Of a stretch of DNA of 64,000 nucleotides, positions 1 through 64,000 are shown one piece after another (positions within the stretch are counted from its first letter, which is position 1; the number at the start of each line of letters is the position of its first letter). A program made the translations under genes and the position numbers. This DNA is from Candidatus Saccharimonadales bacterium. Its GTDB lineage: Bacteria; Patescibacteriota; Saccharimonadia; Saccharimonadales; JBBQAJ01. Where the stretch lies: NCBI GenBank assembly GCA_038206875.1, contig JBBRAK010000006.1:253-64252 (forward strand), in the 5' to 3' direction. The notes beneath the pieces are model-generated. The model was not told the origin of the DNA. It ran no database searches and worked only from the letters and a program-made list of their open reading frames with translations.

Positions 1-1786
1 CAGCCTTAACATTTGGATGCACCTTGTCCAGCAAACTTGGGATTAGGCTCATACGATAATACTGTAAATCTGGACTTATAGCGTTTTTTAGCTCAAAAGC
101 CATCTTGGAATCTTGACCTACTTTGTCTAACAATTTTCCGTGCACAAAACTGTACGTCAAAACTTCATTTGCACCACCTCTAGAAAGTATTTCACGGATT
201 TTCTGCTTGAACTCAAGTTCTGTGTCTTTTTTGGCGGGAGTTAGGTCTCTTTTTGGCAAAACTAGTGGCAAATGGTCGTAGCCATACAGCCGACCAATTT
301 CTTCTACAATGTCTTCTTGGATTTCTATGTCTGTTCGCCAGAATGGTGCAGATACCTTAAGTTCGTCTTTATTGTCTGTTCGCTCCACTACAAATTCGAC
401 GTTTTCGAGAAGATTTTGCATTTTGTCGGCTTGCATTTCTAGTCCCAGCCTAGCGTTTACGAACTCGGCACTAACTCGTAGCGCGCTGTTTTTGGATTTG
501 GCTTGATTATCGTCAAATACAGTAGAAGCTACCTTGCCACCAGCATGTGCGTAAATCTCGTCTACAATTTTGGCCAGCACCGCCAAATTCTGCTGGGAGC
601 TTTGACCTTTGTTGAACCTTGTGACTGCGTCTGTAAACAGACCATATTTCATACTAGTACGGCGTATGGCGTACATGTCAAAATTTGCACATTCAATCAC
701 AATGTTCGTAGTTGTTTCGTCGACTTCCGTATCAGCACCACCCATAACTCCGCCAATTCCAACTGGTTTGTCACCCGAAGCGATAAGGATAGTAGAACTA
801 TCTTCAAAAGTTATTTCTTTTCCATTTAGCAATTTGAGCTTTTCGCCCTTTTTCGAAACACGAGTTTCCAAACTATGGCTTGGCAATTTGTCGTAATCGT
901 ATGCGTGCAATGGTTGTCCAGTTTCTAGCATGAAAAAGTTTGTATAGTCCACAATGTTGTTGATAGATTTTTGACCAACTTTTGCCAGCTCTACTTGCAA
1001 CCAAGCGGGGCTAGATTCGACTTTAATTTTGCTCATGACAATTGCCGTGAACCTTTGTACAAGTTTTGGAATTGTGTTTTTTATCTTAAACGGCAGTGTA
1101 TTTGTTTCGTTTTTTGGAAAACTTGGTTTTTGAGTGTACCACTTGGGGCTTGTAAATTTCATACCCTGTATACCAGCAAGCTCCCTGGCAACTCCCAAAA
1201 ATCCAAAACAATCAGGTCTATGTGTGAACATTTTGTTTTCTATATCCACTATATGACCATCTAACCCATATGCCTTGGCAAAGTCAGTTCCAGGTTTAAA
1301 ATCTTCTGTAATTTCCAAAATACCGGAGTGATCATCGCTTAGAGCCAGTTCATGAGCGCTGGCTATCATACCATTGCTAACTTTTCCACGTAACTCCCGG
1401 GCTTCAAGTACAAATGGTTCTTTGTCATAGCTACTAGGAACAGTCGCACCTGGAAGGAGCCATGCCACCAACATCCCTGAGCGAACATTTGGCGCTCCAC
1501 AAACCACTTGCACGAGTCCATCTTTGTTTCTGTCAACTTTTTTGACAACTCCACCGTCATCCAGCAAACACAAACTTAACTTGTCAGCATTGGGATGTTT
1601 TTCACATGACACGACTTTGGCTATGACTATGCCTTTGTATTTTGGTCCTTGGTCTAGTACTTCCTCGACAGCGCCCAGTTGAGCGCCAATTTTTTCTACA
1701 AGTACGTCAATCCCGTTTGGCATAACCTCGCCAGCACAACCGTATCGTTTATTAAACCCACGAACCGATTCGATACTAATTTTCAT
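1..1786 (-). CDS. pheT: phenylalanine--tRNA ligase beta subunit (N-terminal part; gene runs off the window)
   Basis: Minus-strand frame is open from the ATG at 1786-1784 to the window edge. It is absent from the ORF track because no stop lies in the window. My translation starts MKISIESVRGFNKRYGCAGEV and contains KVVSCEKHPNADKLSLCLL, typical of the tRNA-binding domain. ATGA overlap with the pheS stop. Confidence 0.85.
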   Translation of the reverse strand, partial: MKISIESVRGFNKRYGCAGEVMPNGIDVLVEKIGAQLGAVEEVLDQGPKYKGIVIAKVVSCEKHPNADKLSLCLLDDGGVVKKVDRNKDGLVQVVCGAPNVRSGMLVAWLLPGATVPSSYDKEPFVLEARELRGKVSNGMIASAHELALSDDHSGILEITEDFKPGTDFAKAYGLDGHIVDIENKMFTHRPDCFGFLGVARELAGIQGMKFTSPKWYTQKPSFPKNETNTLPFKIKNTIPKLVQRFTAIVMSKIKVESSPAWLQVELAKVGQKSINNIVDYTNFFMLETGQPLHAYDYDKLPSHSLETRVSKKGEKLKLLNGKEITFEDSSTILIASGDKPVGIGGVMGGADTEVDETTTNIVIECANFDMYAIRRTSMKYGLFTDAVTRFNKGQSSQQNLAVLAKIVDEIYAHAGGKVASTVFDDNQAKSKNSALRVSAEFVNARLGLEMQADKMQNLLENVEFVVERTDNKDELKVSAPFWRTDIEIQEDIVEEIGRLYGYDHLPLVLPKRDLTPAKKDTELEFKQKIREILSRGGANEVLTYSFVHGKLLDKVGQDSKMAFELKNAISPDLQYYRMSLIPSLLDKVHPNVKA

Positions 1787-2817
1787 GGAAATTGCCTCAA
1801 AAATTCTAGTTTTCCAGAGTGAAAATTACGCACATCATCTATTTCGTGCTTTATCATGACAAGTCTATCGATACCTCCGCCCCATGCAAAACCAGAATAT
1901 TTCACTGGGTCAATGCCAGCCATTTTGAGTACATTGGGGTGAATCATGCCGCAACCAAGCAACTCTAGCCACCCTTCTCCACAAACTTGACAACCCGCCT
2001 TGTTGCAAAACGGACAAGCAATTGCAAACTCAAGACTTGGTTCGGTGAATGGGAAATAGAATGGCTGAGTTTTTACTTCCATTTTTTTGCCAAAATATTC
2101 TTCAAAAAAGGTTTGTAACACCGATATCAAATTTCCCACCGTGATACCTTCACCAACATATACGCCCTCAAGCTGATAAAAAGTGTGTTCATGTCGCGCG
2201 TCCACGTCTTCATTTCTATAGACCCTGCCCGGCACTACATATGCAATCGGCTCTCCATTTTCTAGTTTGGCTTTATCGGTTTTCAAAATTCGAGTTTGCA
2301 TGATGCTGGTGTGTGCCGGCGCGATTAAGCCTTCTGTAGTTATGAAGGTGTCGTATTCATCTCTAGCCGGGTGGTCGGTAGGAAAGTTCAGACTCGTAAA
2401 CATATGGTAGTCATCATCGATCTGGCGAGATTCGATGGCCTTGAACCCCATACGATAATATATATCCAATATGTTTTTAATCTCTGTCATAAGAGGATGT
2501 TGACTGCCAGTTTCTGCAGGTAAAAGTGTGGGTTTTTGACCTGCTGGCACATTCACATCAAATGGCGCAGTTACGTCAATCGGTGGCAAACTTTGAGTTG
2601 CTGACTGATGGCTATCAACCAAATCTTCCAGTTCTGCTTTGAGTTTGTTTATTTCTTTGCCAAACACTGAACGTTTTTCTTCTGGAAGATTTGGTATTTG
2701 TGAATATAGCGCTTTTAGTTCTACTGCCTTTAATATTTCAGCTTTGTTTTTGAGTTTATCTAGCCGAGTTTTCAGCAAATCAGCAACATCTTCAATATCT
2801 GGATTTGAATATCCCAT
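1783..2817 (-). CDS. pheS: phenylalanine--tRNA ligase alpha subunit
   Basis: 344 aa with class II aaRS motifs FPTDHPARD, YRNEDVDARHEHTFYQLEG and GFAWGGGIDRL. Sits directly upstream of pheT. Confidence 0.95.
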   Translation of the reverse strand: MGYSNPDIEDVADLLKTRLDKLKNKAEILKAVELKALYSQIPNLPEEKRSVFGKEINKLKAELEDLVDSHQSATQSLPPIDVTAPFDVNVPAGQKPTLLPAETGSQHPLMTEIKNILDIYYRMGFKAIESRQIDDDYHMFTSLNFPTDHPARDEYDTFITTEGLIAPAHTSIMQTRILKTDKAKLENGEPIAYVVPGRVYRNEDVDARHEHTFYQLEGVYVGEGITVGNLISVLQTFFEEYFGKKMEVKTQPFYFPFTEPSLEFAIACPFCNKAGCQVCGEGWLELLGCGMIHPNVLKMAGIDPVKYSGFAWGGGIDRLVMIKHEIDDVRNFHSGKLEFLRQFP

Positions 2818-2857
2818 AGTTATAACCAGTATATCATCTGTGGTAATCTAGTAATAT

Positions 2858-3355
2858 ATGGCAAATTTTTCGTTTGATATTGTTTCTGACTATGACAAAG
2901 CGGAGATGAATAATGTGTTTGACCAAACTCAGAGGGAAATGGCTAACCGTTATGATTTTAAAGGCACGCCTGCAGAAATTGACTGGTTGGACAGCGATAA
3001 AACTGGCATCAAAGTCACCGGGAGTGGTGACTGGCAAATAGATGCAATATTAGACATCGTGCGCAAAAAACTGGCCAGTCGTGGTCAGTCCCAGAAAGTC
3101 ATAGACACATCTAAAGAGCTAGTGGTGGCAAATCTAAAAACCACACAAGATGTACCTTTCAAAAAAGGCCTAAACCAAGAAAACGCCAAAAAAATCACAG
3201 CGCTAATTAGGGACAGCAATTCAAAAGCAAAAACCCAAATCCAGGGCGACGAAGTACGTGTTACCAGCAATAGCAAAAATGAGCTACAAGAAGTTATGCA
3301 ACTTATCAAATCACAAGACTTCGACTTCCCTTTAAGTTTTACAAATTACCGATAA
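2858..3355 (+). CDS. yajQ: YajQ/UPF0234 family nucleotide-binding protein
   Basis: 165 aa. The N-terminus MANFSFDIVSDYDKAEMNNVFDQTQREMANRYDFKG is characteristic of the YajQ family. Confidence 0.85.
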   Translation: MANFSFDIVSDYDKAEMNNVFDQTQREMANRYDFKGTPAEIDWLDSDKTGIKVTGSGDWQIDAILDIVRKKLASRGQSQKVIDTSKELVVANLKTTQDVPFKKGLNQENAKKITALIRDSNSKAKTQIQGDEVRVTSNSKNELQEVMQLIKSQDFDFPLSFTNYR

Positions 3356-3357
3356 TC

Positions 3358-3984
3358 CTATCCCAGAAAACGTACTTCGTGACGCGCCTGAAAATCCCGA
3401 GGACTTATAAGTGGGAACACGCTAAAAAGCCTATTCCTTCTGTCTCGAACGCGTATCGCACCTCCGTAGCCCGTGCTAAGTTGTACTTCTTCGAGGGTTC
3501 CTTGGACTGAAGTTTTAGCTCCTTTGCCAGTTGTTGCCAGCCCGGTTTGTGAGTCCCTCAAGCGTAGAATACCGTCTTTTATTAATGAAGTTACCTCAAC
3601 AATGTCACCGATTGGCCATGCTGATTCCAGCTGAGTCGCTCGATTAACCAGACTGCCTTTTGCAATCTCGGCTTCCGCTCGCCGTGCCCGAGCTGAAGCG
3701 TAAGTATCAAAATAATGCTTCATTTGTGGCATTACCTCAGGAGAAGGTCGCTGTAATTCACCTAAAGCAGTATATCCAAGTTCGTGAGTATTACTTTCTG
3801 CAACCGTGATGATTTCTTTTCTGACACGATTCGCCTCAACCTTTAGATCAGATGCTTCTGCCATTAGGTCCGACGCCACCTGACCAGCCTCAGCGTGTCC
3901 TCGCATTAAACTCGCGAACTCGTACAAAACAGCACCCCCCAAGGCTTCTCTGCCGAGTTGTGCTTCTCCGACTGGCAAGCTCAT
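3358..3984 (-). CDS. hypothetical protein (no recognisable domain)
   Basis: 208-aa ORF, visibly more GC-rich than its surroundings. Convergent with yajQ, 3 nt apart. I recognise no motif. Confidence 0.5.
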   Translation of the reverse strand: MSLPVGEAQLGREALGGAVLYEFASLMRGHAEAGQVASDLMAEASDLKVEANRVRKEIITVAESNTHELGYTALGELQRPSPEVMPQMKHYFDTYASARARRAEAEIAKGSLVNRATQLESAWPIGDIVEVTSLIKDGILRLRDSQTGLATTGKGAKTSVQGTLEEVQLSTGYGGAIRVRDRRNRLFSVFPLISPRDFQARHEVRFLG

Positions 3985-4077
3985 TGTCTCTCCTTCGTTT
4001 TCTAAAATTCAGTTTACTCTTCTTAACTCTAAAGACAAGCATGAGCGCAAGACAAAGCTTGCGGTATACTTAAGTCT

Positions 4078-5427
4078 ATGGATGAGCAGTTAGATGACCA
4101 GCCAGAGGTAAAACCGGATGTTTTGGAGCAGGCCAAAGCGGTTCTGGAAATGAACGACCAAGGCTCCTACACTGTACCGGCACCGGATTTATACCCCCAT
4201 CAATGGCTCTGGGACAGTTGTTTTATAGCGATAGGCCTGCGCCACATGGACATTGACCGCGCAAAAACAGAGATTCTGAGCTTATTACGTGGTCAATGGC
4301 ACAACGGTATGTTACCAAATGTGATTTTGTTGGGTAAGCGAAAATACCGACGAGACAGGGACATATGGCGGAGTTGGTCCAACCCCAATTCCCCCGACGA
4401 AGTGTCAACCAGTGGAATCACACAACCGCCTATGCTCGCGGAAGCTGTCGTAAGGGTGGGAGAAAGACTCAAAAAACCCGAACGTCGTAGCTGGTATAAG
4501 CAAACCTATCCGGCTCTACTGGCTCACCATAAGTGGCTATACGCCGAACGTGACCCTCACGACGAAGGATTAGTACTACAAATTCATCCATGGGAATCAG
4601 GACTGGATAATTCACCCCCCTGGATGAACGAACTTCACGAACATCAGCTGGCGGTCTGGGTAACCGTGGTTAAAAAACTCAAGGCAGGTTGGTTAATCAA
4701 CCTTTTTCGCCGGGATACTAAAATGATCCCAGCCGAAGAACGGCTTGATATTATCGACGCTCTGGCACTTTATAGCACCCAGCGGCGTTTACGCCGAAAA
4801 GCTTACGATATTGACAAAATACTTTCCCATTCACTCTTTGCTGTAGAAGACCTTAGCTTTAATTGTATATTTATTCGCGCCAATCAACATTTGCGTGAGA
4901 TTGCCAAGTTTCTAAATAAAGAACTGCCAGATGAATTACTAAAATCAATGACCAAAACAGAAAAAGCTCTTGAGCAACTTTGGGATCCATATTCTGGCCA
5001 ATACTACTCAAGAAATTTCGTCACACACAACCTGTTAAAAGAACCAACTATTGCCACCCTACTGCCTTTGTACGCAGGCACAATTAGTAAGACCAAGGCC
5101 GACCAGTTGGTCCGTTTGCTAGAAAACCAGCACGTTTTTGGCGCCCACTTCCCCGTGCCGAGCGTACCTATTAATTCTCCTTGGTTTCGGCACCACACAT
5201 ACTGGCAAGGTCCAACTTGGGTAAACACAAACTGGCTTGTCATTGATGGTCTCCGACGAATGGGCTACGAAGACCACGCAGTAGCCCTAACAGAATCAAC
5301 CCTAGACATGGTAAAACAAGCTGGATGCTATGAATATTTCAGTCCCGTGGACGGTTCCCCGGCAGGTGCACCAAACTTCTCCTGGACCGCGGCTTTAACT
5401 ATTGATTTACTGAAAAACAGTGCCTAG
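4078..5427 (+). CDS. six-hairpin (alpha/alpha)6 glycoside hydrolase, GH63 / mannosylglycerate-glucosylglycerate hydrolase-like
   Basis: 449 aa with HQWLWDSCFIAIGL, GITQPPMLAEAV, HPWESGLDNSPPW, YWQGPTWVNTNWL and a C-terminal NFSWTAAL. This pattern is typical of GH63/GH37-like enzymes. Confidence 0.6.
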   Translation: MDEQLDDQPEVKPDVLEQAKAVLEMNDQGSYTVPAPDLYPHQWLWDSCFIAIGLRHMDIDRAKTEILSLLRGQWHNGMLPNVILLGKRKYRRDRDIWRSWSNPNSPDEVSTSGITQPPMLAEAVVRVGERLKKPERRSWYKQTYPALLAHHKWLYAERDPHDEGLVLQIHPWESGLDNSPPWMNELHEHQLAVWVTVVKKLKAGWLINLFRRDTKMIPAEERLDIIDALALYSTQRRLRRKAYDIDKILSHSLFAVEDLSFNCIFIRANQHLREIAKFLNKELPDELLKSMTKTEKALEQLWDPYSGQYYSRNFVTHNLLKEPTIATLLPLYAGTISKTKADQLVRLLENQHVFGAHFPVPSVPINSPWFRHHTYWQGPTWVNTNWLVIDGLRRMGYEDHAVALTESTLDMVKQAGCYEYFSPVDGSPAGAPNFSWTAALTIDLLKNSA

Positions 5428-6485
5428 TCGTCTAGTTCGGGGTTAGGTTTGTTGATAAGTAGTGGTTCAATCTCTGTATTTCCGCCGGCAATTTTTACCA
5501 CATCTTTGTCGACCTTTCCGAGTTCTTTGTGAGCGTTATTAAAATGCCCTACTGTGGAACCTAGGCTGTTACCGACTTTTTGCATGTAGCCGTCAAAACC
5601 TCGCAAATGTTTGCCCAATTGTTCTACGTTTTTGCGAATCACTTCTGTGTCTTTTTGAATCTCTAAACTATTTAGGCCTTGCGAAATTATTTGGAGCATG
5701 GCAGAAAGCGTACTCGGGCCAACTATTGTCACTCGCTTATCAACAGCGGCGTACTGCATCAGGTCACGACCATTTACTCCCCCGGCCCCTACTTTGTTTG
5801 CCAACAAATCGTAGTAAATAGCTTCACTGGGGATGAACATGAGCGCTTGTTCTAATGTTCCTTTTTTTGGTTGTATGTATTTGGCAGTTTCATCTATACG
5901 CTTTTTGAGATCTTCTTTGAACGCTTTTTCTAAAGCTGGCCTGGAGTCTGCCTTGGCTTCTACTAAACGGTTATAATTTTCCAAACTGAATTTACTATCT
6001 ATTGGAAGTATCTTGTCATCTAGTCGAATAATCGCGTCGACTATCAGGCCTTCGCCCATTTTGTATTGAAGATCATATGCTCCTGGTGGCAACATATTCT
6101 CCAGAATTTGTTTCAGATAAAATTCACCCAAAACACCTCTTTGTTTGGGGTTTTGAAGTACATTTTGAAGTGACTTTAACTCACCAGCAATATCGCCTAC
6201 CTGTTGGTTGGTTTTTTCGAGTGATGTAAGTTTTTCTGTTATGTTTTTGATGACGTTTTGAGTGTTTAGGGATTGTTTTAGCATTTGGTCATTGTTTTTG
6301 TCCAAACGCTCACTTAATTCTTTTTGTAGATTGTCTTTTAAGTTCGTGACACTGGCTGTCAAATTCGTCAAATCCTGTTTGAGCAATAACGCTGCATCAG
6401 AATTTGACTGCGGATTTATTTTTCGAAGTAGTAAAACTCCCAATATCAAAACCACTACACCCAATACAATAGTTAAAGCCAGCAT
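5424..6485 (-). CDS. rmuC: DNA recombination protein RmuC
   Basis: 353 aa. N-terminal TM helix, long coiled-coil, then an RmuC-type nuclease region (FIPSEAIYYDLL, VTIVGPSTLSAMLQIISQG). Confidence 0.85.
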   Translation of the reverse strand: MLALTIVLGVVVLILGVLLLRKINPQSNSDAALLLKQDLTNLTASVTNLKDNLQKELSERLDKNNDQMLKQSLNTQNVIKNITEKLTSLEKTNQQVGDIAGELKSLQNVLQNPKQRGVLGEFYLKQILENMLPPGAYDLQYKMGEGLIVDAIIRLDDKILPIDSKFSLENYNRLVEAKADSRPALEKAFKEDLKKRIDETAKYIQPKKGTLEQALMFIPSEAIYYDLLANKVGAGGVNGRDLMQYAAVDKRVTIVGPSTLSAMLQIISQGLNSLEIQKDTEVIRKNVEQLGKHLRGFDGYMQKVGNSLGSTVGHFNNAHKELGKVDKDVVKIAGGNTEIEPLLINKPNPELDD

Positions 6486-6502
6486 GCATGTATTATATCA
6501 GG

Positions 6503-7267
6503 CTACTTAACTATGAGGTGCGCCAGCTGTATGGAAATAGACACCACTACTACGCCCAGCAAGAGGAGTAAGGGCTGGAGTTCAAATAAACGTTTATTAG
6601 ACGCTTTTTCATGTATTTCTGGGATTAGGTCACTGGTAGCAATATAAAGCAAAAAACCCGCGCTTATCCCAATAAGTACACCCAGTGGCAATTTGCTCTG
6701 GCTACCAAGCGCAAATGTTATCACTGCCATTACAGTTGTTGCCAGTGCGCTGATTACATTCACCCATAAGACTTTGCTTCGACTCATCCCCTTGCCCAGT
6801 AGCAGGCCAAAGTCACCTATTTCTTGTGGTATTTCATGCGCGGCCACTGCAATGGTTGTAACAATTCCAGTAGGAATACTTATCAAAAAAGCGGCGGCGA
6901 TTGCTACTCCGTCTAGCGCATTATGGATTGTGTCTCCAACAACTATCAGACTGATGGTTGGATCACTATGTCCTTTTTCTTTGTGCTGATGGTGGTGGTG
7001 AAACCAATGCAAAAACCGTTCTGCAAAAAAGAATGTAACTAGCCCTATCATGGTTGACATGAGCACCGTGTTTACACTTGCCTCTTCCAGGCCGTCCTTT
7101 AACAAATCCATAAATACCGCCGCCAGAAGTGCCCCGGCCGCAAACGGAGTTGCATACGCTGCTAGATTTTCTGCAAGATTTTTGCGACTGAGCATCAGAA
7201 TTCCACCAATAAGTGAAAAAACTCCCCCAACCAATGAATAAAATATTACATACCAATAATTTGCCAT
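6503..7267 (-). CDS. ZIP family divalent metal transporter
   Basis: 254 aa and multi-TM. His-rich loop HWFHHHHQHKEKGH and ZIP signature HEIPQEIGDFGLL. Confidence 0.85.
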   Translation of the reverse strand: MANYWYVIFYSLVGGVFSLIGGILMLSRKNLAENLAAYATPFAAGALLAAVFMDLLKDGLEEASVNTVLMSTMIGLVTFFFAERFLHWFHHHHQHKEKGHSDPTISLIVVGDTIHNALDGVAIAAAFLISIPTGIVTTIAVAAHEIPQEIGDFGLLLGKGMSRSKVLWVNVISALATTVMAVITFALGSQSKLPLGVLIGISAGFLLYIATSDLIPEIHEKASNKRLFELQPLLLLLGVVVVSISIQLAHLIVK

Positions 7268-7483
7268 CGTTTCCTCATGTTTTCATTGATTAGTATATCT
7301 GACTTTCAGTTATATTCGTATATATACATAGACCCCAGTAAAAAACCAGGGTCTGTGGAAGCCTCACACTTCCACTTATAGCTTATGCCTTGATTTGACG
7401 TTTTGCAAGTCTGTGGTGACACTTCTCACCTCCATTAAACAGTAGGTTTTGCTGAGTGATTTTTATCACATTTTACATAGAAT

Positions 7484-8047
7484 TTATTTTTTCTGATTGG
7501 CTGTAGCAGTGCCGTCTGCATTTATGCAGAAGGGTTCTAGCTCTGCAGGAATGTTATATTTTTCTACAACCGAACAGTGTGGCAACGCACCATGCGTAGG
7601 ATCAACGCCATCTTTAAAAGGTGCAAAATATTCAGCTGGCTCTAACAGTTGCCATTTCCCTTGTTGTTTTACTGCCATAACGTAGCTAGATAGATTCCAC
7701 GAACAGCCGTAAGCGATTTTGGCGTATTGTTTTTTGGATACCTGGTACACGCCCCACAGCCCCACCCCCCTGGGTGTATCTGTACCACGATATGATTCAC
7801 AATCCCTTTTTGTGGCCAAATACTTACGTAAAGCTTTGGGGACTTTAACTGTATTATCCGCTGCCCATACAAGGTTTGATGGTCTACGACTACTCGACAA
7901 AAAACTTACCAAGCTGGCTCCGACTACCAAACCAAACAAGCCAGCCAATAATGGTATCGCAATACTAGCCAACTTCTTGCGGTCTTTTTTGGACAGTTTT
8001 AGTTTGAACCGTTTCTTCTTCGCCATGATAGTGCTTATGTATACCAT
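7484..8047 (-). CDS. hypothetical membrane-anchored protein
   Basis: 187-aa ORF with a basic N-terminus (MAKKKRFKLKLSKKDRKK), one TM helix and a Cys-containing extracytoplasmic domain. The start is possibly at 8026 (second Met). Confidence 0.5.
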   Translation of the reverse strand: MVYISTIMAKKKRFKLKLSKKDRKKLASIAIPLLAGLFGLVVGASLVSFLSSSRRPSNLVWAADNTVKVPKALRKYLATKRDCESYRGTDTPRGVGLWGVYQVSKKQYAKIAYGCSWNLSSYVMAVKQQGKWQLLEPAEYFAPFKDGVDPTHGALPHCSVVEKYNIPAELEPFCINADGTATANQKK

Positions 8048-8118
8048 AAAATCATATCATAGAAGTTGACGTAAATTGTTGCTATATATCCAGTTTAGAA
8101 TTAAACTTTAAGCAATTC

Positions 8119-9129
8119 ATGGGTGACTTTGTTCTGATTTTTCAAGTTTTATTTTTGCTAACTTTTTCGGCCATTTGCTCGGGGCTAAATGTCGGTATCA
8201 TGTCGCTCCAGCCGGCAGACCTGAAACGCAAAGCAAAACTTGGTGACAAACGGGCAAAGCGCGTATTGCCATATAGAAAAAACAGTCATTTAACTATATC
8301 TGGAATTGTTTTTACGAACGTTGCGTTGATTTCTGCCAACGCATTGGTTATAGATACACGATTAAATGGATTCGCTGCTGGGCTTTTAAGCACACTTTTA
8401 ATTGTGGTGTTTGCAGAAGTATTGCCTCAAGCATGGTTTTCTCGGTATGCACTTAGTTTTTGTTCTAGATTCGCATGGTTACTCAGATTAATGATAATCG
8501 TTAGCTACCCTATATCTAAGCCACTACAAATTTTGATGGACAAAATCTTGGGTCACGAACAAATGCTACTGCACACTAGGGGTGAACTTGGGATTTTGAT
8601 AGGCGAACACTTATTACCTGGCGCGAGCGAGCTTGACGAAGATGAAGTCGAAATCATGAAAGGCGCATTGAGTCTAAGTACAAAACAGGTAAGCAGTATA
8701 ATGACCCCAATTGAAGAAGTGTATTGGCTAACCCTTAATACCTTGGTCGATGGTGGTAAAATAAACGAAATAAAAGCAAACGGCTGGAGTCGAATCCCTA
8801 TTTTCGACATGGACGAGGCAAAGTTTCATGGGATTCTGCTCATGAAAGACTTGGTTGATGTAGATTTTGACGAAGAACCCATATATGTGGAAGATTTGCC
8901 GTTACATAAAAGCGCGGTCGTAAACGGACAAACAGCTCTGGACACTATGTTTCGGAAATTTATTGCTGCTAAAACTCATCTAATCCCCGTTGTTATTAAT
9001 AGCAAAATTATTGGAATCGTGACAATTGAGGACTTGTTGGAAGAAATTCTGGGTCATGAAATCGAAGACGAATCCGATACATCTAGAAATATTCAAAAAA
9101 ACGAGGCTGTTCATGAAAACGCCAGCTGA
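8119..9129 (+). CDS. CNNM/DUF21 transmembrane domain + CBS-pair protein (CorC/TlyC-like)
   Basis: 336 aa. A four-TM N-terminal DUF21-like region is followed by two CBS-like repeats (VSSIMTPIEEV ... IIGIVTIEDLLEEILG). Confidence 0.75.
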   Translation: MGDFVLIFQVLFLLTFSAICSGLNVGIMSLQPADLKRKAKLGDKRAKRVLPYRKNSHLTISGIVFTNVALISANALVIDTRLNGFAAGLLSTLLIVVFAEVLPQAWFSRYALSFCSRFAWLLRLMIIVSYPISKPLQILMDKILGHEQMLLHTRGELGILIGEHLLPGASELDEDEVEIMKGALSLSTKQVSSIMTPIEEVYWLTLNTLVDGGKINEIKANGWSRIPIFDMDEAKFHGILLMKDLVDVDFDEEPIYVEDLPLHKSAVVNGQTALDTMFRKFIAAKTHLIPVVINSKIIGIVTIEDLLEEILGHEIEDESDTSRNIQKNEAVHENAS

Positions 9130-10369
9130 ACAAATTCTCAAAACTTATGTAACGCTTACACTACTGTCAACTTTTGCGTCTTCGTTTATCTGGGGAATCA
9201 ATACTTTGTTTTTACTTGATGCGGGGCTCAGTATCACAGCTGCGTTTGCTGCGAACGCTTTTTTTACAGTTGGTCAAGTAATATTTGAAGTACCGACAGG
9301 AGTAGTGGCAGATACTTTGGGCAGACGGGCATCTTATTTGATGGGGTCGGCAACTTTGTTTATATCGACAATTCTCTACTTGTGGCTTTGGAATATACAT
9401 GGCCCTTTTTGGGCCTGGGCTCTAGTATCAATGCTACTCGGGCTAGGATTTACTTTTTTTTCTGGTGCGACCGAAGCTTGGTTAGTAGATGGGCTAAACC
9501 ACTATAATCACACAGGGACTCTGGAGCAGGCGTTTGCAAAAGGGCAAATTGCAAGTGGGGTTGCCATGCTGACTGGCACAGTAGCCGGAGGCGTAATCGC
9601 TCAATTTACAAATTTGGGGGTTCCATACGTTTTACGGGCGCTCATGCTAGTGATAACTTTTGTAGTGGCTTGGCAACTTATGCATGACGAAGGTTTTACG
9701 CCCAGAAAAACTGCCAATGTTTTTAATGAAATGAAAAAAATACTCAGCACTTCGTTGGATCACGGTTTGCGCAATCCTCCAGTCCGTTGGGTTATGTTAG
9801 CCGCTCCGTTTAGTGCTGGTGTTGGCTTTTATGCTTTTTACGCCATGCAACCTTACTTGCTTGAGTTGTATGGTAAATCCGGCTCTTATGCCCTAGCAGG
9901 ACTAGCGGCTGCAATTGTGGCTGGCGCCCAAGTGATAGGAGGCTACCTGGTTCCATATATACGCAAAATATTTCATAAACGAACTTCTGTATTGCTGAGC
10001 GGTGCAGTTCTAAGCTCTTTATCTCTAGTGGGCATTGGTATTACGGGAAGTTTTTGGGTTGCGCTGGCGGTTTTAGTAATATGGGCGATTGTGTTTGCCT
10101 CGGTTATGCCAGTTAGGCAAGCGTATTTGAACCATCTTATACCGTCTGCTCAAAGAGCTACTGTTTTGTCTTCTGATAATCTTTTGGGGTCAACGGGTGG
10201 TGTAGTAATCCAACCGGGCTTAGGCAAAGTTGCAGATGTTTGGGGCTATGGTGCATCTTACGTAGTCGGAGCAACTATTCAGCTTATGGCGTTGCCATTT
10301 TTGTTTTTGGCGAAAAAACAACATGTACCTGCCGACGACATGCCGACATCATCCAAATCTGTTAAATAA
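9113..10369 (+). CDS. MFS transporter
   Basis: 12-TM-like protein with the MFS loop motif GVVADTLGRRASYL. I moved the start to the ATG at 9113 (MKTPAEQ), which has GAGG 6 nt upstream. The longer ORF from 9026 overlaps the previous gene by 100 nt. Confidence 0.8.
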   Translation: MKTPAEQILKTYVTLTLLSTFASSFIWGINTLFLLDAGLSITAAFAANAFFTVGQVIFEVPTGVVADTLGRRASYLMGSATLFISTILYLWLWNIHGPFWAWALVSMLLGLGFTFFSGATEAWLVDGLNHYNHTGTLEQAFAKGQIASGVAMLTGTVAGGVIAQFTNLGVPYVLRALMLVITFVVAWQLMHDEGFTPRKTANVFNEMKKILSTSLDHGLRNPPVRWVMLAAPFSAGVGFYAFYAMQPYLLELYGKSGSYALAGLAAAIVAGAQVIGGYLVPYIRKIFHKRTSVLLSGAVLSSLSLVGIGITGSFWVALAVLVIWAIVFASVMPVRQAYLNHLIPSAQRATVLSSDNLLGSTGGVVIQPGLGKVADVWGYGASYVVGATIQLMALPFLFLAKKQHVPADDMPTSSKSVK

Positions 10370-10621
10370 AACTACACCTACAACAACTACACCTAAAATT
10401 TTCCTAAAAAGTGAACTGCCAGAATATATCTCAATCCCAGCCCATACCAAAATTGATACAAAAGCAACGTAACCGGCAATAGACTTTAAAGTCCCGACAA
10501 AAAGCTGATTTGAAATTGTTGATATGACCCAAAGTATCAGTGGAAAGTTTGGAAACTGAACAATAGCAACATTGCCATGTTTGTCTCGAAAAAGGTTGTT
10601 CGTCAGTTCAGAAATACTCAA
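10349..10621 (-). CDS. small hypothetical membrane protein
   Basis: 90-aa ORF with three hydrophobic segments. No motif recognised. Its 3' end overlaps the convergent MFS gene by 21 nt. Confidence 0.4.
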   Translation of the reverse strand: MSISELTNNLFRDKHGNVAIVQFPNFPLILWVISTISNQLFVGTLKSIAGYVAFVSILVWAGIEIYSGSSLFRKILGVVVVGVVLFNRFG

Positions 10622-10833
10622 GAGTCTAATAATAACAAAAAAAGACCTTTTTACGGATCTTTTTTTGTCGCTTCAATTCTATTGCTAGAATCGTTGCTAA
10701 TCACCTCACAGTGACTATCAGAAACTATATTACTAGCCACAAATAAAGTCAATAAATTCCGTAGTGAGAGCTACAACGACATTGTTGTAACTTGTGGATA
10801 AATAGCATGTTTATCTCTGTATTCTTCAAATTC

Positions 10834-11217
10834 TCACTCTACTATCAAAGTCCCGATATGGTCTGGGTTCAAATGATTATGAAAACCATTCGTCCCAACG
10901 CTGGAAACACTGAACGTTTCACTCTTGCCTGGAGCAAGTACGCTCTTGTTGAGCTCCTTGTCTTTTGTATGAGTCGGATGATCGTCTGAACTAAACTGAA
11001 GTGACTTAGAAGAATTATTTTTAACTCGTATGGTTGTGCCTGCCTTTACAGTCACTGTGGCCGGCTCGAACCCATTGTCTGTGTAAGTTATTGTATTTTC
11101 TGATGAAACTTCTACGCTAGATGCTGGCTCTGGTTTTTTGCCTGATCTTGATGTGATCACAAACGCACCAACAATTAGCACCAAAACTGCAACTACAATT
11201 ATTGTCAATTTCTTCAC
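10834..11217 (-). CDS. secreted/anchored cupredoxin-like domain protein with HPxH and FHxHLxP motifs
   Basis: 127 aa. GTG start preceded by GGGAGGG, with TGTATAAT further upstream. N-terminal TM anchor followed by a beta-sandwich-like domain (TVKAGTTIRVKNNS ... DDHPTH ... GFHNHLNPDHIGTLIVE). Paralogous to the C-terminal domain of the CyoD fusion at 26121. Confidence 0.65.
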   Translation of the reverse strand: MKKLTIIVVAVLVLIVGAFVITSRSGKKPEPASSVEVSSENTITYTDNGFEPATVTVKAGTTIRVKNNSSKSLQFSSDDHPTHTKDKELNKSVLAPGKSETFSVSSVGTNGFHNHLNPDHIGTLIVE

Positions 11218-11287
11218 TCAAACCCTCCCTTTAACGTGACTACATTATACATGCACTATTCAATTACTTTTTTAATACATCGACTGG

Positions 11288-12097
11288 GTGCATAATGGGA
11301 ACATGGAGCACCGGAGTCCAGACTCGCCAAACAATCTTCCCGTAGATACAAATCAGCACCAACCACTGAAATTAACTGAAATGTATCCAGTCAAAAAAAG
11401 TAACAAAAAGCTTCTTGTACTTGTAATTGTGGGTCTATTAACAGTAATGTTAGTAGTTTATTTCTTCACAAATGGTAAAAAATCAACAAAAAGTACAGCA
11501 ACCTCAAACACAGTGGCCCAAACAGCTCCTGTTGTGGCTGAAAAGGACGTTGAGAATTCAACCGAAACCAAAGAATATGAAAACGGCTTTTTAGGCGTCA
11601 AACTGTCATATCCTTCAAATTGGACCGCAACCGATGCTCCTGGCAACGGAATTAGGGTAGAATCTCCTAACTTTAGCTACCAAACATTGGACAAAGGCAA
11701 AGTGACTGGAAATTTCAGAATTTATATTCGTAAGGGTGCAAGAAGCCAAGAGAGCAAATACATTGGACGAGGCTATGCCATAGAACCATCCGAAACACTC
11801 ACCTATTTAAAACCCGCACTTGGCCAACGCCCCGAGACTTTACTAACATTATTCGGGCTCGACACGCCTGACAATTTTGCATATTTTCTCATAGCCGGAA
11901 ACTACACCCTTGCTAAAGGCGACACTTTGGGGCCGGACTATGGAAAAGAACCTGAGACACACATAATTGTCGGAGGGTTTTCGGCCAAAGAGTTAGAAGA
12001 CGACATGGCGACAAACACAGTCTCCACGGAGCTAATAAAAACTAGCAACGCCTATAAACAGGCTATAGAAATACTAAAATCTCTTCAACTCCGCTAA
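11288..12097 (+). CDS. hypothetical membrane-anchored protein
   Basis: 269-aa ORF (GTG at 11288, first ATG at 11303). One TM helix (LLVLVIVGLLTVMLVVYFF), then a soluble domain with no motif I recognise. Confidence 0.5.
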   Translation: MHNGNMEHRSPDSPNNLPVDTNQHQPLKLTEMYPVKKSNKKLLVLVIVGLLTVMLVVYFFTNGKKSTKSTATSNTVAQTAPVVAEKDVENSTETKEYENGFLGVKLSYPSNWTATDAPGNGIRVESPNFSYQTLDKGKVTGNFRIYIRKGARSQESKYIGRGYAIEPSETLTYLKPALGQRPETLLTLFGLDTPDNFAYFLIAGNYTLAKGDTLGPDYGKEPETHIIVGGFSAKELEDDMATNTVSTELIKTSNAYKQAIEILKSLQLR

Positions 12098-12147
12098 AAT
12101 TTCAGCATTCCTAGCATTTCTCGTGTTTTTATGTCAATATATAGTTT

Positions 12148-13227
12148 ATGACTACCCCTGATGCAAACCGTTCTCCCGAATCTTGGTCGGGGAAACCATA
12201 TACTCCTTCAGATTTCCGGGTGTATTCCCAACTCCGTCAAGAGATGGAAGGCACTTCGCATGGCTCACTTTTTGGTACACGTGAATTTGATGAATCACAT
12301 GACCCGCTGGGGCTTCTGCATTTAGAAAACGCATTCGTACCGTCATATCACTTTGACGCAGAACGATTTGAATATCTTAAACAAGGAATTATTTTCAATT
12401 TATTAATTACAGAACCCTCGTTCGATGTGTTAGTAGATAGCATGGACGAAGCATTGAAAAGCGACGCAGTTGCAGAACATACAGGGCCAGATAACAATGG
12501 TTCGATTTTGTGGGCGAGTAACCACATATCTTATGCTGATATTGCTGCACTGCTAACCGCTAGAACAGAAGTAAACATTCGTCACAAAGTAGAAAATCCA
12601 ACAAATAGAGTTGTTGCGATTATTTCTAGGATTATTACACTGTTCGAATTATCACTACTTGCATCCCGTGATACCGATGAGGGCTTTGTAGTTGATAACG
12701 GCTTACTTCATTTGGCTGGGATTCTACAGACTGTTCCGGCATCTGCTTCTGGCTCCCGTGTCAGACAAATTGTCGGCAGTGGTGATATAAATGAAAATGT
12801 CAGAAAAGAATACAGTCGCTTGCTGAATATTGGGACAGAATTCTTTGTTGCGACGAGTGGAGAGCAAGACAAGAAGGAAGATGGAATGCTGGTCATGGGT
12901 ACCGTTAGCAAAGGAACGGTTGATTTTGCGACCGAACCAAACCAAGTCGATGGGGCTGAGCGCTTGTTAGCTATCCCAGTTTTTATTGACTGCAATCCGT
13001 TTACCCGAGGTGAATTTAGTGGTGCAGTGGCTGCAACTCATAAAATCCTAGAGCCCAGATTCTTGCATGACGAAGCCCAGGTAACAAGTATGATGCTCGA
13101 TATAGCATATGAAGGCAACGTACACAAGCGGTCTGGCACATTACCAATCGCCTATCGCAGACCACAACGCATGAGTCATGTTTTGGGGAGGTTTGGCGTG
13201 GGAGGAACCGCATTTTATAAAGACTAG
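12148..13227 (+). CDS. hypothetical protein with acyltransferase-like HX4D motif
   Basis: 359 aa. NHISYAD fits the HX4D catalytic motif of PlsC/GPAT-type acyltransferases. FFVATSGEQD is a possible equivalent of the FPEGT block. The rest is not recognisable. Confidence 0.45.
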   Translation: MTTPDANRSPESWSGKPYTPSDFRVYSQLRQEMEGTSHGSLFGTREFDESHDPLGLLHLENAFVPSYHFDAERFEYLKQGIIFNLLITEPSFDVLVDSMDEALKSDAVAEHTGPDNNGSILWASNHISYADIAALLTARTEVNIRHKVENPTNRVVAIISRIITLFELSLLASRDTDEGFVVDNGLLHLAGILQTVPASASGSRVRQIVGSGDINENVRKEYSRLLNIGTEFFVATSGEQDKKEDGMLVMGTVSKGTVDFATEPNQVDGAERLLAIPVFIDCNPFTRGEFSGAVAATHKILEPRFLHDEAQVTSMMLDIAYEGNVHKRSGTLPIAYRRPQRMSHVLGRFGVGGTAFYKD

Positions 13228-13322
13228 TTTCCTCAATATTCATCAACTTGAGCTAAACAAATACTTACAGAGGTAAGTTAGTCATCGCAAACTTATTAAA
13301 ATTTCAACAGTCATCTTCAATG

Positions 13323-13736
13323 TTAGAATTTTATGAATATGTAAGGTTTTTGTATATTAAAGCTCCCTCTTGCTCGTTTTTCGTGTGTTTTTATGAGGTG
13401 GGTGTGTTGGTGATTGACTGAACGTTGTTTGCTGTTTATGGCTCTAGCGTAAACATTATAATTTTTGGCTTCGTACTTGCATATCAAGTCCATGATGTCT
13501 TTTCGTTCGCGAGTGGTTAAGTCGTTCATACTACGCACATGACGTTTGGGGATTATTAGCAAATGGTCAGAAACAGCTCTAAGTTCCCAGAGGTCATAAA
13601 AGATTCGGTTCGGTACTACATATGCATATTTGGTAACTTCAACTTTCCGATCATCCATGTCATCTTCGCAGAAAGTGCAAACCTCTGGCTTTGGATAGCT
13701 TTGGTAAATTTTCAAATTTTTACGATAGTGGAACAT
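13323..13736 (-). CDS. HIT (histidine triad) family protein
   Basis: 137 aa with the histidine triad HQHTHLI near the C-terminus and an N-terminal CxxC (CTFC). Confidence 0.65.
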   Translation of the reverse strand: MFHYRKNLKIYQSYPKPEVCTFCEDDMDDRKVEVTKYAYVVPNRIFYDLWELRAVSDHLLIIPKRHVRSMNDLTTRERKDIMDLICKYEAKNYNVYARAINSKQRSVNHQHTHLIKTHEKRARGSFNIQKPYIFIKF

Positions 13737-13761
13737 CTCTACTCTTCATGATAGCAAAATC

Positions 13762-14145
13762 TTAGTGCCAATTGCGTTCTATTTCATGAATTCTATCGTG
13801 GTCGAGACCAAAATGATGACCTATTTCATGCCATAATGTATGTTTGACTTGACTTCTGAGGCTTATCAAATCATGACTAGCGTGAGAGATGGGCCCTTTA
13901 AATATTGTAATCCTGTCAGGCAGGACCAAATTGTACCCGGCTCCTCTTTTGGTGAGTGGAATCCCCTCGTACAGACCAAATAAAGTCTGGTCATATCGTA
14001 ATTTTTGTTTTTGTCGTTGCTCGGGTGTGGGAGAGTCTTCAAAAGTAATAAATACATTTTTCATGCCAGTAATGTACTCCTCGGGCAGTTCGTCCATACA
14101 CTCAGCAATAAGTTTTTCAAATTGATTGTCAGAAATTTTAATCAT
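13762..14145 (-). CDS. zincin-like metallopeptidase family protein (DUF1025-like)
   Basis: 127 aa with HEIGHHFGL (HExxH) and the family-typical LFGLYEGIPLTKRG. Confidence 0.7.
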   Translation of the reverse strand: MIKISDNQFEKLIAECMDELPEEYITGMKNVFITFEDSPTPEQRQKQKLRYDQTLFGLYEGIPLTKRGAGYNLVLPDRITIFKGPISHASHDLISLRSQVKHTLWHEIGHHFGLDHDRIHEIERNWH

Positions 14146-14243
14146 AAAATATTACTTAACAAGTTAAGCATAAATACATTAATCTACCAAGTATCCCCCA
14201 ATCACATTTCCCCTCTCTGTAAAAGGTCGGACCTTTTGAAGTG

Positions 14244-16079
14244 TTAATTTTGTGATTTGTTGTTTTGGCGTTTTCTTTTGGCTTGGTCTAGTTCTTTTTT
14301 ACGGAGGCGGAGAGATTTGGGAGTTACTTCTAATAGCTCGTCGTTTTCTATGAAATCGATGCATTCTTCTAGACTAAATATGACTGGTGGGGTGAGCTGG
14401 ACGACTCCGTCAGATGAGCTACTACGCATGTTGGTCAAGTGCTTTGCTTTACACACGTTTATTTCCATGTCTTCCTGGCGTTTGTTCAAACCGATTATTT
14501 GTCCAGCATAGACTTTTTCGGCGGGGCCTACGTACACAATACCCCGCTCCTCGGCAGTTTGAAGTGAATATGGAGTTGTTATGCCTGCTTCAAATGCGAT
14601 CAATGCACCACTACGAAGTTGGTTCAAAGACGTTCCCATTGGCTGATATCCAATACTAAGACTGTTCATAATTACGGTTCCTTTTGTGTTGGTGAGTAGA
14701 ATGTTTCTCAGTCCAAGCAGTGCACGTGTCGGAAGTTCGTAAACTAGTTTCGTTACCCCTTTTGGGCTGGCAAACTGTTCTTTTAGTATTGCCTTGCGGG
14801 CTCCAAGTTCCATTTGTACCGTGCCAACATGTTCGGCAGGCACTTCAATAATTAGTTCTTCTAACGGTTCTTCTGTAACACCTTCGTGCTCGCGGGTAAC
14901 AACTTGTGGGCGTCCGACTTCAAATTCATAACCTTCTCGACGCATAGTTTCAATTAATACGCTTAAGTGAAGTTCCCCTCTTCCGGATACCAAAAAACCA
15001 ATTCCGTCGTCTGCTACCCGTAAACCAACGTTTGTTTCCAACTCCTTTTGCAAACGTTCACCAATCTGTCGGCTGGTATTAAATTCGCCTTCCGTGCCCT
15101 TGAATGGGCTGGTGTTTGGACCCAAGTAGATTTTTAGCGTTGGAGCTTCAACTTCCATGACTGGCAAAGCTTCTGGTTGCGCAGCGTCTGCAATTGTTTC
15201 GCCAATCTGCGCCTCTGTAATTCCAGTCAACTGTACGATATCTCCCGCAACACCCCCAGGAACTTCAAACTTACTAACTCCGTGACTCATATACACATTG
15301 TCGACCTTTGCTTTGGCAAGTGTGCCGTCTTTTTTGCAAAGAGTAACTGCGTCTCCGGGCTTTACTTTTCCACGACTTATTCTGCCAATAGCATATTTTC
15401 CCTTGAAACTGTCCCAGCCAAGTGCAGTTACTAGCATCTGAAAAGGTTTTTGCAGTTCAATTTTTGGAGCTGGTACGTGCTCAATAATAGCGTCAAATAT
15501 AACTTCCAAATCACCTTTTGATTCGAAATCTGTTGGTGGGTTTGCCCACGCCTTGCCTGCTCTACCTACAGCAAAATAAACCGGATAGTGCAGTTGATCT
15601 TCGTGCACAGCAAGTTCTAGAAACAAGTCAGCAAGCTCGTCTTCTACCTCTTTTATTCGGCTGGCTGATTTGTCAATTTTGTTTATTATAACAATTGGCT
15701 TGAGTTCATTGGCGAGTGCTTTTGATAATACGAACTTGGTTTGGGGCATAGGACCTTCCTGGGCATCAACAATTAAAATGCATCCGTCGGCCATGTTTAA
15801 AGTTCGTTCTACTTCTCCACTAAAATCGGCGTGCCCAGGGGTGTCAATGATGTTTATACGATAGTCACCGTGCTGAACCGCAGTAACCTTGGCAGTGATA
15901 GTAATTCCTCGCTCACGTTCCTGGTCGCCACTATCCATTATTAAATCTTGGCTCATTTCAGCTTGGTGAGCACCAAAAGTCTGTGACTGCTTAAGAAGCC
16001 CGTCAACCAAAGTAGTTTTACCGTGGTCTACGTGAGCTATAATTGCAATGTTGCGAATTTTGGTTGTGTCTTGTGTCAT
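14244..16079 (-). CDS. typA: translational GTPase TypA/BipA
   Basis: 611 aa. N-terminus IRNIAIIAHVDHGKTTLVD, motifs DTPGHADF and NKID, and an EF-G-like domain layout. Confidence 0.95.
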   Translation of the reverse strand: MTQDTTKIRNIAIIAHVDHGKTTLVDGLLKQSQTFGAHQAEMSQDLIMDSGDQERERGITITAKVTAVQHGDYRINIIDTPGHADFSGEVERTLNMADGCILIVDAQEGPMPQTKFVLSKALANELKPIVIINKIDKSASRIKEVEDELADLFLELAVHEDQLHYPVYFAVGRAGKAWANPPTDFESKGDLEVIFDAIIEHVPAPKIELQKPFQMLVTALGWDSFKGKYAIGRISRGKVKPGDAVTLCKKDGTLAKAKVDNVYMSHGVSKFEVPGGVAGDIVQLTGITEAQIGETIADAAQPEALPVMEVEAPTLKIYLGPNTSPFKGTEGEFNTSRQIGERLQKELETNVGLRVADDGIGFLVSGRGELHLSVLIETMRREGYEFEVGRPQVVTREHEGVTEEPLEELIIEVPAEHVGTVQMELGARKAILKEQFASPKGVTKLVYELPTRALLGLRNILLTNTKGTVIMNSLSIGYQPMGTSLNQLRSGALIAFEAGITTPYSLQTAEERGIVYVGPAEKVYAGQIIGLNKRQEDMEINVCKAKHLTNMRSSSSDGVVQLTPPVIFSLEECIDFIENDELLEVTPKSLRLRKKELDQAKRKRQNNKSQN

Positions 16080-16199
16080 TTAAATCAAAAAGCGCCAACG
16101 GGCGCTTACCTTCGCAATATTATAACATAAGCAGACCTATACAAGCAAGCATAAATACCTTCCCAAAGTGATATAATAGAAATACAGTAAGGAGGAAAT

Positions 16200-16328
16200 A
16201 TGGAAAATTTTGCACATCACACCATTCTGCATACATTGAGTATGAGTCTGCCAGTCCTGGTGACAATGGTAGCAACATCGTTAATTACAATGCTTTTAGT
16301 TGTTATGAGAAGGCGCAATGAAAGTTGA
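16200..16328 (+). CDS. candidate 42-aa single-TM small protein
   Basis: Below the ORF-track cutoff. The ATG at 16200 lies 6 nt after TAAGGAGG. My translation is MENFAHHTILHTLSMSLPVLVTMVATSLITMLLVVMRRRNES. The TGA at 16326-16328 overlaps the sodC start by 11 nt. Confidence 0.4.
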   Translation: MENFAHHTILHTLSMSLPVLVTMVATSLITMLLVVMRRRNES

Positions 16329-16839
16329 TTTAGACGCTGGAAACAAGACAATCACCGCCAAGGCAACCGCGAAGGTTGTCGGCCCTGACATTGCGGGAGT
16401 TGCGGTTTTTACCGAATACGACGTGGACGGCTGGAAATATGTACATATCAAATTAACACTTCAGGGTGACCCCAAGGTATTGACTGCCGGAAAGCACGCT
16501 GTGCATATACACGAAAAGGCCGACTGCGAATGTGATGGCTTCAAATGTGCAGGTGGGCATTTTGACCCAGGTCCAAGCGGTAATAGTGACGCTGACGCCA
16601 ATCACGGCTACCATGCCGGAGACCTTCCTAGCATAAGCATAGACGAAAGCGGGGATGGTGAGCTACAAACAATAACTTCGCGCGTTACACTGTCGGATGG
16701 CCCAGTGTCAATTTTGCAACCTACTGAAGGCACATCACTCATGGTACACGGCAAACCGGACCCTTACACTCCTGGTGATACCGGTTCTGGCCACAGTGGC
16801 GGACCACGTCTTGCCTGTGGCAAAATCGAAGCTAGCTAA
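16318..16839 (+). CDS. sodC: Cu,Zn superoxide dismutase (no recognisable signal peptide)
   Basis: 173 aa with SodC metal-ligand blocks HAVHIHEKADCE, GGHFDPG, NHGYHAGDLPS and a C-terminal GGPRLACGKI. Confidence 0.85.
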   Translation: MKVDLDAGNKTITAKATAKVVGPDIAGVAVFTEYDVDGWKYVHIKLTLQGDPKVLTAGKHAVHIHEKADCECDGFKCAGGHFDPGPSGNSDADANHGYHAGDLPSISIDESGDGELQTITSRVTLSDGPVSILQPTEGTSLMVHGKPDPYTPGDTGSGHSGGPRLACGKIEAS

Positions 16840-16876
16840 AACTCAACAATCCATGATAATGCTAGCAAGTTTTCTG

Positions 16877-17995
16877 TTATTGCTTTGCAATTTCTTCCCA
16901 GGGGAGGCCTGGCTTGCCAAAGTGTCCATAGGCAGATGTTTGGGAATATATCGGTCGACGCAAATCTAGAGTTTCTATAATGCCCTTTACCGATGTGTCG
17001 ATTAACTTATCTTTGAAAGCATGAAGTTCTTCTTCGCTGACCGTTTCAGTGCCAAAGGTTTCAATTGTCTGCATGAGTGGTTTTGGCTGACCAATAACAT
17101 ATGCCAGGCCAACTTCACACTTGGTGGCAAGTCCTGCGGCAACGATGTTTTTTGCTATAAAGCGAGCTGCGTATGCACCAGAACGGTCAACTTTGCTGGG
17201 GTCTTTGCCACTAAATGCTCCTCCGCCAACTCTTGCGTAACCGCCATAACCATCTACTACAATTTTTCTACCTGTAAGCCCAGCGTCTGACTCTGGACCT
17301 GGAATGTTCCATAGACCCGTTCCATTGACAGTTATGTTTTCCTCACTTGGAACTACCATATTATATTTATTCAAAACTGGAGTAATGATTTCTTTGATAA
17401 CTCCTACATGAGCCTCCTCCGCCGTAGTGTCTTCGCTGTGAGCGACAGCAATTACCACTTTTTCTACAGCAACTGGTCTGTCGTCTTCGTAACGTATGGT
17501 GACCTGGGCTTTGCCATCTGGTCGAATATAACTGAGAATTCCCTCTTCTCGAACTTCATCAATTCTTCGCGCTAATTGATGAGCGAGCATGATTGGAAGT
17601 GGCATGAGTTCTGGGGTTTCGTCACAGGCATAGCCAAACATCATACCTTGGTCGCCTGCGCCGTCAACATCTACGCCTTGAGATATTTCTGGTGACTGTT
17701 GATGCAGGTAGTTGCTAAATTTTGACTCGCTTGCAGAAAAACCCCATTTAGGTTCCGTGTATCCTTGACGAGTTATTTCACTTCGTACAATTTTTTCCAA
17801 ATCCAGTTTGGCAGTAGTTTTGATTTCGCCAAAAAGACTTATCTGGTCAGCGCCAGCAACGGCTTCAATTCCTCCACGCCCATTCGGGTCTTGTCGTAGA
17901 ATTTCGTCTAATATTGCATCGCTTATGGCGTCGCAGATTTTGTCTGGGTGGCCGGATGCCACGCTTTCGGAGGTAAATAATCTAACTTTTGACAT
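16877..17995 (-). CDS. metK: S-adenosylmethionine synthetase
   Basis: Start moved to the ATG at 17995 (MSKVRLFTSESVASGHPDKICD), which is the conserved MetK N-terminus. The 16-codon upstream extension in the ORF track would read through the leader hairpin. Confidence 0.95.
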   Translation of the reverse strand: MSKVRLFTSESVASGHPDKICDAISDAILDEILRQDPNGRGGIEAVAGADQISLFGEIKTTAKLDLEKIVRSEITRQGYTEPKWGFSASESKFSNYLHQQSPEISQGVDVDGAGDQGMMFGYACDETPELMPLPIMLAHQLARRIDEVREEGILSYIRPDGKAQVTIRYEDDRPVAVEKVVIAVAHSEDTTAEEAHVGVIKEIITPVLNKYNMVVPSEENITVNGTGLWNIPGPESDAGLTGRKIVVDGYGGYARVGGGAFSGKDPSKVDRSGAYAARFIAKNIVAAGLATKCEVGLAYVIGQPKPLMQTIETFGTETVSEEELHAFKDKLIDTSVKGIIETLDLRRPIYSQTSAYGHFGKPGLPWEEIAKQ

Positions 17996-18001
17996 AAAAA
18001 A

Positions 18002-18133
18002 ATCCTTTCTTGGTTTATAGCAGAAAGGATACAAATGTTTCAATATCTTTCCGCCGTTATGCGGTCTAGATGGAGCACCTAACTAAAAAGGTTGCTGGCA
18101 GGTCCACAAGCTAGATCTCTCGCTGCACTCTGT
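18002..18133 (-). promoter_or_regulatory. probable SAM riboswitch (SAM-I clan) with SD-sequestering hairpin in the metK leader
   Basis: The minus-strand leader contains, in the SAM-I order: GAGAG, GGAC, CUGCCAGCAACC, hairpin ACCU-UUUUAGUU-AGGU, GGUGCUCC, hairpin CCGC-AUAACG-GCGG, AAAGAU. After that, a perfect 9-bp stem AUCCUUUCU/AGAAAGGAU (18022-18030 with 18002-18010) occludes the metK SD. I could not assign P1/P2. Confidence 0.5.
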
Positions 18134-18159
18134 ATATTTCGTAAATTGTTAAAGTGCTT

Positions 18160-19056
18160 TTACTTTAGCATGGATTTGTAGGCATGCAAAAGTTTTTTAA
18201 GCGAAGCCTGGGTCATTTTTAAAATATGAGGCGCCACAACATAACCTACGACCGCATAAATAATCCCAGCTACGATATCTATGACGTAGTGCTCGCCCAT
18301 ATAAGCCGTGCCAACCCAAATTAACAAGGGGTATATCCACGCCAGATATCTCCATTTGGTTTTGAACCAACGTGTTACAAAAAGAGCAAACAACATGGAA
18401 TATGCAGCGTGCAGAGACGGCATGGCTGCAACCTGGTTTGGTGCTATTTTGTTATATACGCTGGGAAAATCATGTATCCCAAAAGCAGACCAAATTGCAC
18501 TTGAAACATGAACAATCGGAGGGAAAATATAACCCCTTTCACTAGCAAGCCAAGGAGGAGCTGCCGGAAACGCCAGAAAAGTCAAAAACCCTGCAAACGA
18601 GACAGTTACATAAGTGGTTATTAGCCTCCAGTACTGTTTGGCTTTTGTTTTCCATACTACAACTGCAAGCGTAAAAGGTAGTACAAAATGAAGCGTATAT
18701 GCGCCGTAAAATACGAAGTCATACCACTGAACATGACCATGCCATAATACATTTTGAAGCAATACTGTAGGCAAATGACCAAAAAAAAGCAGTTTGTCCG
18801 CTACAATCATGAAATCGTAATTCACATGAGTGTTTAAGGTGGACGCTAGACCACGGAATGATTCATATACGAGCAGTAACACCACAAACGGAGTAAATCT
18901 TTTTAGAACCTCCACGGCCTGCCCGTATGCCAGTCCACCCAATACTAACAAAATAAATATTTTGTCTGGAGTTGGAAAACTCGGGGTACGAACAAAAATA
19001 CCGACAAAAATTATTGTACCGACAATACCAAGCACTCGTAGTGCTGTTTTGAACAT
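18160..19056 (-). CDS. PAP2 superfamily membrane phosphatase/phosphotransferase
   Basis: 298 aa and multi-TM. PAP2 C2/C3 motifs PSLHAAYS and GEHYVIDIVAG. Confidence 0.75.
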   Translation of the reverse strand: MFKTALRVLGIVGTIIFVGIFVRTPSFPTPDKIFILLVLGGLAYGQAVEVLKRFTPFVVLLLVYESFRGLASTLNTHVNYDFMIVADKLLFFGHLPTVLLQNVLWHGHVQWYDFVFYGAYTLHFVLPFTLAVVVWKTKAKQYWRLITTYVTVSFAGFLTFLAFPAAPPWLASERGYIFPPIVHVSSAIWSAFGIHDFPSVYNKIAPNQVAAMPSLHAAYSMLFALFVTRWFKTKWRYLAWIYPLLIWVGTAYMGEHYVIDIVAGIIYAVVGYVVAPHILKMTQASLKKLLHAYKSMLK

Positions 19057-19070
19057 GAATTTATTGTAAC

Positions 19071-19262
19071 TTATACGTAATCAATATATTGCAAGTATTT
19101 TGGTCTGCGGTAAGTAAGCGGTTTTGAAAATTTACGTTGGCGCAGGGTCTTGGCGTCTGGAATAGTCACCAAAGGAGATTCGATGTAATCCAGCTCAATA
19201 TTTTTTGCAAAATCTAACAATACTTCTGTTGTTTTGGTTTGTTCGTTTGATAAATCTGCCAT
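19071..19262 (-). CDS. small hypothetical protein
   Basis: 63-aa ORF 15 nt upstream of the PAP2 gene on the same strand. No motif recognised. Confidence 0.35.
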   Translation of the reverse strand: MADLSNEQTKTTEVLLDFAKNIELDYIESPLVTIPDAKTLRQRKFSKPLTYRRPKYLQYIDYV

Positions 19263-19408
19263 TACACTCTCCCTTCTCAGGTCATATTATAGACAACTAT
19301 CAGATTGTGCGCAGTGCTGTTGAACACCCAACAATTGTGATTTACATCACATATTTCCAGTCCTCGACATCTGTAACCAAAATCCATATAATTATGCAGG
19401 TTAAACGA

Positions 19409-19482
19409 TGGGGATTGGCCAAGTGGTAAGGCAGTGGATTCTGGTTCCACCATCGGGGGTTCGAATCCCTCATCCCCAGCCA
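19409..19482 (+). tRNA. tRNA-Gln (anticodon CTG), CCA encoded
   Basis: Hand-folded cloverleaf. Acceptor TGGGGAT/ATCCCCA (U1:A72), anticodon arm GTGGA-TTCTGGT-TCCAC, T arm GGGGG-TTCGAAT-CCCTC, discriminator G, CCA. Confidence 0.9.
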
Positions 19483-19521
19483 AGTATTGACTTTTAGATA
19501 TATTAATGTTATCGTTTGCAT

Positions 19522-19992
19522 ATGTCCCTCCCAGGCGAAGATGCTTTAGACCTATGCGATGATATGGCTGGTGAGCTAAACCTTGAAATGTTTCAGATTT
19601 TTCCAGAAAGATTTGAAACGAATGTCGGAAATTACATCGTTATGAATGAAGTAATGTATGTTGGGCCAAACTCGTTTCCCGACTACGACAAACCTCGTCA
19701 TGTTCAACATGGAGATATAGCAGAGGGGGTACTAGCTAAAGAAGGGCGTCTTGCTAAAATGATGGAACTATACTACGCCAAGCCGGACGATAATATTAGC
19801 TTGATGCATGTTTTGGGCGTAACTGACGGTGGACTTATTATTTTTGTGGAAGAAGATGGCGTCAAAAGCGTTGAGCTAGGGGGAAACAGTGGCACCTTTT
19901 TCGATATAGCTGATGAGACATCAAGAATTATGTCAGCAGGCATAGCAAAACGCGTCTTAGGTTCTGAAGTGAATGTTGTTCTGCTTAGCTAA
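19522..19992 (+). CDS. hypothetical protein
   Basis: ORF 19516..19992. Position 19516 is TTG and the first ATG is at 19522. Acidic soluble protein with no motif recognised. Confidence 0.5.
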   Translation: MSLPGEDALDLCDDMAGELNLEMFQIFPERFETNVGNYIVMNEVMYVGPNSFPDYDKPRHVQHGDIAEGVLAKEGRLAKMMELYYAKPDDNISLMHVLGVTDGGLIIFVEEDGVKSVELGGNSGTFFDIADETSRIMSAGIAKRVLGSEVNVVLLS

Positions 19993-20129
19993 AGTGACCT
20001 TCAGGTTTTGTAGTTTCACTTTGTGAACTAAGTACGTCTTGAATAATCAAATAATTTATATTAATCTGAACGTTCAAATATGTACACGACATATGAGTGA
20101 TATAATGAATGGGTAAGAAAAGGAGATCT

Positions 20130-20357
20130 ATGTCAGCAGGCGATCAAGTTCGAAACGCAGCACAGCAAGCTAAATTACAAGCCAAACAACACCGAGACCA
20201 AGCGACGAATATGCACAGATCAGCAGTTGATCTTGAGAGAGTAGCTACCCAGCTGGAGACAGAAGCATCGAACCTCGAACGGCAGGCAAAAGAGTCTGAC
20301 AATGCTGAACAACGAGCACAGCAAACTATGAACAAGTTTAAAAATCAGAATTTATAA
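20130..20357 (+). CDS. small coiled-coil protein
   Basis: The ATG at 20130 is preceded by AAGGAG. An extended -10 TGATATAAT lies at 20098-20106, so the longer ORF start at 20109 would sit at or upstream of the likely TSS. The sequence is Q/A/E/R-rich heptad-like. Confidence 0.5.
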   Translation: MSAGDQVRNAAQQAKLQAKQHRDQATNMHRSAVDLERVATQLETEASNLERQAKESDNAEQRAQQTMNKFKNQNL

Positions 20358-20377
20358 GCAAGGGCTGAAGTTAAACA

Positions 20378-20632
20378 ATGGCTAAAAACCCAACCGATAA
20401 AGAGCTTGCCGAAATCGGCAAAAAGATGATGTATCTTTATCAAACTGGATTCGTCAGCTACAAACAGTCTCTCAAATATACGTTTCTAAGGGGGATAGTT
20501 TACGGTTTCGGCTTGTTCCTGGGAGGTACAATAGTGGTTGCAGTTGCACTATGGTTTTTAAGTCTGTTTGACCAACTCCCCTTTATTGACCACATCGTTA
20601 ACGCTATCCAGAGCTCCACCAAACTTAACTAA
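20378..20632 (+). CDS. small membrane protein resembling DUF5665
   Basis: 84 aa. FLRGIVYGFGLFLGGTIVVAVALWFL resembles the DUF5665 family as I recall it from CPR genomes. Confidence 0.5.
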   Translation: MAKNPTDKELAEIGKKMMYLYQTGFVSYKQSLKYTFLRGIVYGFGLFLGGTIVVAVALWFLSLFDQLPFIDHIVNAIQSSTKLN

Positions 20633-20650
20633 CCGCTGTGTTTTCGCAAC

Positions 20651-20786
20651 CTCAGCCCGGTTGCCTGTGGAAAGGATTTTGCACATCTTTCTACCATGGC
20701 ATCGATTTCTACAGAAGCATCGTTTGTGTCTACAGGAAACCCGTCGGGTGATTGTTTAAGCACTGCTAAGTTATTGGGGGTTAGGG
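20651..20786 (-). pseudogene. displaced fragment paralogous to codons ~406-451 of the 544-aa gene at 22229..23863
   Basis: About 126 of 136 nt are identical to 22512-22647, same orientation, offset 1861 bp. The minus strand reads LTPNNLAVLKQSPDGFPVDTNDASVEIDAMVERCAKSFPQATGLR, then diverges (LRKHSG) and stops. No start codon. It abuts the stop of the 20781..22034 gene in a different frame. Confidence 0.8.
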
Positions 20787-22034
20787 GAATCCAATACCAG
20801 GACTGGCATGGCCCGTAATAAAGTTCTTGAGATAGTCAAAGTTAGGTCCGGGGTTGGCTACGTAGTTGTCATACTCTGGTCCGGAGCTTCCCATAAAGAC
20901 CCAAGCGAATAAGCCATAATCTACTAACTGTTTTAGTGAGGCATCAGTGAACATTTCTTGCTCGAACTTAGCAAAGCCGTCGCGCTCACATCCTGCTGGA
21001 GTTCCGGTAGCAGGAAACATTTGAAAGTGAGATATCATGACTGGCTTTCCGTAACTGCCCAGTTGCTTCACCGAACTACGAATCTGCGGTACTAATATGC
21101 TTTGACCGTTAACTTCATTGTTACAGGCATGCATTTCCTGGACTGCAGTAAAGTCGCTGGCACTGATAGCACTGTTCCAAAAGCTGAGGTCGATTACAGT
21201 GGTTGGCAAGGGGTTGTACCAACTGTACCCTCCAAAACCCAAAGCTACCTTTGCTTGACTGTTTGCACTATGAATAGCCGACACTGCACTTACGTAGGAC
21301 TGCCTGAGCGCTGTGTTGTATTCATCTTTCGTATGCGCCTGTTTGTATGCTGCAGTATTACTTTCATAGTAGGTTTCAACTTCTGTGAAGAGAACGACAT
21401 ATAGTGGTCCATGTTGTGCTACTAAATTGTTTGGGTTTGGATTGGGTACTGTACCGCCAAAAGTTGTAGCCAGACTGGCAATATCTTGTTGGAACTGTGG
21501 GGTTAGTGGATATTGTGGGTCAGGCGCTAACCAGACAACAAGCTCCATAGCATTGCCGGCGGCGTAGATGTCAGAAATTCCCATGCCATTACGATACCCA
21601 GTCATCCAGCCTAGGTCTCCAGCGCCATTGTACCAAGCAGTAATCATCTTAGTTGGTGACTGAGTGTGGAGTAGTGAGTGTAGCGCCTGATCTGGCTCAT
21701 CACCTATACCCCAGAGAATTTTTGGAGTGGCACCACCAAACAAAAGCGATTTACCCCCGCTCGCCGAGGCATCAGTTCCTGTGGATGGGGACAGGCTGGC
21801 AGACCCTGTCACTTGTCCAACTTCAGCTTCTATTTTTAATGCCGGAGATGCAGCTTTTGTACTGGCTAGAAAGACTATGCCGATAATGCCAAATACCACT
21901 ACAAAAACCACTGGCCTGGCTCTGACATGTTTCTTCGTGAGCCTAGATAGAAGTAAAAACTTTTTTGCTATTTCTTTGCGCTTTAACATATTGTCTATAC
22001 TAATTGTAGCTCTGTCTCCTTTGAAGAACAACAA
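20781..22034 (-). CDS. secreted/anchored hypothetical protein, possibly a TIM-barrel glycoside-hydrolase-like fold
   Basis: 417 aa, with an alternative start at Met16 (21989). TM anchor VVFVVVFGIIGIVFLA, then the module IEAEVGQVTGSAS...ASGGKSLLFGG, then a domain with FTEVETYY and MISHFQMF. The hydrolase assignment is weak. Confidence 0.4.
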   Translation of the reverse strand: MLFFKGDRATISIDNMLKRKEIAKKFLLLSRLTKKHVRARPVVFVVVFGIIGIVFLASTKAASPALKIEAEVGQVTGSASLSPSTGTDASASGGKSLLFGGATPKILWGIGDEPDQALHSLLHTQSPTKMITAWYNGAGDLGWMTGYRNGMGISDIYAAGNAMELVVWLAPDPQYPLTPQFQQDIASLATTFGGTVPNPNPNNLVAQHGPLYVVLFTEVETYYESNTAAYKQAHTKDEYNTALRQSYVSAVSAIHSANSQAKVALGFGGYSWYNPLPTTVIDLSFWNSAISASDFTAVQEMHACNNEVNGQSILVPQIRSSVKQLGSYGKPVMISHFQMFPATGTPAGCERDGFAKFEQEMFTDASLKQLVDYGLFAWVFMGSSGPEYDNYVANPGPNFDYLKNFITGHASPGIGFP

Positions 22035-22228
22035 TCTAGTCGCCTTCCTAACCGCGCGCTCAATTCAAATCTACGAATATGATTCACTAAATGAAGATGC
22101 ATTTAAAGCATTCATTAAGACCATCGCCAAAAACAACCGTGCAGGTGGATGGCGAAAACTAAAGTAGATGTAACCTAGTTTCTGCAAAATAATTTTTTCT
22201 GGAAAATAGTTTGTATTCCGTCAATTCT

Positions 22229-23863
22229 TCAAGATGGATTATATTTAGCATCTTGCTCGTTGTGATGCAGTATTTCTCTTATAGCTACGCTATCACCGCC
22301 TGGACCGGATATAACGCAATAAATTACCCTGGTTCTGTAGGATACGTTTCCACTAGATTTTACAGTGACATTTTTGCGTGTTGTAGCATTCCTTAGTGGC
22401 ACCTTCTTTCCGTTGTGCCCAACCAGATTTATAACTTGTCCTTTTAGATTTTTTGTCCCGGGACCAAAAGGATCGTCTAGCACGGCTTTAACTAATGAAC
22501 TTATCGAATCTCTCAGCCCGGTTTCCTGTGGATAGGATTTTGCATATCTTTCTACCATGGCATCAATTTCTTCAGAAGCATCGTTTATATCTACAAGAAA
22601 CCCGTCGGGTGATTGTTTAAGCACTGCTAAGTTATTGGGAGTTAAGGACGTTTCAATATCACTTACTCCTAAAATTTGCCTAAGTGATGGTTTAGCACGT
22701 AAGCGTCTGCCTTTTGCTTTTCCTGAACTCCGTTTTCGTGAGCCTGCCTCTCTCCCAGTTGCATTTCGAGTTTCACCAATTAGAAGATTTAAGCGTTCTT
22801 CGGTCGGTGTGCAGCGGCTTCTAATCACATAGTTTTTTAGAAGTTCTTTAATCGTATTTTGAAGAAAGTCTATACGACCGTTCGCGTATGTCTGGAAGGC
22901 TTCTTTTAATTCCGCCGGCCAAGTAGATTCCAGCGAAGAAATTATTTCTGCTGGATCAACGAAATAGACTGGATCTGTGGTTTCAATAATTTTTGCAATT
23001 AATTTGGTCCACTCTTGAATCTTAGAATCAATGCCTGCTACCTCACCAGAAAGTAAGGCATCCAAGAACTCACCCTGCAGGGTCTCACTTGCAATAGTCC
23101 TTAACTTGTCTAAAGCTTGAGTCAGTACTGAATCTTGATTTTCTTGACCGTTATCTAGTAAATCTTGGGCTAGCATCTGTAGATAAGCTCTGTAATCACC
23201 CTCCTCATCTTCTCGGACTTGCTTAAGCCATGCTACGAAAGATTCGGCTTGTGGTATGCCGGCTTCTACATAGCCAGATGTATGTGCCACAAGTTCCTTG
23301 GTTGCTTTATATATTAGCTCGTAATCTGTAGCAAGTTGTGGAGCAAGGCTAGCAATAACAATAGAACCTTCTTCTAGAAACTCTGCTTCGCCATCCACCT
23401 GGTAGTAGCCAAAAACGTTTTCGATAGCACTATTGACATAAATGCTAAGAACAGCAGTCGATTCTGGCAAACCCTCAAACTCTGAAAGCACAGGACTATT
23501 TGGGACATTTTTGTGCATACCGTGTCTAACAGAGAACGCAATAGCTTCAACGGCAATAGAGAAGAATCTTTCATGTATATTTGCATCATTCTGCCTCCGC
23601 ATTTCACGGTTCGTGCTTCCTCCCGCCGAATCGTTACCACATTTGTCTGACGCCCTAACAACAATATCGATAACATCTGCCAAAACAGCTCTTTTTATCG
23701 CCTCGGTGCGTTGCCAACTTTCATCTATTTCTACCACTACTGGACGAATTTGGTCAGCTATATCCGTAAAATTGCATAACAAATCAAAGTCGGTTTCCGG
23801 ATTTTTGTTTGCTACCGGTATAGAATTTGCAGATGATGCTTCTCCGCCTGTTTCAAAATTCAT
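22229..23863 (-). CDS. orphan 544-aa protein: unknown N-terminal ~380 aa, basic linker, C-terminal RelE/ParE-like toxin-fold signature
   Basis: Continuous ORF. Linker GREAGSRKRSSGKAKGRRLRAKP. The C-terminal ~115 aa read EEIDAMVERYAKSYPQETGLRDSISSLVKAVLDDPFGPGTKNLKG ... SYRTRVIYCVISGPGGDSVAIREILHHNEQDAKY. This matches the helix-helix-beta pattern and the YRxxY...I..I.HH ending of RelE/ParE toxins. Confidence 0.55.
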   Translation of the reverse strand: MNFETGGEASSANSIPVANKNPETDFDLLCNFTDIADQIRPVVVEIDESWQRTEAIKRAVLADVIDIVVRASDKCGNDSAGGSTNREMRRQNDANIHERFFSIAVEAIAFSVRHGMHKNVPNSPVLSEFEGLPESTAVLSIYVNSAIENVFGYYQVDGEAEFLEEGSIVIASLAPQLATDYELIYKATKELVAHTSGYVEAGIPQAESFVAWLKQVREDEEGDYRAYLQMLAQDLLDNGQENQDSVLTQALDKLRTIASETLQGEFLDALLSGEVAGIDSKIQEWTKLIAKIIETTDPVYFVDPAEIISSLESTWPAELKEAFQTYANGRIDFLQNTIKELLKNYVIRSRCTPTEERLNLLIGETRNATGREAGSRKRSSGKAKGRRLRAKPSLRQILGVSDIETSLTPNNLAVLKQSPDGFLVDINDASEEIDAMVERYAKSYPQETGLRDSISSLVKAVLDDPFGPGTKNLKGQVINLVGHNGKKVPLRNATTRKNVTVKSSGNVSYRTRVIYCVISGPGGDSVAIREILHHNEQDAKYNPS

Positions 23864-23944
23864 TGTGAGATATTATATAACTATACTTGAGTTAGTGCAA
23901 ATATAAGCATGTGTTATCCTGCGTTACTTTCGCAGAATTTTACA

Positions 23945-23990
23945 TTGACAGACTTTTCTTGTAAATGTATACTTAACTTGTTGGTTAAGT
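23945..23990 (+). promoter_or_regulatory. near-consensus sigma70-type promoter plus palindromic operator upstream of the ArsR-family gene
   Basis: TTGACA (23945-23950), a 17-nt spacer, then TATACT (23968-23973). Inverted repeat ACTTAAC-TTGTTG-GTTAAGT at 23971-23990 ends 3 nt before the ATG. Confidence 0.5.
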
Positions 23991-23993
23991 ATT

Positions 23994-24329
23994 ATGAAAA
24001 GGGAAGAATTGTCCATACAAATAGATAAAATCTTTGACGCGCTTGCCAATGAGCACCGGCGCGGAATGATTCATATGCTCGCCTACCGACCAGCTACTAT
24101 TAGTCAGCTAGCGACTCCGTTTGGACTATCCCTTCCTGCTATCCATAAGCACATTAAAGTGCTTCTGGATGCAGATTTGATAAGAGTAGAGAAGTCAGGT
24201 CGTAGCAGATATGTTGCGCTGAATCCTGATTCGCTCGACTTGGCGAAGCAATGGCTGAGCCAATATCACACACATTGGGGTAGTCGGCACGAAACGCTAG
24301 AAAATTATATAGCGCACCTGCCGGATTAA
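23994..24329 (+). CDS. ArsR/SmtB family transcriptional regulator
   Basis: 111 aa. Winged-HTH pattern FDALANEHRRGMIHML ... TISQLATPFGLSLPAIHKHIKVLLDADLI. Confidence 0.8.
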   Translation: MKREELSIQIDKIFDALANEHRRGMIHMLAYRPATISQLATPFGLSLPAIHKHIKVLLDADLIRVEKSGRSRYVALNPDSLDLAKQWLSQYHTHWGSRHETLENYIAHLPD

Positions 24330-24369
24330 ATAACTAATACGCCACCAAGGCGAGAAGAAAGGAGCTAAC

Positions 24370-24687
24370 ATGGCGAACTACATGTTACTTTATTACAAAA
24401 CAGAAAACGACGACACCAAAAAGACAATGCCAGAAATAATGGATGACTGGAAACAATGGTTTGGAAGCTTGGGAGACAAACTTGTAGACGGTGGCGGACC
24501 GTTCAATGATAACGGCCAAGCCGTAGAAAACAGTGGAGTAAATGCTATAGAAAACTTCCCTTCTAGCGGATATTCTATTGTAAAAGCCGGCAGTATGGAC
24601 GACGCCGTAGCGCTAGCAAAAAGTTGCCCAATGCTAGAGCACAACAAGACAACGGCAATCCGCGTCTATGAAGTCATGCCAATGTAA
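24370..24687 (+). CDS. YciI-like (dimeric alpha/beta barrel) family protein
   Basis: 105 aa. Starts MANYMLLYY, with SIVKAGSMDDAVALAKSCP typical of YCII-related proteins, which are often paired with ArsR regulators. Confidence 0.55.
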   Translation: MANYMLLYYKTENDDTKKTMPEIMDDWKQWFGSLGDKLVDGGGPFNDNGQAVENSGVNAIENFPSSGYSIVKAGSMDDAVALAKSCPMLEHNKTTAIRVYEVMPM

Positions 24688-24765
24688 TTTGACTAGATCC
24701 GAAATTTTAGAATCTCCTCCTTCATGAAACCACACTAATCGACATGGCTTTGGTATACTTAGCAT

Positions 24766-25509
24766 ATGAAAATTTCAGAGGATAGGATTGTTATTGTAAC
24801 CGGTGCTAGCCAAGGTATCGGCAGAGCCATCGCCGTTCAACTCGCCCTAGCAGGCTATACAGTTCACGGAACCTACAGTTCTTCTTCTGAAAGTGCTGAA
24901 GAACTTGCAAAGAAACATAGCATAATTTTTCACAAAGTAGATTTTTCTCATAGAGAGCAAACACTTGAGATGGCAGAAATGCTGACGAAACTTAAACCAT
25001 ATGCGTTAATCAACAACGCTGGTGTCTGGGAGATGGACGATCTAAACAAACCAAATTTCGACAATTGGGATAAAACACTAGAGGTCAATCTAACCGCACC
25101 ATTAATTCTGTCTAGAATAGTAGGTAAGTCTATGGCTTCAGGTAGTAGCATTGTTAACATTTCTAGTACAGACGGCTTGACTGGAGCTTATGGTGGAATT
25201 AGTTATTCTGCCAGCAAGGCAGGTCTGATAAATGCTACCAAAAGCCTGGGTAACACTTTTGGCCCTCTCGGCGTACGCGTTAACGCCATTGCACCAGGCT
25301 GGATTGAAACGTCAATGGTTGGCAATGAGGCTACTGATAACGCCAAAGATACAAACCCCTTGAAGCGCACCGGAAAGCCAAGTGAGGTGGCAGATGTGGT
25401 TGAGTTTTTGATATCTGAAAAAGCCAGCTACATAAACGGTGAAACAATTGTTGTTGATGGTGGTGGCAATAACGTAGACTATGGACTTAAAAGAGAGTCG
25501 GGCTATTAG
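24766..25509 (+). CDS. SDR family oxidoreductase (FabG-like)
   Basis: 247 aa with TGASQGIGRAIA, NNAG, the catalytic YSASKAG, and PGWIET. Confidence 0.85.
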   Translation: MKISEDRIVIVTGASQGIGRAIAVQLALAGYTVHGTYSSSSESAEELAKKHSIIFHKVDFSHREQTLEMAEMLTKLKPYALINNAGVWEMDDLNKPNFDNWDKTLEVNLTAPLILSRIVGKSMASGSSIVNISSTDGLTGAYGGISYSASKAGLINATKSLGNTFGPLGVRVNAIAPGWIETSMVGNEATDNAKDTNPLKRTGKPSEVADVVEFLISEKASYINGETIVVDGGGNNVDYGLKRESGY

Positions 25510-25554
25510 ACAATAGAAATAGACAAAGCATAAATTGTCGATCTTGATTATTTC

Positions 25555-26070
25555 TTATGCTACTTGTTCAAAATCTATTGTGTGTTGCTCTTGAACCGAG
25601 TTGTCTGGATACGCACTTAAATTACTAATATCGACGCCACAGGCATCGATGAGTTTTAAATATTCCATCAATGAAGAATTTTCATCAATTAGTATGTCTA
25701 TATTTGTGCCGATTCGTTCTGCCGATTTGACTTTACCCTGAAGTAATTGTTCTTCGCCAATCGTAGCTGCATTAATTATGGTTTTTACGGTATTTGGATG
25801 TAGGTTTCTAATTCTACCGCGGTGCAATTCTTCGTCATGATCATACCAATATCCCTCTGCGGGTGATATCCATATTCCTAGCTGCAAATATGAAAATAAC
25901 TCGTCAAGCTCTGTTCTGGCATCTCCAGGAAGTATACCCAGTTTTAAACATTCCCGTGGATTTACTCCGACTGCTCTTTGGACCCTGGCAGACTCTGCGT
26001 TAAACGCAGTAGCCTCTCCATTAACATCTGGTACAAAAATCTCACTGGACTCGGGTAGTCTGTGTAGCAT
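25555..26070 (-). CDS. hypothetical protein downstream of the cyo operon
   Basis: 171-aa acidic soluble ORF, 50 nt downstream of cyoD on the same strand. No motif recognised. Confidence 0.45.
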   Translation of the reverse strand: MLHRLPESSEIFVPDVNGEATAFNAESARVQRAVGVNPRECLKLGILPGDARTELDELFSYLQLGIWISPAEGYWYDHDEELHRGRIRNLHPNTVKTIINAATIGEEQLLQGKVKSAERIGTNIDILIDENSSLMEYLKLIDACGVDISNLSAYPDNSVQEQHTIDFEQVA

Positions 26071-26120
26071 AAAACTACTCTAAAACTTCTCAAGTATTTT
26101 GTCAATATTATTGATTCCAG

Positions 26121-26816
26121 CTAAAAATTAGTTACAGTGAAGGTTCCGGTTGTTTCTGGTTTTAAATGGTCGTGAAAGTTATATGTTCCGGGTTCCGAGA
26201 GGGTAATTGATTTACTGCGCCCAGGGCGTACTAGTACTTCATACTCCCCAGCATAAGATTCATGCGCAGGATGTGTTCCAAATGATATTTCTACTGCCTG
26301 CTTATCGTCATTGATAAAAGTCAGTGTGTCGCATTTACCAGCCACAGTGCGAAGTGGGTCTGCCTGAGCGTTCTTTATTCTAACTTGATGGTTTGATTTT
26401 TGACCTTGACATGCACCAGTAACTTCGCCACCTATTTGATAGATCCCTTCGTCACCAACCAGTTTCTTTGTTTGGTTAGTTGGTGACATATTGTAGTGCA
26501 GATTGTTAATAATCATTATTGAACCGCCAACTACGATCCCTACAACACCTATGGTTGCTATAAAGAAAAATAAATTCCAGTTTGGCTTTGGCCCACGCCC
26601 CAAGTGTAAAAAAAACGTCACCTGAATAATCATCTGTATTACAGCAAATCCGACAATTGCTAAAAGTAATTGTGTGCCAGAGATAGTTTGGTTTACTACA
26701 AGGTAGTAAGGAATAAACGTAAATAACAGTGATAATATGAACCCTATCACGTAAGTCGACACATCCCCGCGTTCTGGCTTTGGATTGTTGCTTGTTTTTA
26801 GCATATTGTCACTCAT
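26121..26816 (-). CDS. cyoD: cytochrome o/bo3-type quinol oxidase subunit IV fused to a C-terminal cupredoxin-like domain
   Basis: Start set to the ATG at 26816 (MSDNMLKTS), which has an ATGA overlap with the cyoC stop. The N-terminal ~110 aa have three TM helices in CyoD style (YVIGFILSLLFTFIPYYLV, FFLHLG). The C-terminal ~120 aa carry THPAH and NFHDHLKPETTGTFTV, paralogous to 10834..11217. Confidence 0.7.
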   Translation of the reverse strand: MSDNMLKTSNNPKPERGDVSTYVIGFILSLLFTFIPYYLVVNQTISGTQLLLAIVGFAVIQMIIQVTFFLHLGRGPKPNWNLFFFIATIGVVGIVVGGSIMIINNLHYNMSPTNQTKKLVGDEGIYQIGGEVTGACQGQKSNHQVRIKNAQADPLRTVAGKCDTLTFINDDKQAVEISFGTHPAHESYAGEYEVLVRPGRSKSITLSEPGTYNFHDHLKPETTGTFTVTNF

Positions 26817-27403
26817 ACAAAAGCCCTCAAATAAACTATAGTAAAGATAAATATCCATATTATGTCTAGGAAGTGCCAGAACAGGCTGAGCATTGCCAAT
26901 TTTCGAACCAACGGAGCGTTAAGTCCCCTTTTCATGACATAAACCATTGTGGTTGCCATCCATAATAGCCCAGATGTTATATGCAATCCATGCGTGCCAA
27001 CCAGCACAAAGAATGACGACAGAAAGGCATTTGTCTGCAAAGTGTGACCCGCGTGAATAAACTCGGCAAACTCTTTCATTTCCAGACTTAAAAACGCTAG
27101 CCCGAGTGCAAAAGTAATACCAAGCCATATGAGAGTCTGGATTTTGTTGCCACGGCGTACAGCTAACATGGCGATTCCGACCGTAAAACTACTGGTTAGA
27201 AGAATCAATGTTTCGGTTAGAGCTAGCGGTAAGCTGAAAAGATCATATCCAGTTTCACCACCAAGTGTGCTGTTATGCAACACGGAATACACAGCGAACA
27301 GGACGGAAAACATCAAAAGGTCTGTCATCAAATATATCCAGAATCCAAACATTGCCCTATCTGTGGCTTCAGCTTCGTGATCTGTTTTTACCATTTTTGC
27401 CAC
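26813..27403 (-). CDS. cyoC: quinol oxidase subunit III
   Basis: 196 aa with 5 TM helices. Heme-copper oxidase subunit III pattern including LFWHFLDIIWIFIFT. Confidence 0.85.
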   Translation of the reverse strand: MAKMVKTDHEAEATDRAMFGFWIYLMTDLLMFSVLFAVYSVLHNSTLGGETGYDLFSLPLALTETLILLTSSFTVGIAMLAVRRGNKIQTLIWLGITFALGLAFLSLEMKEFAEFIHAGHTLQTNAFLSSFFVLVGTHGLHITSGLLWMATTMVYVMKRGLNAPLVRKLAMLSLFWHFLDIIWIFIFTIVYLRAFV

Positions 27404-29478
27404 CGTTTGTTTTTAATTACATCAAGCCCAAACTTCAGCACAACTGTGATTAACTCAGCTAGCCCCATATCTTCATCTGAGCCAAGTTCAATATTAGTTT
27501 GTTTAGCCTTATCTTTTTTGAGCCGATCTTCTTCAAGTTTTTTCACTTCAGCGGCAGATATTATGTACTCAGGATGTTCGTCGTAACCTCGTCTAACAAA
27601 AACAATAAGAATGCCTACCATAGATACCACAGCCAGCCAGTTTATGTTCCAGACAAACGCAAAACCAACCAAAAAAGCGAAACCTGCAATAAAAATCCCA
27701 GCAGAAATATTTTTGGGAGTGTGAATATCTTCAAAAGCAGGTTTTGGGATTGCTGAGTGTTTAATTTCCCAAAAAGCATCCCGAGTTTTTACTTGCGGGA
27801 TAGTAGTGTAATTGTAAAACTGGGGGGGTGAAGCTGTAGACCACTCTAGGGACCGGCCATCCCAAGGGTCTCCAGTCGTGTCACGCAATCGATTTTTTTG
27901 GATAAAACTAGCCAAAATCTGAGCAATCTGCAACGCTACACCAACAGCAATAACTAGCCCCCCAATAAACATCATTATAAACAAAGGTTGCCATCCTGTT
28001 GAAGCATCGTAATGGTCAAGCCTCCTGGATGCCCCCATAAACCCTAAAACATACATTGGTATAAACGACATGCAAAATCCAATCATCCAACACCAAAATG
28101 CATACCTACCTATCCGCTCGTTGAGCTTGATACCAGTAAATTTTGGGAACCAGTACGACAGTGCGCAAAAGATACCGAACAGTACCCCCCCTATGACGGT
28201 TGAGTGAAAATGAGCTACAAGGAACAAACTATTGTGAAGCTGGAAATCGACTGGCGGAACAGCCAACATGACACCACTTATACCACCAATTGCAAAAACG
28301 GCAACAAACCCAAGAAACCATAACATTGGTGTATCGAACCGTATGCGTCCTTTGTGCATTGTGGCAATCCAGTTGAAAACAAGAACAGTTGTTGGGATTG
28401 CAATTAACATTGTCATAGCACCAAAAAAGGCATTTACGTTTGCGCCAGCACCCATTGTAAAAAAGTGATGCAACCACACAGAAAGCGCCAGTGTTGATAC
28501 GCCGATCATACCAAATACAGCCGATTTGTAGCTAGCAATTGGTTTGCGACTAAATGTTGAAACCACCTCAGAAAACACCCCAAAAGCAGGCAAAATTAAC
28601 ACATATACTTCCGGATGCCCCCACATCCAGATGAGATTGGTATACAACATTTGGTTACCCCCACCAAAAGATGTAAAGAAGTTTGCACCCAAATAACGAT
28701 CAAAAAATAGTAAAAATAGCGTTGCGGTCAGTAACGGGAAAACAGTGACCGCCATAATCATGCTACACAGTGAACCCCAGGTAAATAATGGCATTTTCAT
28801 TAGCTTCATCCCTGGCGCACGCATTTTCAAAATAGTCATTATAAAATTTATTGCTCCGAGAGTAGTTCCGATGCCAGAAATTTGTAGGCTCCATATCCAG
28901 TAATCCACCCCAACCCCTGGACTAAATGCCCTTTCAGAAAGCGGAGCAACCGCAAGCCAACCCGTTGCGGCGTATTCTCCACCAAAGAGGAAAAACATGT
29001 TTACCATCACAACACCTGCGACAAATAACCAAAAGCCCAAAGTATTCATAAACGGCGATGCCAAGTCACGCGCTCCAATCTGCAAGGGCACTATGTAATT
29101 TATGAGCCCGAAAACAAAAGCCATAGCAACAAAGAAAACCATAATATTTCCGTGGGCGGTAAAGATTTGTTGGAAGTGATTAGAAGATAAATAGCCATGC
29201 GAAGCGCCTGATGACATTGCTTGCTGGAGCCAGATCATAATTGCATCGAGTCCACCACGCAAGAGCATAAAACCGCCTACGATAAAGTACATAATTCCAA
29301 TTTTTTTTGGATCTACCGAAGTCAGCCACTCATTCCAAAGCCATTTCCACCTTTTCATTCGAGTAATCACTAAAATTGCGGTCAAGGCTAAAGTAATAAA
29401 TGCCAGTGATCCTCCAAGAGTGAACCACTCATGAGGAAGTGCATTCCAGTCTAGTTTGCCAAGTATAAATTCTTTCAT
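27388..29478 (-). CDS. cyoB: quinol oxidase subunit I (heme-copper oxidase)
   Basis: 696 aa with WMWGHPEVYVLILPAFG, WLHHFFTMG and VAHFHSTVIGG. Charged C-terminal extension. TAATG overlap with cyoA. Confidence 0.95.
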   Translation of the reverse strand: MKEFILGKLDWNALPHEWFTLGGSLAFITLALTAILVITRMKRWKWLWNEWLTSVDPKKIGIMYFIVGGFMLLRGGLDAIMIWLQQAMSSGASHGYLSSNHFQQIFTAHGNIMVFFVAMAFVFGLINYIVPLQIGARDLASPFMNTLGFWLFVAGVVMVNMFFLFGGEYAATGWLAVAPLSERAFSPGVGVDYWIWSLQISGIGTTLGAINFIMTILKMRAPGMKLMKMPLFTWGSLCSMIMAVTVFPLLTATLFLLFFDRYLGANFFTSFGGGNQMLYTNLIWMWGHPEVYVLILPAFGVFSEVVSTFSRKPIASYKSAVFGMIGVSTLALSVWLHHFFTMGAGANVNAFFGAMTMLIAIPTTVLVFNWIATMHKGRIRFDTPMLWFLGFVAVFAIGGISGVMLAVPPVDFQLHNSLFLVAHFHSTVIGGVLFGIFCALSYWFPKFTGIKLNERIGRYAFWCWMIGFCMSFIPMYVLGFMGASRRLDHYDASTGWQPLFIMMFIGGLVIAVGVALQIAQILASFIQKNRLRDTTGDPWDGRSLEWSTASPPQFYNYTTIPQVKTRDAFWEIKHSAIPKPAFEDIHTPKNISAGIFIAGFAFLVGFAFVWNINWLAVVSMVGILIVFVRRGYDEHPEYIISAAEVKKLEEDRLKKDKAKQTNIELGSDEDMGLAELITVVLKFGLDVIKNKRWQKW

Positions 29479-30383
29479 TAGTGATGCCCGTGGTCATTTG
29501 ATGACCCTAAATATTTACTTATAACTCTGTCGTAAAGGCTGTTGTCATATGCCGAGTAAAATACGACTGGGTTATATTCGCTTGGTTCTAACAATTTATC
29601 ATAGTTTGCAATATTCAATACTTCAGTTGATTGCCTCACATCTTGCACCCAAAGATCAAACTTTTCTGAACTACTAACACGTGTGGTAAATTTCATCCCC
29701 GCAAAACCGGAACCATTTATTTCGGGTGTACTACCCGGATAATCGCCGATAGTTTGAGAAATCAGGTTTAGCCTATTCACATGGCTTGTCATCGAATATA
29801 ATTGACCGCCAAGATTTGGTATCCAAAAAGAGCTCATGGGAGCTTCATCAGCAGTTAGCTCAAAAACTACGGGTGTGTCGACAGGTATTTGGACAAAGTT
29901 TACAGTAGCAATATTTTGCTCAGGATATATAAACAACCACTTCCAGCGCATAGATATAACTTGAATTACAATCGGCTTGGCATCTGATGCAATCGCTCGC
30001 TGAGGGATTAGTCTATGAGTAGCAGTCCACATAACAACACCAAGACCAAATATAATTACTGTTGGCAGACTCCACATAAATGAAACTAAATATTTACTTC
30101 GCGAGGTCTCTGATGTGTGCTTTAGTTTGGTGTTTGATTCCCTATATTTCCATGCCGTAAAATATACAATAAAAAGTGTTGGGACTGCTATTGCGAAAAG
30201 GATGACGAAGATAACCATCATCAAATGGAGCTGTTGTTGTGCTATTGCGCCCTTGGGGTTAAATAACGCAATGTTTTTCCCCAAAACAAAATATCTAATC
30301 AGTAAAAACAAGTCCGTCAGTGCCATAAATATCAACAGAGCTAGCCATCCTGAATGGAGCTTTTTTTTGCGTATTTTTACCAT
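29478..30383 (-). CDS. cyoA: quinol oxidase subunit II (no CuA site visible)
   Basis: 301 aa with two N-terminal TM helices and a cupredoxin domain. I see no CxExC/H CuA motif, which is consistent with a quinol-type rather than a cytochrome c-type oxidase. Confidence 0.85.
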   Translation of the reverse strand: MVKIRKKKLHSGWLALLIFMALTDLFLLIRYFVLGKNIALFNPKGAIAQQQLHLMMVIFVILFAIAVPTLFIVYFTAWKYRESNTKLKHTSETSRSKYLVSFMWSLPTVIIFGLGVVMWTATHRLIPQRAIASDAKPIVIQVISMRWKWLFIYPEQNIATVNFVQIPVDTPVVFELTADEAPMSSFWIPNLGGQLYSMTSHVNRLNLISQTIGDYPGSTPEINGSGFAGMKFTTRVSSSEKFDLWVQDVRQSTEVLNIANYDKLLEPSEYNPVVFYSAYDNSLYDRVISKYLGSSNDHGHH

Positions 30384-30564
30384 GAAAAATAATCTTTCAC
30401 AGAATAACCATAATCATCATATTTACTATAACATGACCCTCACCAGCCTTGTACAGATATGGGGTCAGCTTCTAAAAGCAAGAATTGTAAAATGCTCACG
30501 TACTATCAAGAGCGCAGAGGTAACAAGCTGATTGACATAAGCGTAAGCGACGTGGTTGACTTAA

Positions 30565-31146
30565 GTGGTAATGGCTAAACCAAAATCAATTACTTTTGTT
30601 GATTGGTTACAAACTGGGCTTATTCGGACATGCCGAGTGCACTTTGTTTTTGTAGCTGTGTATATTGTTTATATTATAGCGTCAGATGCCACCAAGCTAA
30701 TCCAGCCGGATGTGGTTTTGCGCAGATGGACAATGAACGTACTACTTTTAATCGGGGTAGTGTCCGTTTGGTATTTTGCCAGAAGCAATGTACGGAAAAG
30801 CTCCTATTACCGCTTGTTATTTTCAATCATCATATCTCTTGATATAGCCGTAGCAACATTCAATATATACACCCAAAGAGGCATGGCTAGTAGAGCTGTG
30901 ATTCTATACTGTATCCCTATCTTAGTTTCAGCCTTACTTTTGAGCCGTACTGCAGTTTTCCTAACAGCAACTTTGTGTGCTGCAGCATATTCTCTGGCAG
31001 CAGTAAAATATTTCGTTGATTATTTCAACGAAGGCTATAAAGCCGAATTGTACATAGAAGTAGCTTTTTATGTAGCGATATTTTTTATATTGGCCGGGAT
31101 ATTATCCATTTTGATCCGGTTCAACAAAAGCGAAGTTCATCTGTAA
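30565..31146 (+). CDS. hypothetical 5-TM membrane protein between cyoA and cyoE
   Basis: 193-aa ORF (GTG at 30565, ATG at 30571) with five hydrophobic segments. No motif recognised. Confidence 0.5.
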   Translation: MVMAKPKSITFVDWLQTGLIRTCRVHFVFVAVYIVYIIASDATKLIQPDVVLRRWTMNVLLLIGVVSVWYFARSNVRKSSYYRLLFSIIISLDIAVATFNIYTQRGMASRAVILYCIPILVSALLLSRTAVFLTATLCAAAYSLAAVKYFVDYFNEGYKAELYIEVAFYVAIFFILAGILSILIRFNKSEVHL

Positions 31147-31252
31147 ATTCAGCCCAGTTGATGATATAGTTGTATCCATTGACTAAGGGGTTGAAAAGAT
31201 AATTTTAAGCGCCACAATTAAAAGATATTTTTCTCTTACAAAACCGGGCGTA

Positions 31253-32071
31253 TTGTTTGCAAATGCGATTACAGCTGGAGCCGGATTTTTGTTTGCAAGT
31301 AAAGGTGAAATTGACTATTGGCTACTGCTTGCACTTTTTTTGGGGTCTAGTTTAATTATAGCTTCAGCCTGTGTTTTAAATAATTTTTTGGACCAAGACA
31401 TAGATTCAAAAATGGTTCGCACCAAAAATCGCGCTATGGTAAAAAAATCTATTCCTAATGTTAACGCGGTGATTTTTTCTGCGACGCTGGGGATATTGGG
31501 CCTAGTAACTCTTGTATTTTATACAAACAATCTGGTAGTTTTGCTTGGGATTATTGGGTTCGTTGACTACGTCGTACTATACGGTATGTTTTCCAAGAGA
31601 CTATCTTGGCACGGAACACTGGTCGGAAGTATTTCTGGGGCTGTGCCAATAATATCTGGATATGTTGCTGTGACTGGCCGAATAGATATTGTTTCAATGC
31701 TATTGTTTGTAGTGCTGTTTTTTTGGCAAATGCCAGAGTTTTATTCGATTGCAGTTTATCGAAAAAATGAGTACAAATCCGCAAATATTCCAGTTATTTC
31801 AGTTGTCAAAGGGATACCCTACACCCAAAAACTCATAGTTGTTTATACAATCCTATTTGTAGTAGCTACGCTTTTGATTCCAGTTTTTGGAAAGACGAGT
31901 ATTTTATACGCTTTTGTTATGTCAATTCTCGGACTACGCTGGATAGTGCTTGGCTGGGCATCTTTTAGCTCATCACAAGTAGATGATTGGGCAAAAGCAA
32001 TGTTTCGATTTTCGTTATATATTTTGCTTGTTTTTAGTTTACTGATTTCGGTTGACGCTTGGCTACCATAA
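31253..32071 (+). CDS. cyoE: protoheme IX farnesyltransferase (heme O synthase); true start probably upstream
   Basis: UbiA-family pattern NNFLDQDIDSKMVRTKNRA. The track start is a TTG at 31253. The same frame is open back to 31187 and encodes IKRYFSLTKPGV, the conserved CyoE N-terminal block, with no ATG, GTG or TTG in between. Confidence 0.85.
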   Translation: MFANAITAGAGFLFASKGEIDYWLLLALFLGSSLIIASACVLNNFLDQDIDSKMVRTKNRAMVKKSIPNVNAVIFSATLGILGLVTLVFYTNNLVVLLGIIGFVDYVVLYGMFSKRLSWHGTLVGSISGAVPIISGYVAVTGRIDIVSMLLFVVLFFWQMPEFYSIAVYRKNEYKSANIPVISVVKGIPYTQKLIVVYTILFVVATLLIPVFGKTSILYAFVMSILGLRWIVLGWASFSSSQVDDWAKAMFRFSLYILLVFSLLISVDAWLP

Positions 32072-32074
32072 ATA

Positions 32075-32228
32075 GGTCTTTCGTACATCGGCGTTGATAA
32101 CAGGATGCAGATAGTTGAAGCGAAAACTGTCTAGCTTATGGAGGGGTAACTGTAGCTACATTGAGATGAGATAGACAGTTTGTAGCCAGCTATCTGTGGT
32201 CTGTTGCTACGGTGATGTGCGAAAGTCC
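32075..32228 (+). ncRNA. candidate structured RNA: 154-nt long imperfect hairpin (6S-like architecture, unclassified)
   Basis: Hand-paired stems are 32075-32089 with 32214-32228 (14 of 15 pairs, one G:U), CAGATAG/CTATCTG, and AACTGTCTA/TAGACAGTT, enclosing a 38-nt apex. Three G:U pairs occur on the plus strand and would be A:C on the minus strand. Non-coding spacer between cyoE and a small membrane-protein gene. Confidence 0.45.
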
Positions 32229-32253
32229 TATAATTTAGTGTTATAATCTTGTT

Positions 32254-32514
32254 ATGGTTTTAGCTACACATATCATAATTGCGCTAACAAGTTTGATTTA
32301 TACTACGCTCATATATATTTCACCTTCAAAATCCCGACTGAATATTGCATACACTTTGATGGCCTCAACTCTCTTAAGCGGTACATACTTGGTTGTAAGC
32401 ACTGGATCGCCGTTAATTAGCGCGTGTATTTCTGGACTAGCATATACTTCGGTCGTTTCGATTGGCCTGGTTGCAACGCGCAAAAAGCTAGCTACTGCTT
32501 CTAGCCAACTATAG
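32254..32514 (+). CDS. small hypothetical 3-TM membrane protein
   Basis: 86-aa hydrophobic ORF downstream of the candidate RNA. No motif recognised. Confidence 0.45.
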   Translation: MVLATHIIIALTSLIYTTLIYISPSKSRLNIAYTLMASTLLSGTYLVVSTGSPLISACISGLAYTSVVSIGLVATRKKLATASSQL

Positions 32515-32515
32515 T

Positions 32516-34174
32516 TTAAAAATGTTCTCTTATGTGACTGATGCTGAAGTCCCAGTTTGCGTCGGTTTTTTTGTGTGGATTAAAAATGTTGTCCGGATCA
32601 AAGATGTTTTTCAGCTTTTTGAAAATTAACATCATGTCCGTGCCGTACATCTGTTTCAACCAAGGACCGCGGATCATACCGTCGTTATGCTCCCCACTCA
32701 AACTGCCGCCATATTTTAAAACCAAAGCATTTACTTCACGCATACAAGGCTCTAGTTTCTTGCGCTCAGATTGAAGCTCAATATTCATAAGTGGGATTAC
32801 ATGGAAGTTGCCGTCTCCCATGTGCCCTGCAACAGTCGCCAATAGTTTATATTTGTTAATAATAACTCGAAGTTCTGGCAAGAATTTCGGCAGATTTTTA
32901 GGAGGAACTACTAAATCATCAATGAATGGGGCGGTGTGTTTGTCTTTGACTTTATTTCTAAGAAGGTTGAAACTTTCCCTTCGCATGATCCAAAATTTTT
33001 TAGCTTTTTGTTCTGTTTCATCTTCTTCGTATGATTCTTTGCTGTCAAATGGGTGCAAATCAAGCATAAGATTGTGAACTTTTTCCGCAACCCCCTCAGG
33101 TGTATCGCTATTAAATTCCACAAGTAGTACCATCTTTGGCACACCCCTGAACAACATGAGAGCGTCTGGAATTAATTGAAAAGCAAGTTTTATCATACCC
33201 CACCATCCTAGCGTTTTGTGAAAAAAGAAGAACAGCTTGAGACTAAGGATTAGCGTATAATTATCAAAGCCTTCGAAAGTTGCTGGTTTATGTTCAAGCA
33301 CGTTATTAATAATTTCACCCAACTGGCTTAAGTCACGTAAAAATACAACTAACGTTCCAGAGTGCTTTGGTGCTGGAACAAGCCTGAAGTGTATGTCAGT
33401 TATCATTCCGAGCGTTCCCTGAGAACCAATTATGATTTGGTTTAGGTCAAATATTCCGGTTTCGCGGTCCCATACGTTCCATAAGTGGTATGCCGTGGAA
33501 TCTTTGGACACGTTTGGTTTGGCTTCTTTTATTACCTCATAGTTTGACTCTATTAGTTCATAAACTTGTTTATACAAATTACCCTCATAATCATTTTGGG
33601 CTATCTTGTTATCCAACTCTACTTTGTTAAGAGGCTTTACAGAATACTCATTTCCGTCTGCAAAAACCACACTAAGTTCAGTCACAAATTTTTCTGTTTT
33701 GCCAAATTCTAACGATTTTTCACCGCCGGAATTGTTAGCTACCATTCCACCAATTGTGCATAAATCTCTAGAGGCCGGATAGCTCGGCATTAGCGCTTGA
33801 TTTTTGAGTGTTTCAGTTTCAAAATCTCTATAAAAAACTCCGGGCTGTGCATGAGCTGAGCGAGAATCTACTTGAATTATTTTGTTAAAATGCTTCGTCA
33901 TATCCATAATTACAGATTGATTAATGGCTCCCCCACTCATGTCAGTCCCCGCTGAACGGGCCGTAATAGAAACTTGCTGATTATGTTCGTTCTTGCTTTT
34001 GCGAACGTAATTTACGGCTTTTTGAACATCCGCGCTGTCTTGTGGGTATATCACCACCTGGGGCATGAGCTCAAACATACTTGCGTCATGACTATACAAG
34101 TCTCTTGTGGTAACAGTGTCGTCGATTTCACCAACAAACCCAGCTTCTTTTAAAGCTTTTTTGTGATTATCCAT
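32516..34174 (-). CDS. FAD-linked oxidase (GlcD / D-lactate dehydrogenase-like)
   Basis: 552 aa. N-terminal FAD-binding PCMH-type region (ITARSAGTDMSGGAIN, TIGGMVANNSGG) and C-terminal GGSLSGEHNDGMIRG. Confidence 0.8.
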   Translation of the reverse strand: MDNHKKALKEAGFVGEIDDTVTTRDLYSHDASMFELMPQVVIYPQDSADVQKAVNYVRKSKNEHNQQVSITARSAGTDMSGGAINQSVIMDMTKHFNKIIQVDSRSAHAQPGVFYRDFETETLKNQALMPSYPASRDLCTIGGMVANNSGGEKSLEFGKTEKFVTELSVVFADGNEYSVKPLNKVELDNKIAQNDYEGNLYKQVYELIESNYEVIKEAKPNVSKDSTAYHLWNVWDRETGIFDLNQIIIGSQGTLGMITDIHFRLVPAPKHSGTLVVFLRDLSQLGEIINNVLEHKPATFEGFDNYTLILSLKLFFFFHKTLGWWGMIKLAFQLIPDALMLFRGVPKMVLLVEFNSDTPEGVAEKVHNLMLDLHPFDSKESYEEDETEQKAKKFWIMRRESFNLLRNKVKDKHTAPFIDDLVVPPKNLPKFLPELRVIINKYKLLATVAGHMGDGNFHVIPLMNIELQSERKKLEPCMREVNALVLKYGGSLSGEHNDGMIRGPWLKQMYGTDMMLIFKKLKNIFDPDNIFNPHKKTDANWDFSISHIREHF

Positions 34175-34255
34175 ATTGCCCTAGCTTAACATAAGTCATA
34201 AGCGTTATGATACAATCAGTCTTAGATAACTTAAGGCACGTAAAACAGATATAAT

Positions 34256-35446
34256 ATGAAAAAACTCAGAGTAGTAATTGTCGGAGGAGGATTTGGTGGA
34301 ATCAAAACTGCTCTAGAACTAGCCGATGATGCTCGGTTTCATGTAACTCTTATATCTGATCATACTAGCTTTCGCTACTATCCAACCCTGTACAGAACAG
34401 CAACGGGTGGCAGGAAAATTATTTCCTCGATTCCGCTCGAAGAAATATTTTCGGGAAAAAATGTGCATATTTTGATTGACCGTGCAGTCGGACTGGACAG
34501 AAAATCGCGTACGTTAAAAACAAAAATTGGACATATAGTTGGCTATGAAGCTTTGGTACTTGCTATTGGAACGTACACAAACTACTTTGGTATTCAAGGG
34601 CTCAAAGAACTTTCATTTGGCATAAAAACTAACGCAGATGCTCAGGAATTAAAAGCACATCTGCACAAACAACTTATCGAAAAACATGAGCCAGATTTGA
34701 ATTATGTGGTCGTTGGAGGCGGTCCTTCTGGAATTGAGCTAGCTGGCGTATTGCCTGCCTATCTAAAGCAAATTGCTCGAAAGCACCGACTAAAAAAACA
34801 GAAAATTCATGTGGACTTGGTGGAAGCAGCGCCACGATTGGTGCCGCGAATGCCTAAAGATGTTTCCAGACGAATTACCCGTCAACTGCGTAAACTAGGA
34901 GTTAGGATTTACCTCAATACAGCCGTGCAAGCTCAAACGGCTGACACTTTACTAATCAACAACAAATCGATAAGAAGTCACACAGTAATCTGGACAGCCG
35001 GAGTATCGAACAACAATTTTTTTGATAATCAAAAATTCCAACTCGCTAAAAATGGCAAAGTGCGTGTTGATCAATTTCTGCAGAGTGAAATTGGAATCTA
35101 TGTGATTGGTGACAATGCAGACACCCCATATAGCGGCATGGCACAGACCGCACTGTACGATGGCAAATTTGTTGCGGCCAATTTGAAACTTCTGGCTAAT
35201 CATGAGTCACCGAAGCCTTATTCCGCCAAAAAGCCTGTTTATGTTTTTCCAGCTGGTCATAAATGGGCTGCAGTGTTGTGGGGCAAAGTTCGATTATATG
35301 GAAAAAAGGGATGGATTTTACGTTCTTTGGCAGATTTATTAGCGTATCATGACTATGAACCTTGGAAGATAGCTACTCGACGATGGGCAGCTGAGAATGA
35401 CAACGAAGAAGTATGTACTTTTTGTTCCGACAACCTAAATCAATAA
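34256..35446 (+). CDS. ndh: type II NADH dehydrogenase (NDH-2)-like FAD/NAD(P) oxidoreductase
   Basis: 396 aa with two Rossmann motifs, VVIVGGGFGGIKTA and VVVGGGPSGIELAG, and IYVIGDNA. Confidence 0.8.
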   Translation: MKKLRVVIVGGGFGGIKTALELADDARFHVTLISDHTSFRYYPTLYRTATGGRKIISSIPLEEIFSGKNVHILIDRAVGLDRKSRTLKTKIGHIVGYEALVLAIGTYTNYFGIQGLKELSFGIKTNADAQELKAHLHKQLIEKHEPDLNYVVVGGGPSGIELAGVLPAYLKQIARKHRLKKQKIHVDLVEAAPRLVPRMPKDVSRRITRQLRKLGVRIYLNTAVQAQTADTLLINNKSIRSHTVIWTAGVSNNNFFDNQKFQLAKNGKVRVDQFLQSEIGIYVIGDNADTPYSGMAQTALYDGKFVAANLKLLANHESPKPYSAKKPVYVFPAGHKWAAVLWGKVRLYGKKGWILRSLADLLAYHDYEPWKIATRRWAAENDNEEVCTFCSDNLNQ

Positions 35447-35476
35447 CAAATTTTTTGTTCTTGCTTGTTGCCTGAG

Positions 35477-36121
35477 TTATTGGCTTTCACGCCACTTGGA
35501 TATTTTGCCGTGATTGCCAGATAATAACACTTCTGGCACCTTTAGGCCTTTGAAATTTTCGGGACGGGTGTATTGTGGAAATTCGATTGTTTTGTCGTCC
35601 AGTTGAAATGACTCGATTTCAACTGAGCTTTCTCCACCTAAAACACCTGGGATTAACCGTATTACACTGTCAATAATTGCCAAGGCGGGTATTTCTCCGC
35701 CGGTAAGTACATAATTTCCTAAGCAATATTGCCTATCTACCCACTTTGTAATTCGCTCATCGTATCCTTCATATCTAGGGCATACAAATATTAAATCCGT
35801 GCATCTCTCAGCTAAATCTTTGGCATCGGACTGCTTATAAAGTTTTCCTCTGGGTGTCGGTAATATGACCTGATATTTGTTACTTGAGGTTTGTGACTTG
35901 GCGAATTCTATCGCGTCAACAATTGGCTCTGGCTTGAGTAACATTCCGTCTCCGCCTCCGTACGGAGTGTCGTCTACATTTTTTCGTTTTCCAAGACCAA
36001 AATCGCGCAGGTTTATGTAGTGATACTCTGCGATTCCTTTGTCTTTTGCCTTCCAGAGCATGCTTGTTTCTAAAACTGGATGGAACATCTCTGGGAAAAG
36101 TGAAATTATTTGAATTTTCAT
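35477..36121 (-). CDS. trmD: tRNA (guanine37-N1)-methyltransferase
   Basis: 214 aa. MKIQIISLFPEMF, DDTPYGGGDGMLLKPEP and GYDERI are typical TrmD blocks. Confidence 0.95.
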   Translation of the reverse strand: MKIQIISLFPEMFHPVLETSMLWKAKDKGIAEYHYINLRDFGLGKRKNVDDTPYGGGDGMLLKPEPIVDAIEFAKSQTSSNKYQVILPTPRGKLYKQSDAKDLAERCTDLIFVCPRYEGYDERITKWVDRQYCLGNYVLTGGEIPALAIIDSVIRLIPGVLGGESSVEIESFQLDDKTIEFPQYTRPENFKGLKVPEVLLSGNHGKISKWRESQ

Positions 36122-36179
36122 AGTTATTTAATACATTATACCATATTTGTCAATACTATTCAACTTTCGTCAGATATAG

Positions 36180-36200
36180 AAAAATCCGCTAAGTGGCGGA
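36180..36200 (-). terminator. rho-independent terminator downstream of the KH-domain gene
   Basis: The minus strand reads TCCGC-CACTTA-GCGGA followed by TTTTT. A TGGTATAAT extended -10 for trmD follows at 36135-36143. Confidence 0.5.
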
Positions 36201-36331
36201 CTTCGCTATCACATAAAGCTCACAACTTGCGTTGTCTCGCAGAGCTAATTGTTTTTTGTTTGAAAAGTTCGTTTGTCTTTCGACTGACATAATTATAGTT
36301 GAACTGAATAAGGGAATCAACCTTTTATGTC

Positions 36332-36850
36332 TCAGATGTCTAGGTCGTCGAGGTCTGCAAGCTCAGCCCGTGTTTTGCTAACCGCATCACTATGGTCTGG
36401 TTCTTTTTCCTGAGACAAATTAGTTTTGTCTTCTGCAACGTCGTCACTGGTTGCTTTAGGCTCGGTAGGTGAGTCTTCTTTTATTGTTTTGTCGTCTGAG
36501 TCAGAACTAGAATTATCATCACTGGTTGTACTGGTTGTACTGGTTGAATTATCTACTGGACTGTCTGATGATTGGTAGTCTTCTCGTGGAGGGCGTGGTT
36601 CGCCATTGTCAACAATTTTTAGGTTATACCGAGCATCATTTTTGGTTCCTAGCGCACGTAAAAGCGTCCGTAAGCTTTGTGCTGTTGCTCCGCGTTTACC
36701 AATAACACGCCCTAGGTCTTCTGGATTTACTGTAAGTTCCAACAACACACCTTTTTCGTCAATGGTACGTTCTATACTGACATCATCAGGATTGTTGACG
36801 AGCGACTTTACTACAAATTCTATAAATTGTTGGTCTATGCTACTGTTCAT
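36332..36850 (-). CDS. KH domain RNA-binding protein (YlqC/UPF0109-like) with long acidic S/T/D-rich tail
   Basis: 172 aa. The N-terminal 80 aa match the KH fold (GRVIGKRGATAQSLRTLL). The C-terminal ~90 aa are low-complexity (STSTTSTTSDDNSSSDSDD). Confidence 0.85.
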   Translation of the reverse strand: MNSSIDQQFIEFVVKSLVNNPDDVSIERTIDEKGVLLELTVNPEDLGRVIGKRGATAQSLRTLLRALGTKNDARYNLKIVDNGEPRPPREDYQSSDSPVDNSTSTTSTTSDDNSSSDSDDKTIKEDSPTEPKATSDDVAEDKTNLSQEKEPDHSDAVSKTRAELADLDDLDI

Positions 36851-36922
36851 TGGAAACTCCTACAGTTTTAGTCTTATGGTCACCACTTAGTATATAGGTT
36901 TCTTTGGTTTTTTCTAAATTTT

Positions 36923-37489
36923 CTACAGTTTTGGTGAAGGTTCTTCTGGTTGGTCAACTTTTTCATCAGATGCTTGTGTGTCTGATGCGGGTTCAACATC
37001 CGTAACTTCTTCGGGGTTTGATTCCGGTTCTGGTGCTTTGTCTTCGGCGTCTGAATCTACAACCGTTTCAGCTTCGGTTACTTCCACTGCTGGTTCATCA
37101 CCTACATCTGTTGGTGATACAGTTTGCTCGGGCTTTGTTTCTACGGGTGTTTCTGCTTCTGGAGCTTTTGGTTCTGGCGGTCTAGTACTACGACGTTTTT
37201 CAACGTTTTTGGTTTTGCTAGATTTTTTGTCTGGCATTTCGACCCATTTGGGCAGTTTGACTCCTTCTGATTTCAAAAGTCTAATCACACGCTCAGATGG
37301 TTGCGCGCCGTGCTCCAAATAAAAACTGGCTTTTTCTTTGTTTAGTGATGTTTCTTTTGTATGAGGATCAAAGTGGCCTAAACTAGCTACTAATTTTCCA
37401 CTGGTTGGGGTCCGGCGTGAGTCTTGGACTACTACGCGGAATTGAGCGTGGCCTTTGCGACCTGTACGCTGCATGCGAATGACTAACAT
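36923..37489 (-). CDS. rpsP: 30S ribosomal protein S16 with ~100-aa acidic/proline-rich C-terminal extension
   Basis: MLVIRMQRTGRKGHAQFRVVVQDSRRTPTSGK is a canonical S16 N-terminus. At 188 aa the protein is about twice the usual size. Confidence 0.95.
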   Translation of the reverse strand: MLVIRMQRTGRKGHAQFRVVVQDSRRTPTSGKLVASLGHFDPHTKETSLNKEKASFYLEHGAQPSERVIRLLKSEGVKLPKWVEMPDKKSSKTKNVEKRRSTRPPEPKAPEAETPVETKPEQTVSPTDVGDEPAVEVTEAETVVDSDAEDKAPEPESNPEEVTDVEPASDTQASDEKVDQPEEPSPKL

Positions 37490-37566
37490 TCTATATCTCT
37501 CTTTCCCTGTTAATAATTAATGTACAGACTGTCTATTCTACAGATAGCCACCCCAGTTGTCAACAA

Positions 37567-38436
37567 TTGATGATATACTTTGCGCATATGATTACTGTTT
37601 TGGCTTATATTTTTTATTTTGCCGCCGCTTCGGCATCGCCACTTCAAAGACGTTGGCTTTCCACAACTACAAGAGAACAATCTAGCCAGATCAACCTAGC
37701 TTTTCACACTATGCTAATTGTAGCTGTTTTGGGTTTGGGTCTACCGTTTTTCATACCTTTTTCAGTTCAAGGGAATTCACTACTTATAGTTTTGCTTTGT
37801 CTGGTTTGTGCAGTGTCTGGGGCGGCATATTTTATTACTCTCTACTCTGCCCAACGTCACGTTGAAGCGGGTATTACAAACCTGGTTGTAAACATTTATA
37901 CACCGGTAACGATTGTTCTGGCTACCTTATTACTTGGCGAGGGATTAAAGCCGATGCAAATAGTTGGGACAATTTTATTACTCGCTTCGGTGGTTATTGT
38001 GTCTAAGAAACATCGGATTGGAAAGTTCAGATTTGATAAATATTTTTTGATGATGATAGTGAGCGGTGTTTTGCTGGGAATAACGTTGACTGCAGAGCGA
38101 GGTTTGATGAAAACAACTGGGTTCAGTGCTGGCACTTTGTTTAGTTGGTGGTCACAGTGTATTGGACTGGGTGTTGTGGTCCTTTACGCCCGCAGTAAAA
38201 CCGTCTATAACAGGAAAGATACCCTCATAACAGGCGGACTAAAATTTTTGCAAGCGGTATCATGGGTGTCACTGATATACATAATCGGAAATTTAAGTGT
38301 GGTCTCCTCAGTCACAACATTTAAAATAGTGGTGATTTTTGGGGCTGCAGCCATTTGGCTAAATGAGCGAGAAGATTTGAAACGAAAAGTCGTTGGATGT
38401 TTTATTGCACTACTTGGCCTACTTCTCATGAAATAG
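37567..38436 (+). CDS. EamA/DMT family transporter
   Basis: 289 aa with about 10 TM helices in two halves, typical of the drug/metabolite transporter superfamily. The exact start is uncertain. Confidence 0.65.
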   Translation: MMIYFAHMITVLAYIFYFAAASASPLQRRWLSTTTREQSSQINLAFHTMLIVAVLGLGLPFFIPFSVQGNSLLIVLLCLVCAVSGAAYFITLYSAQRHVEAGITNLVVNIYTPVTIVLATLLLGEGLKPMQIVGTILLLASVVIVSKKHRIGKFRFDKYFLMMIVSGVLLGITLTAERGLMKTTGFSAGTLFSWWSQCIGLGVVVLYARSKTVYNRKDTLITGGLKFLQAVSWVSLIYIIGNLSVVSSVTTFKIVVIFGAAAIWLNEREDLKRKVVGCFIALLGLLLMK

Positions 38437-38438
38437 TT

Positions 38439-39134
38439 CTATTTGGTGTAGTTTTTTAGGGCAATTTGGGCGGCGGCTACTTGGGCGGATTGTTTACTTG
38501 GGCCGGTGCCTTGACCTTTGAGTTTCCCCTCGATATATGCGCCAACTGTGAAAATTTTGTCGTGATCTGGTCCTTCTTCGCTGATTACTTTATAGACCGG
38601 CGTGAAACCTTCACGACTCTGTGATAGCTCTTGCAACTGGCTTTTTGGGTCTTGCCATGAACCGGTTTCAAGAATGGACTGAAATGTACCTATCAGACTA
38701 TCGTTTATGAATTTTTTAGCACCATCGTAACCCTGGTCCAAATATATTGCACCGATTACTGCTTCGTATGAGTTGGCCAATATTTGGGCCCGAGCGCGTT
38801 CTGTACCACGCTTTTCACCCCTGCTCAGACGCAAAAGTGGCTCGAAATTGTACTTCAAAGCCGCCGCACCAATACTTTCAGTTCGGACGAGTGCACTGCG
38901 CCAGTTTGTCAGAATCCCCTCTGGATCATTGTGGTTTTCATATAAATATTCAGTAACAACCAGCTCCAGGACTGCGTCGCCCAAAAACTCCAAACGCTCG
39001 TTATGCTCGTGAACAGTTTTTTTGTGTTCGTTCACATAGGACCGGTGAGTAAAGGCCAGCACTAACAAATTTATGTCGTTGAAATTTACACCTAACGTTT
39101 CTGTAGCGAATTTTTGGTATATATTTGTATCCAT
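38439..39134 (-). CDS. rnc: ribonuclease III
   Basis: 231 aa with the signature ERLEFLGDAVLE and a C-terminal dsRBD (GPDHDKIFTV ... GQGTGPSKQSAQVAAA). Confidence 0.95.
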   Translation of the reverse strand: MDTNIYQKFATETLGVNFNDINLLVLAFTHRSYVNEHKKTVHEHNERLEFLGDAVLELVVTEYLYENHNDPEGILTNWRSALVRTESIGAAALKYNFEPLLRLSRGEKRGTERARAQILANSYEAVIGAIYLDQGYDGAKKFINDSLIGTFQSILETGSWQDPKSQLQELSQSREGFTPVYKVISEEGPDHDKIFTVGAYIEGKLKGQGTGPSKQSAQVAAAQIALKNYTK

Positions 39135-39629
39135 TTATTTTTGTTCTCTGATTTTTTTCATAGCAATTAGGATTAGTTTACTTATGTCTTCGTATTCAAT
39201 TTTTTCTAGTGCATCGGGAGCACTAAACCATTTAATACCGTTCATCCAATCTTCTGGCTTGAGTTTGTCTGTATCTCCAAGTGCTTTGACCATAAATATC
39301 TCTGTAGTCATGAGTACTAAACTATTTGTACGACGATAGCGAAAATGAATTTTGCCAAGCCAGTCTAATACTTTCATCTCTTGTAGGCCTGTTTCTTCTT
39401 GAATTTCTCGTTCGGCAGTTTGTTTGGCCGTTTCGCCTTCTTCTATGTGGCCTTTGGGTATTGTCCAACGGTTTTTAGCATCTTGGATAAGTAGGATTTC
39501 TAGCTGTTTTTTGGAATTGTGCCGGTATATCACGCCCCCGGCGGTTGGTTCGCGTACAACTTCGTTGATAGCTGGTTTGCGCTTACTAACAAACTTTCTA
39601 AAACCTTGGATTGGTTTGGGCCTTTTCAT
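39135..39629 (-). CDS. NUDIX hydrolase
   Basis: 164 aa with the Nudix box GHIEEGETAKQTAEREIQEETG. Confidence 0.85.
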   Translation of the reverse strand: MKRPKPIQGFRKFVSKRKPAINEVVREPTAGGVIYRHNSKKQLEILLIQDAKNRWTIPKGHIEEGETAKQTAEREIQEETGLQEMKVLDWLGKIHFRYRRTNSLVLMTTEIFMVKALGDTDKLKPEDWMNGIKWFSAPDALEKIEYEDISKLILIAMKKIREQK

Positions 39630-39631
39630 AA

Positions 39632-40114
39632 TTAGATTTTTGCTCCTTTCTTGGTAATCTTTTTCGTTGGTTTAGGGGATGTTTTGGATTCCTCAATCTG
39701 TTTTAGTAAAGTTCCTAGAACACCGTTAACAAATTTGGATGAATTGTCTCCGCCAAATGCTTTTGCTAGTTCTACCGCTTCGTTTATGACTACTTTTGGA
39801 GGAATATCCTTCGAGTGTACAAGTTCGTATGCGCCAATTCTGAGAACTATTCTATCCATGCGTGCAATCTGTGAAATCGGCCATTCAGGAGCCAATGGCT
39901 GAAGCTGTAGGTCGATCTGTTCAGCTTTTTTTGTAACCCCATGTACAAGTGCGCTTATGAAATCACGATCATCAACGGTTTCATGATACCTATGAATATT
40001 TCTAGCCAGTACCTCGCTCAGGACAAAATTTGAATCTCCACATTCACGACGAAACTCTTGCTCGTAAAGTGTTTGGAGGGCGATTATTCGACCGAGATGT
40101 CTGTTAGCACTCAT
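39632..40114 (-). CDS. nusB: transcription antitermination factor NusB
   Basis: 160 aa. [13 protein letters not shown] and [23 protein letters not shown] are typical NusB blocks. Confidence 0.9.
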
Positions 40115-40166
40115 TTGTTAATTTTCCGTTTATAGTCCTATTATACGCCCAAAACTGGGTTGCTTG

Positions 40167-40373
40167 TCAGACTTTTGCAGATTTTGCCTGTGATTTATGT
40201 ACGGATTTTTTGGCAGGTTTTACTATGGCACTTAAGGCCTTGCCAGACTCTTTTCTTGTAGTAAACACCTTTACAGGGCTTTTTCCATTTACCGCTCGTG
40301 CTAACTTGAGAACCAAATGGCTTCTTCTACTGCCAGTACGACGGGATGACGTTCGTTTTTTGGGCTTACCCAT
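40167..40373 (-). CDS. rpmF: 50S ribosomal protein L32 (extended basic C-terminus)
   Basis: 68 aa. The N-terminus GKPKKRTSSRRTGSRRSH fits the L32 pattern (K-x-S-x-S-R-x-x-x-RR-S-H). Confidence 0.6.
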   Translation of the reverse strand: MGKPKKRTSSRRTGSRRSHLVLKLARAVNGKSPVKVFTTRKESGKALSAIVKPAKKSVHKSQAKSAKV

Positions 40374-40468
40374 AAAAAACAGATCTCCTTGAATATTTAT
40401 ACTACTAAACTTACGTTTATATTACCGGAAAAATTGCTTTTTTTCAACCTGTTAATCTAACATGACGC

Positions 40469-42916
40469 CTATACTACAAAATTAACAAGCTTGCCTGGCA
40501 CATAGATTATCTTTTTTATGTCTCCGGCTAAATATTTACTAACATTAGGGTGATTAGATGCATTTGCTTCGATTTGTTGTTGACTAAGCGAATCTGGGAC
40601 AAGATCAAAGGTTGCACGCAGTTTTCCGTTTACTTGAATTGCTATGGTTATTCTTTGTTGTGCGATAATTGATTCAGTCCAAGTTGGCCAGGTCGACGTA
40701 TGAATTGAATCATTGTGCCCTATTTCGTGCCATAATTCTTCAGTAATATGAGGTGCAAATGGGGCTAAAAGTTGCAGTAATGTTTCAATGCTGTCACGCC
40801 AAGTGCCAGAGGCTCCATAAAAAGATAGTTTCACTTTAATGGCATACATCTCGTTGATTAATTCCATCAGAGAAGAAATCGCTGTATTGAAACCCAGATT
40901 CATTAAATCTTCAGTAACTTTTTTAGTTGTCCTGTTCACGGCAAGTTTTAGTTGACCAACGAATTCTGCTTGCTCTTGTACTGGCTTACTTGAGGTATCG
41001 TCTAGAAATTCATGCGTAATCGTCCAAACGCGTTGCAGAAACCTAAAAGAGCCACCCATGCCTTCGACGCTCCAGTTTGCAGACTGATTCCATGGCCCTA
41101 TGAATAGTTCCATTATGCGTATGCTATCGGCACCGTAACCCTGGTTGATAATGCTATCAGGTTCAATTGTATTGCCTTTACTTTTGCTCATCTTCTGACC
41201 ATCTGGAGCCAGAATCATGCCATGGTTTCTAAGTGTTTTAAAGGGTTCTTGAAAATTAACTAGTCCCTCGTCATACATAACTTTTGTCCAAAATCGAGCA
41301 TATAGTAGGTGCATCACGGCATGTTCAGCGCCACCTATGTAGTCATCTACTGGTAACCAAAATTTGGCTTTTGCGGGGTCAAAAGCTTTTTTGGAGTTTT
41401 GCGGGTCTGCAAATCTTAGGAAATACCAACTTGAACAGGCAAATCCATCCATGGTGTCTGTCTCGCGCTCTGCAGGGCCACCACACTTCGGGCAAGTTGT
41501 GTTTACAAACTCTGCCACATTTGCCAACGGACTTTTTCCATCGCCACTTGGTTCATAGCTCTTAACTTCTGGTAAAACTACCGGCAATTGGTCTTCTGGA
41601 ACCGCCACTGCACCGTCTTTAGGGCAATGAATAATTGGGATTGGTGCGCCCCAGTAGCGTTGTCGGCTTATCAGCCAGTCCCGGATTTTGTAATTTACTT
41701 TTTCTTTGGCAAAATTTTTGGATACAAAATCTTTCAATATCTTTTCTCGCATAGCTTCTGAGCGCATACCATTGTATGGGCCTGAATTTACTACCACTCC
41801 TTCTGAGTGAAAGTCGGATTTTGAATCAGTTTCTAAAACTTGTCTAATTTCTAGTCCGAACTTTTTGGCAAATTCATAGTCCCGGTCATCATGAGCAGGT
41901 ACTCCCATGACAGCACCGCTACCATAACCCATGAGCACATAGTCTGCTACCCAAATTGGTATTTTTTCGTCGTTGGCAGGATTTATGGCAAAGGCTCCCG
42001 TGAAGACACCGGTTTTTTGTTTGCCTTCCTCAGCTTGTCGTTCAATGTCGCTTTTTGCAGTGGCAATTTTTACGTATTCTTGGACTGTTTGTTTGTTTTC
42101 AGCGATTGTAATTTGTTTTACCAATGGATGTTCAGGTGCCAAAACCAAAAAAGTAACGCCATACTGCGTGTCGTGACGCGTGGTAAATATTGAGAGTTTT
42201 CCATGATTTACAATTTTGAAATCTATCTCAGCGCCAGCACTTTTACCAATCCAATTACGTTGCATTGCTTTGATGCCCTCTGACCAATCTAGGTCCTCTA
42301 AACCTTCAAGTAGCCTGTCTGCGTATTCTGTGATTTTGAAAAACCACTGCCTGAGTGATTTTTTTTCGACTTCGCTCCCACAACGCCAACATTTGCCTGC
42401 CTCTACCTGTTCGTTTGCCAATACTGTTTTGTCTACTGGGCACCACCACTGTAAACTTTCCTGCTGATACGCCAAACCGCGTTTGTAAAGTAGCAGAAAG
42501 AACCACTGCGTCCATTTATAATATTTTGGGTCGGTGCTGTCTATTTCCCGTGACCAATCATAACTAAAGCCCATTTGCATAAGCTGTTTTTTGAACTTGG
42601 TCGTGTTTTCGTCTACCGCTTTGCGAGGGCTTATCCCAGATTTGATAGCATAGTTTTCGGCAGGCAAACCAAAAGCGTCCCAACCCATGGGGTGCAAAAC
42701 GTTGTAACCACTCATCCGAGCATGCCTGGATATAACGTCACCTATAGTGTAATTCCGTACGTGCCCTACGTGCATTGCTGCCCCGGAAGGATATGGAAAA
42801 TACTCCAAAACATACTTTTTTGATTTTTCAGAATCATCAGATGCTTTGTAAATACCGTCTGATTCCCACTGTTTCTGCCATTTAGTCTCAATATCTTTTG
42901 GATTGTAACGCTTCAT
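40469..42916 (-). CDS. leuS: leucine--tRNA ligase
   Basis: 815 aa with YPSGAAMHVGHVRNY (HIGH region), the CP1 editing domain and QKMSKSKGN (KMSKS). Confidence 0.97.
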   Translation of the reverse strand: MKRYNPKDIETKWQKQWESDGIYKASDDSEKSKKYVLEYFPYPSGAAMHVGHVRNYTIGDVISRHARMSGYNVLHPMGWDAFGLPAENYAIKSGISPRKAVDENTTKFKKQLMQMGFSYDWSREIDSTDPKYYKWTQWFFLLLYKRGLAYQQESLQWWCPVDKTVLANEQVEAGKCWRCGSEVEKKSLRQWFFKITEYADRLLEGLEDLDWSEGIKAMQRNWIGKSAGAEIDFKIVNHGKLSIFTTRHDTQYGVTFLVLAPEHPLVKQITIAENKQTVQEYVKIATAKSDIERQAEEGKQKTGVFTGAFAINPANDEKIPIWVADYVLMGYGSGAVMGVPAHDDRDYEFAKKFGLEIRQVLETDSKSDFHSEGVVVNSGPYNGMRSEAMREKILKDFVSKNFAKEKVNYKIRDWLISRQRYWGAPIPIIHCPKDGAVAVPEDQLPVVLPEVKSYEPSGDGKSPLANVAEFVNTTCPKCGGPAERETDTMDGFACSSWYFLRFADPQNSKKAFDPAKAKFWLPVDDYIGGAEHAVMHLLYARFWTKVMYDEGLVNFQEPFKTLRNHGMILAPDGQKMSKSKGNTIEPDSIINQGYGADSIRIMELFIGPWNQSANWSVEGMGGSFRFLQRVWTITHEFLDDTSSKPVQEQAEFVGQLKLAVNRTTKKVTEDLMNLGFNTAISSLMELINEMYAIKVKLSFYGASGTWRDSIETLLQLLAPFAPHITEELWHEIGHNDSIHTSTWPTWTESIIAQQRITIAIQVNGKLRATFDLVPDSLSQQQIEANASNHPNVSKYLAGDIKKIIYVPGKLVNFVV

Positions 42917-42972
42917 AACTGAGTTATTGTATCTTATCAGAGGTAGCTTGACTATAGAAAGCCAGGTTGATG

Positions 42973-43998
42973 TTACAAATGCCTACGATACTTGCGAATA
43001 GTCTCTACGCCTAGATTTGGCAAGTATTTTGGCCAATTTAACACGAGGTCTCTGGCGTGTAGATATTCCACATCGCTACCCTTAAACCCACGCTTAAAGA
43101 CAGATACGCCGTAAAATCTATGGTTTGTCTGCTCAGGCAAGACTACGCCCCAGAAATTATAACGACCCATGCCACGGCTCTTGGCTTCTTTTATAGCTTC
43201 CCATTGTATGGCGTACGCGCCTGGCTCTTTTCGGCCCAGTTCGGTACTAGCACCATAGTGATAGGCAGCTTCTTGATTATAAAAAATTACAAAAGCCATA
43301 GCTATTAGTTTACCGTCGGCTGTTTCGGCACGATACAAAAGAGCCTTACCAGCTCCGCTAAATACTTTGAACTGTTCTTGCAGGAATTTTTTACCATAGG
43401 GCACAAAACCATGACGTTTAGCGGTCTGGAGTTGCAAGTCATAGAACTCATCAACTGCACTAGGAGTAGTCGTAGACCTGACAACAATACCACGTTTTTT
43501 GGCTTGCTTAAGCTCATATCGGGTATTTTTTCTAAACTCGTCACGCAACTCATTTTCAGTTTTGGTGATGTCTAGCTGTGAAGTCAACTCTGCATGCAAG
43601 TGCATTTTAGCCCGCCGAAAGCCAAAGGAGGTAAACATCTTGCTGTTGTCCAGGTTTTCAACTATTTGTGGTCGTACCCGTACAAATACACAGCTTTCTT
43701 TGATACCGAGCGTTTTCATATCATCAATAACTGCCTTGACTAGTAATTTGTCTTGCCAATCAATAATTGGACCGCCTGGCACAGTCAGGTATCGGGCTCG
43801 ACGAGCCGGCTCCACTATGGCAAGCATTACGCCGACCAAAGCCCCATCCCTGAAGAAGCCCTGTCTAAACACTTGACGCCCAATCAAAATATTAAATTCA
43901 CCCCAAAGCCATGATTGCAAAAAGTTTGCTTCTGGGTGGGTTTGAATAAATCCCTCCCACAAACTAGCGTCGTTGATTGGTTCTATTGTGATAGCCAT
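42973..43998 (-). CDS. FemAB-family aminoacyl-tRNA-dependent peptidoglycan peptidyltransferase
   Basis: Start set to the ATG at 43998 (MAITIEPINDASLWEGF). FLQSWLWGEF and YHYGAST are typical of the FemX/FemAB/MurM family. 16-nt overlap with the DegT gene. Confidence 0.8.
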   Translation of the reverse strand: MAITIEPINDASLWEGFIQTHPEANFLQSWLWGEFNILIGRQVFRQGFFRDGALVGVMLAIVEPARRARYLTVPGGPIIDWQDKLLVKAVIDDMKTLGIKESCVFVRVRPQIVENLDNSKMFTSFGFRRAKMHLHAELTSQLDITKTENELRDEFRKNTRYELKQAKKRGIVVRSTTTPSAVDEFYDLQLQTAKRHGFVPYGKKFLQEQFKVFSGAGKALLYRAETADGKLIAMAFVIFYNQEAAYHYGASTELGRKEPGAYAIQWEAIKEAKSRGMGRYNFWGVVLPEQTNHRFYGVSVFKRGFKGSDVEYLHARDLVLNWPKYLPNLGVETIRKYRRHL

Positions 43999-45158
43999 TG
44001 GTTTACCTTTTCTGCCAGTGCTTGGGCCTGCTCGACGTTGATATTTATATGTGTTGGAAGATTTACCATGTGTTCGGCCACATATTCTGCTTCTGGACAT
44101 TGTCCCAGATGATATTCTGTATGTTCTTGATATCGTTTTGGAGCAATAACTGCATCATACCAGGGTTGTGCAATATAAATGCCTGCTTGTTTTAGGTGTG
44201 CTTCTAGCTTGCGTGGCTCCTCGACTAATAGCGGAAATCGAATATACAATGAGCCTTCTAGATGTGGTATTTGAACTTTTTGAGGAAGTGACTCTCTGTA
44301 TATTGTTGCAATTTTTTGTCGATGTTCAATATCTTCTGGCAAAGAATTGATTGCTCTTTGGGCAAGCTTTGCCTGACGATTTGGCAAATTTCGTATAATT
44401 TTTGGGTCACCGGACAACTGGTTTGGTAGAAATTTTAAAATCTTAAGAAGCCTTAGCCATATTTTTCCTATCCAAAAACTATGTGTCTTTCTAATTATAA
44501 GTGTATTAAGCGGGTACCAATAAGCCTGCAGTTTTTGCCACATACTCACCGACACATAATGCGGTTCAAATGATTTTTTTTGAAAAAGAATAGCTGCACC
44601 ACCCGAAACTGCATCGATAATTTTGTCCTGGCTGAACGAAAAGGCAGCTCCATTTCCAACCGTACCGGCTGTTTCACCAGTTGGATATATAAGGCCAGCG
44701 CTATGTGCCAAGTCTTCTACCAGAAACAGCTTTTGGTCTAAACAAAAACGCCGTATGCCTTCCATGGGAGACGGCATGCCAAGAGTATTTTGAATAATCA
44801 CGGCCCTGATGGTTGGCTCTTTTTTGACAGCTGATTTGAGCATTTCTGTTGTAAAGTTAAGGTCGTTTTTTGATATGTCCAGCAGATATGGTTTTAGCCC
44901 AGCCGCAATTACTGCCTGATAGACCACATAGCATGTATAGCCGTTAATGGCTACGTGACTGCCTGCAGGCAATTGTAGTTGTTGCAAGATTAGTGTAATA
45001 GCCTCGCGACATTTGAAAGTTAAAAATACTTCGTCAGATTTGTAGTCTTTCTGTAGATGTGTTTCTAGTTTTTCGGCGCTGTTTGATTGCACTGGTAGTA
45101 GTGAGCGCCACGTCTGTCTGGCTGAATAGTTTGATCCCAAGGAATTAAAAATACTCAT
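43983..45158 (-). CDS. DegT/DnrJ/EryC1/StrS family PLP-dependent aminotransferase
   Basis: 391 aa. VEDLAHSAG and the candidate PLP-lysine block SFSQDKIIDAVSGGA. 4-nt overlap with the upstream hydrolase gene. Confidence 0.75.
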   Translation of the reverse strand: MSIFNSLGSNYSARQTWRSLLPVQSNSAEKLETHLQKDYKSDEVFLTFKCREAITLILQQLQLPAGSHVAINGYTCYVVYQAVIAAGLKPYLLDISKNDLNFTTEMLKSAVKKEPTIRAVIIQNTLGMPSPMEGIRRFCLDQKLFLVEDLAHSAGLIYPTGETAGTVGNGAAFSFSQDKIIDAVSGGAAILFQKKSFEPHYVSVSMWQKLQAYWYPLNTLIIRKTHSFWIGKIWLRLLKILKFLPNQLSGDPKIIRNLPNRQAKLAQRAINSLPEDIEHRQKIATIYRESLPQKVQIPHLEGSLYIRFPLLVEEPRKLEAHLKQAGIYIAQPWYDAVIAPKRYQEHTEYHLGQCPEAEYVAEHMVNLPTHININVEQAQALAEKVNQWLSQ

Positions 45159-45853
45159 TTGCCTTCTACCTTGAGCGACTTTACTATAATTTCAAACACT
45201 TCGTGGGGGTGACTGGAGTGTGGCGAGTGACCAGCGCCCTTAATAATCGTAAGCGGAGCGTTATGCAGTTTTATTTGAAGCTTATAGGCATCTGCAAGAG
45301 GCGTGGACTTGTCTTGTTGTCCCCAGATTAACTGTACTGGAACACGGACATTAGCAAGATTGAGTATTTTATCTGCGGATAACATATTTTTCATGGTTTC
45401 TTTCATATGCACTGGAGCCTGGTAGTAGTCCTTGGAGCCGATTACTTTGTAAAAAATCTTTTTTACTCCTGGAATTACAGTTAAGGGTTTGCCAATTTTT
45501 GCAAGAATTTTATATATACCTCGTTTTGTTTTACTCATAGAACCACCGTGATATATGCCCGCACTATCTATTAAGATTAGCTCGCCTAGAGTGTCTGGAT
45601 ATCTACTCGCAAAGTTGAGCGCTATGCGTCCTCCGTTGGAGTGACCAATAACTATTGGCTTGGTTTCCCCTCGCAGTTCCTTTCTCAGCCACGTTACGTA
45701 GCCATTAATGTCCCAAGCCTTGTCACTATCCGTTGTCAGCCCCGGTACTTGCAACTGTTTAACTATTACACCCTCTGTTCGTAACAATTCGCATAACTCT
45801 GTCCACATCGTCAGTGTGTAAGTCCAGCCATGGATTATAAATACTTTTTTCAC
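45155..45853 (-). CDS. alpha/beta hydrolase
   Basis: Nucleophile elbow GHSNGG and a C-terminal GAGHSPH. I prefer the GTG at 45853 (VKKVFIIHGW), which forms a TAGTG overlap with the Mur-ligase stop. The ORF extends to 45892. Confidence 0.7.
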   Translation of the reverse strand: MKKVFIIHGWTYTLTMWTELCELLRTEGVIVKQLQVPGLTTDSDKAWDINGYVTWLRKELRGETKPIVIGHSNGGRIALNFASRYPDTLGELILIDSAGIYHGGSMSKTKRGIYKILAKIGKPLTVIPGVKKIFYKVIGSKDYYQAPVHMKETMKNMLSADKILNLANVRVPVQLIWGQQDKSTPLADAYKLQIKLHNAPLTIIKGAGHSPHSSHPHEVFEIIVKSLKVEGK

Positions 45854-47133
45854 TATTTTCCCAGCCCCCAAGTGGCCCGCTTCTTGTCCCACAACTTGCC
45901 ACGACGCACTAGTTGCTCCGCGTCAGCCCTACGTGCTAATAATGGCTCAATAACTCCCTCCAAGTAGCGAACCCCCTTAAACAAAACAGTTTCTCCTCCT
46001 TTAAGATTTTCTAACAAATACTCTAAAACCTGTTTTGGTTCAGTAAAAACAACCAGCTTAGTGTTTTTATCAAGGCCTTTTGCGAGTAACGGCGCTGCGT
46101 GCTTAGCTATACGTGGACCGATCAAAATAATACGATCCAGTCTGACGCCTAGGAATGCCTGCGGAATCTTCTTGTGCTCAGCTTCCTCTTCATCACCTTG
46201 TTCTAGCAAGTCCCCTACAACCGCCCATTTGTGTTCTCCAGGAAAGTCGTTAAATACCTGTAACACCGAACGTAAGCTGTCTATATTTGAATTATTATAT
46301 GTGCTATCAAAAAGAGTAGTGCCTCGAATACCCTCAAAAGTATTACTGCGTCCTGGTGGCATGCGAAAATTTACGTATGAATAATCTGGCTGTTTACCAA
46401 GGTGTCTAACCAAGGCGTCAGCCATAGCAACTTGGTAAAAATTGTCTCGAGGTAGTAGCGCTGGAATCTGATATGTCAAATCGCCAAAACTAAATTTGGT
46501 CATATCTTTGGTGAGGCTATATTCTTTTAAATCACCGATGTTTACATATTTCACATCCGCCTGAACTCGTTTGGACTCTTCGCGCATAAAAGAGTTATCA
46601 CCATCCAAGACAACCAAATCAGTCGTAGCGGCTGCCATGTTACCGTATTCATGCGCTACTGCCTCGCGAACAGTTTTGAAATTACCACTTCTAACCATGC
46701 TATCGTACCCAGCTGTATGTGAATTCAAAGCACTCACCCATAACGTTACTGCTGGATGCAAGAGTTGAGCCAAAAACTGTGCTTCAAAAGGACGATCTGC
46801 ATCGACTTCGACCACATATAAACTTTGCTTATAAGGGCGCTTAAGTAAAGCCAACGGAGCCAGCACGAACAGACCAAACCACTCTGCCCGAGATTGTTGA
46901 ATTGCCTGTAAGCCAAGGATATCAAAGGGTATACCAAATGAACTATTAGCATGGTGGGAATAGTGCGCTGATTCGCCAAGTTGCGCTTCCACAAGATGAA
47001 GCAAAGTAGTCTTACCCGCAGAGCCAGTGATTACAATCACCTTAGGACCCCAGCGTTTTAGTTGAATTGTGGCCCAGAATCTAAAGTAACGTGCAATCAA
47101 AAAATAGACACGCTTTTTTACTGTTTGGAACAT
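45853..47133 (-). CDS. Mur ligase family protein (MurF/MurT-like, short N-terminus)
   Basis: 426 aa. ATP-binding loop VIVITGSAGKTTLL followed by Mur-ligase middle and C-terminal domain features. First gene of a four-gene overlapping operon. Confidence 0.7.
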   Translation of the reverse strand: MFQTVKKRVYFLIARYFRFWATIQLKRWGPKVIVITGSAGKTTLLHLVEAQLGESAHYSHHANSSFGIPFDILGLQAIQQSRAEWFGLFVLAPLALLKRPYKQSLYVVEVDADRPFEAQFLAQLLHPAVTLWVSALNSHTAGYDSMVRSGNFKTVREAVAHEYGNMAAATTDLVVLDGDNSFMREESKRVQADVKYVNIGDLKEYSLTKDMTKFSFGDLTYQIPALLPRDNFYQVAMADALVRHLGKQPDYSYVNFRMPPGRSNTFEGIRGTTLFDSTYNNSNIDSLRSVLQVFNDFPGEHKWAVVGDLLEQGDEEEAEHKKIPQAFLGVRLDRIILIGPRIAKHAAPLLAKGLDKNTKLVVFTEPKQVLEYLLENLKGGETVLFKGVRYLEGVIEPLLARRADAEQLVRRGKLWDKKRATWGLGK

Positions 47134-47217
47134 CCCTCTATTTTACCCTAAATACTACTCTATAAGTAAAAATCGTTCTATACATGACGACTTCAATTTG
47201 TTAGCATACTTAGCGAT

Positions 47218-47280
47218 GGGGCACGGGCCTTGGGTCCATCCGCTCACGCGGTCGTAGGTCACGCCTACAGTGCTCCACCA
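47218..47280 (+). ncRNA. tRNA-Ala-like mini-cloverleaf without an anticodon loop (G3:U70, discriminator A, encoded CCA)
   Basis: Hand fold: acceptor GGGGCAC/GTGCTCC with G3:T70, then ACCA. Three internal hairpins are GGGCC-TTG-GGTCC, CCGC-TCAC-GCGG and GTAGG-TCACG-CCTAC. GC-rich island in an AT-rich spacer. A possible -10 CATACT sits at 47205-47210. Confidence 0.4.
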
Positions 47281-47342
47281 AAAATAGCGTTTAAGAATAC
47301 AACCTCTCTGGGCAATAGGGGTTGTATTTAATTCCCGAAGGA

Positions 47343-48293
47343 CTATTGGATTTGACGAAGTCGTGTTTGGAGCTCATCTACACCGATTGATGTCGCTGGC
47401 AATTCTATCTGACTCCAAACACCATAGGCGGTTAGATTTTCGGTTCTAACTGAATTTTCGTAAATTATTTTTGTAAGTTGTCCTGACCAAACGTCTATTT
47501 CAAATGTAAATTTCAAAGGAACACTATCGGCATATTGCGCTGGATCTATCTGTTCCAGTTGAGTAATCCCGACTGTTTTTGAAAAATTCTTAAGCATCGA
47601 GACATAGGATTCTGGCTTCACCGTAACTTCATATGAGTAAACTGGACGACCGTTTGTAATTTGGCGTTTTGTTGCGCTCGAGTCGTACTTGAACACAGTG
47701 TCTGTTTTGATTTGTTTAATTAGCTCTTTACGCTTGGCAACTGGCAGGTTTGCTATTGGCACTACGCCGAGTAGAGTTTGATTATATAGCTGAGCGCCGT
47801 TACCATCCTTACTTGCAATGTCAGATTTACCCCATAGCCCTAAGATCGAAGAAAAATCATATACTCCACCAGAAGGGGTTTTTTGAGTTGTAGATATATC
47901 ATTGTAGCGTACAAAGTCATACTCTGGCGATGCAATGCTTTCTGTTGTGATTACTGTATCTAAATTCTCCCCCTGACTTAGTATGCTCGTAGAGTGCACC
48001 CTCTGATCTGGTCGCGTAACCAATGTCGATGCTTGTTCAAGGTTTTGTGAATCTCCTTTTTGAATTGCTATTTTGGAAACCGATTGACTAGAAAGGCTAT
48101 TTGTTATCATCCTATTAAAAACATTTGTTGGGCTACTATATACGGTCTTGAACCAAAGTACTGAACTGGCGATTAAAATAATAATTCCTGCAAAAATTAA
48201 GGAACGTATAGTAGTAATGTGGAGTTTGATAGTTTTAAACATTGTTTTATTGTAACAGAAAAATGGTGGAGCATAATGATGATGTCGGAACAT
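47343..48293 (-). CDS. hypothetical membrane-anchored protein
   Basis: 316-aa ORF with an alternative start at 48242 (MFKTIKLH). One TM helix (IFAGIIILIASSVLWF), then a soluble domain with no recognised motif. Confidence 0.5.
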   Translation of the reverse strand: MFRHHHYAPPFFCYNKTMFKTIKLHITTIRSLIFAGIIILIASSVLWFKTVYSSPTNVFNRMITNSLSSQSVSKIAIQKGDSQNLEQASTLVTRPDQRVHSTSILSQGENLDTVITTESIASPEYDFVRYNDISTTQKTPSGGVYDFSSILGLWGKSDIASKDGNGAQLYNQTLLGVVPIANLPVAKRKELIKQIKTDTVFKYDSSATKRQITNGRPVYSYEVTVKPESYVSMLKNFSKTVGITQLEQIDPAQYADSVPLKFTFEIDVWSGQLTKIIYENSVRTENLTAYGVWSQIELPATSIGVDELQTRLRQIQ

Positions 48294-48295
48294 AT

Positions 48296-49051
48296 CTACT
48301 TCGACAGGAATAATATCACTGCTATCGTATAACCTAGTATAACCACACCAGTCCTAAGCATCTGTCTATTTACAAAACGTACCAGATGAGAACCAGTATA
48401 TCCACCGATTACAGCACCCAACGCCATTATTGGAACAATCTGCCAATGCACAATACCACTTAGGGAAAAATATATGATTGCCACAAAATTAACAATTAGA
48501 GAAATGACGTTTTTTAAACCTATGTTTTGATACATATCCTTAATCCCCAGGACTGATAGACAACCAAGGAGTAGAATTCCAATACCAGCACCAAAATAGG
48601 ATCCGTATATAGCAACAATAAGTATAAGTAGCCCGACAAACATTACTTTACGTTTTGGTTGATCTAAATGTATTTTTTTGAAAAGCCTATTAACTGGTTC
48701 TTGGAACTGTAATAAAGATGCGCCAATAATTATCAAAATTGGCGCAATCCAATCAAACACACTGCTTGGCGTGTGGGTTAATATAAAGCTACCTACGATA
48801 GCCCCTACAACCGCTGGGATTATCAAAATTTTTATCCAGGTTTTACTTTTTATTATTTCTTTTTTATATCCTGGAAGACTTGATACAATTCCTGGCCATA
48901 AGACAACTGTAGACGTAGCATTTGCGACGATAGAGTTACTCCCCAGTGCCAATAGGACGGGATATGTTAAAAAAGTGCCACCCCCTGGTATTGCGTTCAT
49001 GATGGCTCCAACAAAAGCAGCCAAGAAAGCTATTAAGATTTCTGGTGACAT
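48296..49051 (-). CDS. TauE/SafE (TSUP) family anion exporter
   Basis: 251 aa with 7-8 TM helices. Repeated GxGGG-type motifs (NAIPGGGTFLTYP, YFGAGIGILLLG) are typical of the TSUP family. Confidence 0.75.
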   Translation of the reverse strand: MSPEILIAFLAAFVGAIMNAIPGGGTFLTYPVLLALGSNSIVANATSTVVLWPGIVSSLPGYKKEIIKSKTWIKILIIPAVVGAIVGSFILTHTPSSVFDWIAPILIIIGASLLQFQEPVNRLFKKIHLDQPKRKVMFVGLLILIVAIYGSYFGAGIGILLLGCLSVLGIKDMYQNIGLKNVISLIVNFVAIIYFSLSGIVHWQIVPIMALGAVIGGYTGSHLVRFVNRQMLRTGVVILGYTIAVILFLSK

Positions 49052-49107
49052 GTACTCATAATAACAAAGCTAGAGAAAATATCTTCGACTATACGTCATA
49101 AAGCATA

Positions 49108-49125
49108 TGGTGGAGCATATCGGAT
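49108..49125 (-). repeat. exact 18-nt copy of the 3' end of tRNA-Ala (T-stem 3' strand to CCA)
   Basis: TGGTGGAGCATATCGGAT at 49108-49125 is identical to 49274-49291. It is a direct repeat, 166 bp apart, downstream of the tRNA on the minus strand. Confidence 0.9.
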
Positions 49126-49273
49126 ATCGCGTTCGCTAGCGCTCACACTCTTCCCTGCGATGCTCGGTGAGTTCAATCAAGATTTAACTCACCTGCGCTT
49201 CTCGTCCACCGAACCTTGTCGGTTCTCATAATAATTACCAATTTATAAACTATCATACTGATTGATTATATAT

Positions 49274-49350
49274 TGGTGGAGCATATCGGATTCGAACCGA
49301 TGACCTCTTCCATGCCATGGAAGCGCGCTAGCCAACTGCGCCAATGCCCC
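49274..49350 (-). tRNA. tRNA-Ala (anticodon GGC), CCA encoded
   Basis: Hand fold: acceptor GGGGCAT/ATGCTCC with G3:U70, D arm GCGC-AGTTGGCTA-GCGC, anticodon arm CTTCC-ATGGCAT-GGAAG, T arm ATCGG-TTCGAAT-CCGAT, ACCA. Confidence 0.9.
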
Positions 49351-49387
49351 AAAAAAGAACTATAAAATTGTAGCATGACAGAGGCAA

Positions 49388-51094
49388 CTAGTAACCACGT
49401 TCATTGTTGTAAGCCTTTTGGTTTTGTTGTTCAATTTGCCGACGAAGTCTCCATCTGTACAACTGGGTTAGCCCTACCAATCCACCACCAATTATTGCAC
49501 CTGCAATGAAAAGCGTAATCAAAATCTTTTGCCAAAGAGGCGTTGTTTTCAATTTACCCATAATAACGAAATCTGTTGCATCACCCAGCACAAAACTCGA
49601 ATCTTTAGATGCATCCAAAACCTCTTCCCAGTCGTTTTTTAGTGTGAAGAATTTTAGTTGCGAGTACTGTTTTTTCTGCGAATCATTTAACAGAACCTTG
49701 ACCATAACAGGCTCTTTATAGACGCTGACTTTTTCGCCAGATTCAAGTTTACAAAGTAGCTCATATGGTCCGCTTACGACTACAAATTTTTCTATGCCTG
49801 GGTGCAGAGTGTTACTCTGCCGTAAGTCACAGGATGCTTGTTCGCTCAAAGCACTGGCAGGAATTATGACTTGAGTAATACCGTCTTCACTGGTCAGCGT
49901 TATTCCATCCTCTGCTTTTACGTTTGGCTCAAAACTACCTGTGGTTATTTCCGTTGTTGCGGTTGGTGACGCATTTCCTGATTCATCTAAGGCTTTGATT
50001 CTGTAATAGTAAGTAGACTGAAACCCAACATCGGTGTCACCGTACGACCCCCCAGTAATGGTATTCCCAATTTTTTGCCACTCTATTGCATCGGTTGATC
50101 TTTCGAGCTCATAACTAGATACGCCAAAATCATCTGTAGATTGATCCCACGATAAATCGACTACGGAATCTGAAAATTTTGCCTGAAAATTCGACGGTGC
50201 CGAAGGTGGAGTTGTGTCTACTGCCCCACCCGATGCTGGAGTTCCATTCGAAGTTCTTCCTCTAGGAGTAGTTGACGATGGCGGCGGATTTGTACCCGAC
50301 CCCGGTGGCGGATTGGTAGTGGATGGGGGTGCATTTACTACCGCTGTTCGAGTTGCCGTTGCACCTGCTCCTACTTCATTGCTACACTTTAGAGCATAAC
50401 TTTTTGTACCCACTGAACTTGTATCTCCGGTATGGTTTTCTGAACCTCCGTTCGGCGACTTAGCCCCAGACCAGTTTCCTGAAGCTACGCAAGATGTCGC
50501 ACCATTGCTCGCCGACCAACCAATCGTCAGTCCAGCTCCTTTAGTAACTGAAATATTGCTTGGTTGGTTGTTCAGCACTACAGAACTTACGGGAGCGTTT
50601 TTTATTGTAATGGGAACATCTGGACATGGTTGATGAAGATATCCCTGAAAAGTAATATACATACCCCAGTTAAAAGTGTGAGTACTTGGGGTGTCGGGAG
50701 CTTTTAGTGTCAGATTGAATGTTGCTGTTTCGCCTGGTGCATAATCTCTAGTCAACGAAGTGCCGCTTGCGTTCCAAATAACTTTGCCATTGCCCGCCGC
50801 AGAAGAGTATTCTGCCAATCCCATACCATAACTGGGACCCCACGTGGAAGATCCTGTGTTTTGCATCTTCACCACGCCGGTAAATGTACTACCCGGCTTG
50901 ACAAATGTTTTGCTTGGAGTGTTTTGTATGCAGGTAGCTCTGTGCGGATCACCTACAAATACAATAGCGGCACTGCTTTTAAACAACATAATACTTCCAC
51001 CGAGTATAGAAAAACCTAGCATAAAAAGACCGACTTTGGTTAACCTTGATTGTCTTTTGTAGCTTTTTGATTTCGTGGATTTACGCAGGTTCAT
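49388..51094 (-). CDS. large surface protein: N-terminal anchor, Ig-like/NBR1-like domains, Pro/Thr linker, FN3 domain, C-terminal TM anchor
   Basis: 568 aa. Linker PPSTTNPPPGSGTNPPPSSTTP. FN3-like PSAPSNFQAKFSDSVVDLSWDQS ... YYYRIKALDESGNASP. C-terminal TM ILITLFIAGAIIGGGLVGL followed by YRWRLRRQ. Confidence 0.65.
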   Translation of the reverse strand: MNLRKSTKSKSYKRQSRLTKVGLFMLGFSILGGSIMLFKSSAAIVFVGDPHRATCIQNTPSKTFVKPGSTFTGVVKMQNTGSSTWGPSYGMGLAEYSSAAGNGKVIWNASGTSLTRDYAPGETATFNLTLKAPDTPSTHTFNWGMYITFQGYLHQPCPDVPITIKNAPVSSVVLNNQPSNISVTKGAGLTIGWSASNGATSCVASGNWSGAKSPNGGSENHTGDTSSVGTKSYALKCSNEVGAGATATRTAVVNAPPSTTNPPPGSGTNPPPSSTTPRGRTSNGTPASGGAVDTTPPSAPSNFQAKFSDSVVDLSWDQSTDDFGVSSYELERSTDAIEWQKIGNTITGGSYGDTDVGFQSTYYYRIKALDESGNASPTATTEITTGSFEPNVKAEDGITLTSEDGITQVIIPASALSEQASCDLRQSNTLHPGIEKFVVVSGPYELLCKLESGEKVSVYKEPVMVKVLLNDSQKKQYSQLKFFTLKNDWEEVLDASKDSSFVLGDATDFVIMGKLKTTPLWQKILITLFIAGAIIGGGLVGLTQLYRWRLRRQIEQQNQKAYNNERGY

Positions 51095-51130
51095 GATTGT
51101 ATTTTATCTTTGAATAGCATAAATGCATAG

Positions 51131-54115
<2,985 letters not shown>

Positions 54116-54138
<23 letters not shown>

Positions 54139-54991
54139 GTAATCTAGCCACTCTGTCGGCGACAGAAGGGTGTGTGCTGAACATGGATGCGAGCATACCT
54201 TTTTTGAGTGGATTAGCAAAAAACAAATGCGCTGTAGATGGATTTTGACGTTTTAGGCCACCGCCATATTTACCTATTTTTTCTAGCGCACTTGCTAGTC
54301 CTTCTGGATAGCGGGTTGTTAATGCACCCGTAGCATCTGCTAGATATTCTCGTTTTCTAGATATAGCCATCTGAATCATCATAGCGATTAGCGGAGCCAA
54401 AATAGCAGCCACAATCCCAACAATGAAGAATATCGGGCTGTTGTTATCATCATCACTGTCCCTAAACCATGTCATACGTAAGATGATATCTGACAATATT
54501 GATATGACTGCTACCAAAGCAAAAGCAATCATCGTAAGACGTATATCATAATTTTTTACATGACCAAATTCGTGAGCCAAAACCCCTTGAAGTTCTGAAT
54601 CGTCCATAATGTTCAATAATCCTGTCGTGACACCGACTATCGCATGGTCCGGGTCTCTGCCGGTAGCAAATGCATTTGGAGAGGGGTCTTGTATGACATA
54701 GACCCTTGGCATGGGCATGCCATTTGTTATGGCCAAATTTTCTACCGTACGCCATAGCCTTGGGTTGTCTGATTTTTGAATTTCGTGTGCACCGTTCAAT
54801 GCCATGGCCATTTTTGAACCTGCATAGTAGCTAAACACGGCATAAACAGCCGCTCCAACAAGTACAAATGGAGTAATCCTAGGTTCACCGGCATATAGCC
54901 CAAATATCCAGCTAAGTCCGGCGACAAGTGCTATGAAAAACACCATCATATATATTGTTTTACGTTTGTTGACAGCAATTGCAGAATACAT
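54116..54991 (-). CDS. htpX: zinc metalloprotease HtpX (M48 family)
   Basis: 291 aa with HEFGHVKNYD (HExxH), TM helices and a C-terminal STHPSVADRV. Confidence 0.9.
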
Positions 54992-55016
54992 GCTGGCTCC
55001 GTTTATTTTCCAGTAA

Positions 55017-55583
55017 TTAGAACTTTACTTCTGTGGGCTTTGAGGCGGCTTCGGCCTCGGCTTCGTCTACTTCAAAAAATTCTCGAACTTTGAAACCAAG
55101 CATTCCTGCAAAAATATTGTTTGGAAAAACCAAAATTTTAGTATTTAAGTCTCTCGCTGAACCGTTATAAAACCTTCTACTTGCTTGGATTTTGTCTTCT
55201 GTGTCAACTAAGTCATTTTGAAGTTGCAGGAAATTTTGGTTAGCTTTCAGGTCGGGGTTGCTTTCTGCGACCGCAAAAACGCTTTTCAAAGCTCCAGAAA
55301 GCATGTTTTCGGTTTGAGCGACGTCTTTTACAGATGTTTGACCATTGACTGTGCCAGCTCGTTCTTTGGCAATGTTTTCTAATACTTCGGCTTCGTGTTT
55401 GGCGTAACCTTTTACTGTGCTTACCAGGTTTGGAATCAAGTCTAGACGTCGCTTAAGCTGTACGGTTATATCACTCCACGCTTCGTCAACTCGCACATTT
55501 AGTCGAACTAGGCCGTTGTACATCGCTATACCTGCAGCCAATACGACTATAACTACAATTCCGACAATTAATAATGGAGACAT
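55017..55583 (-). CDS. lemA: LemA family protein
   Basis: 188 aa with an N-terminal TM helix and YNGLVRLNVRVDEAWSDITVQLKRRLDLIPNLV, a typical LemA sequence. Confidence 0.9.
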   Translation of the reverse strand: MSPLLIVGIVVIVVLAAGIAMYNGLVRLNVRVDEAWSDITVQLKRRLDLIPNLVSTVKGYAKHEAEVLENIAKERAGTVNGQTSVKDVAQTENMLSGALKSVFAVAESNPDLKANQNFLQLQNDLVDTEDKIQASRRFYNGSARDLNTKILVFPNNIFAGMLGFKVREFFEVDEAEAEAASKPTEVKF

Positions 55584-55629
55584 GCTATATTTTACCCCTG
55601 TTTAATCAGTGTTTATATTTTACCATACT

Positions 55630-56250
55630 TTAGCTAGTCCAGATACGTGTTCTGCCCAAAAGTAGTCTGGCGAACACAATCTGTACATGAAGTGAAATGC
55701 CAAAGATTATAGCTGCCAAGCCAAAAAGTAACCAGTCTGTTATGTGACCATTTCCACCCAGTGCCACAAAACCCGTTACCGCAAAGTAACTCAATATGTA
55801 TCTGATGCTTATGGTGATAAAAGTTGCCCATAGTGCTGCTATGCCCATACGGTAAGCAACAGAAACTAAGTCATCCCGAATTAGGGTGTCTTTGTTCTGA
55901 TGGATGTAGCCTAGTTCTCTAGTTTGCTCCTCTACTGTAGTGACAATTCCCATGATGGTAGTTATGAGCACAAATGTACAAAGTCCTACAAAAGCCCATA
56001 ATCCGAAAACAATAGCTCTTCCGAGTAAATCATTACTAAATAATTGATCTAAAAGTGGTCCATAATTTTCTTTTGATGATTCAATCAGTGACTGGCTGGC
56101 GTCTGCGCCAAACATGAGACTCAGAAACGCATCTCCACCCAAACGCGGAATAATGATAAAAAATATCACTCCCAGTAGTCCAAAAGCAGAAAAAGCTACG
56201 CTCGCAACTGAAGGAGATATGACATCGATTTTGCGAACATCTGTACTCAT
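55630..56250 (-). CDS. hypothetical 5-TM membrane protein
   Basis: 206-aa hydrophobic ORF. No motif recognised. Confidence 0.5.
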   Translation of the reverse strand: MSTDVRKIDVISPSVASVAFSAFGLLGVIFFIIIPRLGGDAFLSLMFGADASQSLIESSKENYGPLLDQLFSNDLLGRAIVFGLWAFVGLCTFVLITTIMGIVTTVEEQTRELGYIHQNKDTLIRDDLVSVAYRMGIAALWATFITISIRYILSYFAVTGFVALGGNGHITDWLLFGLAAIIFGISLHVQIVFARLLLGRTRIWTS

Positions 56251-56290
56251 ATGCCCTGATTATATCAGTAATTGAATACGTTTTGGTCTA

Positions 56291-56320
56291 CAAAACAACA
56301 AAACGACCTCAATGGGTCGC
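56291..56320 (-). terminator. rho-independent terminator after the duplicated tRNA-Leu 3' end
   Basis: The minus strand reads CGACC-CATTGA-GGTCG followed by TTTTGTTGTTTTG. It begins about 10 nt after the repeat copy at 56331-56351. Confidence 0.6.
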
Positions 56321-56330
56321 TTGGTTGTTT

Positions 56331-56351
56331 TGGTGCGCGAGGTGGGACTTG
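56331..56351 (-). repeat. exact 21-nt copy of the 3' end of tRNA-Leu (T-loop to CCA)
   Basis: TGGTGCGCGAGGTGGGACTTG at 56331-56351 is identical to 56519-56539. It is a direct repeat, 188 bp apart. Confidence 0.9.
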
Positions 56352-56518
56352 CCTTGTTACGATAAAACAAAAAATAGTTTTATTAGAAACAACTACAAAC
56401 TTGCCAACGGCAACTTTGTAGCAAGGATGCCGGGGATTGCTATCCATAGCAATCCCGTTCAAGTACCACTCTACAGCCAAGAAAAAGGTTCCATCTTTTC
56501 AGACAGAACCGTGTTTCT

Positions 56519-56606
56519 TGGTGCGCGAGGTGGGACTTGAACCCACAAGGCTTATTCAGCCAACGGATTTTAAGTCCGTCGCGTATACCAATTCCGCCAC
56601 TCGCGC
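56519..56606 (-). tRNA. tRNA-Leu (anticodon TAA), type II, CCA encoded
   Basis: Hand fold: acceptor GCGCGAG/CTCGCGC, anticodon arm ACGGA-CTTAAAA-TCCGT, long variable arm, T arm GTGGG-TTCAAGT-CCCAC, ACCA. Confidence 0.9.
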
Positions 56607-56610
56607 ATCC

Positions 56611-56684
56611 TGGAGGTGCGTACGGGTAATGCTCCCGTCTACTGGGTTTTGCAGACCCATGCCTAACTTCTCGGCCAACGCACC
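56611..56684 (-). tRNA. tRNA-Cys (anticodon GCA) with non-canonical T-loop and D-loop, CCA encoded
   Basis: Hand fold: acceptor GGTGCGT/ACGCACC, D arm GCC(G)-AGAAGTT-(A)GGC, anticodon arm TGGGT-CTGCAAA-ACCCA, T arm ACGGG-AGCATTA-CCCGT, discriminator T, CCA. It lies 4 nt upstream of tRNA-Leu. Confidence 0.75.
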
Positions 56685-56770
56685 AAATTAACTATCGTAT
56701 TGTAGCAACTTATCAGTATCGATGGTACGCTAATTCTAAACGCGTGAGCCTTCTGGTTTTGGATTACGTG

Positions 56771-58387
56771 CTAAAACTTTCTTTTATTTAGTTGGTAATG
56801 AGCCACCTGCAAAAACTTCCTGTTTGAAAATCTATGATACGGAAAGCTCACAAGGATTGTTACAGTAACCAAAAAACAAGAGATTAGAAATGGGATTATT
56901 TCACCCTGTCCAGTGTCAGCAAGCTCGATAGATTGGGCTTCAGGATCAGGAGTGGGTGTTGTGGTAAAAGCACTTAGCGTATAGGTTGCATTGGTATTGG
57001 TGGCGACGAAAGCCCAATTATTGATTGTTCGGGCATCGCCCCAGCTGCCATCGGTGTAGTTGTTATAATTACCGTAGTTTGGCGAGCCACATCCAGATAA
57101 GGTCCATCCGTGAACACCACCGGTACTATCAACACCAGCAGTTCCATCTTGTTGAGGCGTCCCACTACAACGATTAACACCGGGAAAAGCAAGTTGGGTA
57201 TCGTCCCAATATATAGTGGTTTCGTTGCCCGAAGGACCGTTTAGTCGATTTATTTGAATTCCACCGCCAACTAATTCTACGTCTTCCATCAAAAAGTGAA
57301 TCTCAGCTGTTTTAGATATTGAAGCCTTGAATTTAATTGCTTGGTTATTAGGTATGTCGTCGCCATTGCCATCTTTTCCGTCAAATGGAACACTTACCGC
57401 CCCAGGGCTAGCGCCGTAGGTTATGGTTACATCTCCGGGATCGGCGTAACTACCGTTATTATTGGTATCAATGTTGACATCCACTGGACCGGTAAAATTT
57501 GCAAGATCAAAGGTAATGTTCCCATCACGTGAATTTGTAGTTGTCGGGCTAAACCCCAAATTTGATATCGCCGGATTTGCAATTGCTGGTTTTACCCAAT
57601 CGGTATTTCCGTCCCACTGCGTGGCAGACGCTGGTAGGTCGCTGGCAGGATTCTCATAAAATAATTTATACGAGGAGTTGCACGAACTGGGAGCATAGGC
57701 CCAACTGGAATCGATGACGGCACCATTGACGCTTTTATATATTGGGACACAGCCTCCACCGGAGTTAACTATTCCCACTCCGCTAGCCGATAGTACCGAA
57801 AGTATTCCATTGTAATCTATGTAATCAACTTGGTACAAGTAACCATATTCGCTTTGGTACCATGTCGAAAAATCTACACCCGTAGGCGGGGTTCCACTAA
57901 GTTGCGCCGCATTATACACCGCCGACCAGGTTCTGCCTGGTATGTCAGAAGCTCCATTCTGCACACCTATTGACCAGCTCTAATAATCTCCGCCCGCGGA
58001 TACGTGGCTAAAATTAATGTACCAAATTCCGTCCGAAGAAGCTGTCAAATTGGACAAATTACAGGCAGTCGAAACGGCCGCGGCGGCTGTAATAGTACAG
58101 GTTACATCGGCCGCACCTGGTCTTGATACTGTTACTACTGCATTATTATCACCAGATGCCGAACCGTTGATTTGCTTGATAAACGAAACATCAATATTCT
58201 CAGATCCGTTCACATATGCATAATAATTAACCGGTTGTGTTACATATGTTCCCGTCGGATTAGATGCGGCTGCGCTTGCCGACTGGGGTTTTAGCACGGT
58301 AAAAAATAAGCTACACGAGGTAATCAAAAGTGACAATATAATCCACTTAGAATGCCGGTATGTTTTTATGTTAGTATTTTCCATCAA
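56771..58387 (-). pseudogene. sortase-substrate surface protein interrupted by a single in-frame TAG (57980-57982)
   Basis: ORF 57980..58387 carries the signal peptide (WIILSLLITSCSLFFTVLKPQSASAAA). ORF 56771..57964 is in the same frame and ends with LADTG, a hydrophobic stretch and a basic tail. Reading through gives ...SAGGDY*SWSIGVQNGAS.... The Met of the second ORF is really a GTG Val codon. Confidence 0.75.
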
Positions 58388-58581
58388 ACCCTTTTCATCT
58401 ATTTTAGCATATACGGTATGAAATAGGTATTCTTTGTACCCTCGCTACTTAGCGTGTGCCAAAAATGCTCTTAGGTTTGCCTCGACGGTCTCATTTTTGA
58501 CCTGATCAACCGCCATTTTACCTATGCCTATAGAAGGCATCGTGCTTGTGCTACAATAAAATCAACAAGAATCCCTCAATC

Positions 58582-59889
58582 ATGAAGAGTCGAATTAAAA
58601 AATTAAGAAAGCATACAAGAATTGAATATCGAGATTCCAAATCTAAAATAGTACATTTTGTTATTTTTTTTGCAATTGTTGGGGTGTTGGGTACATTGTT
58701 AATCCGAGCCAGCTCCCCAACCCAGAATATTGAAGTAGAAAATGGTACTTTATCCGGTGGCATATCCAAAGTTGTTGATTCCCAAGCATCGAATGGTTCC
58801 GCAGTACTTTTTGGTGGTAGCAAGGGTGGTGTATTCCCACCAGATAGTATCAAATATGATTGTTCAGAGGACGTTGCCGCGTCGCTCAATGCCTGGTTGG
58901 ATTCTTTACCAAACGGCACAACTGTCGCTCTTCGACCAAATGGATGTTACCGTGCGGAATCAGCAATCCAGATAAACGACAAACAATACTTTGCAATTAA
59001 CGGCAACGGAGCCACTTTAAAACGTACGACCTATAACGGCAACAATGCTCCGAATGGTGACTACAGACACATCCACATAGCCGGTGGTTTTATTATTACT
59101 ATTCGCGACCTAAACATACTTGGCCAAAAAAACCCAGCAGGAGGCTACGTTGTAGCCGTAGAAGATCAAATGGGCATAGGAATCTACGGTTCATTGATTG
59201 TAAATATCGACAATGTAAATATCCAACATGTTCATGGAGATTTTGTTTATATTACTTATCGTGGTCCAAAAGTTACTGCAAAAAATATCACAATTCAAAA
59301 CTCCACATTTAAAGATGCCGGTCGACAAGGTATTGCAATTATTGACGTGGATGGCGCAATGATTAAAAACAATAGTATCAGTGGTACTGGTCGCTCATCA
59401 ATTGATTTAGAGCCTGGAGGCGCAGAAAAATCAGATATTGATAATGTTACGATTGATGGTAATACAGTTGCAGATGGCCAAAGCAATTTTATATCCAACG
59501 AAGGTGGTGGAGGGGGTTTAGCTAATCTTGTTGTTAGCAATAATACCCTGATACGCCCCATGACCATCGTTATCGATCCTCCAAAGGCATTCCGCAGAGG
59601 GCCAGTCACAATTATTAACAATAAAGGTACAAATCCCGGCAAAACACCATTTGAGATTCATGGGGTAGATGGTTTATTTATTCGCGGTAATCGGCTGGCT
59701 GTCGGCTTGAACGACAATGGCCTAAAAAGCCGTTCTTTGGTAAATATATATGGCAGTACGAATGTGCAGGTTACTGACAACATCACCACGAATGCACTCG
59801 TCACATTAAGCGCACTCGGTCAAGTTTCATCTGGATTTTGTGAAAAAAACAACTCGCCTACTTCGCCAGGCATACCTTCCTGCCCTTAG
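58582..59889 (+). CDS. secreted right-handed parallel beta-helix repeat protein
   Basis: Start set to the ATG at 58582 (MKSRIKKLRK). TM anchor, then the module IEVENGTLSGG...ASNGSAVLFGG, then beta-helix repeats (ITIQNSTFKDAGRQGIAI, IKNNSISGTGRSSIDL, VTIDGNTVADG, VVSNNTL). Confidence 0.65.
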   Translation: MKSRIKKLRKHTRIEYRDSKSKIVHFVIFFAIVGVLGTLLIRASSPTQNIEVENGTLSGGISKVVDSQASNGSAVLFGGSKGGVFPPDSIKYDCSEDVAASLNAWLDSLPNGTTVALRPNGCYRAESAIQINDKQYFAINGNGATLKRTTYNGNNAPNGDYRHIHIAGGFIITIRDLNILGQKNPAGGYVVAVEDQMGIGIYGSLIVNIDNVNIQHVHGDFVYITYRGPKVTAKNITIQNSTFKDAGRQGIAIIDVDGAMIKNNSISGTGRSSIDLEPGGAEKSDIDNVTIDGNTVADGQSNFISNEGGGGGLANLVVSNNTLIRPMTIVIDPPKAFRRGPVTIINNKGTNPGKTPFEIHGVDGLFIRGNRLAVGLNDNGLKSRSLVNIYGSTNVQVTDNITTNALVTLSALGQVSSGFCEKNNSPTSPGIPSCP

Positions 59890-59963
59890 GGACTAGCTCG
59901 AGCTAGATATTAGATATTAACAGACCAAATGAACGTGTAAATCAGTTCGATTTATATTCTGAC

Positions 59964-60632
59964 TTATCGTGATTTGAACTGCTTTCTGTTGATGACAACT
60001 TCGGACACTTCCATGCTCTTAGGTAAATCAAGTATCTGCTTCATATATTTTGCAATATCTTTTGGGTTCATCCAGTTTTCGGGATCTGCTATCTCCTGGC
60101 CAGTAACCTTTTTGACAATATCCGAATTAAAGCCACCCACGCAAAAACTAATTACACGGCAGGGTGTGTCTTTCAGTTCAACCTGCAAATTAGCGCTAAA
60201 GCCACGCATAGCCCACTTTGACGCACCATAAACGGCTTGGTCTACATAACCCTTCAGTCCGACGGTAGAAGCAACATTCATTATATCTGTACCGTCCTTT
60301 TTAATACGGTCTGCGAGGTTTGAAACGAGCAATATGGCCGACTTAACGTTTGTAGACATAACCCTCTTAATCTCGTCTTCCGTAATTTTTTCGAGTGGCT
60401 GTATAGACATTACCCCAGCACAGTTCACGATTGCCTCAAGTGGCTCCTCAATCGCAGCGACTTTTTCGGCTGCTTTTTCAATCTCAGAGCCCTCACGTAA
60501 ATTGTGCAATATATTGACATCTGCGTATTCGCACTCACGACGTGAGATATTGATGACTGTTTTGCCAGCATCTTTGTATAGTTTTGCTAATTGATAACCC
60601 AATCCGTCACTTGCGCCTGTAATTACAATCAT
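59964..60632 (-). CDS. SDR family oxidoreductase
   Basis: 222 aa with MIVITGASDGLGYQLA and the catalytic YGASKWAMRGF. Confidence 0.85.
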   Translation of the reverse strand: MIVITGASDGLGYQLAKLYKDAGKTVINISRRECEYADVNILHNLREGSEIEKAAEKVAAIEEPLEAIVNCAGVMSIQPLEKITEDEIKRVMSTNVKSAILLVSNLADRIKKDGTDIMNVASTVGLKGYVDQAVYGASKWAMRGFSANLQVELKDTPCRVISFCVGGFNSDIVKKVTGQEIADPENWMNPKDIAKYMKQILDLPKSMEVSEVVINRKQFKSR

Positions 60633-60682
60633 AGATATATTATATCAGAGAAGTTAGCTAGAAGGCCGGCTTGGTTAGAGCG

Positions 60683-60708
60683 AAAAATGCCGACTCACTC
60701 GGCGTTTT
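60683..60708. terminator. bidirectional-looking hairpin terminator
   Basis: AAAAA-T-GCCGA-CTCAC-TCGGC-G-TTTT. On the minus strand it lies 125 nt downstream of the small gene at 60833..61024. Confidence 0.45.
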
Positions 60709-60832
60709 AAAGAGGAATTATCAAATTGCAGATTAGTACCGAATTGCGGACGTGTTTCAAACTGCTAACTACAGTCGTGTAGCTATCTACAAATAAATGA
60801 GCTGATTAAGCAGTTATCTTACTGGAATTTGT

Positions 60833-61024
60833 TTAGTAGGCTTTTTTGGCGCCGTCTTTTACTGCTTTTTCGGCATTGTCCTTGGACATCATTGCACAAA
60901 CAGTTGTTCCACATTTTTGGTGCTTGCCTTTGGCCATGAAACCACCTCTTTTAGTTTGGACAATCTCTGGTGCTGACAAATCAACGCCTTTTTCCTTACA
61001 TTTTACGCAATATCCTGTAACCAT
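60833..61024 (-). CDS. small Cys-containing protein resembling DUF5679 (zinc-ribbon-like)
   Basis: 63 aa. MVTGYCVKCKEKG ... KCGTTVC resembles the CPR-typical DUF5679 proteins as I recall them. Confidence 0.5.
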   Translation of the reverse strand: MVTGYCVKCKEKGVDLSAPEIVQTKRGGFMAKGKHQKCGTTVCAMMSKDNAEKAVKDGAKKAY

Positions 61025-61180
61025 GTCTGTTCTCCCTTTAAGTTAGTTGTTATTATACATCTTTTTCAGATTTTTATTGTAGATAAATATACCACTGTCC
61101 ACACAACTTAAAATTTAGCCCTCGACTACTACCTCAAATCCTCCATATGATTCCCCTGCACCAATGAAAGTGTAGTTTCT

Positions 61181-61612
61181 CTACTGATTAGGAATCTTAT
61201 AGTCTTGGCCATCAAACACCAGGGTTTTTGTATCCGAGTTGTAAGTCCCTGTCTTTGTTTCACCATTGATCGTCGCCTCAATATTAGCTCCGTGACAGCT
61301 GTAAGTACCGGCTTCTAACTTGTCAGCTTTTTGCCAGACGACAGTTTTGTCGTTAAAGGTTACATGCCAATAGTTAGACCGTACATCCTGGCCACCAGCG
61401 GGTGCTGCATTCATGGCCGTCACTGACTGATAGGCCGTCTTCAGAGTAACTTCGCAGGCACCTGAACCTTCTGTAGCCGATGATGGGGTGACCACCTGAC
61501 TGCTTGGTGAATTTGTGCCTGTGTCCGTTTTCGGGGAAGGCTTTTTAAATACTAGAAAAGCAGAAAGCGCTACTACAATCACAATGATGGGGATAATAAT
61601 TTTTAATTTCAT
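61181..61612 (-). CDS. hypothetical secreted/anchored protein
   Basis: 143 aa. N-terminal hydrophobic anchor MKLKIIIPIIVIVVALSAFLVF followed by a small Cys-containing domain. Confidence 0.5.
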   Translation of the reverse strand: MKLKIIIPIIVIVVALSAFLVFKKPSPKTDTGTNSPSSQVVTPSSATEGSGACEVTLKTAYQSVTAMNAAPAGGQDVRSNYWHVTFNDKTVVWQKADKLEAGTYSCHGANIEATINGETKTGTYNSDTKTLVFDGQDYKIPNQ

Positions 61613-61894
61613 GATTATACAGTATCACAAAACGGGCAGAGTATTACACAGACATTCCACGACGATATTGCAACTGAACTGGCAAAGAAAAAGAGCCATC
61701 AACAATTTGGTGCACTACCTAGAATTATTTTTACAAGATATAAGGGACGAGATGGCTCGTTGGAGAATAATCTTAGCTGTTCCTAATCAAGAATACCTGC
61801 TCAGTAAGTAAGAGGCGGGAGTTACACCATGCTAAAGCGGAGTATGAAACTATTTATTGAGCCTGCCCAGCAGAATATATAGTAGAATACAGGG

Positions 61895-63142
61895 ATGGCA
61901 AAACCACATGTGACAATAATTGGTGCCGGCATAACTGGTCTAACTGTTGCACTTTACGCGCGCAAAGATTACGCCATTACTATCGTTGACGCTGGCCCAG
62001 ATCCAAGAAAACACACCCACACTCAGGGAGCTACTTATAGTGGCATGGACGCCCGACATATATCAGTGACCGAGACTACCCCTTGGACTTACGAACATCG
62101 ACACGACCTAATAGTTAAAAATGTCCGTGACGGAGGCTGGATGTGTATACCCGAAAGCCAACTCAGTAGGACAGAACAACAGTGGATAAACAAATTCCAA
62201 GTCCACACAAAAGATAGAGAAGGTCATGAACTCACAACCCAGGCTGTTATTGCTTACAATACAGCGGGTGTTAACGAGTGGAAGAGTCTCGTCGCAAACT
62301 ATGATTTCATAAAACCGATTGCTAACTCTACATATATGCCTATGCTTAGTCGCTCAAGGGATGTCTTACGCGAAGAATTTGCATTTGACTCATCACTAGA
62401 TGAGAATAGTGTCCTGCACGAAGGTTCAGAGTTACCAAGTAGTCTAAGTCCTCTTCGAACTCATCTCACCGAACTCGGCAATATAGGCTATTACACGAGT
62501 TACTGCATGGCTTTTTACTCGCGAACACTATGCATAAAACTGATAGAATTTCTAGAAGCAGAGGGCGTTAAGTTCTCATGGAGCACAAATGTGTCTGACG
62601 AAATTATAGAGGAGCAGGAACATAAACTGCTGGAAGATTTTGGTGATACAGACGCAATAGTTTGGTGTGCGGGAGTTACGCCTCATTCGTCCCAGCTGTT
62701 AAGTAAGTATGGAATCCTTATTCAAGGCGTTATGGGTTGCTGGCTCTCAATTGATAACCCCGGAGTAAATGAAGCTTGCAAAATATACGGACCAGAACCA
62801 TTAAACTATATAAACATCACACCCTCAGGCAACCAACTTTTACTGAGTGGCGGTTATGGATTCGTCGGAACTCGACCCCATAGCGAAGCCAAAATTTTGG
62901 CGCAGCCACTCATGGACGCCCTGATAGAGGAAGTCAAAAGGTGGTTTCCCGATTGCAAGATTACCGATCAGGCTTTTTGTATTAGACCGTCTACTCCTTC
63001 AGGCTTACCCGTTTTCGCTACTCATAAAACAAACAATAATTTACCGGTAATCATCGCGGCTGGTCACGCAGCTGGTGGTTTTACTCAGGCACCAGCTACG
63101 GCCGGACGCGTTTTGGATGAACTACAAAAAGTCTTGGTCTAG
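61895..63142 (+). CDS. FAD-dependent oxidoreductase (DAO family)
   Basis: 415 aa. N-terminal dinucleotide fold HVTIIGAGITGLTVAL and C-terminal AAGHAAGGFTQAP. Confidence 0.7.
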   Translation: MAKPHVTIIGAGITGLTVALYARKDYAITIVDAGPDPRKHTHTQGATYSGMDARHISVTETTPWTYEHRHDLIVKNVRDGGWMCIPESQLSRTEQQWINKFQVHTKDREGHELTTQAVIAYNTAGVNEWKSLVANYDFIKPIANSTYMPMLSRSRDVLREEFAFDSSLDENSVLHEGSELPSSLSPLRTHLTELGNIGYYTSYCMAFYSRTLCIKLIEFLEAEGVKFSWSTNVSDEIIEEQEHKLLEDFGDTDAIVWCAGVTPHSSQLLSKYGILIQGVMGCWLSIDNPGVNEACKIYGPEPLNYINITPSGNQLLLSGGYGFVGTRPHSEAKILAQPLMDALIEEVKRWFPDCKITDQAFCIRPSTPSGLPVFATHKTNNNLPVIIAAGHAAGGFTQAPATAGRVLDELQKVLV

Positions 63143-64000
63143 TTAACTCTATTCGAGGGCCTCTCGGCCAGGTAGTTTTTGAGGTTATCGACGTATATTC
63201 GCTTCTTTAATGAACTAGCTTCACGAGTCAGGTAAGCAATTGCTGGATAAACTCTACATGTGTTAATCGACTTTAATGCCTTAAGCTGTTCTTCATTCAT
63301 CTCGTCACTATGGTCAAGCATAAACACTATGTCACTTTGCAACAGTCGTGCTACCAGAGGATCAAAGTCAATAAGCTCCATCGGACTAACATTGATAACA
63401 ACAGCATCCTTCTTAATCTTCTGTAGCCTGCCACTGTTGATGATGCCCTCAGTTTCAATGTTAAGTGCAAGGTTAATAGTTATTATGTCTGAGCTTGCCA
63501 GCAGGTCATCTAGTTCTTGGTATTTGATGCCCTTTGTCTCAGCATCTTTTTTACGAGTGCGTGACCAATATGTAACGTCACAGCCGAAAGCCTGCGCAAG
63601 CTCTGCAGTACGTCTACCAATATTGCCTAGACCAATAACGCCGAACTTCTTACCTTTGATTTCCATACCCGGGTGTTCATCATCTTCGTACACGCCATCC
63701 CAGGCTAACCCAAGCGCTCGACTAACTCCACGGCACCATTCGATCAGGATGCCAAAAGTAAACTCGGCAACACCCTCAGTCGCATAGTCTGCGATGTTCG
63801 TAACGGTAATACCCTTACTGGCGGAGTATTCGGTATCAATACCGCCATAACCAGTACCAAGCATCCCAATATATTTTAAGTTGGGAAATTTATCTATTAG
63901 CTCCTTAGGGACTTTAGCTCCGAGTTTAACTAATAAGCCATCGACATCTGTATTGTCGCCAAGTTCTGCATCACTTGCCACAAAGACACGATCTGCTGTC
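63139..64000 (-). CDS. D-isomer-specific 2-hydroxyacid dehydrogenase (5' end beyond the window)
   Basis: NAD-binding GVIGLGNIGRRTAELAQAFGCDVTYWSR. The frame stays open upstream of the GTG at 63981 to the window edge (TADRVFVASD...). The stop overlaps the convergent gene by 4 nt. Confidence 0.8.
   Translation of the reverse strand, partial: TADRVFVASDAELGDNTDVDGLLVKLGAKVPKELIDKFPNLKYIGMLGTGYGGIDTEYSASKGITVTNIADYATEGVAEFTFGILIEWCRGVSRALGLAWDGVYEDDEHPGMEIKGKKFGVIGLGNIGRRTAELAQAFGCDVTYWSRTRKKDAETKGIKYQELDDLLASSDIITINLALNIETEGIINSGRLQKIKKDAVVINVSPMELIDFDPLVARLLQSDIVFMLDHSDEMNEEQLKALKSINTCRVYPAIAYLTREASSLKKRIYVDNLKNYLAERPSNRVN

Follow-up and report, generated by a model that had tools for sequence, protein, structure and literature searches.

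A CyoD–cupredoxin fusion at the end of the cyo operon

The 64-kb window analyzed here, from a Candidatus Saccharimonadales contig, carries the genes of a bo3-type quinol oxidase on the minus strand in the order cyoA, cyoB, cyoC, and a final gene in which cyoD continues into a second domain, predicted to adopt the cupredoxin fold; a cyoE-like gene lies on the plus strand. The oxidase genes and the parts of the fusion are as follows.

29478..30383, minus strand: cyoA (subunit II), matching TIGR01433 and NF007816, plus COX_ARM
27388..29478, minus strand: cyoB (subunit I), TIGR02843 at 936 bits, 54% identity to E. coli CyoB
26813..27403, minus strand: cyoC (subunit III), TIGR02842 at 233 bits
26121..26816, minus strand: cyoD–cupredoxin fusion, an uninterrupted open reading frame of 231 aa plus stop, N-terminus MSDNML
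26487..26816, minus strand: CyoD part of the fusion, residues 1–110, three TM helices (TIGR02847, AF2, hydropathy, and alignment with E. coli CyoD)
26415..26486, minus strand: linker, residues 111–134, MSPxDQTKKLxNDEGIYQIGGExTG, strongly conserved in the fusion alignment (A1)
26124..26414, minus strand: predicted cupredoxin-fold domain, residues 135–231 (PF13473, AF2, Foldseek)
31253..32071, plus strand: cyoE-like heme O synthase of the UbiA family, PF01040, E=3.5e-49

The ATG of the fusion overlaps the stop codon of cyoC (ATGA) and is preceded by GAGGG, an arrangement that couples its translation to that of cyoC, and the cyoE-like protein shares 45–56% identity with the gene found in the cyoE position at related loci. 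A sequence-only reading of this DNA had proposed that CyoD here runs on into a soluble domain, and this is borne out by matches to both the CyoD and Cupredoxin_1 HMMs, by the AF2 model, and by full-length homologues. Our search returned 667 homologues; the matches listed, at least 120 from NCBI, JGI, ENA, and Logan sources, are all 212–244 aa long with the same layout, and all named sources are Saccharibacteria or Patescibacteria. The same reading had asked whether a frameshift or assembly join might have created the gene. That both parts occur as separate genes in sister lineages would fit such an artefact, or a gene-calling error merging two genes, but the open reading frame is continuous and its start coupled to cyoC, an identical 231-aa protein is predicted from an independently assembled Logan contig, the homologues have the length of fusions, and a motif scan of metagenome contigs found at least 20 more fused genes within cyo operons among the matches listed. 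The artefact explanation is thus effectively refuted, and the fusion is a genuine gene. The sequence-only reading knew of no characterized CyoD fusion of this kind; our literature search likewise found no description of a cupredoxin fused to subunit IV, nor anything joining Saccharibacteria, ubiquinol oxidase, and cupredoxin.

The CyoD part is recognized by TIGR02847 (residues 18–110, 90.0 bits, cutoff 81.45) and by PF03626 (E=5.7e-13, 49.5 bits, cutoff 28.9), and over its full length it can be aligned with E. coli CyoD, subunit IV of the bo3 oxidase, at 37% identity. Both proteins have three TM helices and follow cyoC in the operon, but E. coli CyoD is 109 aa and stops exactly where the extension starts, whereas the fusion has ~120 further residues. 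At 231 aa, it therefore falls outside the small, single-domain format of ~110 aa that characterizes CyoD; unfused Saccharibacterial CyoD measures 123 aa. The AF2 model places the helices at residues 19–42, 48–72, and 80–105, in agreement with three hydropathy peaks, and the K+R counts (1.6 for the N-terminal tail, 0.2 for loop 1, 2.3 for loop 2) fit the positive-inside rule. E. coli CyoD has its N-terminus inside, and we used this to orient the fusion. Being appended to the C-terminus of a three-TM CyoD, with this K+R pattern and a retained cysteine pair, the cupredoxin domain should face outward, consistent with its earlier placement on the outer face of the membrane. When residues 107–134 are folded alone, pLDDT stays below 50; strong conservation of a linker that is disordered on its own suggests that it may dock on the outer face of the oxidase.

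For the C-terminal domain, the match of residues 139–228 to Pfam Cupredoxin_1 (PF13473) is marginal, its 29.2 bits lying just above the gathering score of 27, and the structural matches corroborate it. AF2 models eight strands with a pLDDT of about 90 over residues 140–231, and Foldseek returns a probability of 1.0 to amicyanin, plastocyanin, the EfeO Cup domain, and a Cupredoxin_1 protein of B. anthracis, with a target-normalized TM-score of about 0.7; for the fusion and the window paralogue taken together, TM-scores to single-domain cupredoxins span 0.62–0.78. As judged from this model, the domain has a cupredoxin fold. Amicyanin, plastocyanin, and pseudoazurin are the best fold matches and share its strand order, and the C-terminal loop of amicyanin equals that of the fused domain in length. 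These blue copper proteins are soluble, however, whereas the fused domain is membrane-tethered and has, in addition, a Cys pair as well as HPxH and HDH motifs that are new. The Cupredoxin_1 members EfeO (N-terminal Cup domain, 7wgu) and the uncharacterized B. anthracis protein (4hcf with Cu, 4hcg with Zn) have no link to a heme-copper oxidase, unlike the fused domain.

Cysteine pair, histidine motifs, and free-standing relatives

Four short elements stand out in the fused domain.

26409..26411, minus strand: Cys136, first half of the Cys pair, in a putative disulfide with Cys162; invariant in alignment A1
26331..26333, minus strand: Cys162, second half of the Cys pair, within a C-D-T-L-T-F motif (alignment A1)
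26262..26273, minus strand: H182-P-A-H185 motif; H185 invariant, H182 and P183 at least 90% conserved (30 fusions)
26166..26174, minus strand: H215-D216-H217 motif; D216 invariant, H215 and H217 at least 90% conserved (30 fusions)

Cys136 and Cys162 are the only cysteines and probably form a disulfide; of 391 sequences, fused and free-standing together, 388 keep the pair. The type-1 copper set, His...Cys-x(2-4)-His-x(2-4)-Met, is lacking, in keeping with the earlier remark that the blue-copper Cys, His, and Met ligands are absent: at the four amicyanin positions, His53 is replaced by Arg/Val, Cys92 by Asp, His95 by Gln/Lys, and Met98 by Val/Thr. In the same alignment, H-D-H lies on amicyanin Y-H-C-T, so that D216 falls on Cys92, the position of the type-1 cysteine. 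H182-P-A-H185 lies ~7 residues past the canonical type-1 histidine position, which is Val here.

The four histidines with their 24-residue spacing are present in 127 of ~165 representatives at 50% identity, and two observations lend indirect support to a single histidine site. In phmmer alignments, H-D-H falls on H-C-H and H-P-A-H on H-G-T-H of domain 1 of the multicopper oxidase 9cck, a weak match (full-sequence E=0.005, domain E ~9), and H182, H215, and H217 are lost jointly in three fusions (P0076, P0109, P0120). The four histidines may make one site. In multicopper oxidases and NirK, the histidines that flank the type-1 cysteine bind type-2/type-3 copper. Cupredoxin domains of both (PDB 9cck, 6hbe) are among the structural matches, but those proteins have a type-1 Cys and a second, HxH-bearing domain that completes a trinuclear or inter-subunit site, whereas the fused domain is single and lacks both. 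A neighbouring subunit might complete a site of this type, for which the contact of subunits IV and II in the bo3 dimer (PMC10037687) offers no more than a lead. More divergent fusions (P0187, P0194, P0199, P0201, and others) have lost most of the histidines and kept the Cys pair, D216, and Y-x-G, with D216 mostly retained in variants without the histidines in general; the domain therefore also has some histidine-independent role.

A new result is that the closest relatives of the fused domain are separate genes, often beside cyo operons, and not the paralogue encoded in the window. They form a large family of ~140-aa proteins with a single N-terminal TM anchor and about 40% identity to the fused domain, with which they share the Cys pair, the His motifs, and the 24-residue motif spacing; this spacing is fixed throughout the free-standing family, at a mean column identity of only ~31%. 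At five loci (L001–L005), the free-standing gene lies ~300 bp after cyoABCDE, and CyoD there is of normal size at 123 aa; L004 and L006 carry the label Saccharibacteria or Saccharimonadales. A profile search for related loci with a narrower alignment (A5) returned three GTDB loci, the taxonomy sampled being Saccharibacteria. The metagenome motif scan, whose degenerate DNA pattern demands the histidines and so by design counts only forms that have them, found at least 120 loci. Among the matches listed, a cyo gene is the immediate neighbour of 27 of 100 free-standing genes, 12–1169 bp away, and the share is 12 of 27 where flanks of at least 1.5 kb are available on both sides; the cyo neighbour, at these loci as at L001–L005, is cyoA or cyoE. 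Many other listed members lie away from cyo, including those at seven of the eight loci whose flanks reach 3 kb or more on each side, and for 15 of the 100 the partner is a multi-His membrane protein instead. Three candidates for membership were rejected, P0198 and P0286 as low-complexity false positives (long multi-repeat proteins) and P0330 as a series of ordinary type-1 cupredoxins.

Fused to CyoD here and encoded by a neighbouring gene in sister lineages, the domain is probably a dedicated and previously undescribed accessory module of the Saccharibacterial oxidase. Saccharibacterial genomes are tiny, and a domain that is kept fused or adjacent under such constraint is probably needed for the enzyme to work.

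Candidate roles of the module at the oxidase

We consider it quite possible, although somewhat short of probable, that this outward-facing module of subunit IV binds Cu(II) at its histidine site and supplies the CuB center of subunit I. Here the domain is fused to CyoD, and in sister lineages it would act as the one-TM-anchored protein encoded beside the cyo operon. In this proposal, H182, H185, H215, and H217, together with D216 at the former cysteine position, stand in place of the lost type-1 site and would take up Cu(II) outside the membrane. The domain, kept close to the oxidase by CyoD and the conserved linker, would then pass the captured copper to subunit I for CuB.

The architecture would be analogous to that of Cox11, the CuB metallochaperone of aa3-type oxidases, for which an anchor plus a periplasm-facing beta-domain has been described (PMC6696091). 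The free-standing relatives resemble Cox11/CtaG in their N-terminal anchor, outward beta-sandwich, and oxidase-gene neighbourhood, and the role in CuB supply would be the same by analogy. This is likeness and not membership: Pfam and NCBIfam scans gave no Cox11/CtaG family match for these proteins, they show no sequence homology to it, and Cox11 has Cys thiolates as its Cu(I) ligands, where these proteins offer His and Asp as candidates. Counting against the proposal, the Cu(I) chaperones Cox11, Sco, and PCuAC use Cys or Met ligands rather than His only; the fusions that have lost most histidines and the many free-standing genes away from cyo also count against it. Of the ~55 window ORFs with Pfam results, none matched a Sco, Cox11, PCuAC, or HMA family; our view is limited to 64 kb, so other copper chaperones may lie elsewhere in the genome. 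Work by Saiki et al. in 1996 reportedly implicated E. coli CyoD in CuB binding. Quinol oxidases of the bo3 type also occur in organisms without Cox11. The route of copper to CuB in these enzymes is an open question (PMC10588857). A bolder version of the proposal, which we regard as doubtful, is that the module is the missing CuB copper-insertion factor of bo3-type quinol oxidases, a functional counterpart of Cox11 that handles Cu(II) through histidines, with its site on the face of the fold where multicopper oxidases carry type-2/type-3 copper.

The fused domain offers a compact and testable candidate for an oxidase-linked copper-handling part, and it exemplifies a cupredoxin fold in which the metal site seems to have shifted from the type-1 position to the type-2/type-3-type face. 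The finding also refines what is known of aerobic metabolism among CPR bacteria of soil, whose cyo operon has so far been treated as a plain copy of that of E. coli (PMC8407418, PMC11659515).

The domain may instead be a non-metal, Ig-like beta-sandwich that lends stability or cover to the outer side of the oxidase, or that touches the envelope or a host cell, its histidines being a clade-specific add-on. This strikes us as rather unlikely, and it would reduce the finding to a modest annotation point. It accounts well for the features that all fusions keep, namely the Cys pair, D216, Y188-x-G190, and the linker, for the several divergent fusions that lack three or four of the histidines, and for a conserved linker whose disorder in isolation suggests docking; in the E. 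coli bo3 dimer, moreover, subunit IV contacts subunit II at the interface (PMC10037687). It is less easily reconciled with the near-invariance of the four histidines and their 24-residue spacing in the clade of the window and in the free-standing family, where such conservation against so low a mean column identity argues for a functional site in these members. The histidines would also suit an independent extracytoplasmic metalloenzyme or metal buffer tethered near the oxidase, engaged in superoxide or peroxide detoxification, in ferroxidase-like chemistry as proposed for EfeO Cup, or in copper sequestration that confers tolerance. Paired HxxH and HxH motifs, a disulfide, and a Greek-key sandwich recall the sites of Cu-only or Cu,Zn superoxide dismutases, the structural comparison ranks EfeO Cup with the best matches, and the listed free-standing members that lie away from cyo, or that pair with the multi-His membrane protein, would be readily explained. 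We nonetheless hold this to be quite improbable, since both the fusion to CyoD and the recurrent placement next to cyoA or cyoE indicate that its function is linked with the oxidase, and since the window already encodes a bona fide enzyme of that kind:

16318..16839: Cu/Zn SOD (window ORF)

The sequence-only reading had offered electron entry as an alternative to copper delivery, and a redox-active copper that relays electrons from an external or host donor to the oxidase, bypassing quinol, would make sense of the cupredoxin fold and of the absence of quinone biosynthesis genes from soil CPR genomes (PMC8407418). It also has a precedent in AcoP of Acidithiobacillus ferrooxidans, found among the Foldseek matches (7z3f). 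AcoP, a cupredoxin anchored in the membrane, works together with a heme-copper oxidase. It shares the membrane anchoring with the fused domain but differs from it in having a Cys-containing green type-1 site, in acting with a cytochrome c oxidase, and in being unfused. In the fused domain every type-1 ligand is replaced, and type-2-like sites made of His only carry electrons poorly over long distances. CyoB, in addition, retains the E. coli quinol-site residues R71, D75, H98, and Q101, and genes for an NDH-2-like protein and an FAD-linked, D-lactate-dehydrogenase-like protein flank the operon both here and at related loci, which suggests an ordinary quinone-reducing input. The geometry is also unfavourable: in the E. 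coli structure, subunit IV is on one side of subunit I, and subunit II and the quinol site are on the other. With no type-1 site, intact quinol-site residues, and an NDH-2-like gene nearby, electron entry through the fused domain is unlikely, and we give it little weight beside copper supply to CuB.

A distant paralogue in the window

The window holds one other protein of this kind, and a motif scan across its 64 kb found no further copy of the motifs besides the fusion and this 127-aa protein.

10834..11217, minus strand: distant free-standing paralogue, 127 aa, N-terminal TM anchor plus cupredoxin domain with HPTH...FHNH, PF13473 at 46.5 bits

The sequence-only reading had taken this protein as the free-standing paralogue of the fused domain. 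The two do belong to the same Cupredoxin_1 family, but at 28% identity over 76 aa (E=6e-11) the 127-aa protein is not the closest free-standing form, and it lacks the Cys pair. It shows no conserved linkage to cyo genes in the window or at three related loci (L130–L132). A link to metal transport was also considered and rejected, as the MFS, CNNM, and ZIP neighbours of the gene do not recur at those loci. The HPxH and FH(D/N)H motifs of the fusion and the paralogue, along with the peptides quoted for them, are present as the earlier reading described, and for both proteins the AF2 model and Foldseek agree with the cupredoxin-like sandwich it predicted; in the paralogue, pLDDT reaches 96–98 within the domain, and like the fusion it matches the EfeO Cup and B. 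anthracis structures. The histidines of both are conserved, and in the paralogue H80, P81, H83, H113, and H115 are invariant in 49 relatives.

A CyoD–cupredoxin gene in the cyo operon

The open reading frame at 26121..26816 (minus strand) encodes a continuous protein of 231 aa (N-terminus MSDNML), residues 18-110 of which match CyoD, subunit IV of the quinol oxidase (TIGR02847, 90 bits; cutoff 81.45), and residues 139-228 Pfam Cupredoxin_1 (29.2 bits; gathering score 27), bearing out the fusion proposed in the sequence-only reading. E. coli CyoD (109 aa) aligns end to end with residues 1-110, so that the extension starts exactly at the end of the E. coli protein. The ATG overlaps the stop codon of cyoC in the sequence ATGA, and GAGGG lies a few bases 5' of it; such a junction is typical of translational coupling.

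Genes of the respiration cluster (24766..35446)
24766..25509, SDR
25555..26070, unannotated ORF of 171 aa
26121..26816, minus strand, cyoD–cupredoxin fusion
26813..27403, cyoC, upstream of the fusion, strong family match
27388..29478, cyoB, upstream of the fusion, strong family match
29478..30383, cyoA, upstream of the fusion, strong family match
30565..31146, PilS-like membrane protein with six TM helices
31253..32071, cyoE, UbiA-family heme O synthase, adjoining the operon
32516..34174, FAD-linked D-lactate-dehydrogenase-like oxidase, adjoining the operon
34256..35446, NDH-2-like flavoprotein, adjoining the operon

The possibility that a frameshift or assembly error had joined two genes, raised in the earlier reading, is rejected: the gene calls on a separate contig, from a Logan assembly, include the identical 231-aa protein, the 120 homologues listed of 667 found by protein search (close relatives only) are all 212-244 aa long and 61-72% identical, and at least 20 further fused genes lie inside cyo operons on metagenome contigs recovered by a degenerate-DNA scan. 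Named sources among these 120 are Candidatus Saccharibacteria, Saccharimonadales or Patescibacteria. Each part belongs to a known family, and the fusion is already in databases as a Pfam domain pair, annotated there as subunit IV. As in the earlier reading, which was aware of no characterised CyoD fusion of this kind, our literature search found no publication on the fusion, the free-standing family or its link to cyo operons, and NCBIfam holds no model covering the free-standing proteins.

Homologues of the FAD-linked oxidase and NDH-2 recur beside cupredoxin and cyo genes at eight related loci (L008, L017, L029, L030, L036, L065, L071, L093), and with these flanking genes the cyo operon resembles a compact quinone-dependent chain. 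Quinone biosynthesis is missing from soil CPR genomes with cyo operons (PMC8407418), and the complex is present in more than half of environmental Saccharibacteria (PMC11659515); the extended CyoD is mentioned in neither paper.

Fold, orientation and histidine motifs

An AlphaFold2 model built from a 30-sequence alignment predicts three long helices (19-42, 48-72 and 80-105), a low-confidence linker (107-134, pLDDT <50) and an eight-strand domain (pLDDT ~90); the domain of the free-standing paralogue at 10834..11217 is modelled with pLDDT 96-98. Foldseek searches of the PDB gave matches, with probability 1.0, to amicyanin, plastocyanin, pseudoazurin, the purple cupredoxin of Nitrosopumilus, the EfeO Cup domain, a B. 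anthracis Cupredoxin_1 protein, and multicopper oxidase and NirK domains (target-normalised TM-scores for single-domain cupredoxins 0.62-0.78), in agreement with the cupredoxin-like sandwich first suggested. Counts of Lys plus Arg in the CyoD part (N-tail 1.6, loop 1 0.2, loop 2 2.3) fit the positive-inside rule for an N-in, C-out protein, a pattern that agrees with the topology reportedly described for E. coli CyoD by Chepuri and Gennis in 1990. Together with the Cys pair C136/C162, invariant among 30 fusions and present in 388 of 391 fused and free-standing sequences, and the single N-terminal hydrophobic anchor of free-standing relatives, this pattern points to an outward-facing cupredoxin domain.

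All type-1 (blue) copper ligands are replaced in the fused domain, as the sequence-only reading had noticed for the Cys-His-Met set, a result common to the profile and pairwise alignments with amicyanin, plastocyanin and a multicopper oxidase.

Type-1 copper ligands of amicyanin and the residues aligned with them
N-terminal His (His53): Val175 in the fusion, a conserved Arg in relatives
Cys92: Asp (D216) in the fusion
Loop His95: Lys/Gln in the fusion
Met98: Thr/Val in the fusion

Conserved in the family instead are H182-P-x-H185 and H215-D216-H217, and the distance from the Y-x-G motif to the second His motif is constant at 24 residues. H185 and D216 never vary in 30 fusions, where H182, H215 and H217 are at least 90% conserved, and 49 relatives of the paralogue all have the four corresponding histidines. 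In a phmmer alignment with the Nitrosopumilus multicopper oxidase 9cck, H-D-H of the fused domain falls on H-C-H and H-P-A-H on H-G-T-H (full-sequence E=0.005, with a weak domain E-value). In multicopper oxidases and NirK, the histidines flanking the type-1 Cys bind type-2/type-3 copper, and those of the fused domain therefore probably sit on the corresponding face of the sandwich, away from the type-1 pole. H182, H215 and H217 are changed together in three fusions (P0076, P0109, P0120) that keep H185, as expected if the three act as a unit, and we infer one single His site.

Free-standing relatives

The paralogue (10834..11217, minus strand, 127 aa) is likewise a Cupredoxin_1 protein (46.5 bits); its identity to the fused domain is 28% across 76 residues (E=6e-11), and a six-frame motif scan of the window revealed no third copy. 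Its neighbours at 6503..10369 are an MFS transporter, a CNNM/CBS protein and a ZIP-family metal transporter, a neighbourhood not conserved in three other genomes (L130-L132), where the paralogue-type gene follows or overlaps an unannotated ORF of 177-208 aa. Two of its relatives, P0291 (959 aa) and P0325 (484 aa), carry two HPTH...YH(D/N)H cupredoxin copies around a large Cys- and His-rich centre in one polypeptide.

An exhaustive HMMER search with fusion residues 110-231 gave 742 clusters at 50% identity (E up to 1e-3). Among the best 150, the majority are 120-150 aa long and have a single TM helix at the N-terminus. These share the Cys pair, an F-G-x-H-x-x-H-x-x-Y-x-G motif and H-D-H with the fusion and, at ~40% identity to the fused domain, are nearer to it than the window paralogue. 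At L001/L004 (a MAG labelled Candidatus Saccharibacteria), L002, L003 and L005 such a gene lies ~300 bp after a cyoA-B-C-D-E operon encoding an ordinary CyoD of 123 aa. The metagenome scan, a degenerate-DNA pattern for the double His motif, yielded at least 120 loci (20 fused and 100 free-standing among the matches listed). The immediate neighbour is a cyo gene for 27 of the 100 free-standing genes listed, at 12-1169 bp. In 11 cases the gene directly precedes cyoA and shares its strand, in 9 it is divergent from cyoA, in 5 it adjoins cyoE and in 2 cyoD. Among matches listed with flanks of at least 1.5 kb on both sides the share is 12 of 27; we estimate chance adjacency at well below 1% for a genome of ~1000 genes. 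CyoB of fused loci is mostly 70-79% identical to that of the window (range 62-79%), whereas CyoB of most unfused loci is ~50-65% identical; two cyo lineages thus bear the module, each in its own form. A module that is fused in one lineage and persistently, though variably, adjacent in another is classic evidence for a functional partnership of module and oxidase.

At 1472..2658 of locus L074 a free-standing gene and a cyo operon of the fused-clade type, whose CyoB shares 73% identity with that of the window, are convergent, with ~400 bp between CyoD and the free-standing gene; this operon may combine a His-less fused domain with a separate His-bearing copy.

Many free-standing genes are not beside cyo, including, among matches listed, 7 of the 8 flanked by 3 kb or more on either side. 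For 15 of the 100 listed (L009, L014, L015, L016, L045, L053, L057, L063, L066, L075, L080, L115, L122, L124, L126) the partner is instead a divergently transcribed multi-His membrane protein of ~229 aa, absent from the window and without a Pfam match, with several conserved His in predicted TM segments; it could be an alternative partner, e.g. a heme- or metal-binding membrane protein.

Possible roles of the module

We favour a copper-binding accessory module at the oxidase outer face; held there, it would capture Cu(II) and supply it to CuB, the copper centre of subunit I, which by analogy is its most plausible role. Saiki et al. (1996) reportedly linked E. coli CyoD to CuB binding. Copper's route to CuB of bo3 oxidases is unknown (PMC10588857), and Cox11 has a periplasm-facing anchor-plus-beta-domain layout (PMC6696091) that the module has in common with it; these three points together argue for copper supply. 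Of the two functions in the earlier proposal of a copper-delivery or electron-entry module, copper supply is the favoured one, and electron entry via the domain is ranked least likely, since the type-1 site is absent, window CyoB (54% identical to the E. coli protein) keeps quinol-site residues R71, D75, H98 and Q101, and quinone reductase genes adjoin the operon.

The remaining rivals to copper supply are an independent detoxifying or metal-buffering role and a purely structural one. Most of the four histidines are gone from divergent CyoD–cupredoxin fusions (P0187, P0194, P0199, P0201, P0186, P0188, P0191 and several fragments), which retain the Cys pair, D216, the Y-x-G motif and the conserved linker, so that, judging from these sequences, the domain must have some role independent of the His site. 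Both samples are biased as to His-less forms, since the DNA scan demanded histidines and the fusion listing took close relatives only.

Among the ~55 window ORFs with Pfam results none belongs to the Sco, Cox11, PCuAC or HMA-type families. The window does encode a Cu/Zn superoxide dismutase (16318..16839, plus strand; PF00080, 98 bits), a second copper-dependent protein of this small genome, with no obvious signal peptide in the ORF as called. At L107 a SodC 81% identical to it adjoins a fused cyoD–cupredoxin gene.

Follow-up and report, generated by a model that had tools for sequence, protein, structure and literature searches.

A 160-nt hairpin downstream of cyoE in a Saccharimonadales bacterium: a probable foldback MITE with IS701-type termini and one-strand structural conservation

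The window considered here is the whole stretch of DNA that was analysed (64 kb, from a Saccharimonadales bacterium), and all coordinates refer to it unless a contig is named. The gene cyoE (heme O synthase, UbiA family; Pfam UbiA, E 3.5e-49) occupies 31253..32071 on the plus strand; its homologues carry the names heme O synthase or protoheme IX farnesyltransferase. It is followed on the same strand by an 86-aa hydrophobic ORF (32254..32514), and both neighbours are as the initial annotation of this DNA had described them. The related contig L065 has an 87-aa ORF in the corresponding position, with 69% identity to the small ORF, whereas L064, another relative by cyoE, lacks it; no Pfam family matched the 86-aa protein, and an exact look-up of its sequence gave no record. 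A TATAAT at 32242..32247 (plus strand), with 6 nt between it and the small-ORF ATG, belongs to pre-existing spacer, and the same arrangement (TATAAT-ctagtt-ATG) is present in L065. An 81-aa antisense ORF is found at 31843-32088 on the minus strand.

The spacer between the two genes is taken up by a long hairpin. RNAfold gives -72.1 kcal/mol for 32075-32228 on the plus strand (shuffle mean -39.8; z -8.9; 0 of 200 shuffles as good), so that the hairpin is confirmed where it had been proposed, and -47.1 kcal/mol (z -6.6) for the minus strand of the same interval. The limit of 154 nt originally set for it was too narrow: the helix reaches 32072-32231 (plus strand, 160 nt, ATAGG...CCTAT, about 61 pairs). 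These boundaries were set by aligning copies from other contexts, with homology ending exactly at 32072 and 32231, and the arms pair along the whole length. In the predicted plus-strand stem, 53 Watson-Crick and 8 G:U pairs are present and 1x1 A:C mismatches are absent; the plus-strand G:U bias noted earlier is thereby upheld, with eight such pairs in place of the three counted, and holds family-wide (see below). The stem is nearly continuous because the supposed partly paired internal loops of 17-18 nt are mostly paired through wobble in the predicted fold; in both the MFE and the centroid fold the helix is near-unbroken, the largest interruption below the apex loop being a 2x3 internal loop. 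Covariance model R1 aligns to the element over 1-160/160 (166 bits on the plus strand, 67 bits on the minus strand). The G:U-rich 'sense' strand is the plus strand, co-directional with cyoE and the small ORF. No ORF of at least 40 aa lies inside the 160 nt; the sole overlap is the 17-nt start of the antisense ORF.

The apex hairpin GTAAC-TGTA-GCTAC (32146..32159, plus strand) is the best-conserved block of the whole family of copies described below, and the palindrome TGTAGCTACA (32151-32160, plus strand), correctly read from the outset, is part of it. An asymmetric internal loop, with GCGAAA on the 5' side (32120..32125, plus strand) facing TGTAGC on the 3' side (32181..32186, plus strand), is conserved between the hp1 type, to which the window element belongs, and its hp2 paralogue; with GAA opposite GUA it appears to resemble the loop E / bulged-G motif. 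The loop sequence is missing from the L064 and second L117 subfamilies, and the loop-E-like motif was rejected as a family-wide feature, being found in hp1 and hp2 types only.

At the orthologous locus the hairpin is missing from the closest relatives. In L065 (cyoE 77% identical) a spacer of 21 nt with a single TAA leads from cyoE to the same small gene; the window sequence minus the element and minus one TAA reads CCATAATTTAGTGTTATAATCTTGTTATGG, and that of L065 reads CCATAAACAAAATGATATAATCTAGTTATGG. In L064 (79% identical) just GCGAAAGTCCTAT, a short remnant, is retained in the cyoE spacer. Sliding-window folding 3' of cyoE in 60 distant relatives revealed no comparable hairpin, and the feature is therefore not syntenic; in 62 cyoE loci, BLAST and nhmmer queries with the hairpin found neither a copy nor any similarity. 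A second filled and empty pair was seen elsewhere: L085 has two adjacent copies in a 418-nt spacer, and the corresponding spacer in its relative L172 measures 71 nt. At the level of sequence comparison, the filled and empty sites show the hairpin to be an insertion into an otherwise approximately 25-nt spacer between cyoE and the small gene.

Copies 87-90% identical to the window element occur at unrelated intergenic sites of other Saccharimonadales contigs and are conserved to this degree although the host organisms differ in G+C content: in L085 and L149 with a CBS-domain gene on one side and a DsbA-like gene on the other; in L117, L095 and L080 after a 326-aa membrane-protein gene (TatC-like by eye alone). 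L085 was placed in Saccharimonadales via its AspRS relatives. Model R1 also finds hp2 (L085 8104-8263, minus strand), L064 3094-3256 and L117 6305-6464, together with a 98-nt form and a 75-nt deletion derivative with the same termini. Per 9-14 kb of related contig, two copies and a remnant are present in L064, three copies in L085 and two in L117, some of them adjacent and in inverted arrangement. The window holds one copy in 64 kb (model R1, also with filters off), and direct and inverted repeat searches of the window gave no second one; the evidence for dispersal comes from related contigs, the genome itself being represented by the 64-kb window only.

The 18-mer terminal-repeat pattern matched 98 loci in a metagenome scan, only about ten of them related; the other matches are mostly chance, many in coding sequence, where the 18-mer reads D-V-R-K-S-Y. 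Two candidates, L113 and L166, look like eukaryote-type repeat DNA and were dismissed as family members. Viral contigs gave four chance matches to the 18-mer, more than 120 mostly chance matches to a 14-mer with no covariance-model match, and no match to an interior 22-mer; the sole exception among the chance matches is L225, with a 104-nt element that has the same ends and an AGAAA duplication. Taken as sequence matches, the related copies show the element to belong to a dispersed, diverged, multi-copy family in Saccharimonadales. The strand bias had been put forward against a MITE, and near-identical copies elsewhere in the genome had been named as what would indicate one; other Saccharimonadales do carry related copies with IS701-type termini, more than one to a contig and at loci unrelated to this one, and the argument against a MITE falls.

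The 5' terminal inverted repeat TAGGTCTTTCGTACATCG (32073..32090, plus strand) pairs with the 3' repeat TGATGTGCGAAAGTCCTA (32213..32230, plus strand), and the latter is the same as IS701-family right ends in L105, L125 and L155. L105 and L125 contain the 19 nt GTGATGTGCGAAAGTCCTA (32212-32230) without a change, and L155 matches 18 nt (TGATGTG...); in all three contigs the matching stretch comes directly after the stop codon of an IS701-family transposase, those of L105 and L125 scoring 336 and 314 bits against NCBIfam NF049921, IS701 family. The left-end repeat TAGGACTTACGCAAAA of the IS701-family copies in L169 and L171 corresponds to the core of the 5' repeat, as do other family termini. 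L169 and L171 are plasmid IS copies retrieved by protein similarity alone, in which these repeats were found de novo with 5-bp duplications; the same repeats equal the termini of the L064, L080 and hp2 subfamilies. No matching left repeat was seen for the L105 IS, whose contig may begin inside the element; the complete plasmid IS copies supplied it. All copies of the hairpin begin A-NN-G/C-GACTT-N-CGCA and finish with its complement. In tblastn searches with three IS701-family transposases, none was found in the window or in the Saccharimonadales loci examined (about 0.5 Mb).

The IS701-family elements themselves (NCBIfam NF049921; ISPlag1-like, ISAba11-related) share the terminal TAGGACTTWCGCA... 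with the window element, and their 19 nt after the transposase stop are its 3' end. They differ in being 1.1-1.3 kb long and autonomous, with a DDE transposase of about 340 aa, a non-palindromic interior and 5-bp duplications, whereas the window element has no coding capacity and is a palindrome from end to end, a palindromy that simple internal deletion from an IS leaves unexplained.

The element is flanked by a putative target-site duplication, TAA-A[TAGG...CCTA]-TAA, read directly from the sequence: the left TAA (32069..32071, plus strand) is the cyoE stop codon, and the right TAA lies at 32231..32233 (plus strand). Direct repeats flank five of seven copies (TAA in the window; TAT in L085; TAT in L117; TAG at the short L064 copy; ACT) and are missing from the other two. 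Depending on where the ends are placed, the putative duplication measures 2, 3 or 4 bp, against 5 bp in the IS relatives and L225. A 5-bp duplication, as in the matching IS, was tried for the Saccharimonadales copies and does not fit their flanking sequences.

Because the spacers of relatives are empty, copies are dispersed, the termini are of IS701 type and short repeats flank the element, the hairpin at 32072..32231 (plus strand) is very probably a complete, 160-nt, non-autonomous foldback MITE whose ends are IS701-family terminal inverted repeats; copy alignments, model R1 and the fold statistics agree on its extent. This is a known kind of element that is apparently undescribed so far in Saccharibacteria, the literature on MITEs in Saccharibacteria or Patescibacteria and on IS701-derived hairpin MITEs having yielded nothing relevant. 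A DDE transposase of the IS701 group, acting in trans, would have cut and pasted the element into an A/T-rich target at the cyoE stop; TAA would have been duplicated on insertion and the stop codon therefore kept. Since the element sits between two co-directional genes, read-through transcription from cyoE is to be expected, and the transcribed plus strand would fold into an imperfect duplex of about 60 bp.

Three groups of known elements are closest. The Correia/NEMIS elements of Neisseria are MITEs of about 100-155 bp with long inverted repeats, dispersed in intergenic regions and co-transcribed with neighbouring genes; they form long RNA hairpins, and their cleavage by RNase III is documented (PMC10969869, PMC2229807, PMC2649163). 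The window element is likewise short, non-coding and intergenic, with long inverted repeats and a predicted hairpin fold. In both, junctions can create promoter-like hexamers: a TATAAT (32229..32234, plus strand) arises where the element end meets the duplicated target; it was not called a promoter in a consensus scan, and a function for it is speculative. Correia elements differ in their TA duplications, IHF site, other repeats, hundreds of copies per genome and the lack of an IS701 relationship, whereas the window element forms one helix over its whole length and is hosted by a Saccharibacteria lineage.

In enterobacteria, ERIC/IRU (127 bp) and YPAL/RU-2 (168 bp) are imperfect palindromes transcribed with flanking genes, and what they do to mRNA stability varies with orientation, by way of an RNase E site exposed in Yersinia (PMC2229807, PMC10969869). 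They resemble the window element in size, in sequence conserved between species at different loci, and in having filled and empty sites; they differ in showing no sequence relationship and in belonging to hosts of another phylum, and ERIC has no known transposase partner, whereas the termini here match a defined IS family. In RUP of Streptococcus pneumoniae, the repeats match the autonomous IS630-Spn1 and a short A/T target is preferred (PMC2229807); the same argument for MITE status applies here, although RUP belongs with IS630 rather than IS701, measures 107 bp and has no full-length hairpin.

The wobble pairs show a strong strand asymmetry. G:U against A:C counts per copy are 8:0, 8:0, 9:0, 6:0, 7:3, 11:0 and 6:2; pooled over independent lineages they amount to 38 against 5 (orientation-free p ~3e-6). 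Among hp1 copies there are nine one-sided changes, with plus-strand pairing kept, and two-sided changes across subfamilies affect 28 of 54 pairs. The residual mismatches on the G:U-rich strand are mostly G.G, G.A and A.G. Conservation in the family is higher in the interior and apex than in the arms, an uncommon pattern for a MITE. In the apex hairpin (GTAGC-YRTA-GCTAC), ten positions do not vary among six copies drawn from four diverged subfamilies, and the loop bases co-vary by genome. The G:U-rich strand follows the direction of the adjacent gene in four of the five copies with an interpretable direction; in the short copy L085 2754-2851 it runs counter to the genes on either side. Shared ancestry accounts for part of the asymmetry, which to that extent did not arise independently. 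A G:T wobble equally stabilises a hairpin of single-stranded DNA.

The G:U asymmetry and the conserved apex suggest constraint at the RNA level, as in ERIC or Correia elements; selection would act on the structure of one strand, as the G:U excess, the same-strand purine-purine mismatches and the apex indicate. Most likely, the RNA would stabilise the 3' ends of the flanking mRNAs or be a site at which RNase III or RNase E processes them (cf. Correia and ERIC). For the cyoE transcript, such processing or stabilisation by the hairpin could be a secondary consequence of the insertion.

An element that is purely selfish, with no RNA-level role, is the less likely alternative. The wobble excess would then come from other causes: strand-biased C-to-T change (non-template or leading strand), descent from a small number of master copies, or counter-selection of perfect DNA palindromes. 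The MITE identity on which this explanation builds is itself well supported; five invariant G:U pairs are common to the three hp1 copies through descent, the GC skew of the element (+0.30) agrees in sign with the neighbouring coding strands, and the short L085 copy is oriented against its neighbours. The pooled ratio of 38:5 nonetheless exceeds an assumed mutational bias of 65:35 (p 5e-4), and the local coding strands have a G/C of only 1.18. Four or five diverged subfamilies show the asymmetry, and in hp1, hp2 and the second L117 copy, the three subfamilies with an informative apex loop, it also keeps one polarity with respect to that asymmetric loop. The leftover mismatches are of kinds tolerated by an RNA helix, and apex conservation above that of the arms also speaks against a purely selfish origin of the pattern.

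A stronger form of the RNA reading is unlikely: the full-length members would make up a structured RNA module, specific to Saccharibacteria, for which the IS701-type ends are the carrier. If true, the apex GUAGC-YRUA-GCUAC, the loop-E-like loop of hp1 and hp2 and the one-strand pairing, kept despite 28 two-sided changes, would reflect recognition by a host factor or RNase, and the element would spread a portable unit of post-transcriptional control, or a dsRNA-producing unit, through reduced epibiotic genomes.

The foldback MITE does not appear to be a free-standing sRNA gene. An independent structured sRNA after cyoE, 6S-like or another rod-shaped regulatory RNA, would agree with the very stable, strand-specific plus-strand fold and with the 87-90% conservation between organisms of different G+C content, and the 6S resemblance first remarked on extends to length and rod-like outline (Rfam RF00013). 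It is very improbable all the same: no Rfam family reached its gathering score near the site, and at E<=10 only chance matches to mir-3851 and HOTAIR_2 were returned, with none to 6S; the fold is without the large central bubble that serves 6S RNA as open-promoter mimic. Moreover, 6S RNA is a single conserved gene per genome, whereas the present family has several copies without shared synteny: the nearest relatives lack it at the orthologous locus, members lie at a number of unrelated loci, in part as deletion derivatives or as neighbouring inverted copies, and the termini are of IS type with direct repeats on the flanks. In a consensus scan, neither a promoter ahead of the element nor a terminator at 32072-32240 was called.

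A locally evolved cis-regulatory leader of the 86-aa protein, or a terminator or attenuator of cyoE (a leader and a terminator had been proposed initially), would suit the position between the two genes and on their strand, yet either is most improbable, as L065 has both genes 21 nt apart and no hairpin, the same sequence adjoins unrelated genes elsewhere, the small gene keeps its own TATAAT outside the element, and the stem is followed by TAATTTAGTGTT, with no U-tract, in line with the negative terminator scan. Equally remote is a single-stranded-DNA element (an IS200/IS605-type palindrome, a REP/RAYT unit or an integron attC site), for which a strand-specific hairpin with G:T wobble would be a fitting substrate, since the termini match a DDE (IS701-family) element and not a Y1 or HUH system, direct repeats flank the element and IS200/IS605 elements are not known to make any, the ends read ATAGG...CCTAT without attC core sites (RYYYAAC / GTTRRRY), 160 nt is several times a typical REP unit, and each ORF within about 5 kb (27.4-35.4 kb) is either assigned another function or too small to encode an integrase or a TnpA/RAYT protein.

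Reading the hairpin as a foldback MITE removes a false lead, the hairpin being neither a 6S-like RNA nor a riboswitch, and documents a mobile-element family in Saccharibacteria, organisms with very small genomes. The family is tied to a specific IS group, and its mobilisation is therefore testable; it also shows, as a clean example from nature, a transposon whose structure is conserved on one strand only. Should the RNA function hold, it would provide a route for mobile DNA to rewire mRNA stability, here in the respiratory neighbourhood (cyoABE) of an epibiont. Such hairpins also break short-read assemblies and invite ORF mis-annotation. The Logan contig L063 stops at the hairpin apex, and a 48-aa ORF call in L064 is a case of such mis-annotation.

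The spacer downstream of cyoE, the UbiA-family heme O synthase gene at 31253-32071, holds a 160-nt hairpin (32072-32231, plus strand) and is followed by an 86-aa hydrophobic ORF (32254-32514). The hairpin that the initial annotation placed at 32075-32228 is borne out and was, if anything, understated: the plus-strand RNA of this interval has a folding energy of -72.1 kcal/mol (-39.8 on average for shuffled sequences; z -8.9), against -47.1 kcal/mol for the minus strand, and the helix limits are 32072 and 32231 (ATAGG...CCTAT) when a wider stretch is folded. In the predicted plus-strand fold the helix is near-continuous: 53 of its pairs are Watson-Crick and 8 are G:U, there are five mismatches of the 1x1 kind (T.T, G.G, T.T, A.G, G.A), and none is A:C. 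The suggested 6S-like outline did not hold; the fold has no 6S RNA central bubble, and Rfam gave no meaningful match for the hairpin, even with the cut-off relaxed to E<=10; its matches within the window are four tRNAs only. The window (G+C ~38-40%) is a segment of a low-G+C Saccharimonadales (Saccharibacteria/TM7) genome, and the closest homologues of its cyoE in genome collections are all from Saccharimonadales or Saccharibacteria MAGs.

Close relatives of the window cyoE numbered only three in the protein database, on contigs L063, L064, and L065. In L065 (77% identical), a hairpin-free spacer of 21 nt separates cyoE from an 87-aa gene orthologous to the small ORF (69% identical). With 32072-32231 and one TAA removed, the window spacer aligns base for base with that of L065, both including TATAAT 6 nt ahead of ATG; by this sequence comparison, the hairpin was inserted into a short spacer that was already there and is no conserved component of the locus. 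In L064 (79% identical) the small gene is lost, and the 30-nt spacer contains GCGAAAGTCCTAT, the exact 3' terminus of the window element. This spacer (L064 4823-4852, orthologous to window 32072-32515) lies between cyoE and a convergent FAD-oxidase gene, the whole 86-aa gene being gone, and retains the final 13 nt of the element (19/20 nt if the preceding TGATAT is included). L063 has the same sequence as the window and is the sole public contig identical to the locus (2261-2329; Logan, SRR19962010); this short-read contig ends at the hairpin apex, which suggests that the element breaks short-read assemblies. A structure comparable to the hairpin was absent downstream of cyoE in sixty more distant cyoE loci. 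A second filled/empty pair is formed by the spacer between a CBS-domain gene and a DsbA-like gene, 418 nt in contig L085 vs 71 nt, with no element, in its relative L172 (AspRS 82% identical).

TATAAT at 32229-32234 arises from the element end and the duplicated TAA; any effect of it is speculation, as the small gene has its own TATAAT at 32242-47. The latter lies exactly 6 nt before the ATG, with no Shine-Dalgarno visible (32242-32256), and the same arrangement is kept in the hairpin-free L065 (4159-4177), which suggests that the small membrane-protein gene mRNA is leaderless.

Dispersed copies were sought in metagenomes with the degenerate arm end GATRTRCGAAAGWCCTAT. One scan gave 98 loci, most of them chance matches and many within coding sequence (the 18-mer reads D-V-R-K-S-Y). 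Five loci carry the entire 160-nt element at 87-90% identity, as two distinct sequences: one (L085/L149) between the divergent CBS-domain gene and the DsbA-like gene, the other (L117/L095/L080) 3' of a 326-aa membrane-protein gene, TatC-like by eye only. Homology between full copies ends exactly at ATAGG and CCTAT. L085 (47% G+C), assigned to Saccharimonadales via named relatives of its AspRS, has no sequence in common with the window apart from the element; a second 160-nt hairpin (hp2; 8104-8263, minus strand) lies 2 nt from its first, inverted and at ~60% identity. A covariance model, R1, was built from four copies; further members are L064 3094-3256 (163 nt), L064 6562-6636 (opposite orientation; cut down to 75 nt by deletion, with unchanged termini), L117 6305-6464, L085 2754-2851 (a 98-nt form), and a truncated copy where contig L080 ends. 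Copy-bearing contigs have as many as two or three members within 9-14 kb. No second copy was found in the 64-kb window by repeat search, R1 with filters off, or terminal-repeat pattern search. The family is lineage-restricted, since about forty other Saccharimonadales cyoE loci hold no member. An annotated 48-aa gene (L064 3151-3297) lies almost wholly within the 163-nt hairpin on the antisense strand; this gene call is probably spurious.

Three single-arm scan matches (L105, L125, L155) lie immediately after a DDE transposase gene, directly 3' of its stop codon; with NF049921, the NCBIfam model for the IS701 family, the L105 protein scores 336 bits and that of L125 314 bits. The 19-nt GTGATGTGCGAAAGTCCTA in L105 and L125 equals the 3' end of the window element, and L155 matches 18 nt. 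As an independent check, plasmid transposase homologues were found by protein similarity alone and their flanks searched for inverted repeats: insertion sequence (IS) copies from Moraxella (L169) and Paraburkholderia (L171) have TAGGACTTACGCAAAA at both ends and are flanked by 5-bp duplications, GAATA and ACCTC. TAGGACTTACGCAAAA is also the terminus of the L064, L080, and hp2 subfamilies (ACTGGACTTACGCAAAA, ACCCGACTTACGCAGAA). Thus the hairpin family has two subtypes of terminal repeat, which parallel two subgroups of one IS family. No matching transposase was found in the ~0.5 Mb of Saccharimonadales DNA searched. Two other structures were seen. In L105, an 86-nt inverted repeat (1135-1220 and 1372-1457; 88% complementary, 151 nt apart) starts exactly where the IS701-family element has its right end. 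A viral contig (L225; IMG/VR 3300027835_000056) carries a 104-nt element (2098-2201) whose ends, TAGGACTTACGCAAAA, are perfect for the IS701 type and whose 5-bp duplication is AGAAA; a terminator-like hairpin follows just downstream, and R1 does not match the element.

With the element written A[TAGG...CCTA], flanks are TAA/TAA in the window (the left TAA being the cyoE stop codon), TAT/TAT in L085 and L117, TAG/TAG at the short L064 copy, and ACT/ACT at the second L117 copy; a direct repeat is absent at two family copies. The candidate duplication is 2-4 bp in hairpin copies, depending on end placement, vs 5 bp in IS copies. By its sequence features the window element belongs among bacterial MITEs (small non-coding transposons): it is short and encodes nothing, its terminal repeats are of IS type, both filled and empty sites are seen, and the family includes deletion derivatives as well as neighbouring and dispersed insertions. 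Within this class it is of the foldback type, with halves complementary throughout.

Only one of the two strands conserves the pairing. G:U vs A:C counts per copy are 8:0, 8:0, 9:0, 6:0, 7:3, 11:0, and 6:2; in total 38:5 with the window-type hairpin (hp1) counted once (p ~3e-6, in a test without presupposed orientation). Remaining mismatches on the G:U-rich strand are mostly G.G, G.A, and A.G. The three hp1 copies differ by nine one-sided substitutions, all retaining a plus-strand pair, and two-sided changes occur at 28/54 predicted pairs across subfamilies in a sequence-only alignment. The G:U-rich strand is co-directional with an adjacent gene in the window, both L117 copies, and the long L064 copy; in L085 it opposes both neighbours at the short copy and is uninterpretable in direction for the pair. 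A purely selfish MITE, its asymmetry stemming from mutational bias or descent, is less likely than not: 38:5 still gives p 5e-4 against a generous 65:35 bias, and the G/C ratio of neighbouring coding strands is only 1.18. Specific tests contradicted each of three other readings: an sRNA or 6S-like gene standing by itself, a leader or terminator that evolved locally, and an element acting as single-stranded DNA (IS200/IS605-type, REP, attC).

The best-conserved block of the family is the apex hairpin GTA(G/T/A)C-YRTA-G(C/A)TAC, not the termini (window 32146-32159; L085 8016-8029 and hp2; L117 8172-8185 and 6378-6391; L064 about 3170). Apex loop bases are the same within a contig, CCATAG in both L117 copies and CCGTAG in both L085 copies, despite arms that are barely alignable within each pair; concerted evolution, or a binding partner particular to each genome, might account for this. 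An internal loop common to hp1 and hp2, GCGAAA opposite UGUAGC, is a putative loop E/bulged-G-like motif and is missing from two subfamilies. One-strand pairing, the conserved apex, and this internal loop go beyond a plain MITE; the apex and the strand constraint, which is unusually clean, merit follow-up.

RNA-folding MITEs are well known. The comparisons above show that the element was inserted, belongs to a family, ends like an IS, and has a structure specific to one strand. An IS701-family DDE transposase may mobilise the element in trans into A/T-rich target; cyoE read-through would transcribe it, and the transcript would form a ~60-bp imperfect RNA duplex, possibly tolerated or favoured through stabilising or processing flanking mRNAs. 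Such a role would parallel Correia hairpins, which are cleaved by RNase III, and Yersinia ERIC, with its orientation-dependent RNase E effect (PMC10969869, PMC2229807, PMC2649163). The searchable literature yielded no description of MITEs from Saccharibacteria or Patescibacteria, or of hairpin MITEs derived from IS701; neither is mentioned in a review (PMC10969869) or a 2024 survey preprint.

Further observations concern the remainder of the window. Its cyoE is 49-56% identical to Microbacteriaceae cyoE (Leucobacter, Mycetocola, Klugiella, Pseudoclavibacter), these matches being interleaved with Saccharibacteria matches among the compared loci (L013-L058), a pattern compatible with cyoE exchange between these epibionts and actinobacterial hosts. 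A 136-nt direct repeat (20651-20786 and 22512-22647; 93% identity) is apparently a duplicated gene piece, the first copy being an intergenic fragment 3' of a 417-aa gene and the second lying inside a 544-aa gene (22229-23863, minus strand). Two adjacent minus-strand tRNA genes (56522-56606 and 56614-56684), one of which (85 nt) has a long variable arm, lie near a hairpin at 56291-56332 with 18-nt arms that are 89% complementary.

Follow-up and report, generated by a model that had tools for sequence, protein, structure and literature searches.

What does a Mur-type ligase do at the head of a tightly packed operon shared with an alpha/beta-fold hydrolase, a DegT-like PLP enzyme and a FemAB-family transferase? 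This question is raised by a locus in a Saccharimonadales genome (Table 1), for which a sequence-only reading of the window (the whole 64,000-nt stretch of DNA that was analysed) had proposed a dedicated pathway in which a Mur-family ligase with a shortened N-terminus acts with the three other enzymes to decorate lipid II or another envelope polymer with a peptide or an amino sugar. We lean towards regarding the locus as the murF operon of a patescibacterium, in which the housekeeping last cytoplasmic peptide-ligase step is combined with three lineage-specific accessory enzymes, whose probable role is an as yet undescribed modification of the peptidoglycan precursor.

Table 1. Features of the four-gene locus and its immediate surroundings (positions in the window)
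Feature	Position	Strand	Size, basis or remark
Short-form MurF ligase	45853..47133	-	426 aa; ORF, Pfam/NCBIfam, PDB profile, AF2/Foldseek, context in relatives
Alpha/beta-fold serine hydrolase	45155..45853	-	232 aa from GTG at 45853; Pfam, alignment
Divergent DegT/DnrJ/EryC1/StrS-fold PLP enzyme	43983..45158	-	391 aa; Pfam, alignments, AF2/Foldseek
FemX-like aminoacyl-tRNA-dependent transferase (predicted)	42973..43998	-	341 aa; Pfam, alignment, PDB profile
Leader/intergenic region 5' of the ligase gene	47134..47342	-	209 nt; presumed operon promoter region; read from sequence
leuS	40469..42916	-	Context only; 56 nt downstream of the Fem-like gene

Gene order and junctions

Re-reading the coordinates and junctions confirmed four minus-strand genes chained by overlaps of 1, 4 and 16 nt. 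The stop codon TAG of the ligase gene shares its G with the GTG start of the hydrolase gene (TAGTG, 45855–45851), the hydrolase and DegT-like genes overlap by ATGA (45155–45158), and the DegT-like gene stops at 43983–43985, downstream of the fem ATG at 43998. The last base of the fem stop codon is 42973, and leuS begins after a gap of 56 nt, at 42916. The four family assignments also held, with Pfam E-values of 6e-13 (Mur_ligase_C), 2e-13 (Abhydrolase_1), 5e-34 (DegT_DnrJ_EryC1) and 3e-37 (FemAB). The longest hydrolase ORF begins with GTG at 45892 (245 aa), the start chosen by public gene calls; the alignment of hydrolase homologues (consensus MxKIxILHGW) favours 45853. For fem, the longest ORF begins at 44100, and the start at 43998 is backed by homologues and public gene calls.

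Identity of the ligase

The ligase has a P-loop (GSAGKTT, aa 37–43) in its Mur-ligase ATPase domain and a C-terminal domain of the MurF type (DSTYNN.., GDLLEQG..E..EH), and a single helix (aa 2–28) takes the place of the canonical N-terminal domain, which bears out the shortening described earlier. Its best NCBIfam model was murF (TIGR01143), which matched the central and C-terminal domains with 115 bits against a cut-off of 288.6. A PDB profile search matched seven MurF sequences and no MurC, MurD, MurE or MurT. With the AF2 model (pLDDT 91), the top 10 Foldseek matches were all MurF (best 3zl8, 5.6e-23, TM 0.71), followed by nine MurC entries; MurT first appeared at rank 20, and MurE also came later. 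The MurF enzymes of Thermotoga maritima (3zl8) and Escherichia coli (1gg4), the best matches in sequence and fold, share the P-loop ATPase and the C-terminal motifs with the ligase. They differ from it in having a complete N-terminal domain and in lacking its almost invariable translational coupling to three extra genes; moreover, the carbamylated lysine of MurD, MurE and MurF was not evident in the ligase in our reading of the alignments. This last point, the low score and the missing domain 1 count against a MurF identity.

The gene context in relatives points to MurF. One locus (L060) holds, in a single same-strand cluster, murE, ..., murC, murB-murD, murI, ligase, hyd, degT, fem, mraY, ftsW and murG, with no second murF among the genes scanned, which covered all but three downstream ORFs. 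Another (L041) reads mraZ, rsmH, PBP, murE, murC, murB, murA, ligase, hyd, degT, fem, mraY, murL, murD2, ftsW, murG, and in L071, mraY directly follows fem, so that the short ligase holds the murF slot before mraY in all three. In other loci, ddl comes directly after the ligase (L049, L086, L088, L089 and L090) or 2 kb downstream (L092). In Southlakia, the counterpart SEML1_0599 (1281 bp, Mur middle domain from aa 29) is annotated as MurF and scored as essential by Tn-seq (GD/ES/ES), and term searches of the Southlakia tables returned no other gene named MurF (PMC10633639 supplement). MurE is likewise N-terminally short in these lineages, and the loss of domain 1 is therefore a lineage trait rather than the mark of a new function. 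The 426-aa ligase is thus very probably the housekeeping MurF of this organism in a short form.

The dedicated ligase of the sequence-only reading, in concrete terms a MurT-, CapB- or Mpl-like enzyme that would decorate together with the trio while the true MurF is encoded elsewhere, is most improbable and largely refuted. It would account for the score below the curated MurF cut-off, for the NCBI names of some family members ('cyanophycin synthetase', 'Mur ligase family protein') and for the absent N-terminal domain, since MurT, in the MurT/GatD lipid II amidotransferase, also has a Mur-ligase fold without that domain and is coupled to a partner enzyme. However, the fold ranking and the PDB sequence matches both went to MurF, the GatD-like glutaminase partner is missing here and Southlakia has a separate MurT-like/CobQ-like pair (SEML1_0702/0703; PMC10633639 supplement). 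The murF slot is, furthermore, occupied by this ligase in dcw clusters that already contain murC, murD and murE, and the adjacency of ddl, the essentiality in Southlakia and the shortness of MurE speak for the same conclusion.

Conservation of the four-gene unit

Among 65 distinct loci of relatives that extend 3.4 kb or more past the 3' end of the ligase gene, 62 have the order ligase, hydrolase, DegT, Fem, and three have ddl instead of the trio. In 3 further partial loci, the ligase is also followed by ddl, and no arrangement other than these two was found. Median gaps at the three junctions are −1, −4 and −16 nt, with overlaps in most loci. The records carrying the unit are titled Saccharimonadia, Levy-, Davies-, Roizman- and Doudnabacteria and Parcubacteria group; in a Colwellbacteria locus (L057), the sequence ends inside hyd. 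In addition, the DegT-like and Fem proteins are fused into single ORFs of 734 and 741 aa in L020 and L053, and full-length fusions make up 6 of the best 150 family representatives. With this order shared by 62 of 65 loci, the arrangement is far beyond chance, and the four genes are a functional unit conserved across Patescibacteria.

A juxtaposition of unrelated genes in a small, packed genome is, accordingly, exceedingly improbable, and we rejected it. Short overlaps between unrelated genes are common in small genomes, and the genes flanking the unit here, leuS and that of a 316-aa protein, show no conservation beyond the class; yet the order persists in several candidate phyla while the flanks change, the DegT-Fem fusions exist and no further neighbour family is conserved in more than 20 loci. 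A lack of co-conservation between the ligase and the trio, which would have gone against the sequence-only reading, is clearly contradicted by these loci and by the fusions. The view, in that reading, of a tightly coupled functional unit, which in the window lies outside a dcw cluster, is upheld, but the arrangement is not foreign to dcw. Several Microgenomatia-type genomes have the same four genes embedded in their dcw cluster and, where this is intact, the unit sits between murD/murI and mraY.

Accessory enzymes

Catalytic residues are invariant across all three accessory families, from which we predict that the proteins are active enzymes. The hydrolase (Pfam Abhydrolase_1/6 and Hydrolase_4, S33) has a family-invariant oxyanion HGW motif, Ser71 (GHSNGG), Asp180 and His208 (alignment A4), and its PDB relatives are only generic esterases, lipases and C-C hydrolases. 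Other hydrolases, AhyD, VirJ and PesT, share operons with tRNA-dependent aminoacyl transferases of the MprF type (aaPGS) and control the level of the aminoacylated product (PMC6103681). The likeness is one of gene arrangement: the present transferase is a FemAB-family member, and its context is peptidoglycan rather than lipid.

The Fem-like protein has a double-GNAT architecture and lacks the coiled-coil insert; its PDB profile matches are Staphylococcus aureus FemX (6snr, 8e-34) and FemA (1lrz, 7e-25) and Weissella FemX (1ne9/4ii9; 1e-20), with which it shares the family and the peptidoglycan gene context. Its invariant columns were taken from alignment A3. It resembles Weissella FemX in size, in the absence of the coiled coil and in a Phe-Lys pair, F301-K302, which aligns with F304/K305 of that enzyme, where K305 is the catalytic lysine. 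It differs from it in reaching 62 bits with the curated FemX_Wv-type model (cut-off 500), and the positions of K36 and R211, which we take to bind UDP-MurNAc-pentapeptide in Weissella FemX, are not conserved in the Fem-like alignment, which counts against our preferred reading and makes the acceptor named below a tentative one.

The DegT-like family keeps the Schiff-base Lys179 (SFSQDK) and Asp149 (EDLAH) without exception (alignments A2 and A5), and so it does the family-specific motifs FNSLGSNY (aa 4–11), R51, C76, R307, WY(D) (333–335) and NLPTH (366–370), and there is an additional helical segment at about aa 206–240. No curated NCBIfam equivalog was reached (best 74 bits against 420), and the AF2 model (pLDDT 92) matched generic sugar aminotransferases in Foldseek at 15–20% identity. 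DegT-family enzymes normally use keto-sugar nucleotides, and we know of no member that acts on a peptide amine. Among the neighbour families of the relatives' loci, no dehydratase or oxidoreductase that would supply a keto-sugar substrate is co-conserved, which also counts against the reading that we prefer.

These relationships bear on an aminoacylated amino-sugar pathway, which we consider unlikely. The DegT-like enzyme would transaminate a keto-sugar nucleotide and Fem would aminoacylate the new sugar amine. The resulting UDP-aminoacyl-amino-sugar would go into an S-layer glycan, a wall glycopolymer or a modified glycan strand; the linkage to murF would then reflect shared UDP-sugar metabolism and not action on the stem peptide. 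In sequence and in structure, the PLP enzyme is related throughout to aminotransferases and dehydratases of nucleotide sugars or cyclitols, amine formation followed by acylation would be the simplest chemistry for a fused aminotransferase-aminoacyltransferase, and known Fem-like enzymes acylate amines outside peptidoglycan (PMC12945691). However, the unit has no co-conserved 4,6-dehydratase, oxidoreductase, glycosyltransferase or flippase, the PLP enzyme does not reach a curated sugar-aminotransferase equivalog, and the unit is tied to murF, before mraY, and not to polysaccharide clusters.

The Fem protein differs from the peptidoglycan Fem enzymes in overlapping or being fused with a PLP enzyme, a combination that is not known for any of them. 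A comparable union is found in DhpH of the dehydrophos pathway, in which, as Bougioukou et al. are said to have described in 2013, DhpH-C is fused to a PLP-dependent N-terminal half. The two are likened by description, not by sequence: DhpH belongs to a Streptomyces secondary-metabolite cluster, whereas the unit here is phylum-wide, of a housekeeping type and tied to murF, and its PLP part has the DegT fold. DhpH-C is a FemABX-like domain that acylates an amine (PMC12945691).

Proposed pathway and supply of the dipeptide

Our best reading is that the trio would add a decoration to the peptidoglycan precursor or edit one. In all likelihood, the short MurF, despite its missing N-terminal domain, would extend UDP-MurNAc-tripeptide by the C-terminal dipeptide, either D-Ala-D-Ala or something closely analogous, at the expense of ATP. 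Family and context make it reasonably likely that the FemX-like enzyme would then move an amino acid from aminoacyl-tRNA to a free amine of the precursor, the likeliest acceptor being the amine in the side chain of the third stem residue, either in UDP-MurNAc-pentapeptide or in lipid I/II; a cross-bridge would thereby be begun. The DegT-like enzyme, whose gene overlaps fem by about 16 nt nearly everywhere and is fused to it in several lineages, would work directly with Fem. More tentatively, it might epimerise or transaminate the free alpha-amine of the residue just added by Fem, or else provide the amine for acylation by Fem. The hydrolase, with its Ser-Asp-His residues and its translational coupling to MurF, may edit or reverse the aminoacylation, much like the hydrolases that accompany tRNA-dependent aminoacyl transferases in other operons. 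The tight overlaps would hold the four proteins in fixed stoichiometry, and the position of the unit in dcw would be that at which the finished soluble precursor passes to the membrane. We found no patescibacterial muropeptide data in the literature. Of the sequence-only reading, the families, the shortened N-terminus and the coupling stand and the dedicated ligase does not, while the decoration is kept in the conditional form given above.

Alternatively, with rather low probability, the trio would supply the dipeptide for the short MurF instead of decorating the precursor, bypassing Ddl and Alr. The PLP enzyme would produce or epimerise an amino acid, Fem would form a peptide bond from aminoacyl-tRNA onto a small-molecule amine, as DhpH-C does, and the hydrolase would release or proofread the product, so that Ddl and the trio would be alternative suppliers of the same ligase. 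After the ligase, loci have the trio or ddl and nothing else, and a rough NJ tree puts the ddl type in no fewer than two separate places. Neither ddl nor alr is present in the near-complete mur/dcw clusters of L041 and L060, which do have the trio, and no ordinary ddl or alr lies within 10 kb of about 77 trio loci from genome records. Two loci, L067 and L084, are syntenic (gyrB, murC, murD2, murL ... gyrA), and the murL-gyrA interval is alr-ddl in L084 and the four-gene unit in L067. The DegT-Fem fusion, moreover, mirrors DhpH, whose FemABX-like domain acylates a small amine (PMC12945691). Neither Ddl nor Alr is among the families in the Southlakia Pfam table, and canonical D-Ala-D-Ala supply can thus be absent in this class.

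Other observations speak against such a bypass. The sole Ddl-family gene near a trio, in L099, is atypical (it scores 152 bits with NF002378, whose cut-off is 243), but lies with a gene for an M15 D-Ala-D-Ala dipeptidase immediately upstream of, and divergent from, ligase-hyd-degT. Because aminoacyl-tRNAs carry L-amino acids, a D-D dipeptide made by the trio would need extra, unprecedented steps, and among solved structures Fem is closest to enzymes that build peptidoglycan bridges. In Southlakia, the murF...leuS-nusB-NUDIX synteny persists although the trio is absent from it; both hyd and the DegT-like gene are lost, while MurF and the Fem-family genes, all scored essential, are kept (PMC10633639 supplement). 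Essential Fem genes thus remain without the PLP enzyme and the hydrolase, and the latter two are dispensable in at least one host-bound lineage, which counts against our preferred reading too. As a precedent in favour of that reading, the Southlakia Fem-family genes are essential by score and one of them is convergent with murE, as in L050, L075 and L079.

Leader and flanking genes

The leader opens with a likely terminator hairpin of the upstream gene, has no Rfam match and folds with a z-score of −1.5. A sigma-70-type scan found no promoter-like site in it, with counts over 40300–47500 at chance level; promoter-like hexamers within the gap between fem and leuS are also at chance level. Within Saccharimonadia, leuS is a conserved neighbour of the unit. 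Since leuS follows fem in Saccharimonadia-type loci only, we place it outside the functional unit.

Conservation of the four-gene unit

The four genes, encoding a ligase, an alpha/beta hydrolase, a DegT-like PLP enzyme and a Fem-like transferase (the last three referred to here as the trio), are a unit. Scanning species-representative genomes with the ligase alignment yielded 80 loci (L-numbers below), and a metagenome scan gave 26 more; the record titles of the 80 name Saccharimonadia, Levy-, Davies-, Roizman-, Doudna- and Colwellbacteria, Microgenomates and Parcubacteria. When the count was restricted to distinct loci extending 3.4 kb or more beyond the ligase, hydrolase, DegT-like and Fem-like genes followed in this order in 62, ddl followed in 3, and no other arrangement was seen; among shorter contigs, 22 fit the trio and 3 fit ddl. 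Median junction gaps within the unit are -1, -4 and -16 nt. The DegT-like and Fem-like genes form one continuous ORF in L020 (734 aa) and L053 (741 aa), and 6 of the best 150 DegT-like family representatives are fusions of full-length DegT and Fem parts whose Fem scores differ. Flanking genes vary among lineages, the next commonest neighbour being a DNA polymerase subunit (20 loci), and neighbourhood clustering within 10 kb in ~100 loci added no conserved partner to the four genes, be it a dehydratase, a glycosyltransferase or another family.

In the window, the four minus-strand ORFs lie exactly where the sequence-only reading had placed them, and the families it had assigned were borne out by Pfam and NCBIfam; a cluster look-up of the four proteins gave no names. 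Public gene calls start the hydrolase at an upstream GTG, and the hydrolase family alignment opens with MxKIxILHGW, in agreement with the start proposed in that reading. Many operon-bearing GTDB-representative records (L014, L019, L022, L024, L027, L032 and others) bear the title 'uncultured Gammaproteobacteria', 'Pseudomonadales' or 'Actinomycetes bacterium'; these non-patescibacterial MAG titles look wrong.

Coordinates of the unit, its surroundings and features in related loci
Feature	Sequence	Position	Strand	Remark
68-aa protein gene	window	40167-40373	-	between leuS and nusB
leuS	window	start 56 nt past Fem-like stop	-	
DegT-like stop	window	43983-43985	-	16 nt inside Fem-like gene
Fem-like start	window	43998	-	
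Hydrolase/DegT-like junction	window	45155-45158	-	stop overlaps start as ATGA
Ligase gene	window	45853-47133	-	stop TAG; its G is the first base of the hydrolase-frame GTG
Hydrolase start, public calls	window	45892	-	
G+C-rich stretch, ligase leader	window	47190-47290	-	~70 nt
316-aa protein gene	window	47343-48293	-	directly upstream of ligase
tRNA-Ala	window	49274-49350		just downstream of 568-aa protein gene
568-aa protein gene	window	49388-51094	-	
murE	L041	4249-5517		murE HMM matched only from position 64
murB-murD fusion	L060	6732-8912		murI immediately after
MurD2-like ligase and MurL	L041	14273-16800		
MurD2-like ligase and MurL	L067	2294-4618		one 774-aa ORF
MurD2-like ligase and MurL	L084	5768-8223		
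Class I/II aminotransferase, ddl	L092	12135-14409		aminotransferase ends 5 nt before ddl; also in L093
Ddl-family ligase and dipeptidase	L099	1-1565		

The ligase is a short-form MurF

The ligase is a MurF in short form, and from its sequence, fold and genome context it is predicted to add D-Ala-D-Ala to UDP-MurNAc-tripeptide. More than 1000 homologues of ~420 aa, 45-70% identical, are carried by Patescibacteria. Throughout the ligase alignment (A1), the P-loop is intact, the acidic and His metal ligands are kept, E109, D111, D113/R114 and H139 are invariant and the C-terminal motifs are of the MurF type. Pfam detects Mur_ligase_C (6e-13) and, weakly, Mur_ligase_M. A ligase profile searched against all PDB sequences gave seven matches, only MurF, and the two-domain AF2 model (pLDDT 91) has MurF enzymes as its ten best Foldseek matches, with MurC, MurT and MurE ranking after. 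The sequence-only interpretation is thereby partly supported: the unit itself and its cell-envelope role stand, and the view of the ligase as a dedicated decorating enzyme falls.

The best NCBIfam model for the ligase is murF (TIGR01143), at 115.3 bits against a curated cut-off of 288.6. Because the cut-off is not reached, PGAP names members 'Mur ligase family protein', 'cyanophycin synthetase' or 'hypothetical protein', which accounts for the automatic misnaming of the short MurF. The low score is explained by the absence of MurF N-terminal domain 1 (~80 aa): the P-loop (GSAGKTT) already lies at aa 37-43, ligase residue 20 pairs with T. maritima MurF residue 72, and in the AF2 model just one helix (aa 2-28) comes before the P-loop strand. 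The MurE of these lineages is short at the N-terminus too (422 aa in L041, and 403 aa for SEML1_0049 of the cultivated saccharibacterium Southlakia epibionticum), so domain 1 loss looks like a lineage trait, common to MurE and MurF in Patescibacteria. The MurE specificity motif in L041 is EDPR, which does not discriminate Lys from DAP as the third residue.

Two other readings were considered. A MurT/GatD-type ligase was rejected, as there is no DUF1727 match in Pfam and no glutaminase gene in the unit, and the ligase ranks MurT below MurF and MurC in the fold search. The hydrolase is unlikely to stand in for the missing MurF domain, since short MurF occurs without it in the loci where ddl follows the ligase and in Southlakia.

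The three accessory enzymes

All three accessory enzymes look active, judging by their invariant catalytic residues. The hydrolase has the GxSxG elbow, Ser-Asp-His triad and oxyanion motif of alpha/beta hydrolases as well as Pfam matches; H7-G8-W9, G69-H70-S71-x-G73 (GHSNGG), D180 and H208 are invariant in its alignment (A4), and a PDB search returned generic esterases only.

The DegT-like protein matches PF01041 at 118 bits (threshold 19.8), and its Schiff-base Lys (K179) and pyridine-binding Asp (D149) are invariant in the family alignments. Every Foldseek match of its model (pLDDT 92) belongs to the DegT/DnrJ/EryC1/StrS family of fold-type I PLP enzymes; these are generic sugar aminotransferases at 15-20% identity, none standing out. 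The family has invariant motifs of its own (FNSLGSNY, R51, R307 and NLPTH); of its two alignments, one has WYD and C76 invariant as well and the second has them almost invariant. The DegT-like protein also carries an extra helical segment at ~aa 206-240. No characterised subfamily (PseC, LegC, WecE, ArnB, QdtB and others) was reached, the best curated model scoring 74 bits against a cut-off of 420, and no dehydratase or oxidoreductase that would supply a keto-sugar nucleotide was co-conserved within 10 kb across ~100 loci.

The Fem-like protein (PF02388, 128.7 bits against a threshold of 24) is a double-GNAT protein without a coiled coil that aligns over its full length with Weissella FemX (FemX_Wv) and with S. 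aureus FemX, the closest. F301 and K302, invariant in the Fem alignment (A3), align with the 'FK' pair F304/K305 of FemX_Wv, in which K305 is the catalytic Lys (PMC12945691). On the curated FemX_Wv-type equivalog the protein scores 62 against 500 bits. K36 and R211, the FemX_Wv residues that bind UDP-MurNAc-pentapeptide, are not conserved in the alignment. The Fem gene precedes mraY in the clusters of relatives, which supports a peptidoglycan precursor (UDP-MurNAc-pentapeptide or lipid II) as a putative acceptor.

Position of the unit in mur gene clusters

A family HMM search found no second Mur ligase in the window; as the window is without dcw genes, the question was taken to relatives. L060 encodes, on one strand, murE and, further on, murC, a murB-murD fusion, murI, ligase, hydrolase, DegT-like, Fem, mraY, ftsW and murG. 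The order in L041 is mraZ, rsmH, PBP, murE, murC, murB, murA, ligase, hydrolase, DegT-like, Fem, mraY, murL, murD2, ftsW and murG. In both, as in L071, the ligase occupies the murF slot. MurC, MurD and MurE of L041 and L060 are accounted for by proteins above family cut-offs, and the ligase is the sole MurF candidate among the scanned genes. The L060 fusion is a single 726-aa ORF joining MurB (aa 2-317) to MurD (aa 320-723). Pairs of a MurD2-like ligase and a MurL epimerase occur in the patescibacterial mur clusters of L041, L067 and L084, and L060, L058 and L063 have murI instead. In the MurD2-MurL route, D-Glu is made after L-Glu ligation.

In L049, L086 and L088-L090, ddl directly follows the ligase-family gene; the ligases of L049 and L086 score ~600 bits, and those of L088-L090 are 59-62% identical to that of L086. 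Three patescibacterial Ddl loci comprise the ligase-ddl pair of L086, an alr-ddl pair beside murC/murD2/murL in L084 and one unlinked gene. That the ligase is followed by either the trio or ddl would be explained if the trio made MurF's dipeptide by a tRNA-dependent route, a non-orthologous replacement of Alr and Ddl in most Patescibacteria. On a rough neighbour-joining tree, two or more branches show the alternation, near-complete mur clusters have the trio and no ddl or alr, and L067 and L084 are syntenic except for one slot, which holds the four-gene unit in the former and alr-ddl in the latter. The Southlakia Pfam table, likewise, has no Ddl (PF07478, PF01820) or alanine racemase (PF01168) family. 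However, in L099 genes for a Ddl-family protein and a D-Ala-D-Ala dipeptidase lie immediately upstream of the unit, the Southlakia Fem is essential without its two partners, and tRNAs carry L-amino acids. We regard this route, the main rival to a precursor modification, as improbable. No contig was common to the Ddl and ligase/DegT match lists, an uninformative comparison of the best 120 matches each.

The Ddl-family ligase of L099 is divergent (152 bits, below the cut-off). It and the M15 dipeptidase (VanX/DdpX-like) are encoded divergently, adjoining ligase, hydrolase and DegT-like genes, and resemble a Van-type dipeptide reprogramming pair. In L092 and L093, which are of the ligase-ddl type, the class I/II aminotransferase (392 aa) sits where L084 has alanine racemase and is a possible alternative D-Ala source.

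Comparison with Southlakia

In Southlakia, SEML1_0599 (1281 bp, Mur middle domain from residue 29) is annotated MurF and was scored growth-defective/essential in Tn-seq (PMC10633639). The supplementary tables of that study place it in the same murF...leuS-nusB-NUDIX synteny as in the window, and it is the only gene annotated MurF found in term searches of them. Between murF and leuS, neither the hydrolase nor the DegT-like gene has a counterpart, and the tables list no DegT-like counterpart elsewhere. Two Fem-family genes were scored essential (PMC10633639), one of them convergent with murE, an arrangement shared by L050, L075 and L079. A Fem that is essential without hydrolase and DegT-like enzyme argues for an indispensable role of its own, and it follows that a host-bound lineage can dispense with both partners. 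MurF is scored essential in Southlakia, yet neither of the families that would supply D-Ala-D-Ala, Ddl and Alr, is listed. Trio-bearing relatives and Southlakia, with two of the three genes lost, form a natural comparison.

Proposed role

In dcw-type relatives, the unit comes after the last soluble mur steps and just ahead of mraY. MurF would complete the pentapeptide, Fem would move an amino acid from tRNA onto an amine of the precursor, the PLP enzyme may act on, or prepare, the amine that Fem handles, and the hydrolase may edit the product. The scheme has precedents. One half of DhpH is PLP-dependent. The DhpH-C domain of this two-domain enzyme is FemABX-like and acylates a small amine (PMC12945691), and genes for tRNA-dependent aminoacyl transferases are known with hydrolase genes next to them (PMC6103681).

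We see the unit as a new architecture around a known pathway step (MurF, FemX), to which two uncharacterised partners have been added. Patescibacteria represent a large share of bacterial diversity, and to our knowledge their cell-wall chemistry has not been studied by experiment. In the literature searched, on MurF, FemX, dcw clusters and muropeptides of Patescibacteria, there were general mentions only, and neither a short MurF nor such an operon was described; metabolic reconstructions list murA-G and femX as present (PMC12992704). From its sequence, patescibacterial MurF appears to function without the N-terminal domain of other MurF enzymes. In most lineages, the last cytoplasmic step appears coupled to three uncharacterised, seemingly active enzymes, with the PLP enzyme sometimes fused to the FemX-type transferase. 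This suggests that the peptidoglycan precursor is modified, or supplied, in a way undescribed in any model organism, and the unit offers four concrete proteins for in vitro work.

Surroundings of the unit

A promoter and terminator scan gave counts at chance level. The ligase leader, a 209-nt intergenic region that is A+T-rich apart from one G+C-rich stretch, had no Rfam match, and its overall fold energy is not unusual (z -1.5). The 316-aa protein matches no Pfam or NCBIfam model; its place upstream of the ligase is taken by homologues (28-47% identity) in ~15 Saccharimonadia-type loci and not in other classes. The 568-aa protein is probably a surface protein; it combines a membrane anchor at the N-terminus and a hydrophobic segment at the C-terminus with an Ig-like domain (N_BRCA1_IG) and a linker rich in Pro, Ser and Thr. 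The 68-aa protein is very basic, and a 210-bp hypothetical gene in the matching position in Southlakia, SEML1_0595, was scored essential (PMC10633639).

Follow-up and report, generated by a model that had tools for sequence, protein, structure and literature searches.

Genes and features at the locus

The window (the whole 64-kb stretch of DNA analysed) includes, on the minus strand, an operon that starts with a gene for a MurF-like Mur ligase and ends with a gene for a FemX-like transferase. A short element with the acceptor end of a tRNA-Ala, here called the mini RNA, is found on the plus strand in the spacer upstream of the ligase gene, and no open reading frame spans this spacer. The features considered are the following.

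42973-44100, minus strand: FemX-like transferase (FemAB family), last operon gene; Pfam FemAB, 5.3e-37
43983-45158, minus strand: DegT/DnrJ/EryC1-type PLP aminotransferase, operon gene 3; NCBIfam matches all below cut-off
45155-45892, minus strand: alpha/beta hydrolase, operon gene 2; Pfam Abhydrolase_1/6; kept in all related loci
45853-47133, minus strand: MurF-like Mur ligase, operon gene 1; Pfam Mur_ligase_C and PDB MurF matches
47179-47207, plus strand: promoter-like site of the RNA gene, from motif conservation among homologues
47218-47280, plus strand: mini tRNA-Ala-like RNA gene, form A (four-way junction), from sequence, fold, covariance model and covariation
47218-47224 with 47270-47276, plus strand: acceptor stem of the mini RNA, 7 bp, G3:U70
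47225-47237, plus strand: hairpin 1 of the mini RNA
47240-47251, plus strand: hairpin 2 of the mini RNA
47254-47268, plus strand: hairpin 3 (T-stem-like) of the mini RNA
47269, plus strand: unpaired A of the mini RNA
47277-47280, plus strand: A73 and encoded CCA of the mini RNA
47296-47335, plus strand: terminator-like hairpin and TTTAATT; inverted repeat with arms at 47296-47307 and 47317-47328, fold -15.4 kcal/mol
49274-49350, minus strand: genuine tRNA-Ala(GGC), used as comparator; ARAGORN and Rfam

The ligase scores 115 bits with the NCBIfam murF model, below the cut-off of 288.6. The FemX-like protein matches S. aureus FemX and FemA and Weissella FemX (FemX_Wv) in the PDB, and scores 61 bits with the NCBIfam FemX model, for which the cut-off is 500. 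It aligns to residues 50-326 of FemX_Wv, with SVFKRGF in the query placed on V-F304-K305, and we take F304-K305 to be the catalytic Phe-Lys motif of FemX_Wv, including the role of K305. As it does not have the insert of approximately 66 residues present in S. aureus FemX, the protein resembles the shorter FemX enzymes, whose substrate is UDP-MurNAc-pentapeptide. At one related locus, L145, the operon extends with an Asp/Glu racemase family gene (Asp_Glu_race), murD and another Mur ligase gene, and this gene content places the operon in peptidoglycan precursor synthesis.

In the region of the tRNA-Ala(GGC) gene, two scars, which are exact copies of 18 nt (49108-49125) and 13 nt (48263-48275), flank an insertion of approximately 1 kb that carries a TauE gene. 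This insertion is missing in L001, where the tRNA gene directly precedes a gene referred to here as hyp316.

Sequence and fold of the mini RNA

The sequence of the mini RNA (47218-47280, plus strand), divided according to its fold, is GGGGCAC GGGCC-TTG-GGTCC AT CCGC-TCAC-GCGG TC GTAGG-TCACG-CCTAC A GTGCTCC ACCA, and there is no second copy elsewhere in the 64-kb window. The minimum free energy structure found by ViennaRNA is a four-way junction of -31.3 kcal/mol that makes up 80 % of the ensemble, with hairpin loops of 3, 4 and 5 nt. None of 200 shuffled sequences matched its stability (z = -3.55), and the opposite strand of 47218-47280 is unremarkable (z = -0.65). The fold is therefore strand-specific. 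The covariance model described below gives the window element 93.8 bits.

An earlier reading made from the DNA letters (the sequence-only reading) had described a GC-rich island of 63 nt in an AT-rich spacer and had placed it about 85 nt from, and divergent to, an operon ending in a FemAB gene. Its hand fold showed an acceptor stem of 7 bp that includes G3:U70, one A left unpaired, a CCA present in the genomic sequence and hairpins with 3-, 4- and 5-nt loops. Each of these points was recovered here. The calculated fold is the same one, the GC content is 0.58-0.62 within a spacer of 0.27-0.32, the distance from the start of the mini RNA to the divergent start codon of the Mur ligase gene (47133) is 84 nt, and Pfam identifies FemAB in the last gene.

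Homologues, two forms and covariation

Homologues were collected in two ways, namely from protein-anchored loci (homologues of the Mur ligase and their contigs) and by scanning with patterns of the RNA. The resulting family contains 13 distinct sequences from Saccharibacteria contigs, including that of the window. All eight of the examined ligase homologues that share at least 50 % identity with the window ligase have the RNA in their neighbourhood, in seven cases in the spacer immediately upstream of the ligase gene and in one case one gene further upstream. The loci retrieved for these eight ligases number 13 (L001-L009 and L141-L144), and the contigs of L142 and L144 end before the element.

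In the metagenome pattern scan at least 120 loci matched, for the most part by chance, and L038, L041, L042, L048, L056, L060 and L071 were contributed by this route. The scan of genome contigs contributed L012 and also recovered L011 (identical to L007). However, the pattern used for the genome contigs ended ...CCTRYRRTKGCTCCACCA and fits only the shorter of the two forms described below (form B), so the taxonomic breadth of the RNA is poorly sampled. Within the loci sampled, and with taxa assigned by the titles and source names of the records, the RNA gene is known so far only from Saccharibacteria (Patescibacteria). The pattern scan of viral contigs returned four matches, all of them chance matches, and BLAST of the region against phage genomes returned none.

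Several other matches were rejected. The genome-contig match in Stenotrophomonas (L010) is inside a GC-rich region and was attributed to chance. A recurrent 45-nt match, GGGGCAC-GC-GGTGGCGAA..TTCGCCACC-AA-GTGCTCC-ACCA, found in L014, L045, L052, L075, L083, L084, L087, L095 and L131, was considered as a third form and rejected as coding sequence: it lies in a GC-rich stretch, its long flanks are conserved in a coding manner and none of the operon genes are nearby. A recurrent 63-nt match with C70 (L018, L029, L049, L059, L081 and others) varies along its whole length, does not have the family fold and was also judged to be coding.

Each of the 13 family sequences folds singly into the family shape, and RNAalifold independently returns the identical structure. 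As MAFFT misaligned the hairpins, the sequences were aligned via a covariance model seeded with three gap-free sequences, and in this alignment 226/226 pair cells form standard pairs. When the partners were slid by 1-3 columns as a control, 39-59 % were paired. A covariance-model alignment favours structure, and the single-sequence folds and RNAalifold were therefore also used as support. The sequence-only reading had proposed that homologous spacers be aligned and searched for compensatory changes; the fold is kept, and such changes are present in nine of the 21 pairs and in all four helices, compared to 2.4 pairs in column shuffles, with none of 500 shuffles reaching nine. Examples are GGGCC/GGUCC, GGAUC/GAUCC, GAGCC/GGCUC and GGACGU/ACGUCC in hairpin 1, CCGC/GCGG, CCCGAC/GUCGGG and CCUG/CAGG in hairpin 2, and GUAGG/CCUAC and GCAGG/CCUGC in hairpin 3. 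The invariant or recurrent G:U pairs of the family would become C-A mismatches if read on the opposite strand, and the length differences among members are not multiples of three.

Two forms were found. Form A, a four-way junction of 59-65 nt, is present in the window and in L001-L004, L006, L008 and L048. Form B, a minihelix of 36-38 nt found in L007, L012, L038, L041 and L042, has the sequence GGGGCAU GC GYAGG-loop-CCURC A AUUGCUCC ACCA. Form B retains the acceptor stem, with a bulged U, and hairpin 3, and is without hairpins 1 and 2, indicating that the acceptor and hairpin 3 suffice. Conservation in the family covers the acceptor stem and its ACCA tail, the three pairs of hairpin 3 that lie nearest its loop, and a few bases at the junction. 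These three hairpin 3 pairs (A-U, G-C and G-C) are invariant and T-stem-like. The loop sequences (GAAA, GCAA, UUCG, CUUAAA and others) vary freely across the family.

Promoter-like and terminator-like sites

In the window, the mini RNA is preceded by a -35-like TATACA (47179-47184), a 17-nt spacer and a TG-extended -10 box, TAGCAT (47202-47207), which ends 10 nt before G1. This site was missed by a generic promoter scan because the thresholds of the scan are stricter. Among the 13 members, 12 have a TAnnnT box 10-12 nt upstream of G1, with a TG extension in 11 of the 12, and eight have a 5/6 match to the -35 at 17-nt spacing (TTTACA in seven, TGGACA in one). The base at -1 is T in all 13.

On the 3' side, most homologues have a hairpin and T-run, or a T-run straight after the CCA. 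The terminator-like hairpin in the window is located between the RNA gene and a convergent gene that ends at 47343, and could serve both. CCA is encoded by all four tRNA genes of the window, three of which also carry T at -1, and with its encoded CCA and T at -1 the mini RNA gene is built like one of them. The RNA is divergent from the ligase gene in five members, including the window, and co-oriented with it in eight, and the promoter and terminator arrangement accompanies the RNA in either orientation. The ligase gene of the window has a -10-like box of its own, GGTAAAATA, 6 nt before the ATG, and this box is conserved 5-7 nt before the start at most RNA-bearing loci. We conclude that the mini RNA is almost certainly a real, independently transcribed structured RNA.

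Relationship to tRNA and tmRNA

ARAGORN identified four ordinary tRNAs in the window, and no tRNA or tmRNA at 47218-47280. Rfam 15, its tRNA and tmRNA models included, gave no match to the element with gathering cut-offs or with E<=10, and only noise was returned for the stretch downstream of the tRNA-Ala gene and for the L139 spacer. The tRNA features that are present in all 13 members are the 7-bp acceptor stem, the discriminator base and the 3' CCA. The canonical arms are absent, as the loops are 3-6 nt long, unconserved and without a GG or TTCNA motif. There is no 7-nt anticodon loop; hairpin 2 has four pairs (six in one member) and a variable loop of 3-4 nt (TCAC, GCAA, TTCG or CTTG), and the whole hairpin is missing in form B. 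The tmRNA features, namely a T arm with T loop, pseudoknots and a tag reading frame, have no room in 36-65 nt.

As the defining loops are missing and the detectors are silent, the element is neither a tRNA nor a tmRNA and, without an anticodon and a D-loop/T-loop elbow, it cannot decode on the ribosome. A non-decoding mimic of the tRNA-Ala acceptor, to be checked with tRNA finders and Rfam, was what the sequence-only reading had envisaged; ARAGORN and Rfam 15 find no match at the spacer element, the anticodon, D and T loops are absent, and the alanine elements of the acceptor are invariant (see below). The mini RNA family is well supported and new, and is missed by standard tRNA finders and by Rfam.

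Alanine identity elements

The G3:U70 pair is the major identity element for AlaRS, and acceptor minihelices that carry it can be alanylated. The bacterial alanine identity set consists of A73, G2-C71, G3.U70 and G4-C69, plus G20 (PMC9976931). In the family, G1-C72, G2-C71, G3:U70, G4-C69, A73 and the encoded CCA are invariant (13/13), though the invariance of the acceptor is unbiased for the protein-anchored loci only, because pattern-derived members were forced to carry the ends GGGGCAYG...TGCYCCACCA. G3:U70 was nonetheless found in all 13, although the metagenome pattern permitted C70. At the protein-anchored loci, where the RNA sequence was unforced, A73, G2-C71 and G4-C69 are still invariant and the acceptor is always GGGGCA(C/U), whereas the acceptors of the genuine tRNA-Ala genes at those loci vary (GGGGCAU, GGGGAUA, GGGGCUA and GGGGUCG). 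A constant acceptor in the mini RNA, compared to variable ones in tRNA-Ala, indicates that the mini RNA is under tighter constraint and is not a copy of the local tRNA. In the window, the acceptor of tRNA-Ala(GGC) is GGGGCAU/AUGCUCC followed by ACCA, and has 6/7 pairs in common with the mini RNA.

The minor determinant G20 is absent, as the mini RNA has no D loop. However, published minihelices without G20 are still charged (PMC2175331). We consider it likely that the mini RNA is alanylated.

Linkage to the adjacent operon

All 13 RNA members, including those found by pattern only, adjoin an operon with genes for a MurF-like ligase, a hydrolase, an aminotransferase and a FemX-like protein. The gap between RNA and operon is 61-138 nt in all but one member (L048/L141), where it is 1.26 kb and a class I/II aminotransferase gene lies between the RNA and the murF-like gene. 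The linkage is retained at MurF identities from 45 to 100 %, in spite of inserted genes and inverted orientations. Most often hyp316 is followed by the RNA and then by the murF-like gene, with extra genes between hyp316 and the RNA in L004, L006 and L008. No family match was obtained for the hyp316 product, whose N-terminus contains a hydrophobic segment predicted to span the membrane. However, we note that the neighbourhood is syntenic throughout the clade, and the proximity of RNA and operon may thus be inherited and not functional.

No such RNA was found beside the operons of L137, L139 and L145 (MurF identity of 46-47 %) in 5-8 kb of retrieved flank, either with an unfiltered covariance model or with a generic scan for a 7-bp stem followed by NCCA. 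These RNA-less operons indicate that the FemX-like enzyme needs no adjacent copy, and that ordinary Ala-tRNA-Ala might suffice for it.

Proposed function

Fem/MurM-type transferases draw their amino acid from aminoacyl-tRNA. In a coupled AlaRS-FemX_Wv assay, activity was obtained with synthetic minihelices of tRNA-Ala, with a microhelix of 24 nt and with a duplex of the acceptor alone, and FemX_Wv reads C71 and C72 (PMC2175331, PMC2655667). Both C71 and C72 are present in the mini RNA. If hairpin 3 is read as a T stem, which is an assumed mapping, its 51-63 pair is a weak A-U pair that is invariant in the family, and by comparison with a table of EF-Tu T-stem energies (PMC3239215) hairpin 3 is approximately 0.7 kcal/mol weaker for EF-Tu than the T stem of the local tRNA-Ala. 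The mini RNA is accordingly predicted, under this mapping, to bind EF-Tu weakly.

The reading that we favour is that the mini RNA, once alanylated by AlaRS, hands its alanine to the FemX-like transferase off the ribosome. Judged from sequence, we put the probability of this full chain at roughly one half. The sequence-only reading had raised a dedicated non-ribosomal alanyl carrier for peptidoglycan or envelope peptides as a possibility; this idea is still the best account of the data, and draws support from the constant linkage to the operon and from the published minihelix assays. Transcription would begin a few nucleotides upstream of G1, with the 5' end trimmed, probably by RNase P. AlaRS would then load alanine onto the mini RNA via the acceptor-stem identity set, and the product, having no anticodon or elbow, would stay out of decoding. 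The Ala-RNA could thus be an off-ribosome alanine donor, the likeliest user being the neighbouring FemX-like transferase, which would act on the peptidoglycan precursor made by the MurF-like ligase. Such a system would be a minimal counterpart of the staphylococcal non-proteinogenic cell-wall tRNAs. That the mini RNA represents a class of cellular RNA not seen before, an aminoacyl carrier that is encoded in the genome and has no anticodon, is suggested more tentatively, with the balance tipped slightly against it.

Alternative explanations

The most serious alternative is that AlaRS charges or binds the mini RNA, but that the RNA serves something other than FemX. The user could be another enzyme that reads the acceptor end (for lipid or protein alanylation), or the RNA could be a sensor or buffer of alanine or of AlaRS activity beside murF, or a decoy for toxins directed at the acceptor end of tRNA-Ala. 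The same identity elements and the same conservation apply to any of these uses, and operons of the same type are found with no RNA within a 5-8 kb flank. MurF is a ligase that consumes D-Ala-D-Ala, and the RNA and murF promoters, arranged divergently or in tandem over 61-138 nt, would suit co-regulation. However, no candidate for an alternative enzyme is found beside the RNA in the retrieved loci, where the only other constant neighbour is hyp316, with its hydrophobic N-terminal segment and no family match, and there is no sign of a toxin system. A use outside FemX is therefore considered unlikely, though it deserves more weight than the explanations that follow.

A structured small RNA with a protein-binding or regulatory role and no role in aminoacylation, in which the tRNA-Ala-like ends are a remnant of its origin, appears distinctly less probable. 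Conservation of the hairpin 3 stem, where three pairs are invariant, and of the junction nucleotides might be due to a protein that binds the RNA and is unrelated to AlaRS. Against this, the strongest constraint falls exactly on the AlaRS determinants and the single-stranded ACCA, the acceptor is conserved more than in real tRNA-Ala genes, and form B drops everything except the acceptor and one hairpin. Helix stability alone is also a poor explanation for a G:U pair retained in 13/13 members when the pattern permitted G-C.

The sequence-only reading had itself raised the alternative of a degenerate tRNA-Ala or att scar, noting sequence in common with the 3' end of a tRNA-Ala. The shared sequence was found, an 11-nt identity, TGCTCCACCAA, between the mini RNA and the 3' end of tRNA-Ala(GGC) (49274-49350), 2 kb away, and real att-type repeats of that 3' end are present in the window (49108-49125 and 48263-48275). 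However, a decayed tRNA-Ala pseudogene, or an att scar of an element integrated into tRNA-Ala, is contradicted by the findings and very improbable. The genuine scars repeat only the 3' end, exactly and in the orientation of the tRNA, and lack a pairing 5' strand, whereas the mini RNA lies on the opposite strand with a 5' partner for its acceptor 3' strand, has its own promoter-like and terminator-like sites, shows compensatory changes in all four helices and has an acceptor more conserved than that of genuine tRNA-Ala. Moreover, it gives no hit with the tRNA model of Rfam at E<=10, its homologues persist down to 45 % identity of the neighbouring protein, and their divergence excludes recent horizontal copying of one sequence.

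A cis-acting leader (riboswitch or T-box-like) controlling the murF-like operon is the least probable explanation and is in effect excluded by the orientation flips and by the separate promoter-like sites of the RNA and ligase genes: eight of the 13 members are co-oriented with murF, and seven of them end 61-125 nt upstream of its start codon, often with a terminator between, but the co-oriented RNA of L048/L141 is 1.26 kb from murF with an inserted gene between, five members (window included) are on the strand opposite the murF-like gene, that gene has its own -10-like box 5-7 nt before the start at most RNA-bearing loci and also in the RNA-less L139, and there is no Rfam cis-regulatory match (E<=10).

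Comparison with known systems

A mini RNA charged by AlaRS and used by the FemX-like transferase would have partial counterparts in four known systems. The sequence-only reading knew of no anticodon-less carrier that had been described, and none was found by full-text literature searches or in Rfam; the literature searches returned no natural anticodon-less acceptor-stem RNA, either in Saccharibacteria or beside Fem genes.

The tRNA-like domain of tmRNA is also a non-decoding RNA with tRNA-Ala acceptor identity (G3:U70 and CCA), which in tmRNA is charged by AlaRS. However, tmRNA works on the ribosome together with SmpB, and its architecture includes a T arm with T loop, an analogue of the D loop, pseudoknots and a tag frame. 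The synthetic tRNA-Ala minihelices and microhelices, reportedly used as AlaRS substrates by Francklyn and Schimmel in 1989, have the same G3:U70, A73 and CCA acceptor on one hairpin, and form B is essentially that design. These are laboratory constructs, whereas the mini RNA is a genome-encoded, conserved gene with a promoter-like site. Form A has two stub hairpins in addition, and in either form some junction nucleotides are left unpaired between the acceptor stem and hairpin 3.

FemX_Wv, a UDP-MurNAc-pentapeptide:L-alanine transferase, belongs to the FemAB family, as does the protein encoded in the window, and homologues, at approximately 340 aa, are similar in size to FemX_Wv and likewise have no staphylococcal insert. 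The F304-K305 motif aligns, and the operon partner is a MurF-like ligase, the product of MurF being the substrate of FemX_Wv. However, the relationship is distant (E ~1e-11; 61 bits against 500), and a use of alanine by the protein in the window is putative.

Staphylococci keep non-proteinogenic tRNA-Gly species as donors for FemX/A/B. The likeness is confined to the proposed logic, namely a dedicated carrier charged by the normal synthetase and used by a Fem-family enzyme outside translation, together with a T-stem-like helix that is predicted to be weak for EF-Tu. The staphylococcal species are full cloverleafs with an anticodon and are detected by tRNA finders, whereas the mini RNA, which can measure only 36 nt, has no anticodon, D or T loop and escapes both ARAGORN and the Rfam tRNA model.

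To our knowledge, a carrier that relies on the acceptor stem only has so far been a laboratory and origin-of-translation concept. Should charging and use of the mini RNA proceed as proposed, this would show that an amino-acid carrier reduced to the acceptor-stem ('operational') code can evolve in cells, and no natural aminoacyl carrier smaller than the 36-nt form would be known. RNAs of 36 and 63 nt are easily synthesised for tests with AlaRS and the FemX-like enzyme. If true, the proposal would also add to knowledge of the cell envelope of Saccharibacteria (Patescibacteria), whose biochemistry is almost unknown, and would provide a second and more radical separation of cell-wall aminoacyl pools from translation, after that achieved with the staphylococcal tRNA-Gly.

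Genes on either side of the mini RNA

The features considered here for the murF-like operon and for hyp316, the gene on the other side of the mini RNA (the anticodon-less tRNA-Ala-like RNA gene), are the following.

42973-44100, minus strand: longest FemAB ORF (375 aa)
47134-47150, minus strand: GGTAAAATA box region of the murF-like gene
47343-48293, minus strand: hyp316 gene

The GGTAAAATA box precedes the start codon of the murF-like gene by 5-7 nt and is conserved between the window and the homologous loci L002-L004, L006-L008, L012 and L139. Its position suggests a promoter from which the operon would be transcribed with little or no 5' leader. At the other end of the operon, the longest FemAB ORF shares 118 nt with the aminotransferase gene that precedes it. 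Gene calls give its homologues a length of 337-348 aa, and alignments begin near residue 36. The true FemAB start is probably downstream of that of the longest ORF.

Apart from the operon, the gene that stays next to the mini RNA throughout the clade is hyp316, whose product has an N-terminal hydrophobic segment, predicted to be membrane-spanning, and no Pfam or NCBIfam match. Elsewhere in the window, 27388-30383 (minus strand) of this Saccharibacteria-like contig contains a haem-copper oxidase subunit I (COX1) gene and another gene whose product carries a COX aromatic-rich motif.

Lineages with altered spacers

Among the retrieved loci, the mini RNA is separated from the operon in only one lineage (L141, L048 and L143), where a class I/II aminotransferase gene on the opposite strand (L141 3830-4930, minus strand) is inserted between it and the murF-like gene. 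A second lineage (L139 and L140) has no mini RNA near the murF-like operon. About 120 nt of the spacer upstream of its operon are GC-rich (L139 4870-4990, plus strand). This stretch is identical in L140 and has only a modest fold z-score (-1.69) and no match in Rfam.

A 63-nt match recurrent in metagenomes, GGGGCATGCCGAAGTTGCGC...GGTGCCCCACCA (L018, L029, L049, L059, L081, L088, L090, L099, L100 and L125), has C70 and substitutions scattered along it. It probably belongs to a conserved coding sequence rather than to the mini RNA family.

Repeats of the tRNA-Ala 3' end

Exact direct repeats of the 3' end of the tRNA-Ala(GGC) gene are found downstream of it, and bracket a segment of about 1 kb.

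49274-49350, minus strand: tRNA-Ala(GGC) gene
49108-49125, minus strand: 18-nt repeat
48263-48275, minus strand: 13-nt repeat
48296-49051: TauE-family gene, inside the segment

The segment also includes a well-folding 148-nt stretch (z -2.96 for the 176 nt containing it), in which Rfam found no match. In L001, the hyp316 gene directly follows the tRNA, and the segment therefore looks like what remains, without an integrase, of an element that had inserted at the tRNA-Ala 3' end. Translation of hyp316 probably begins at Met18 of the ORF, which would leave the 13-nt repeat upstream of the real start.

Comparison with the tRNA genes of the window

The window contains four tRNA genes (19409-19482, 49274-49350, 56519-56606 and 56611-56684). 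All four encode the 3' CCA and three have T at position -1, and both features are shared with the mini RNA gene.
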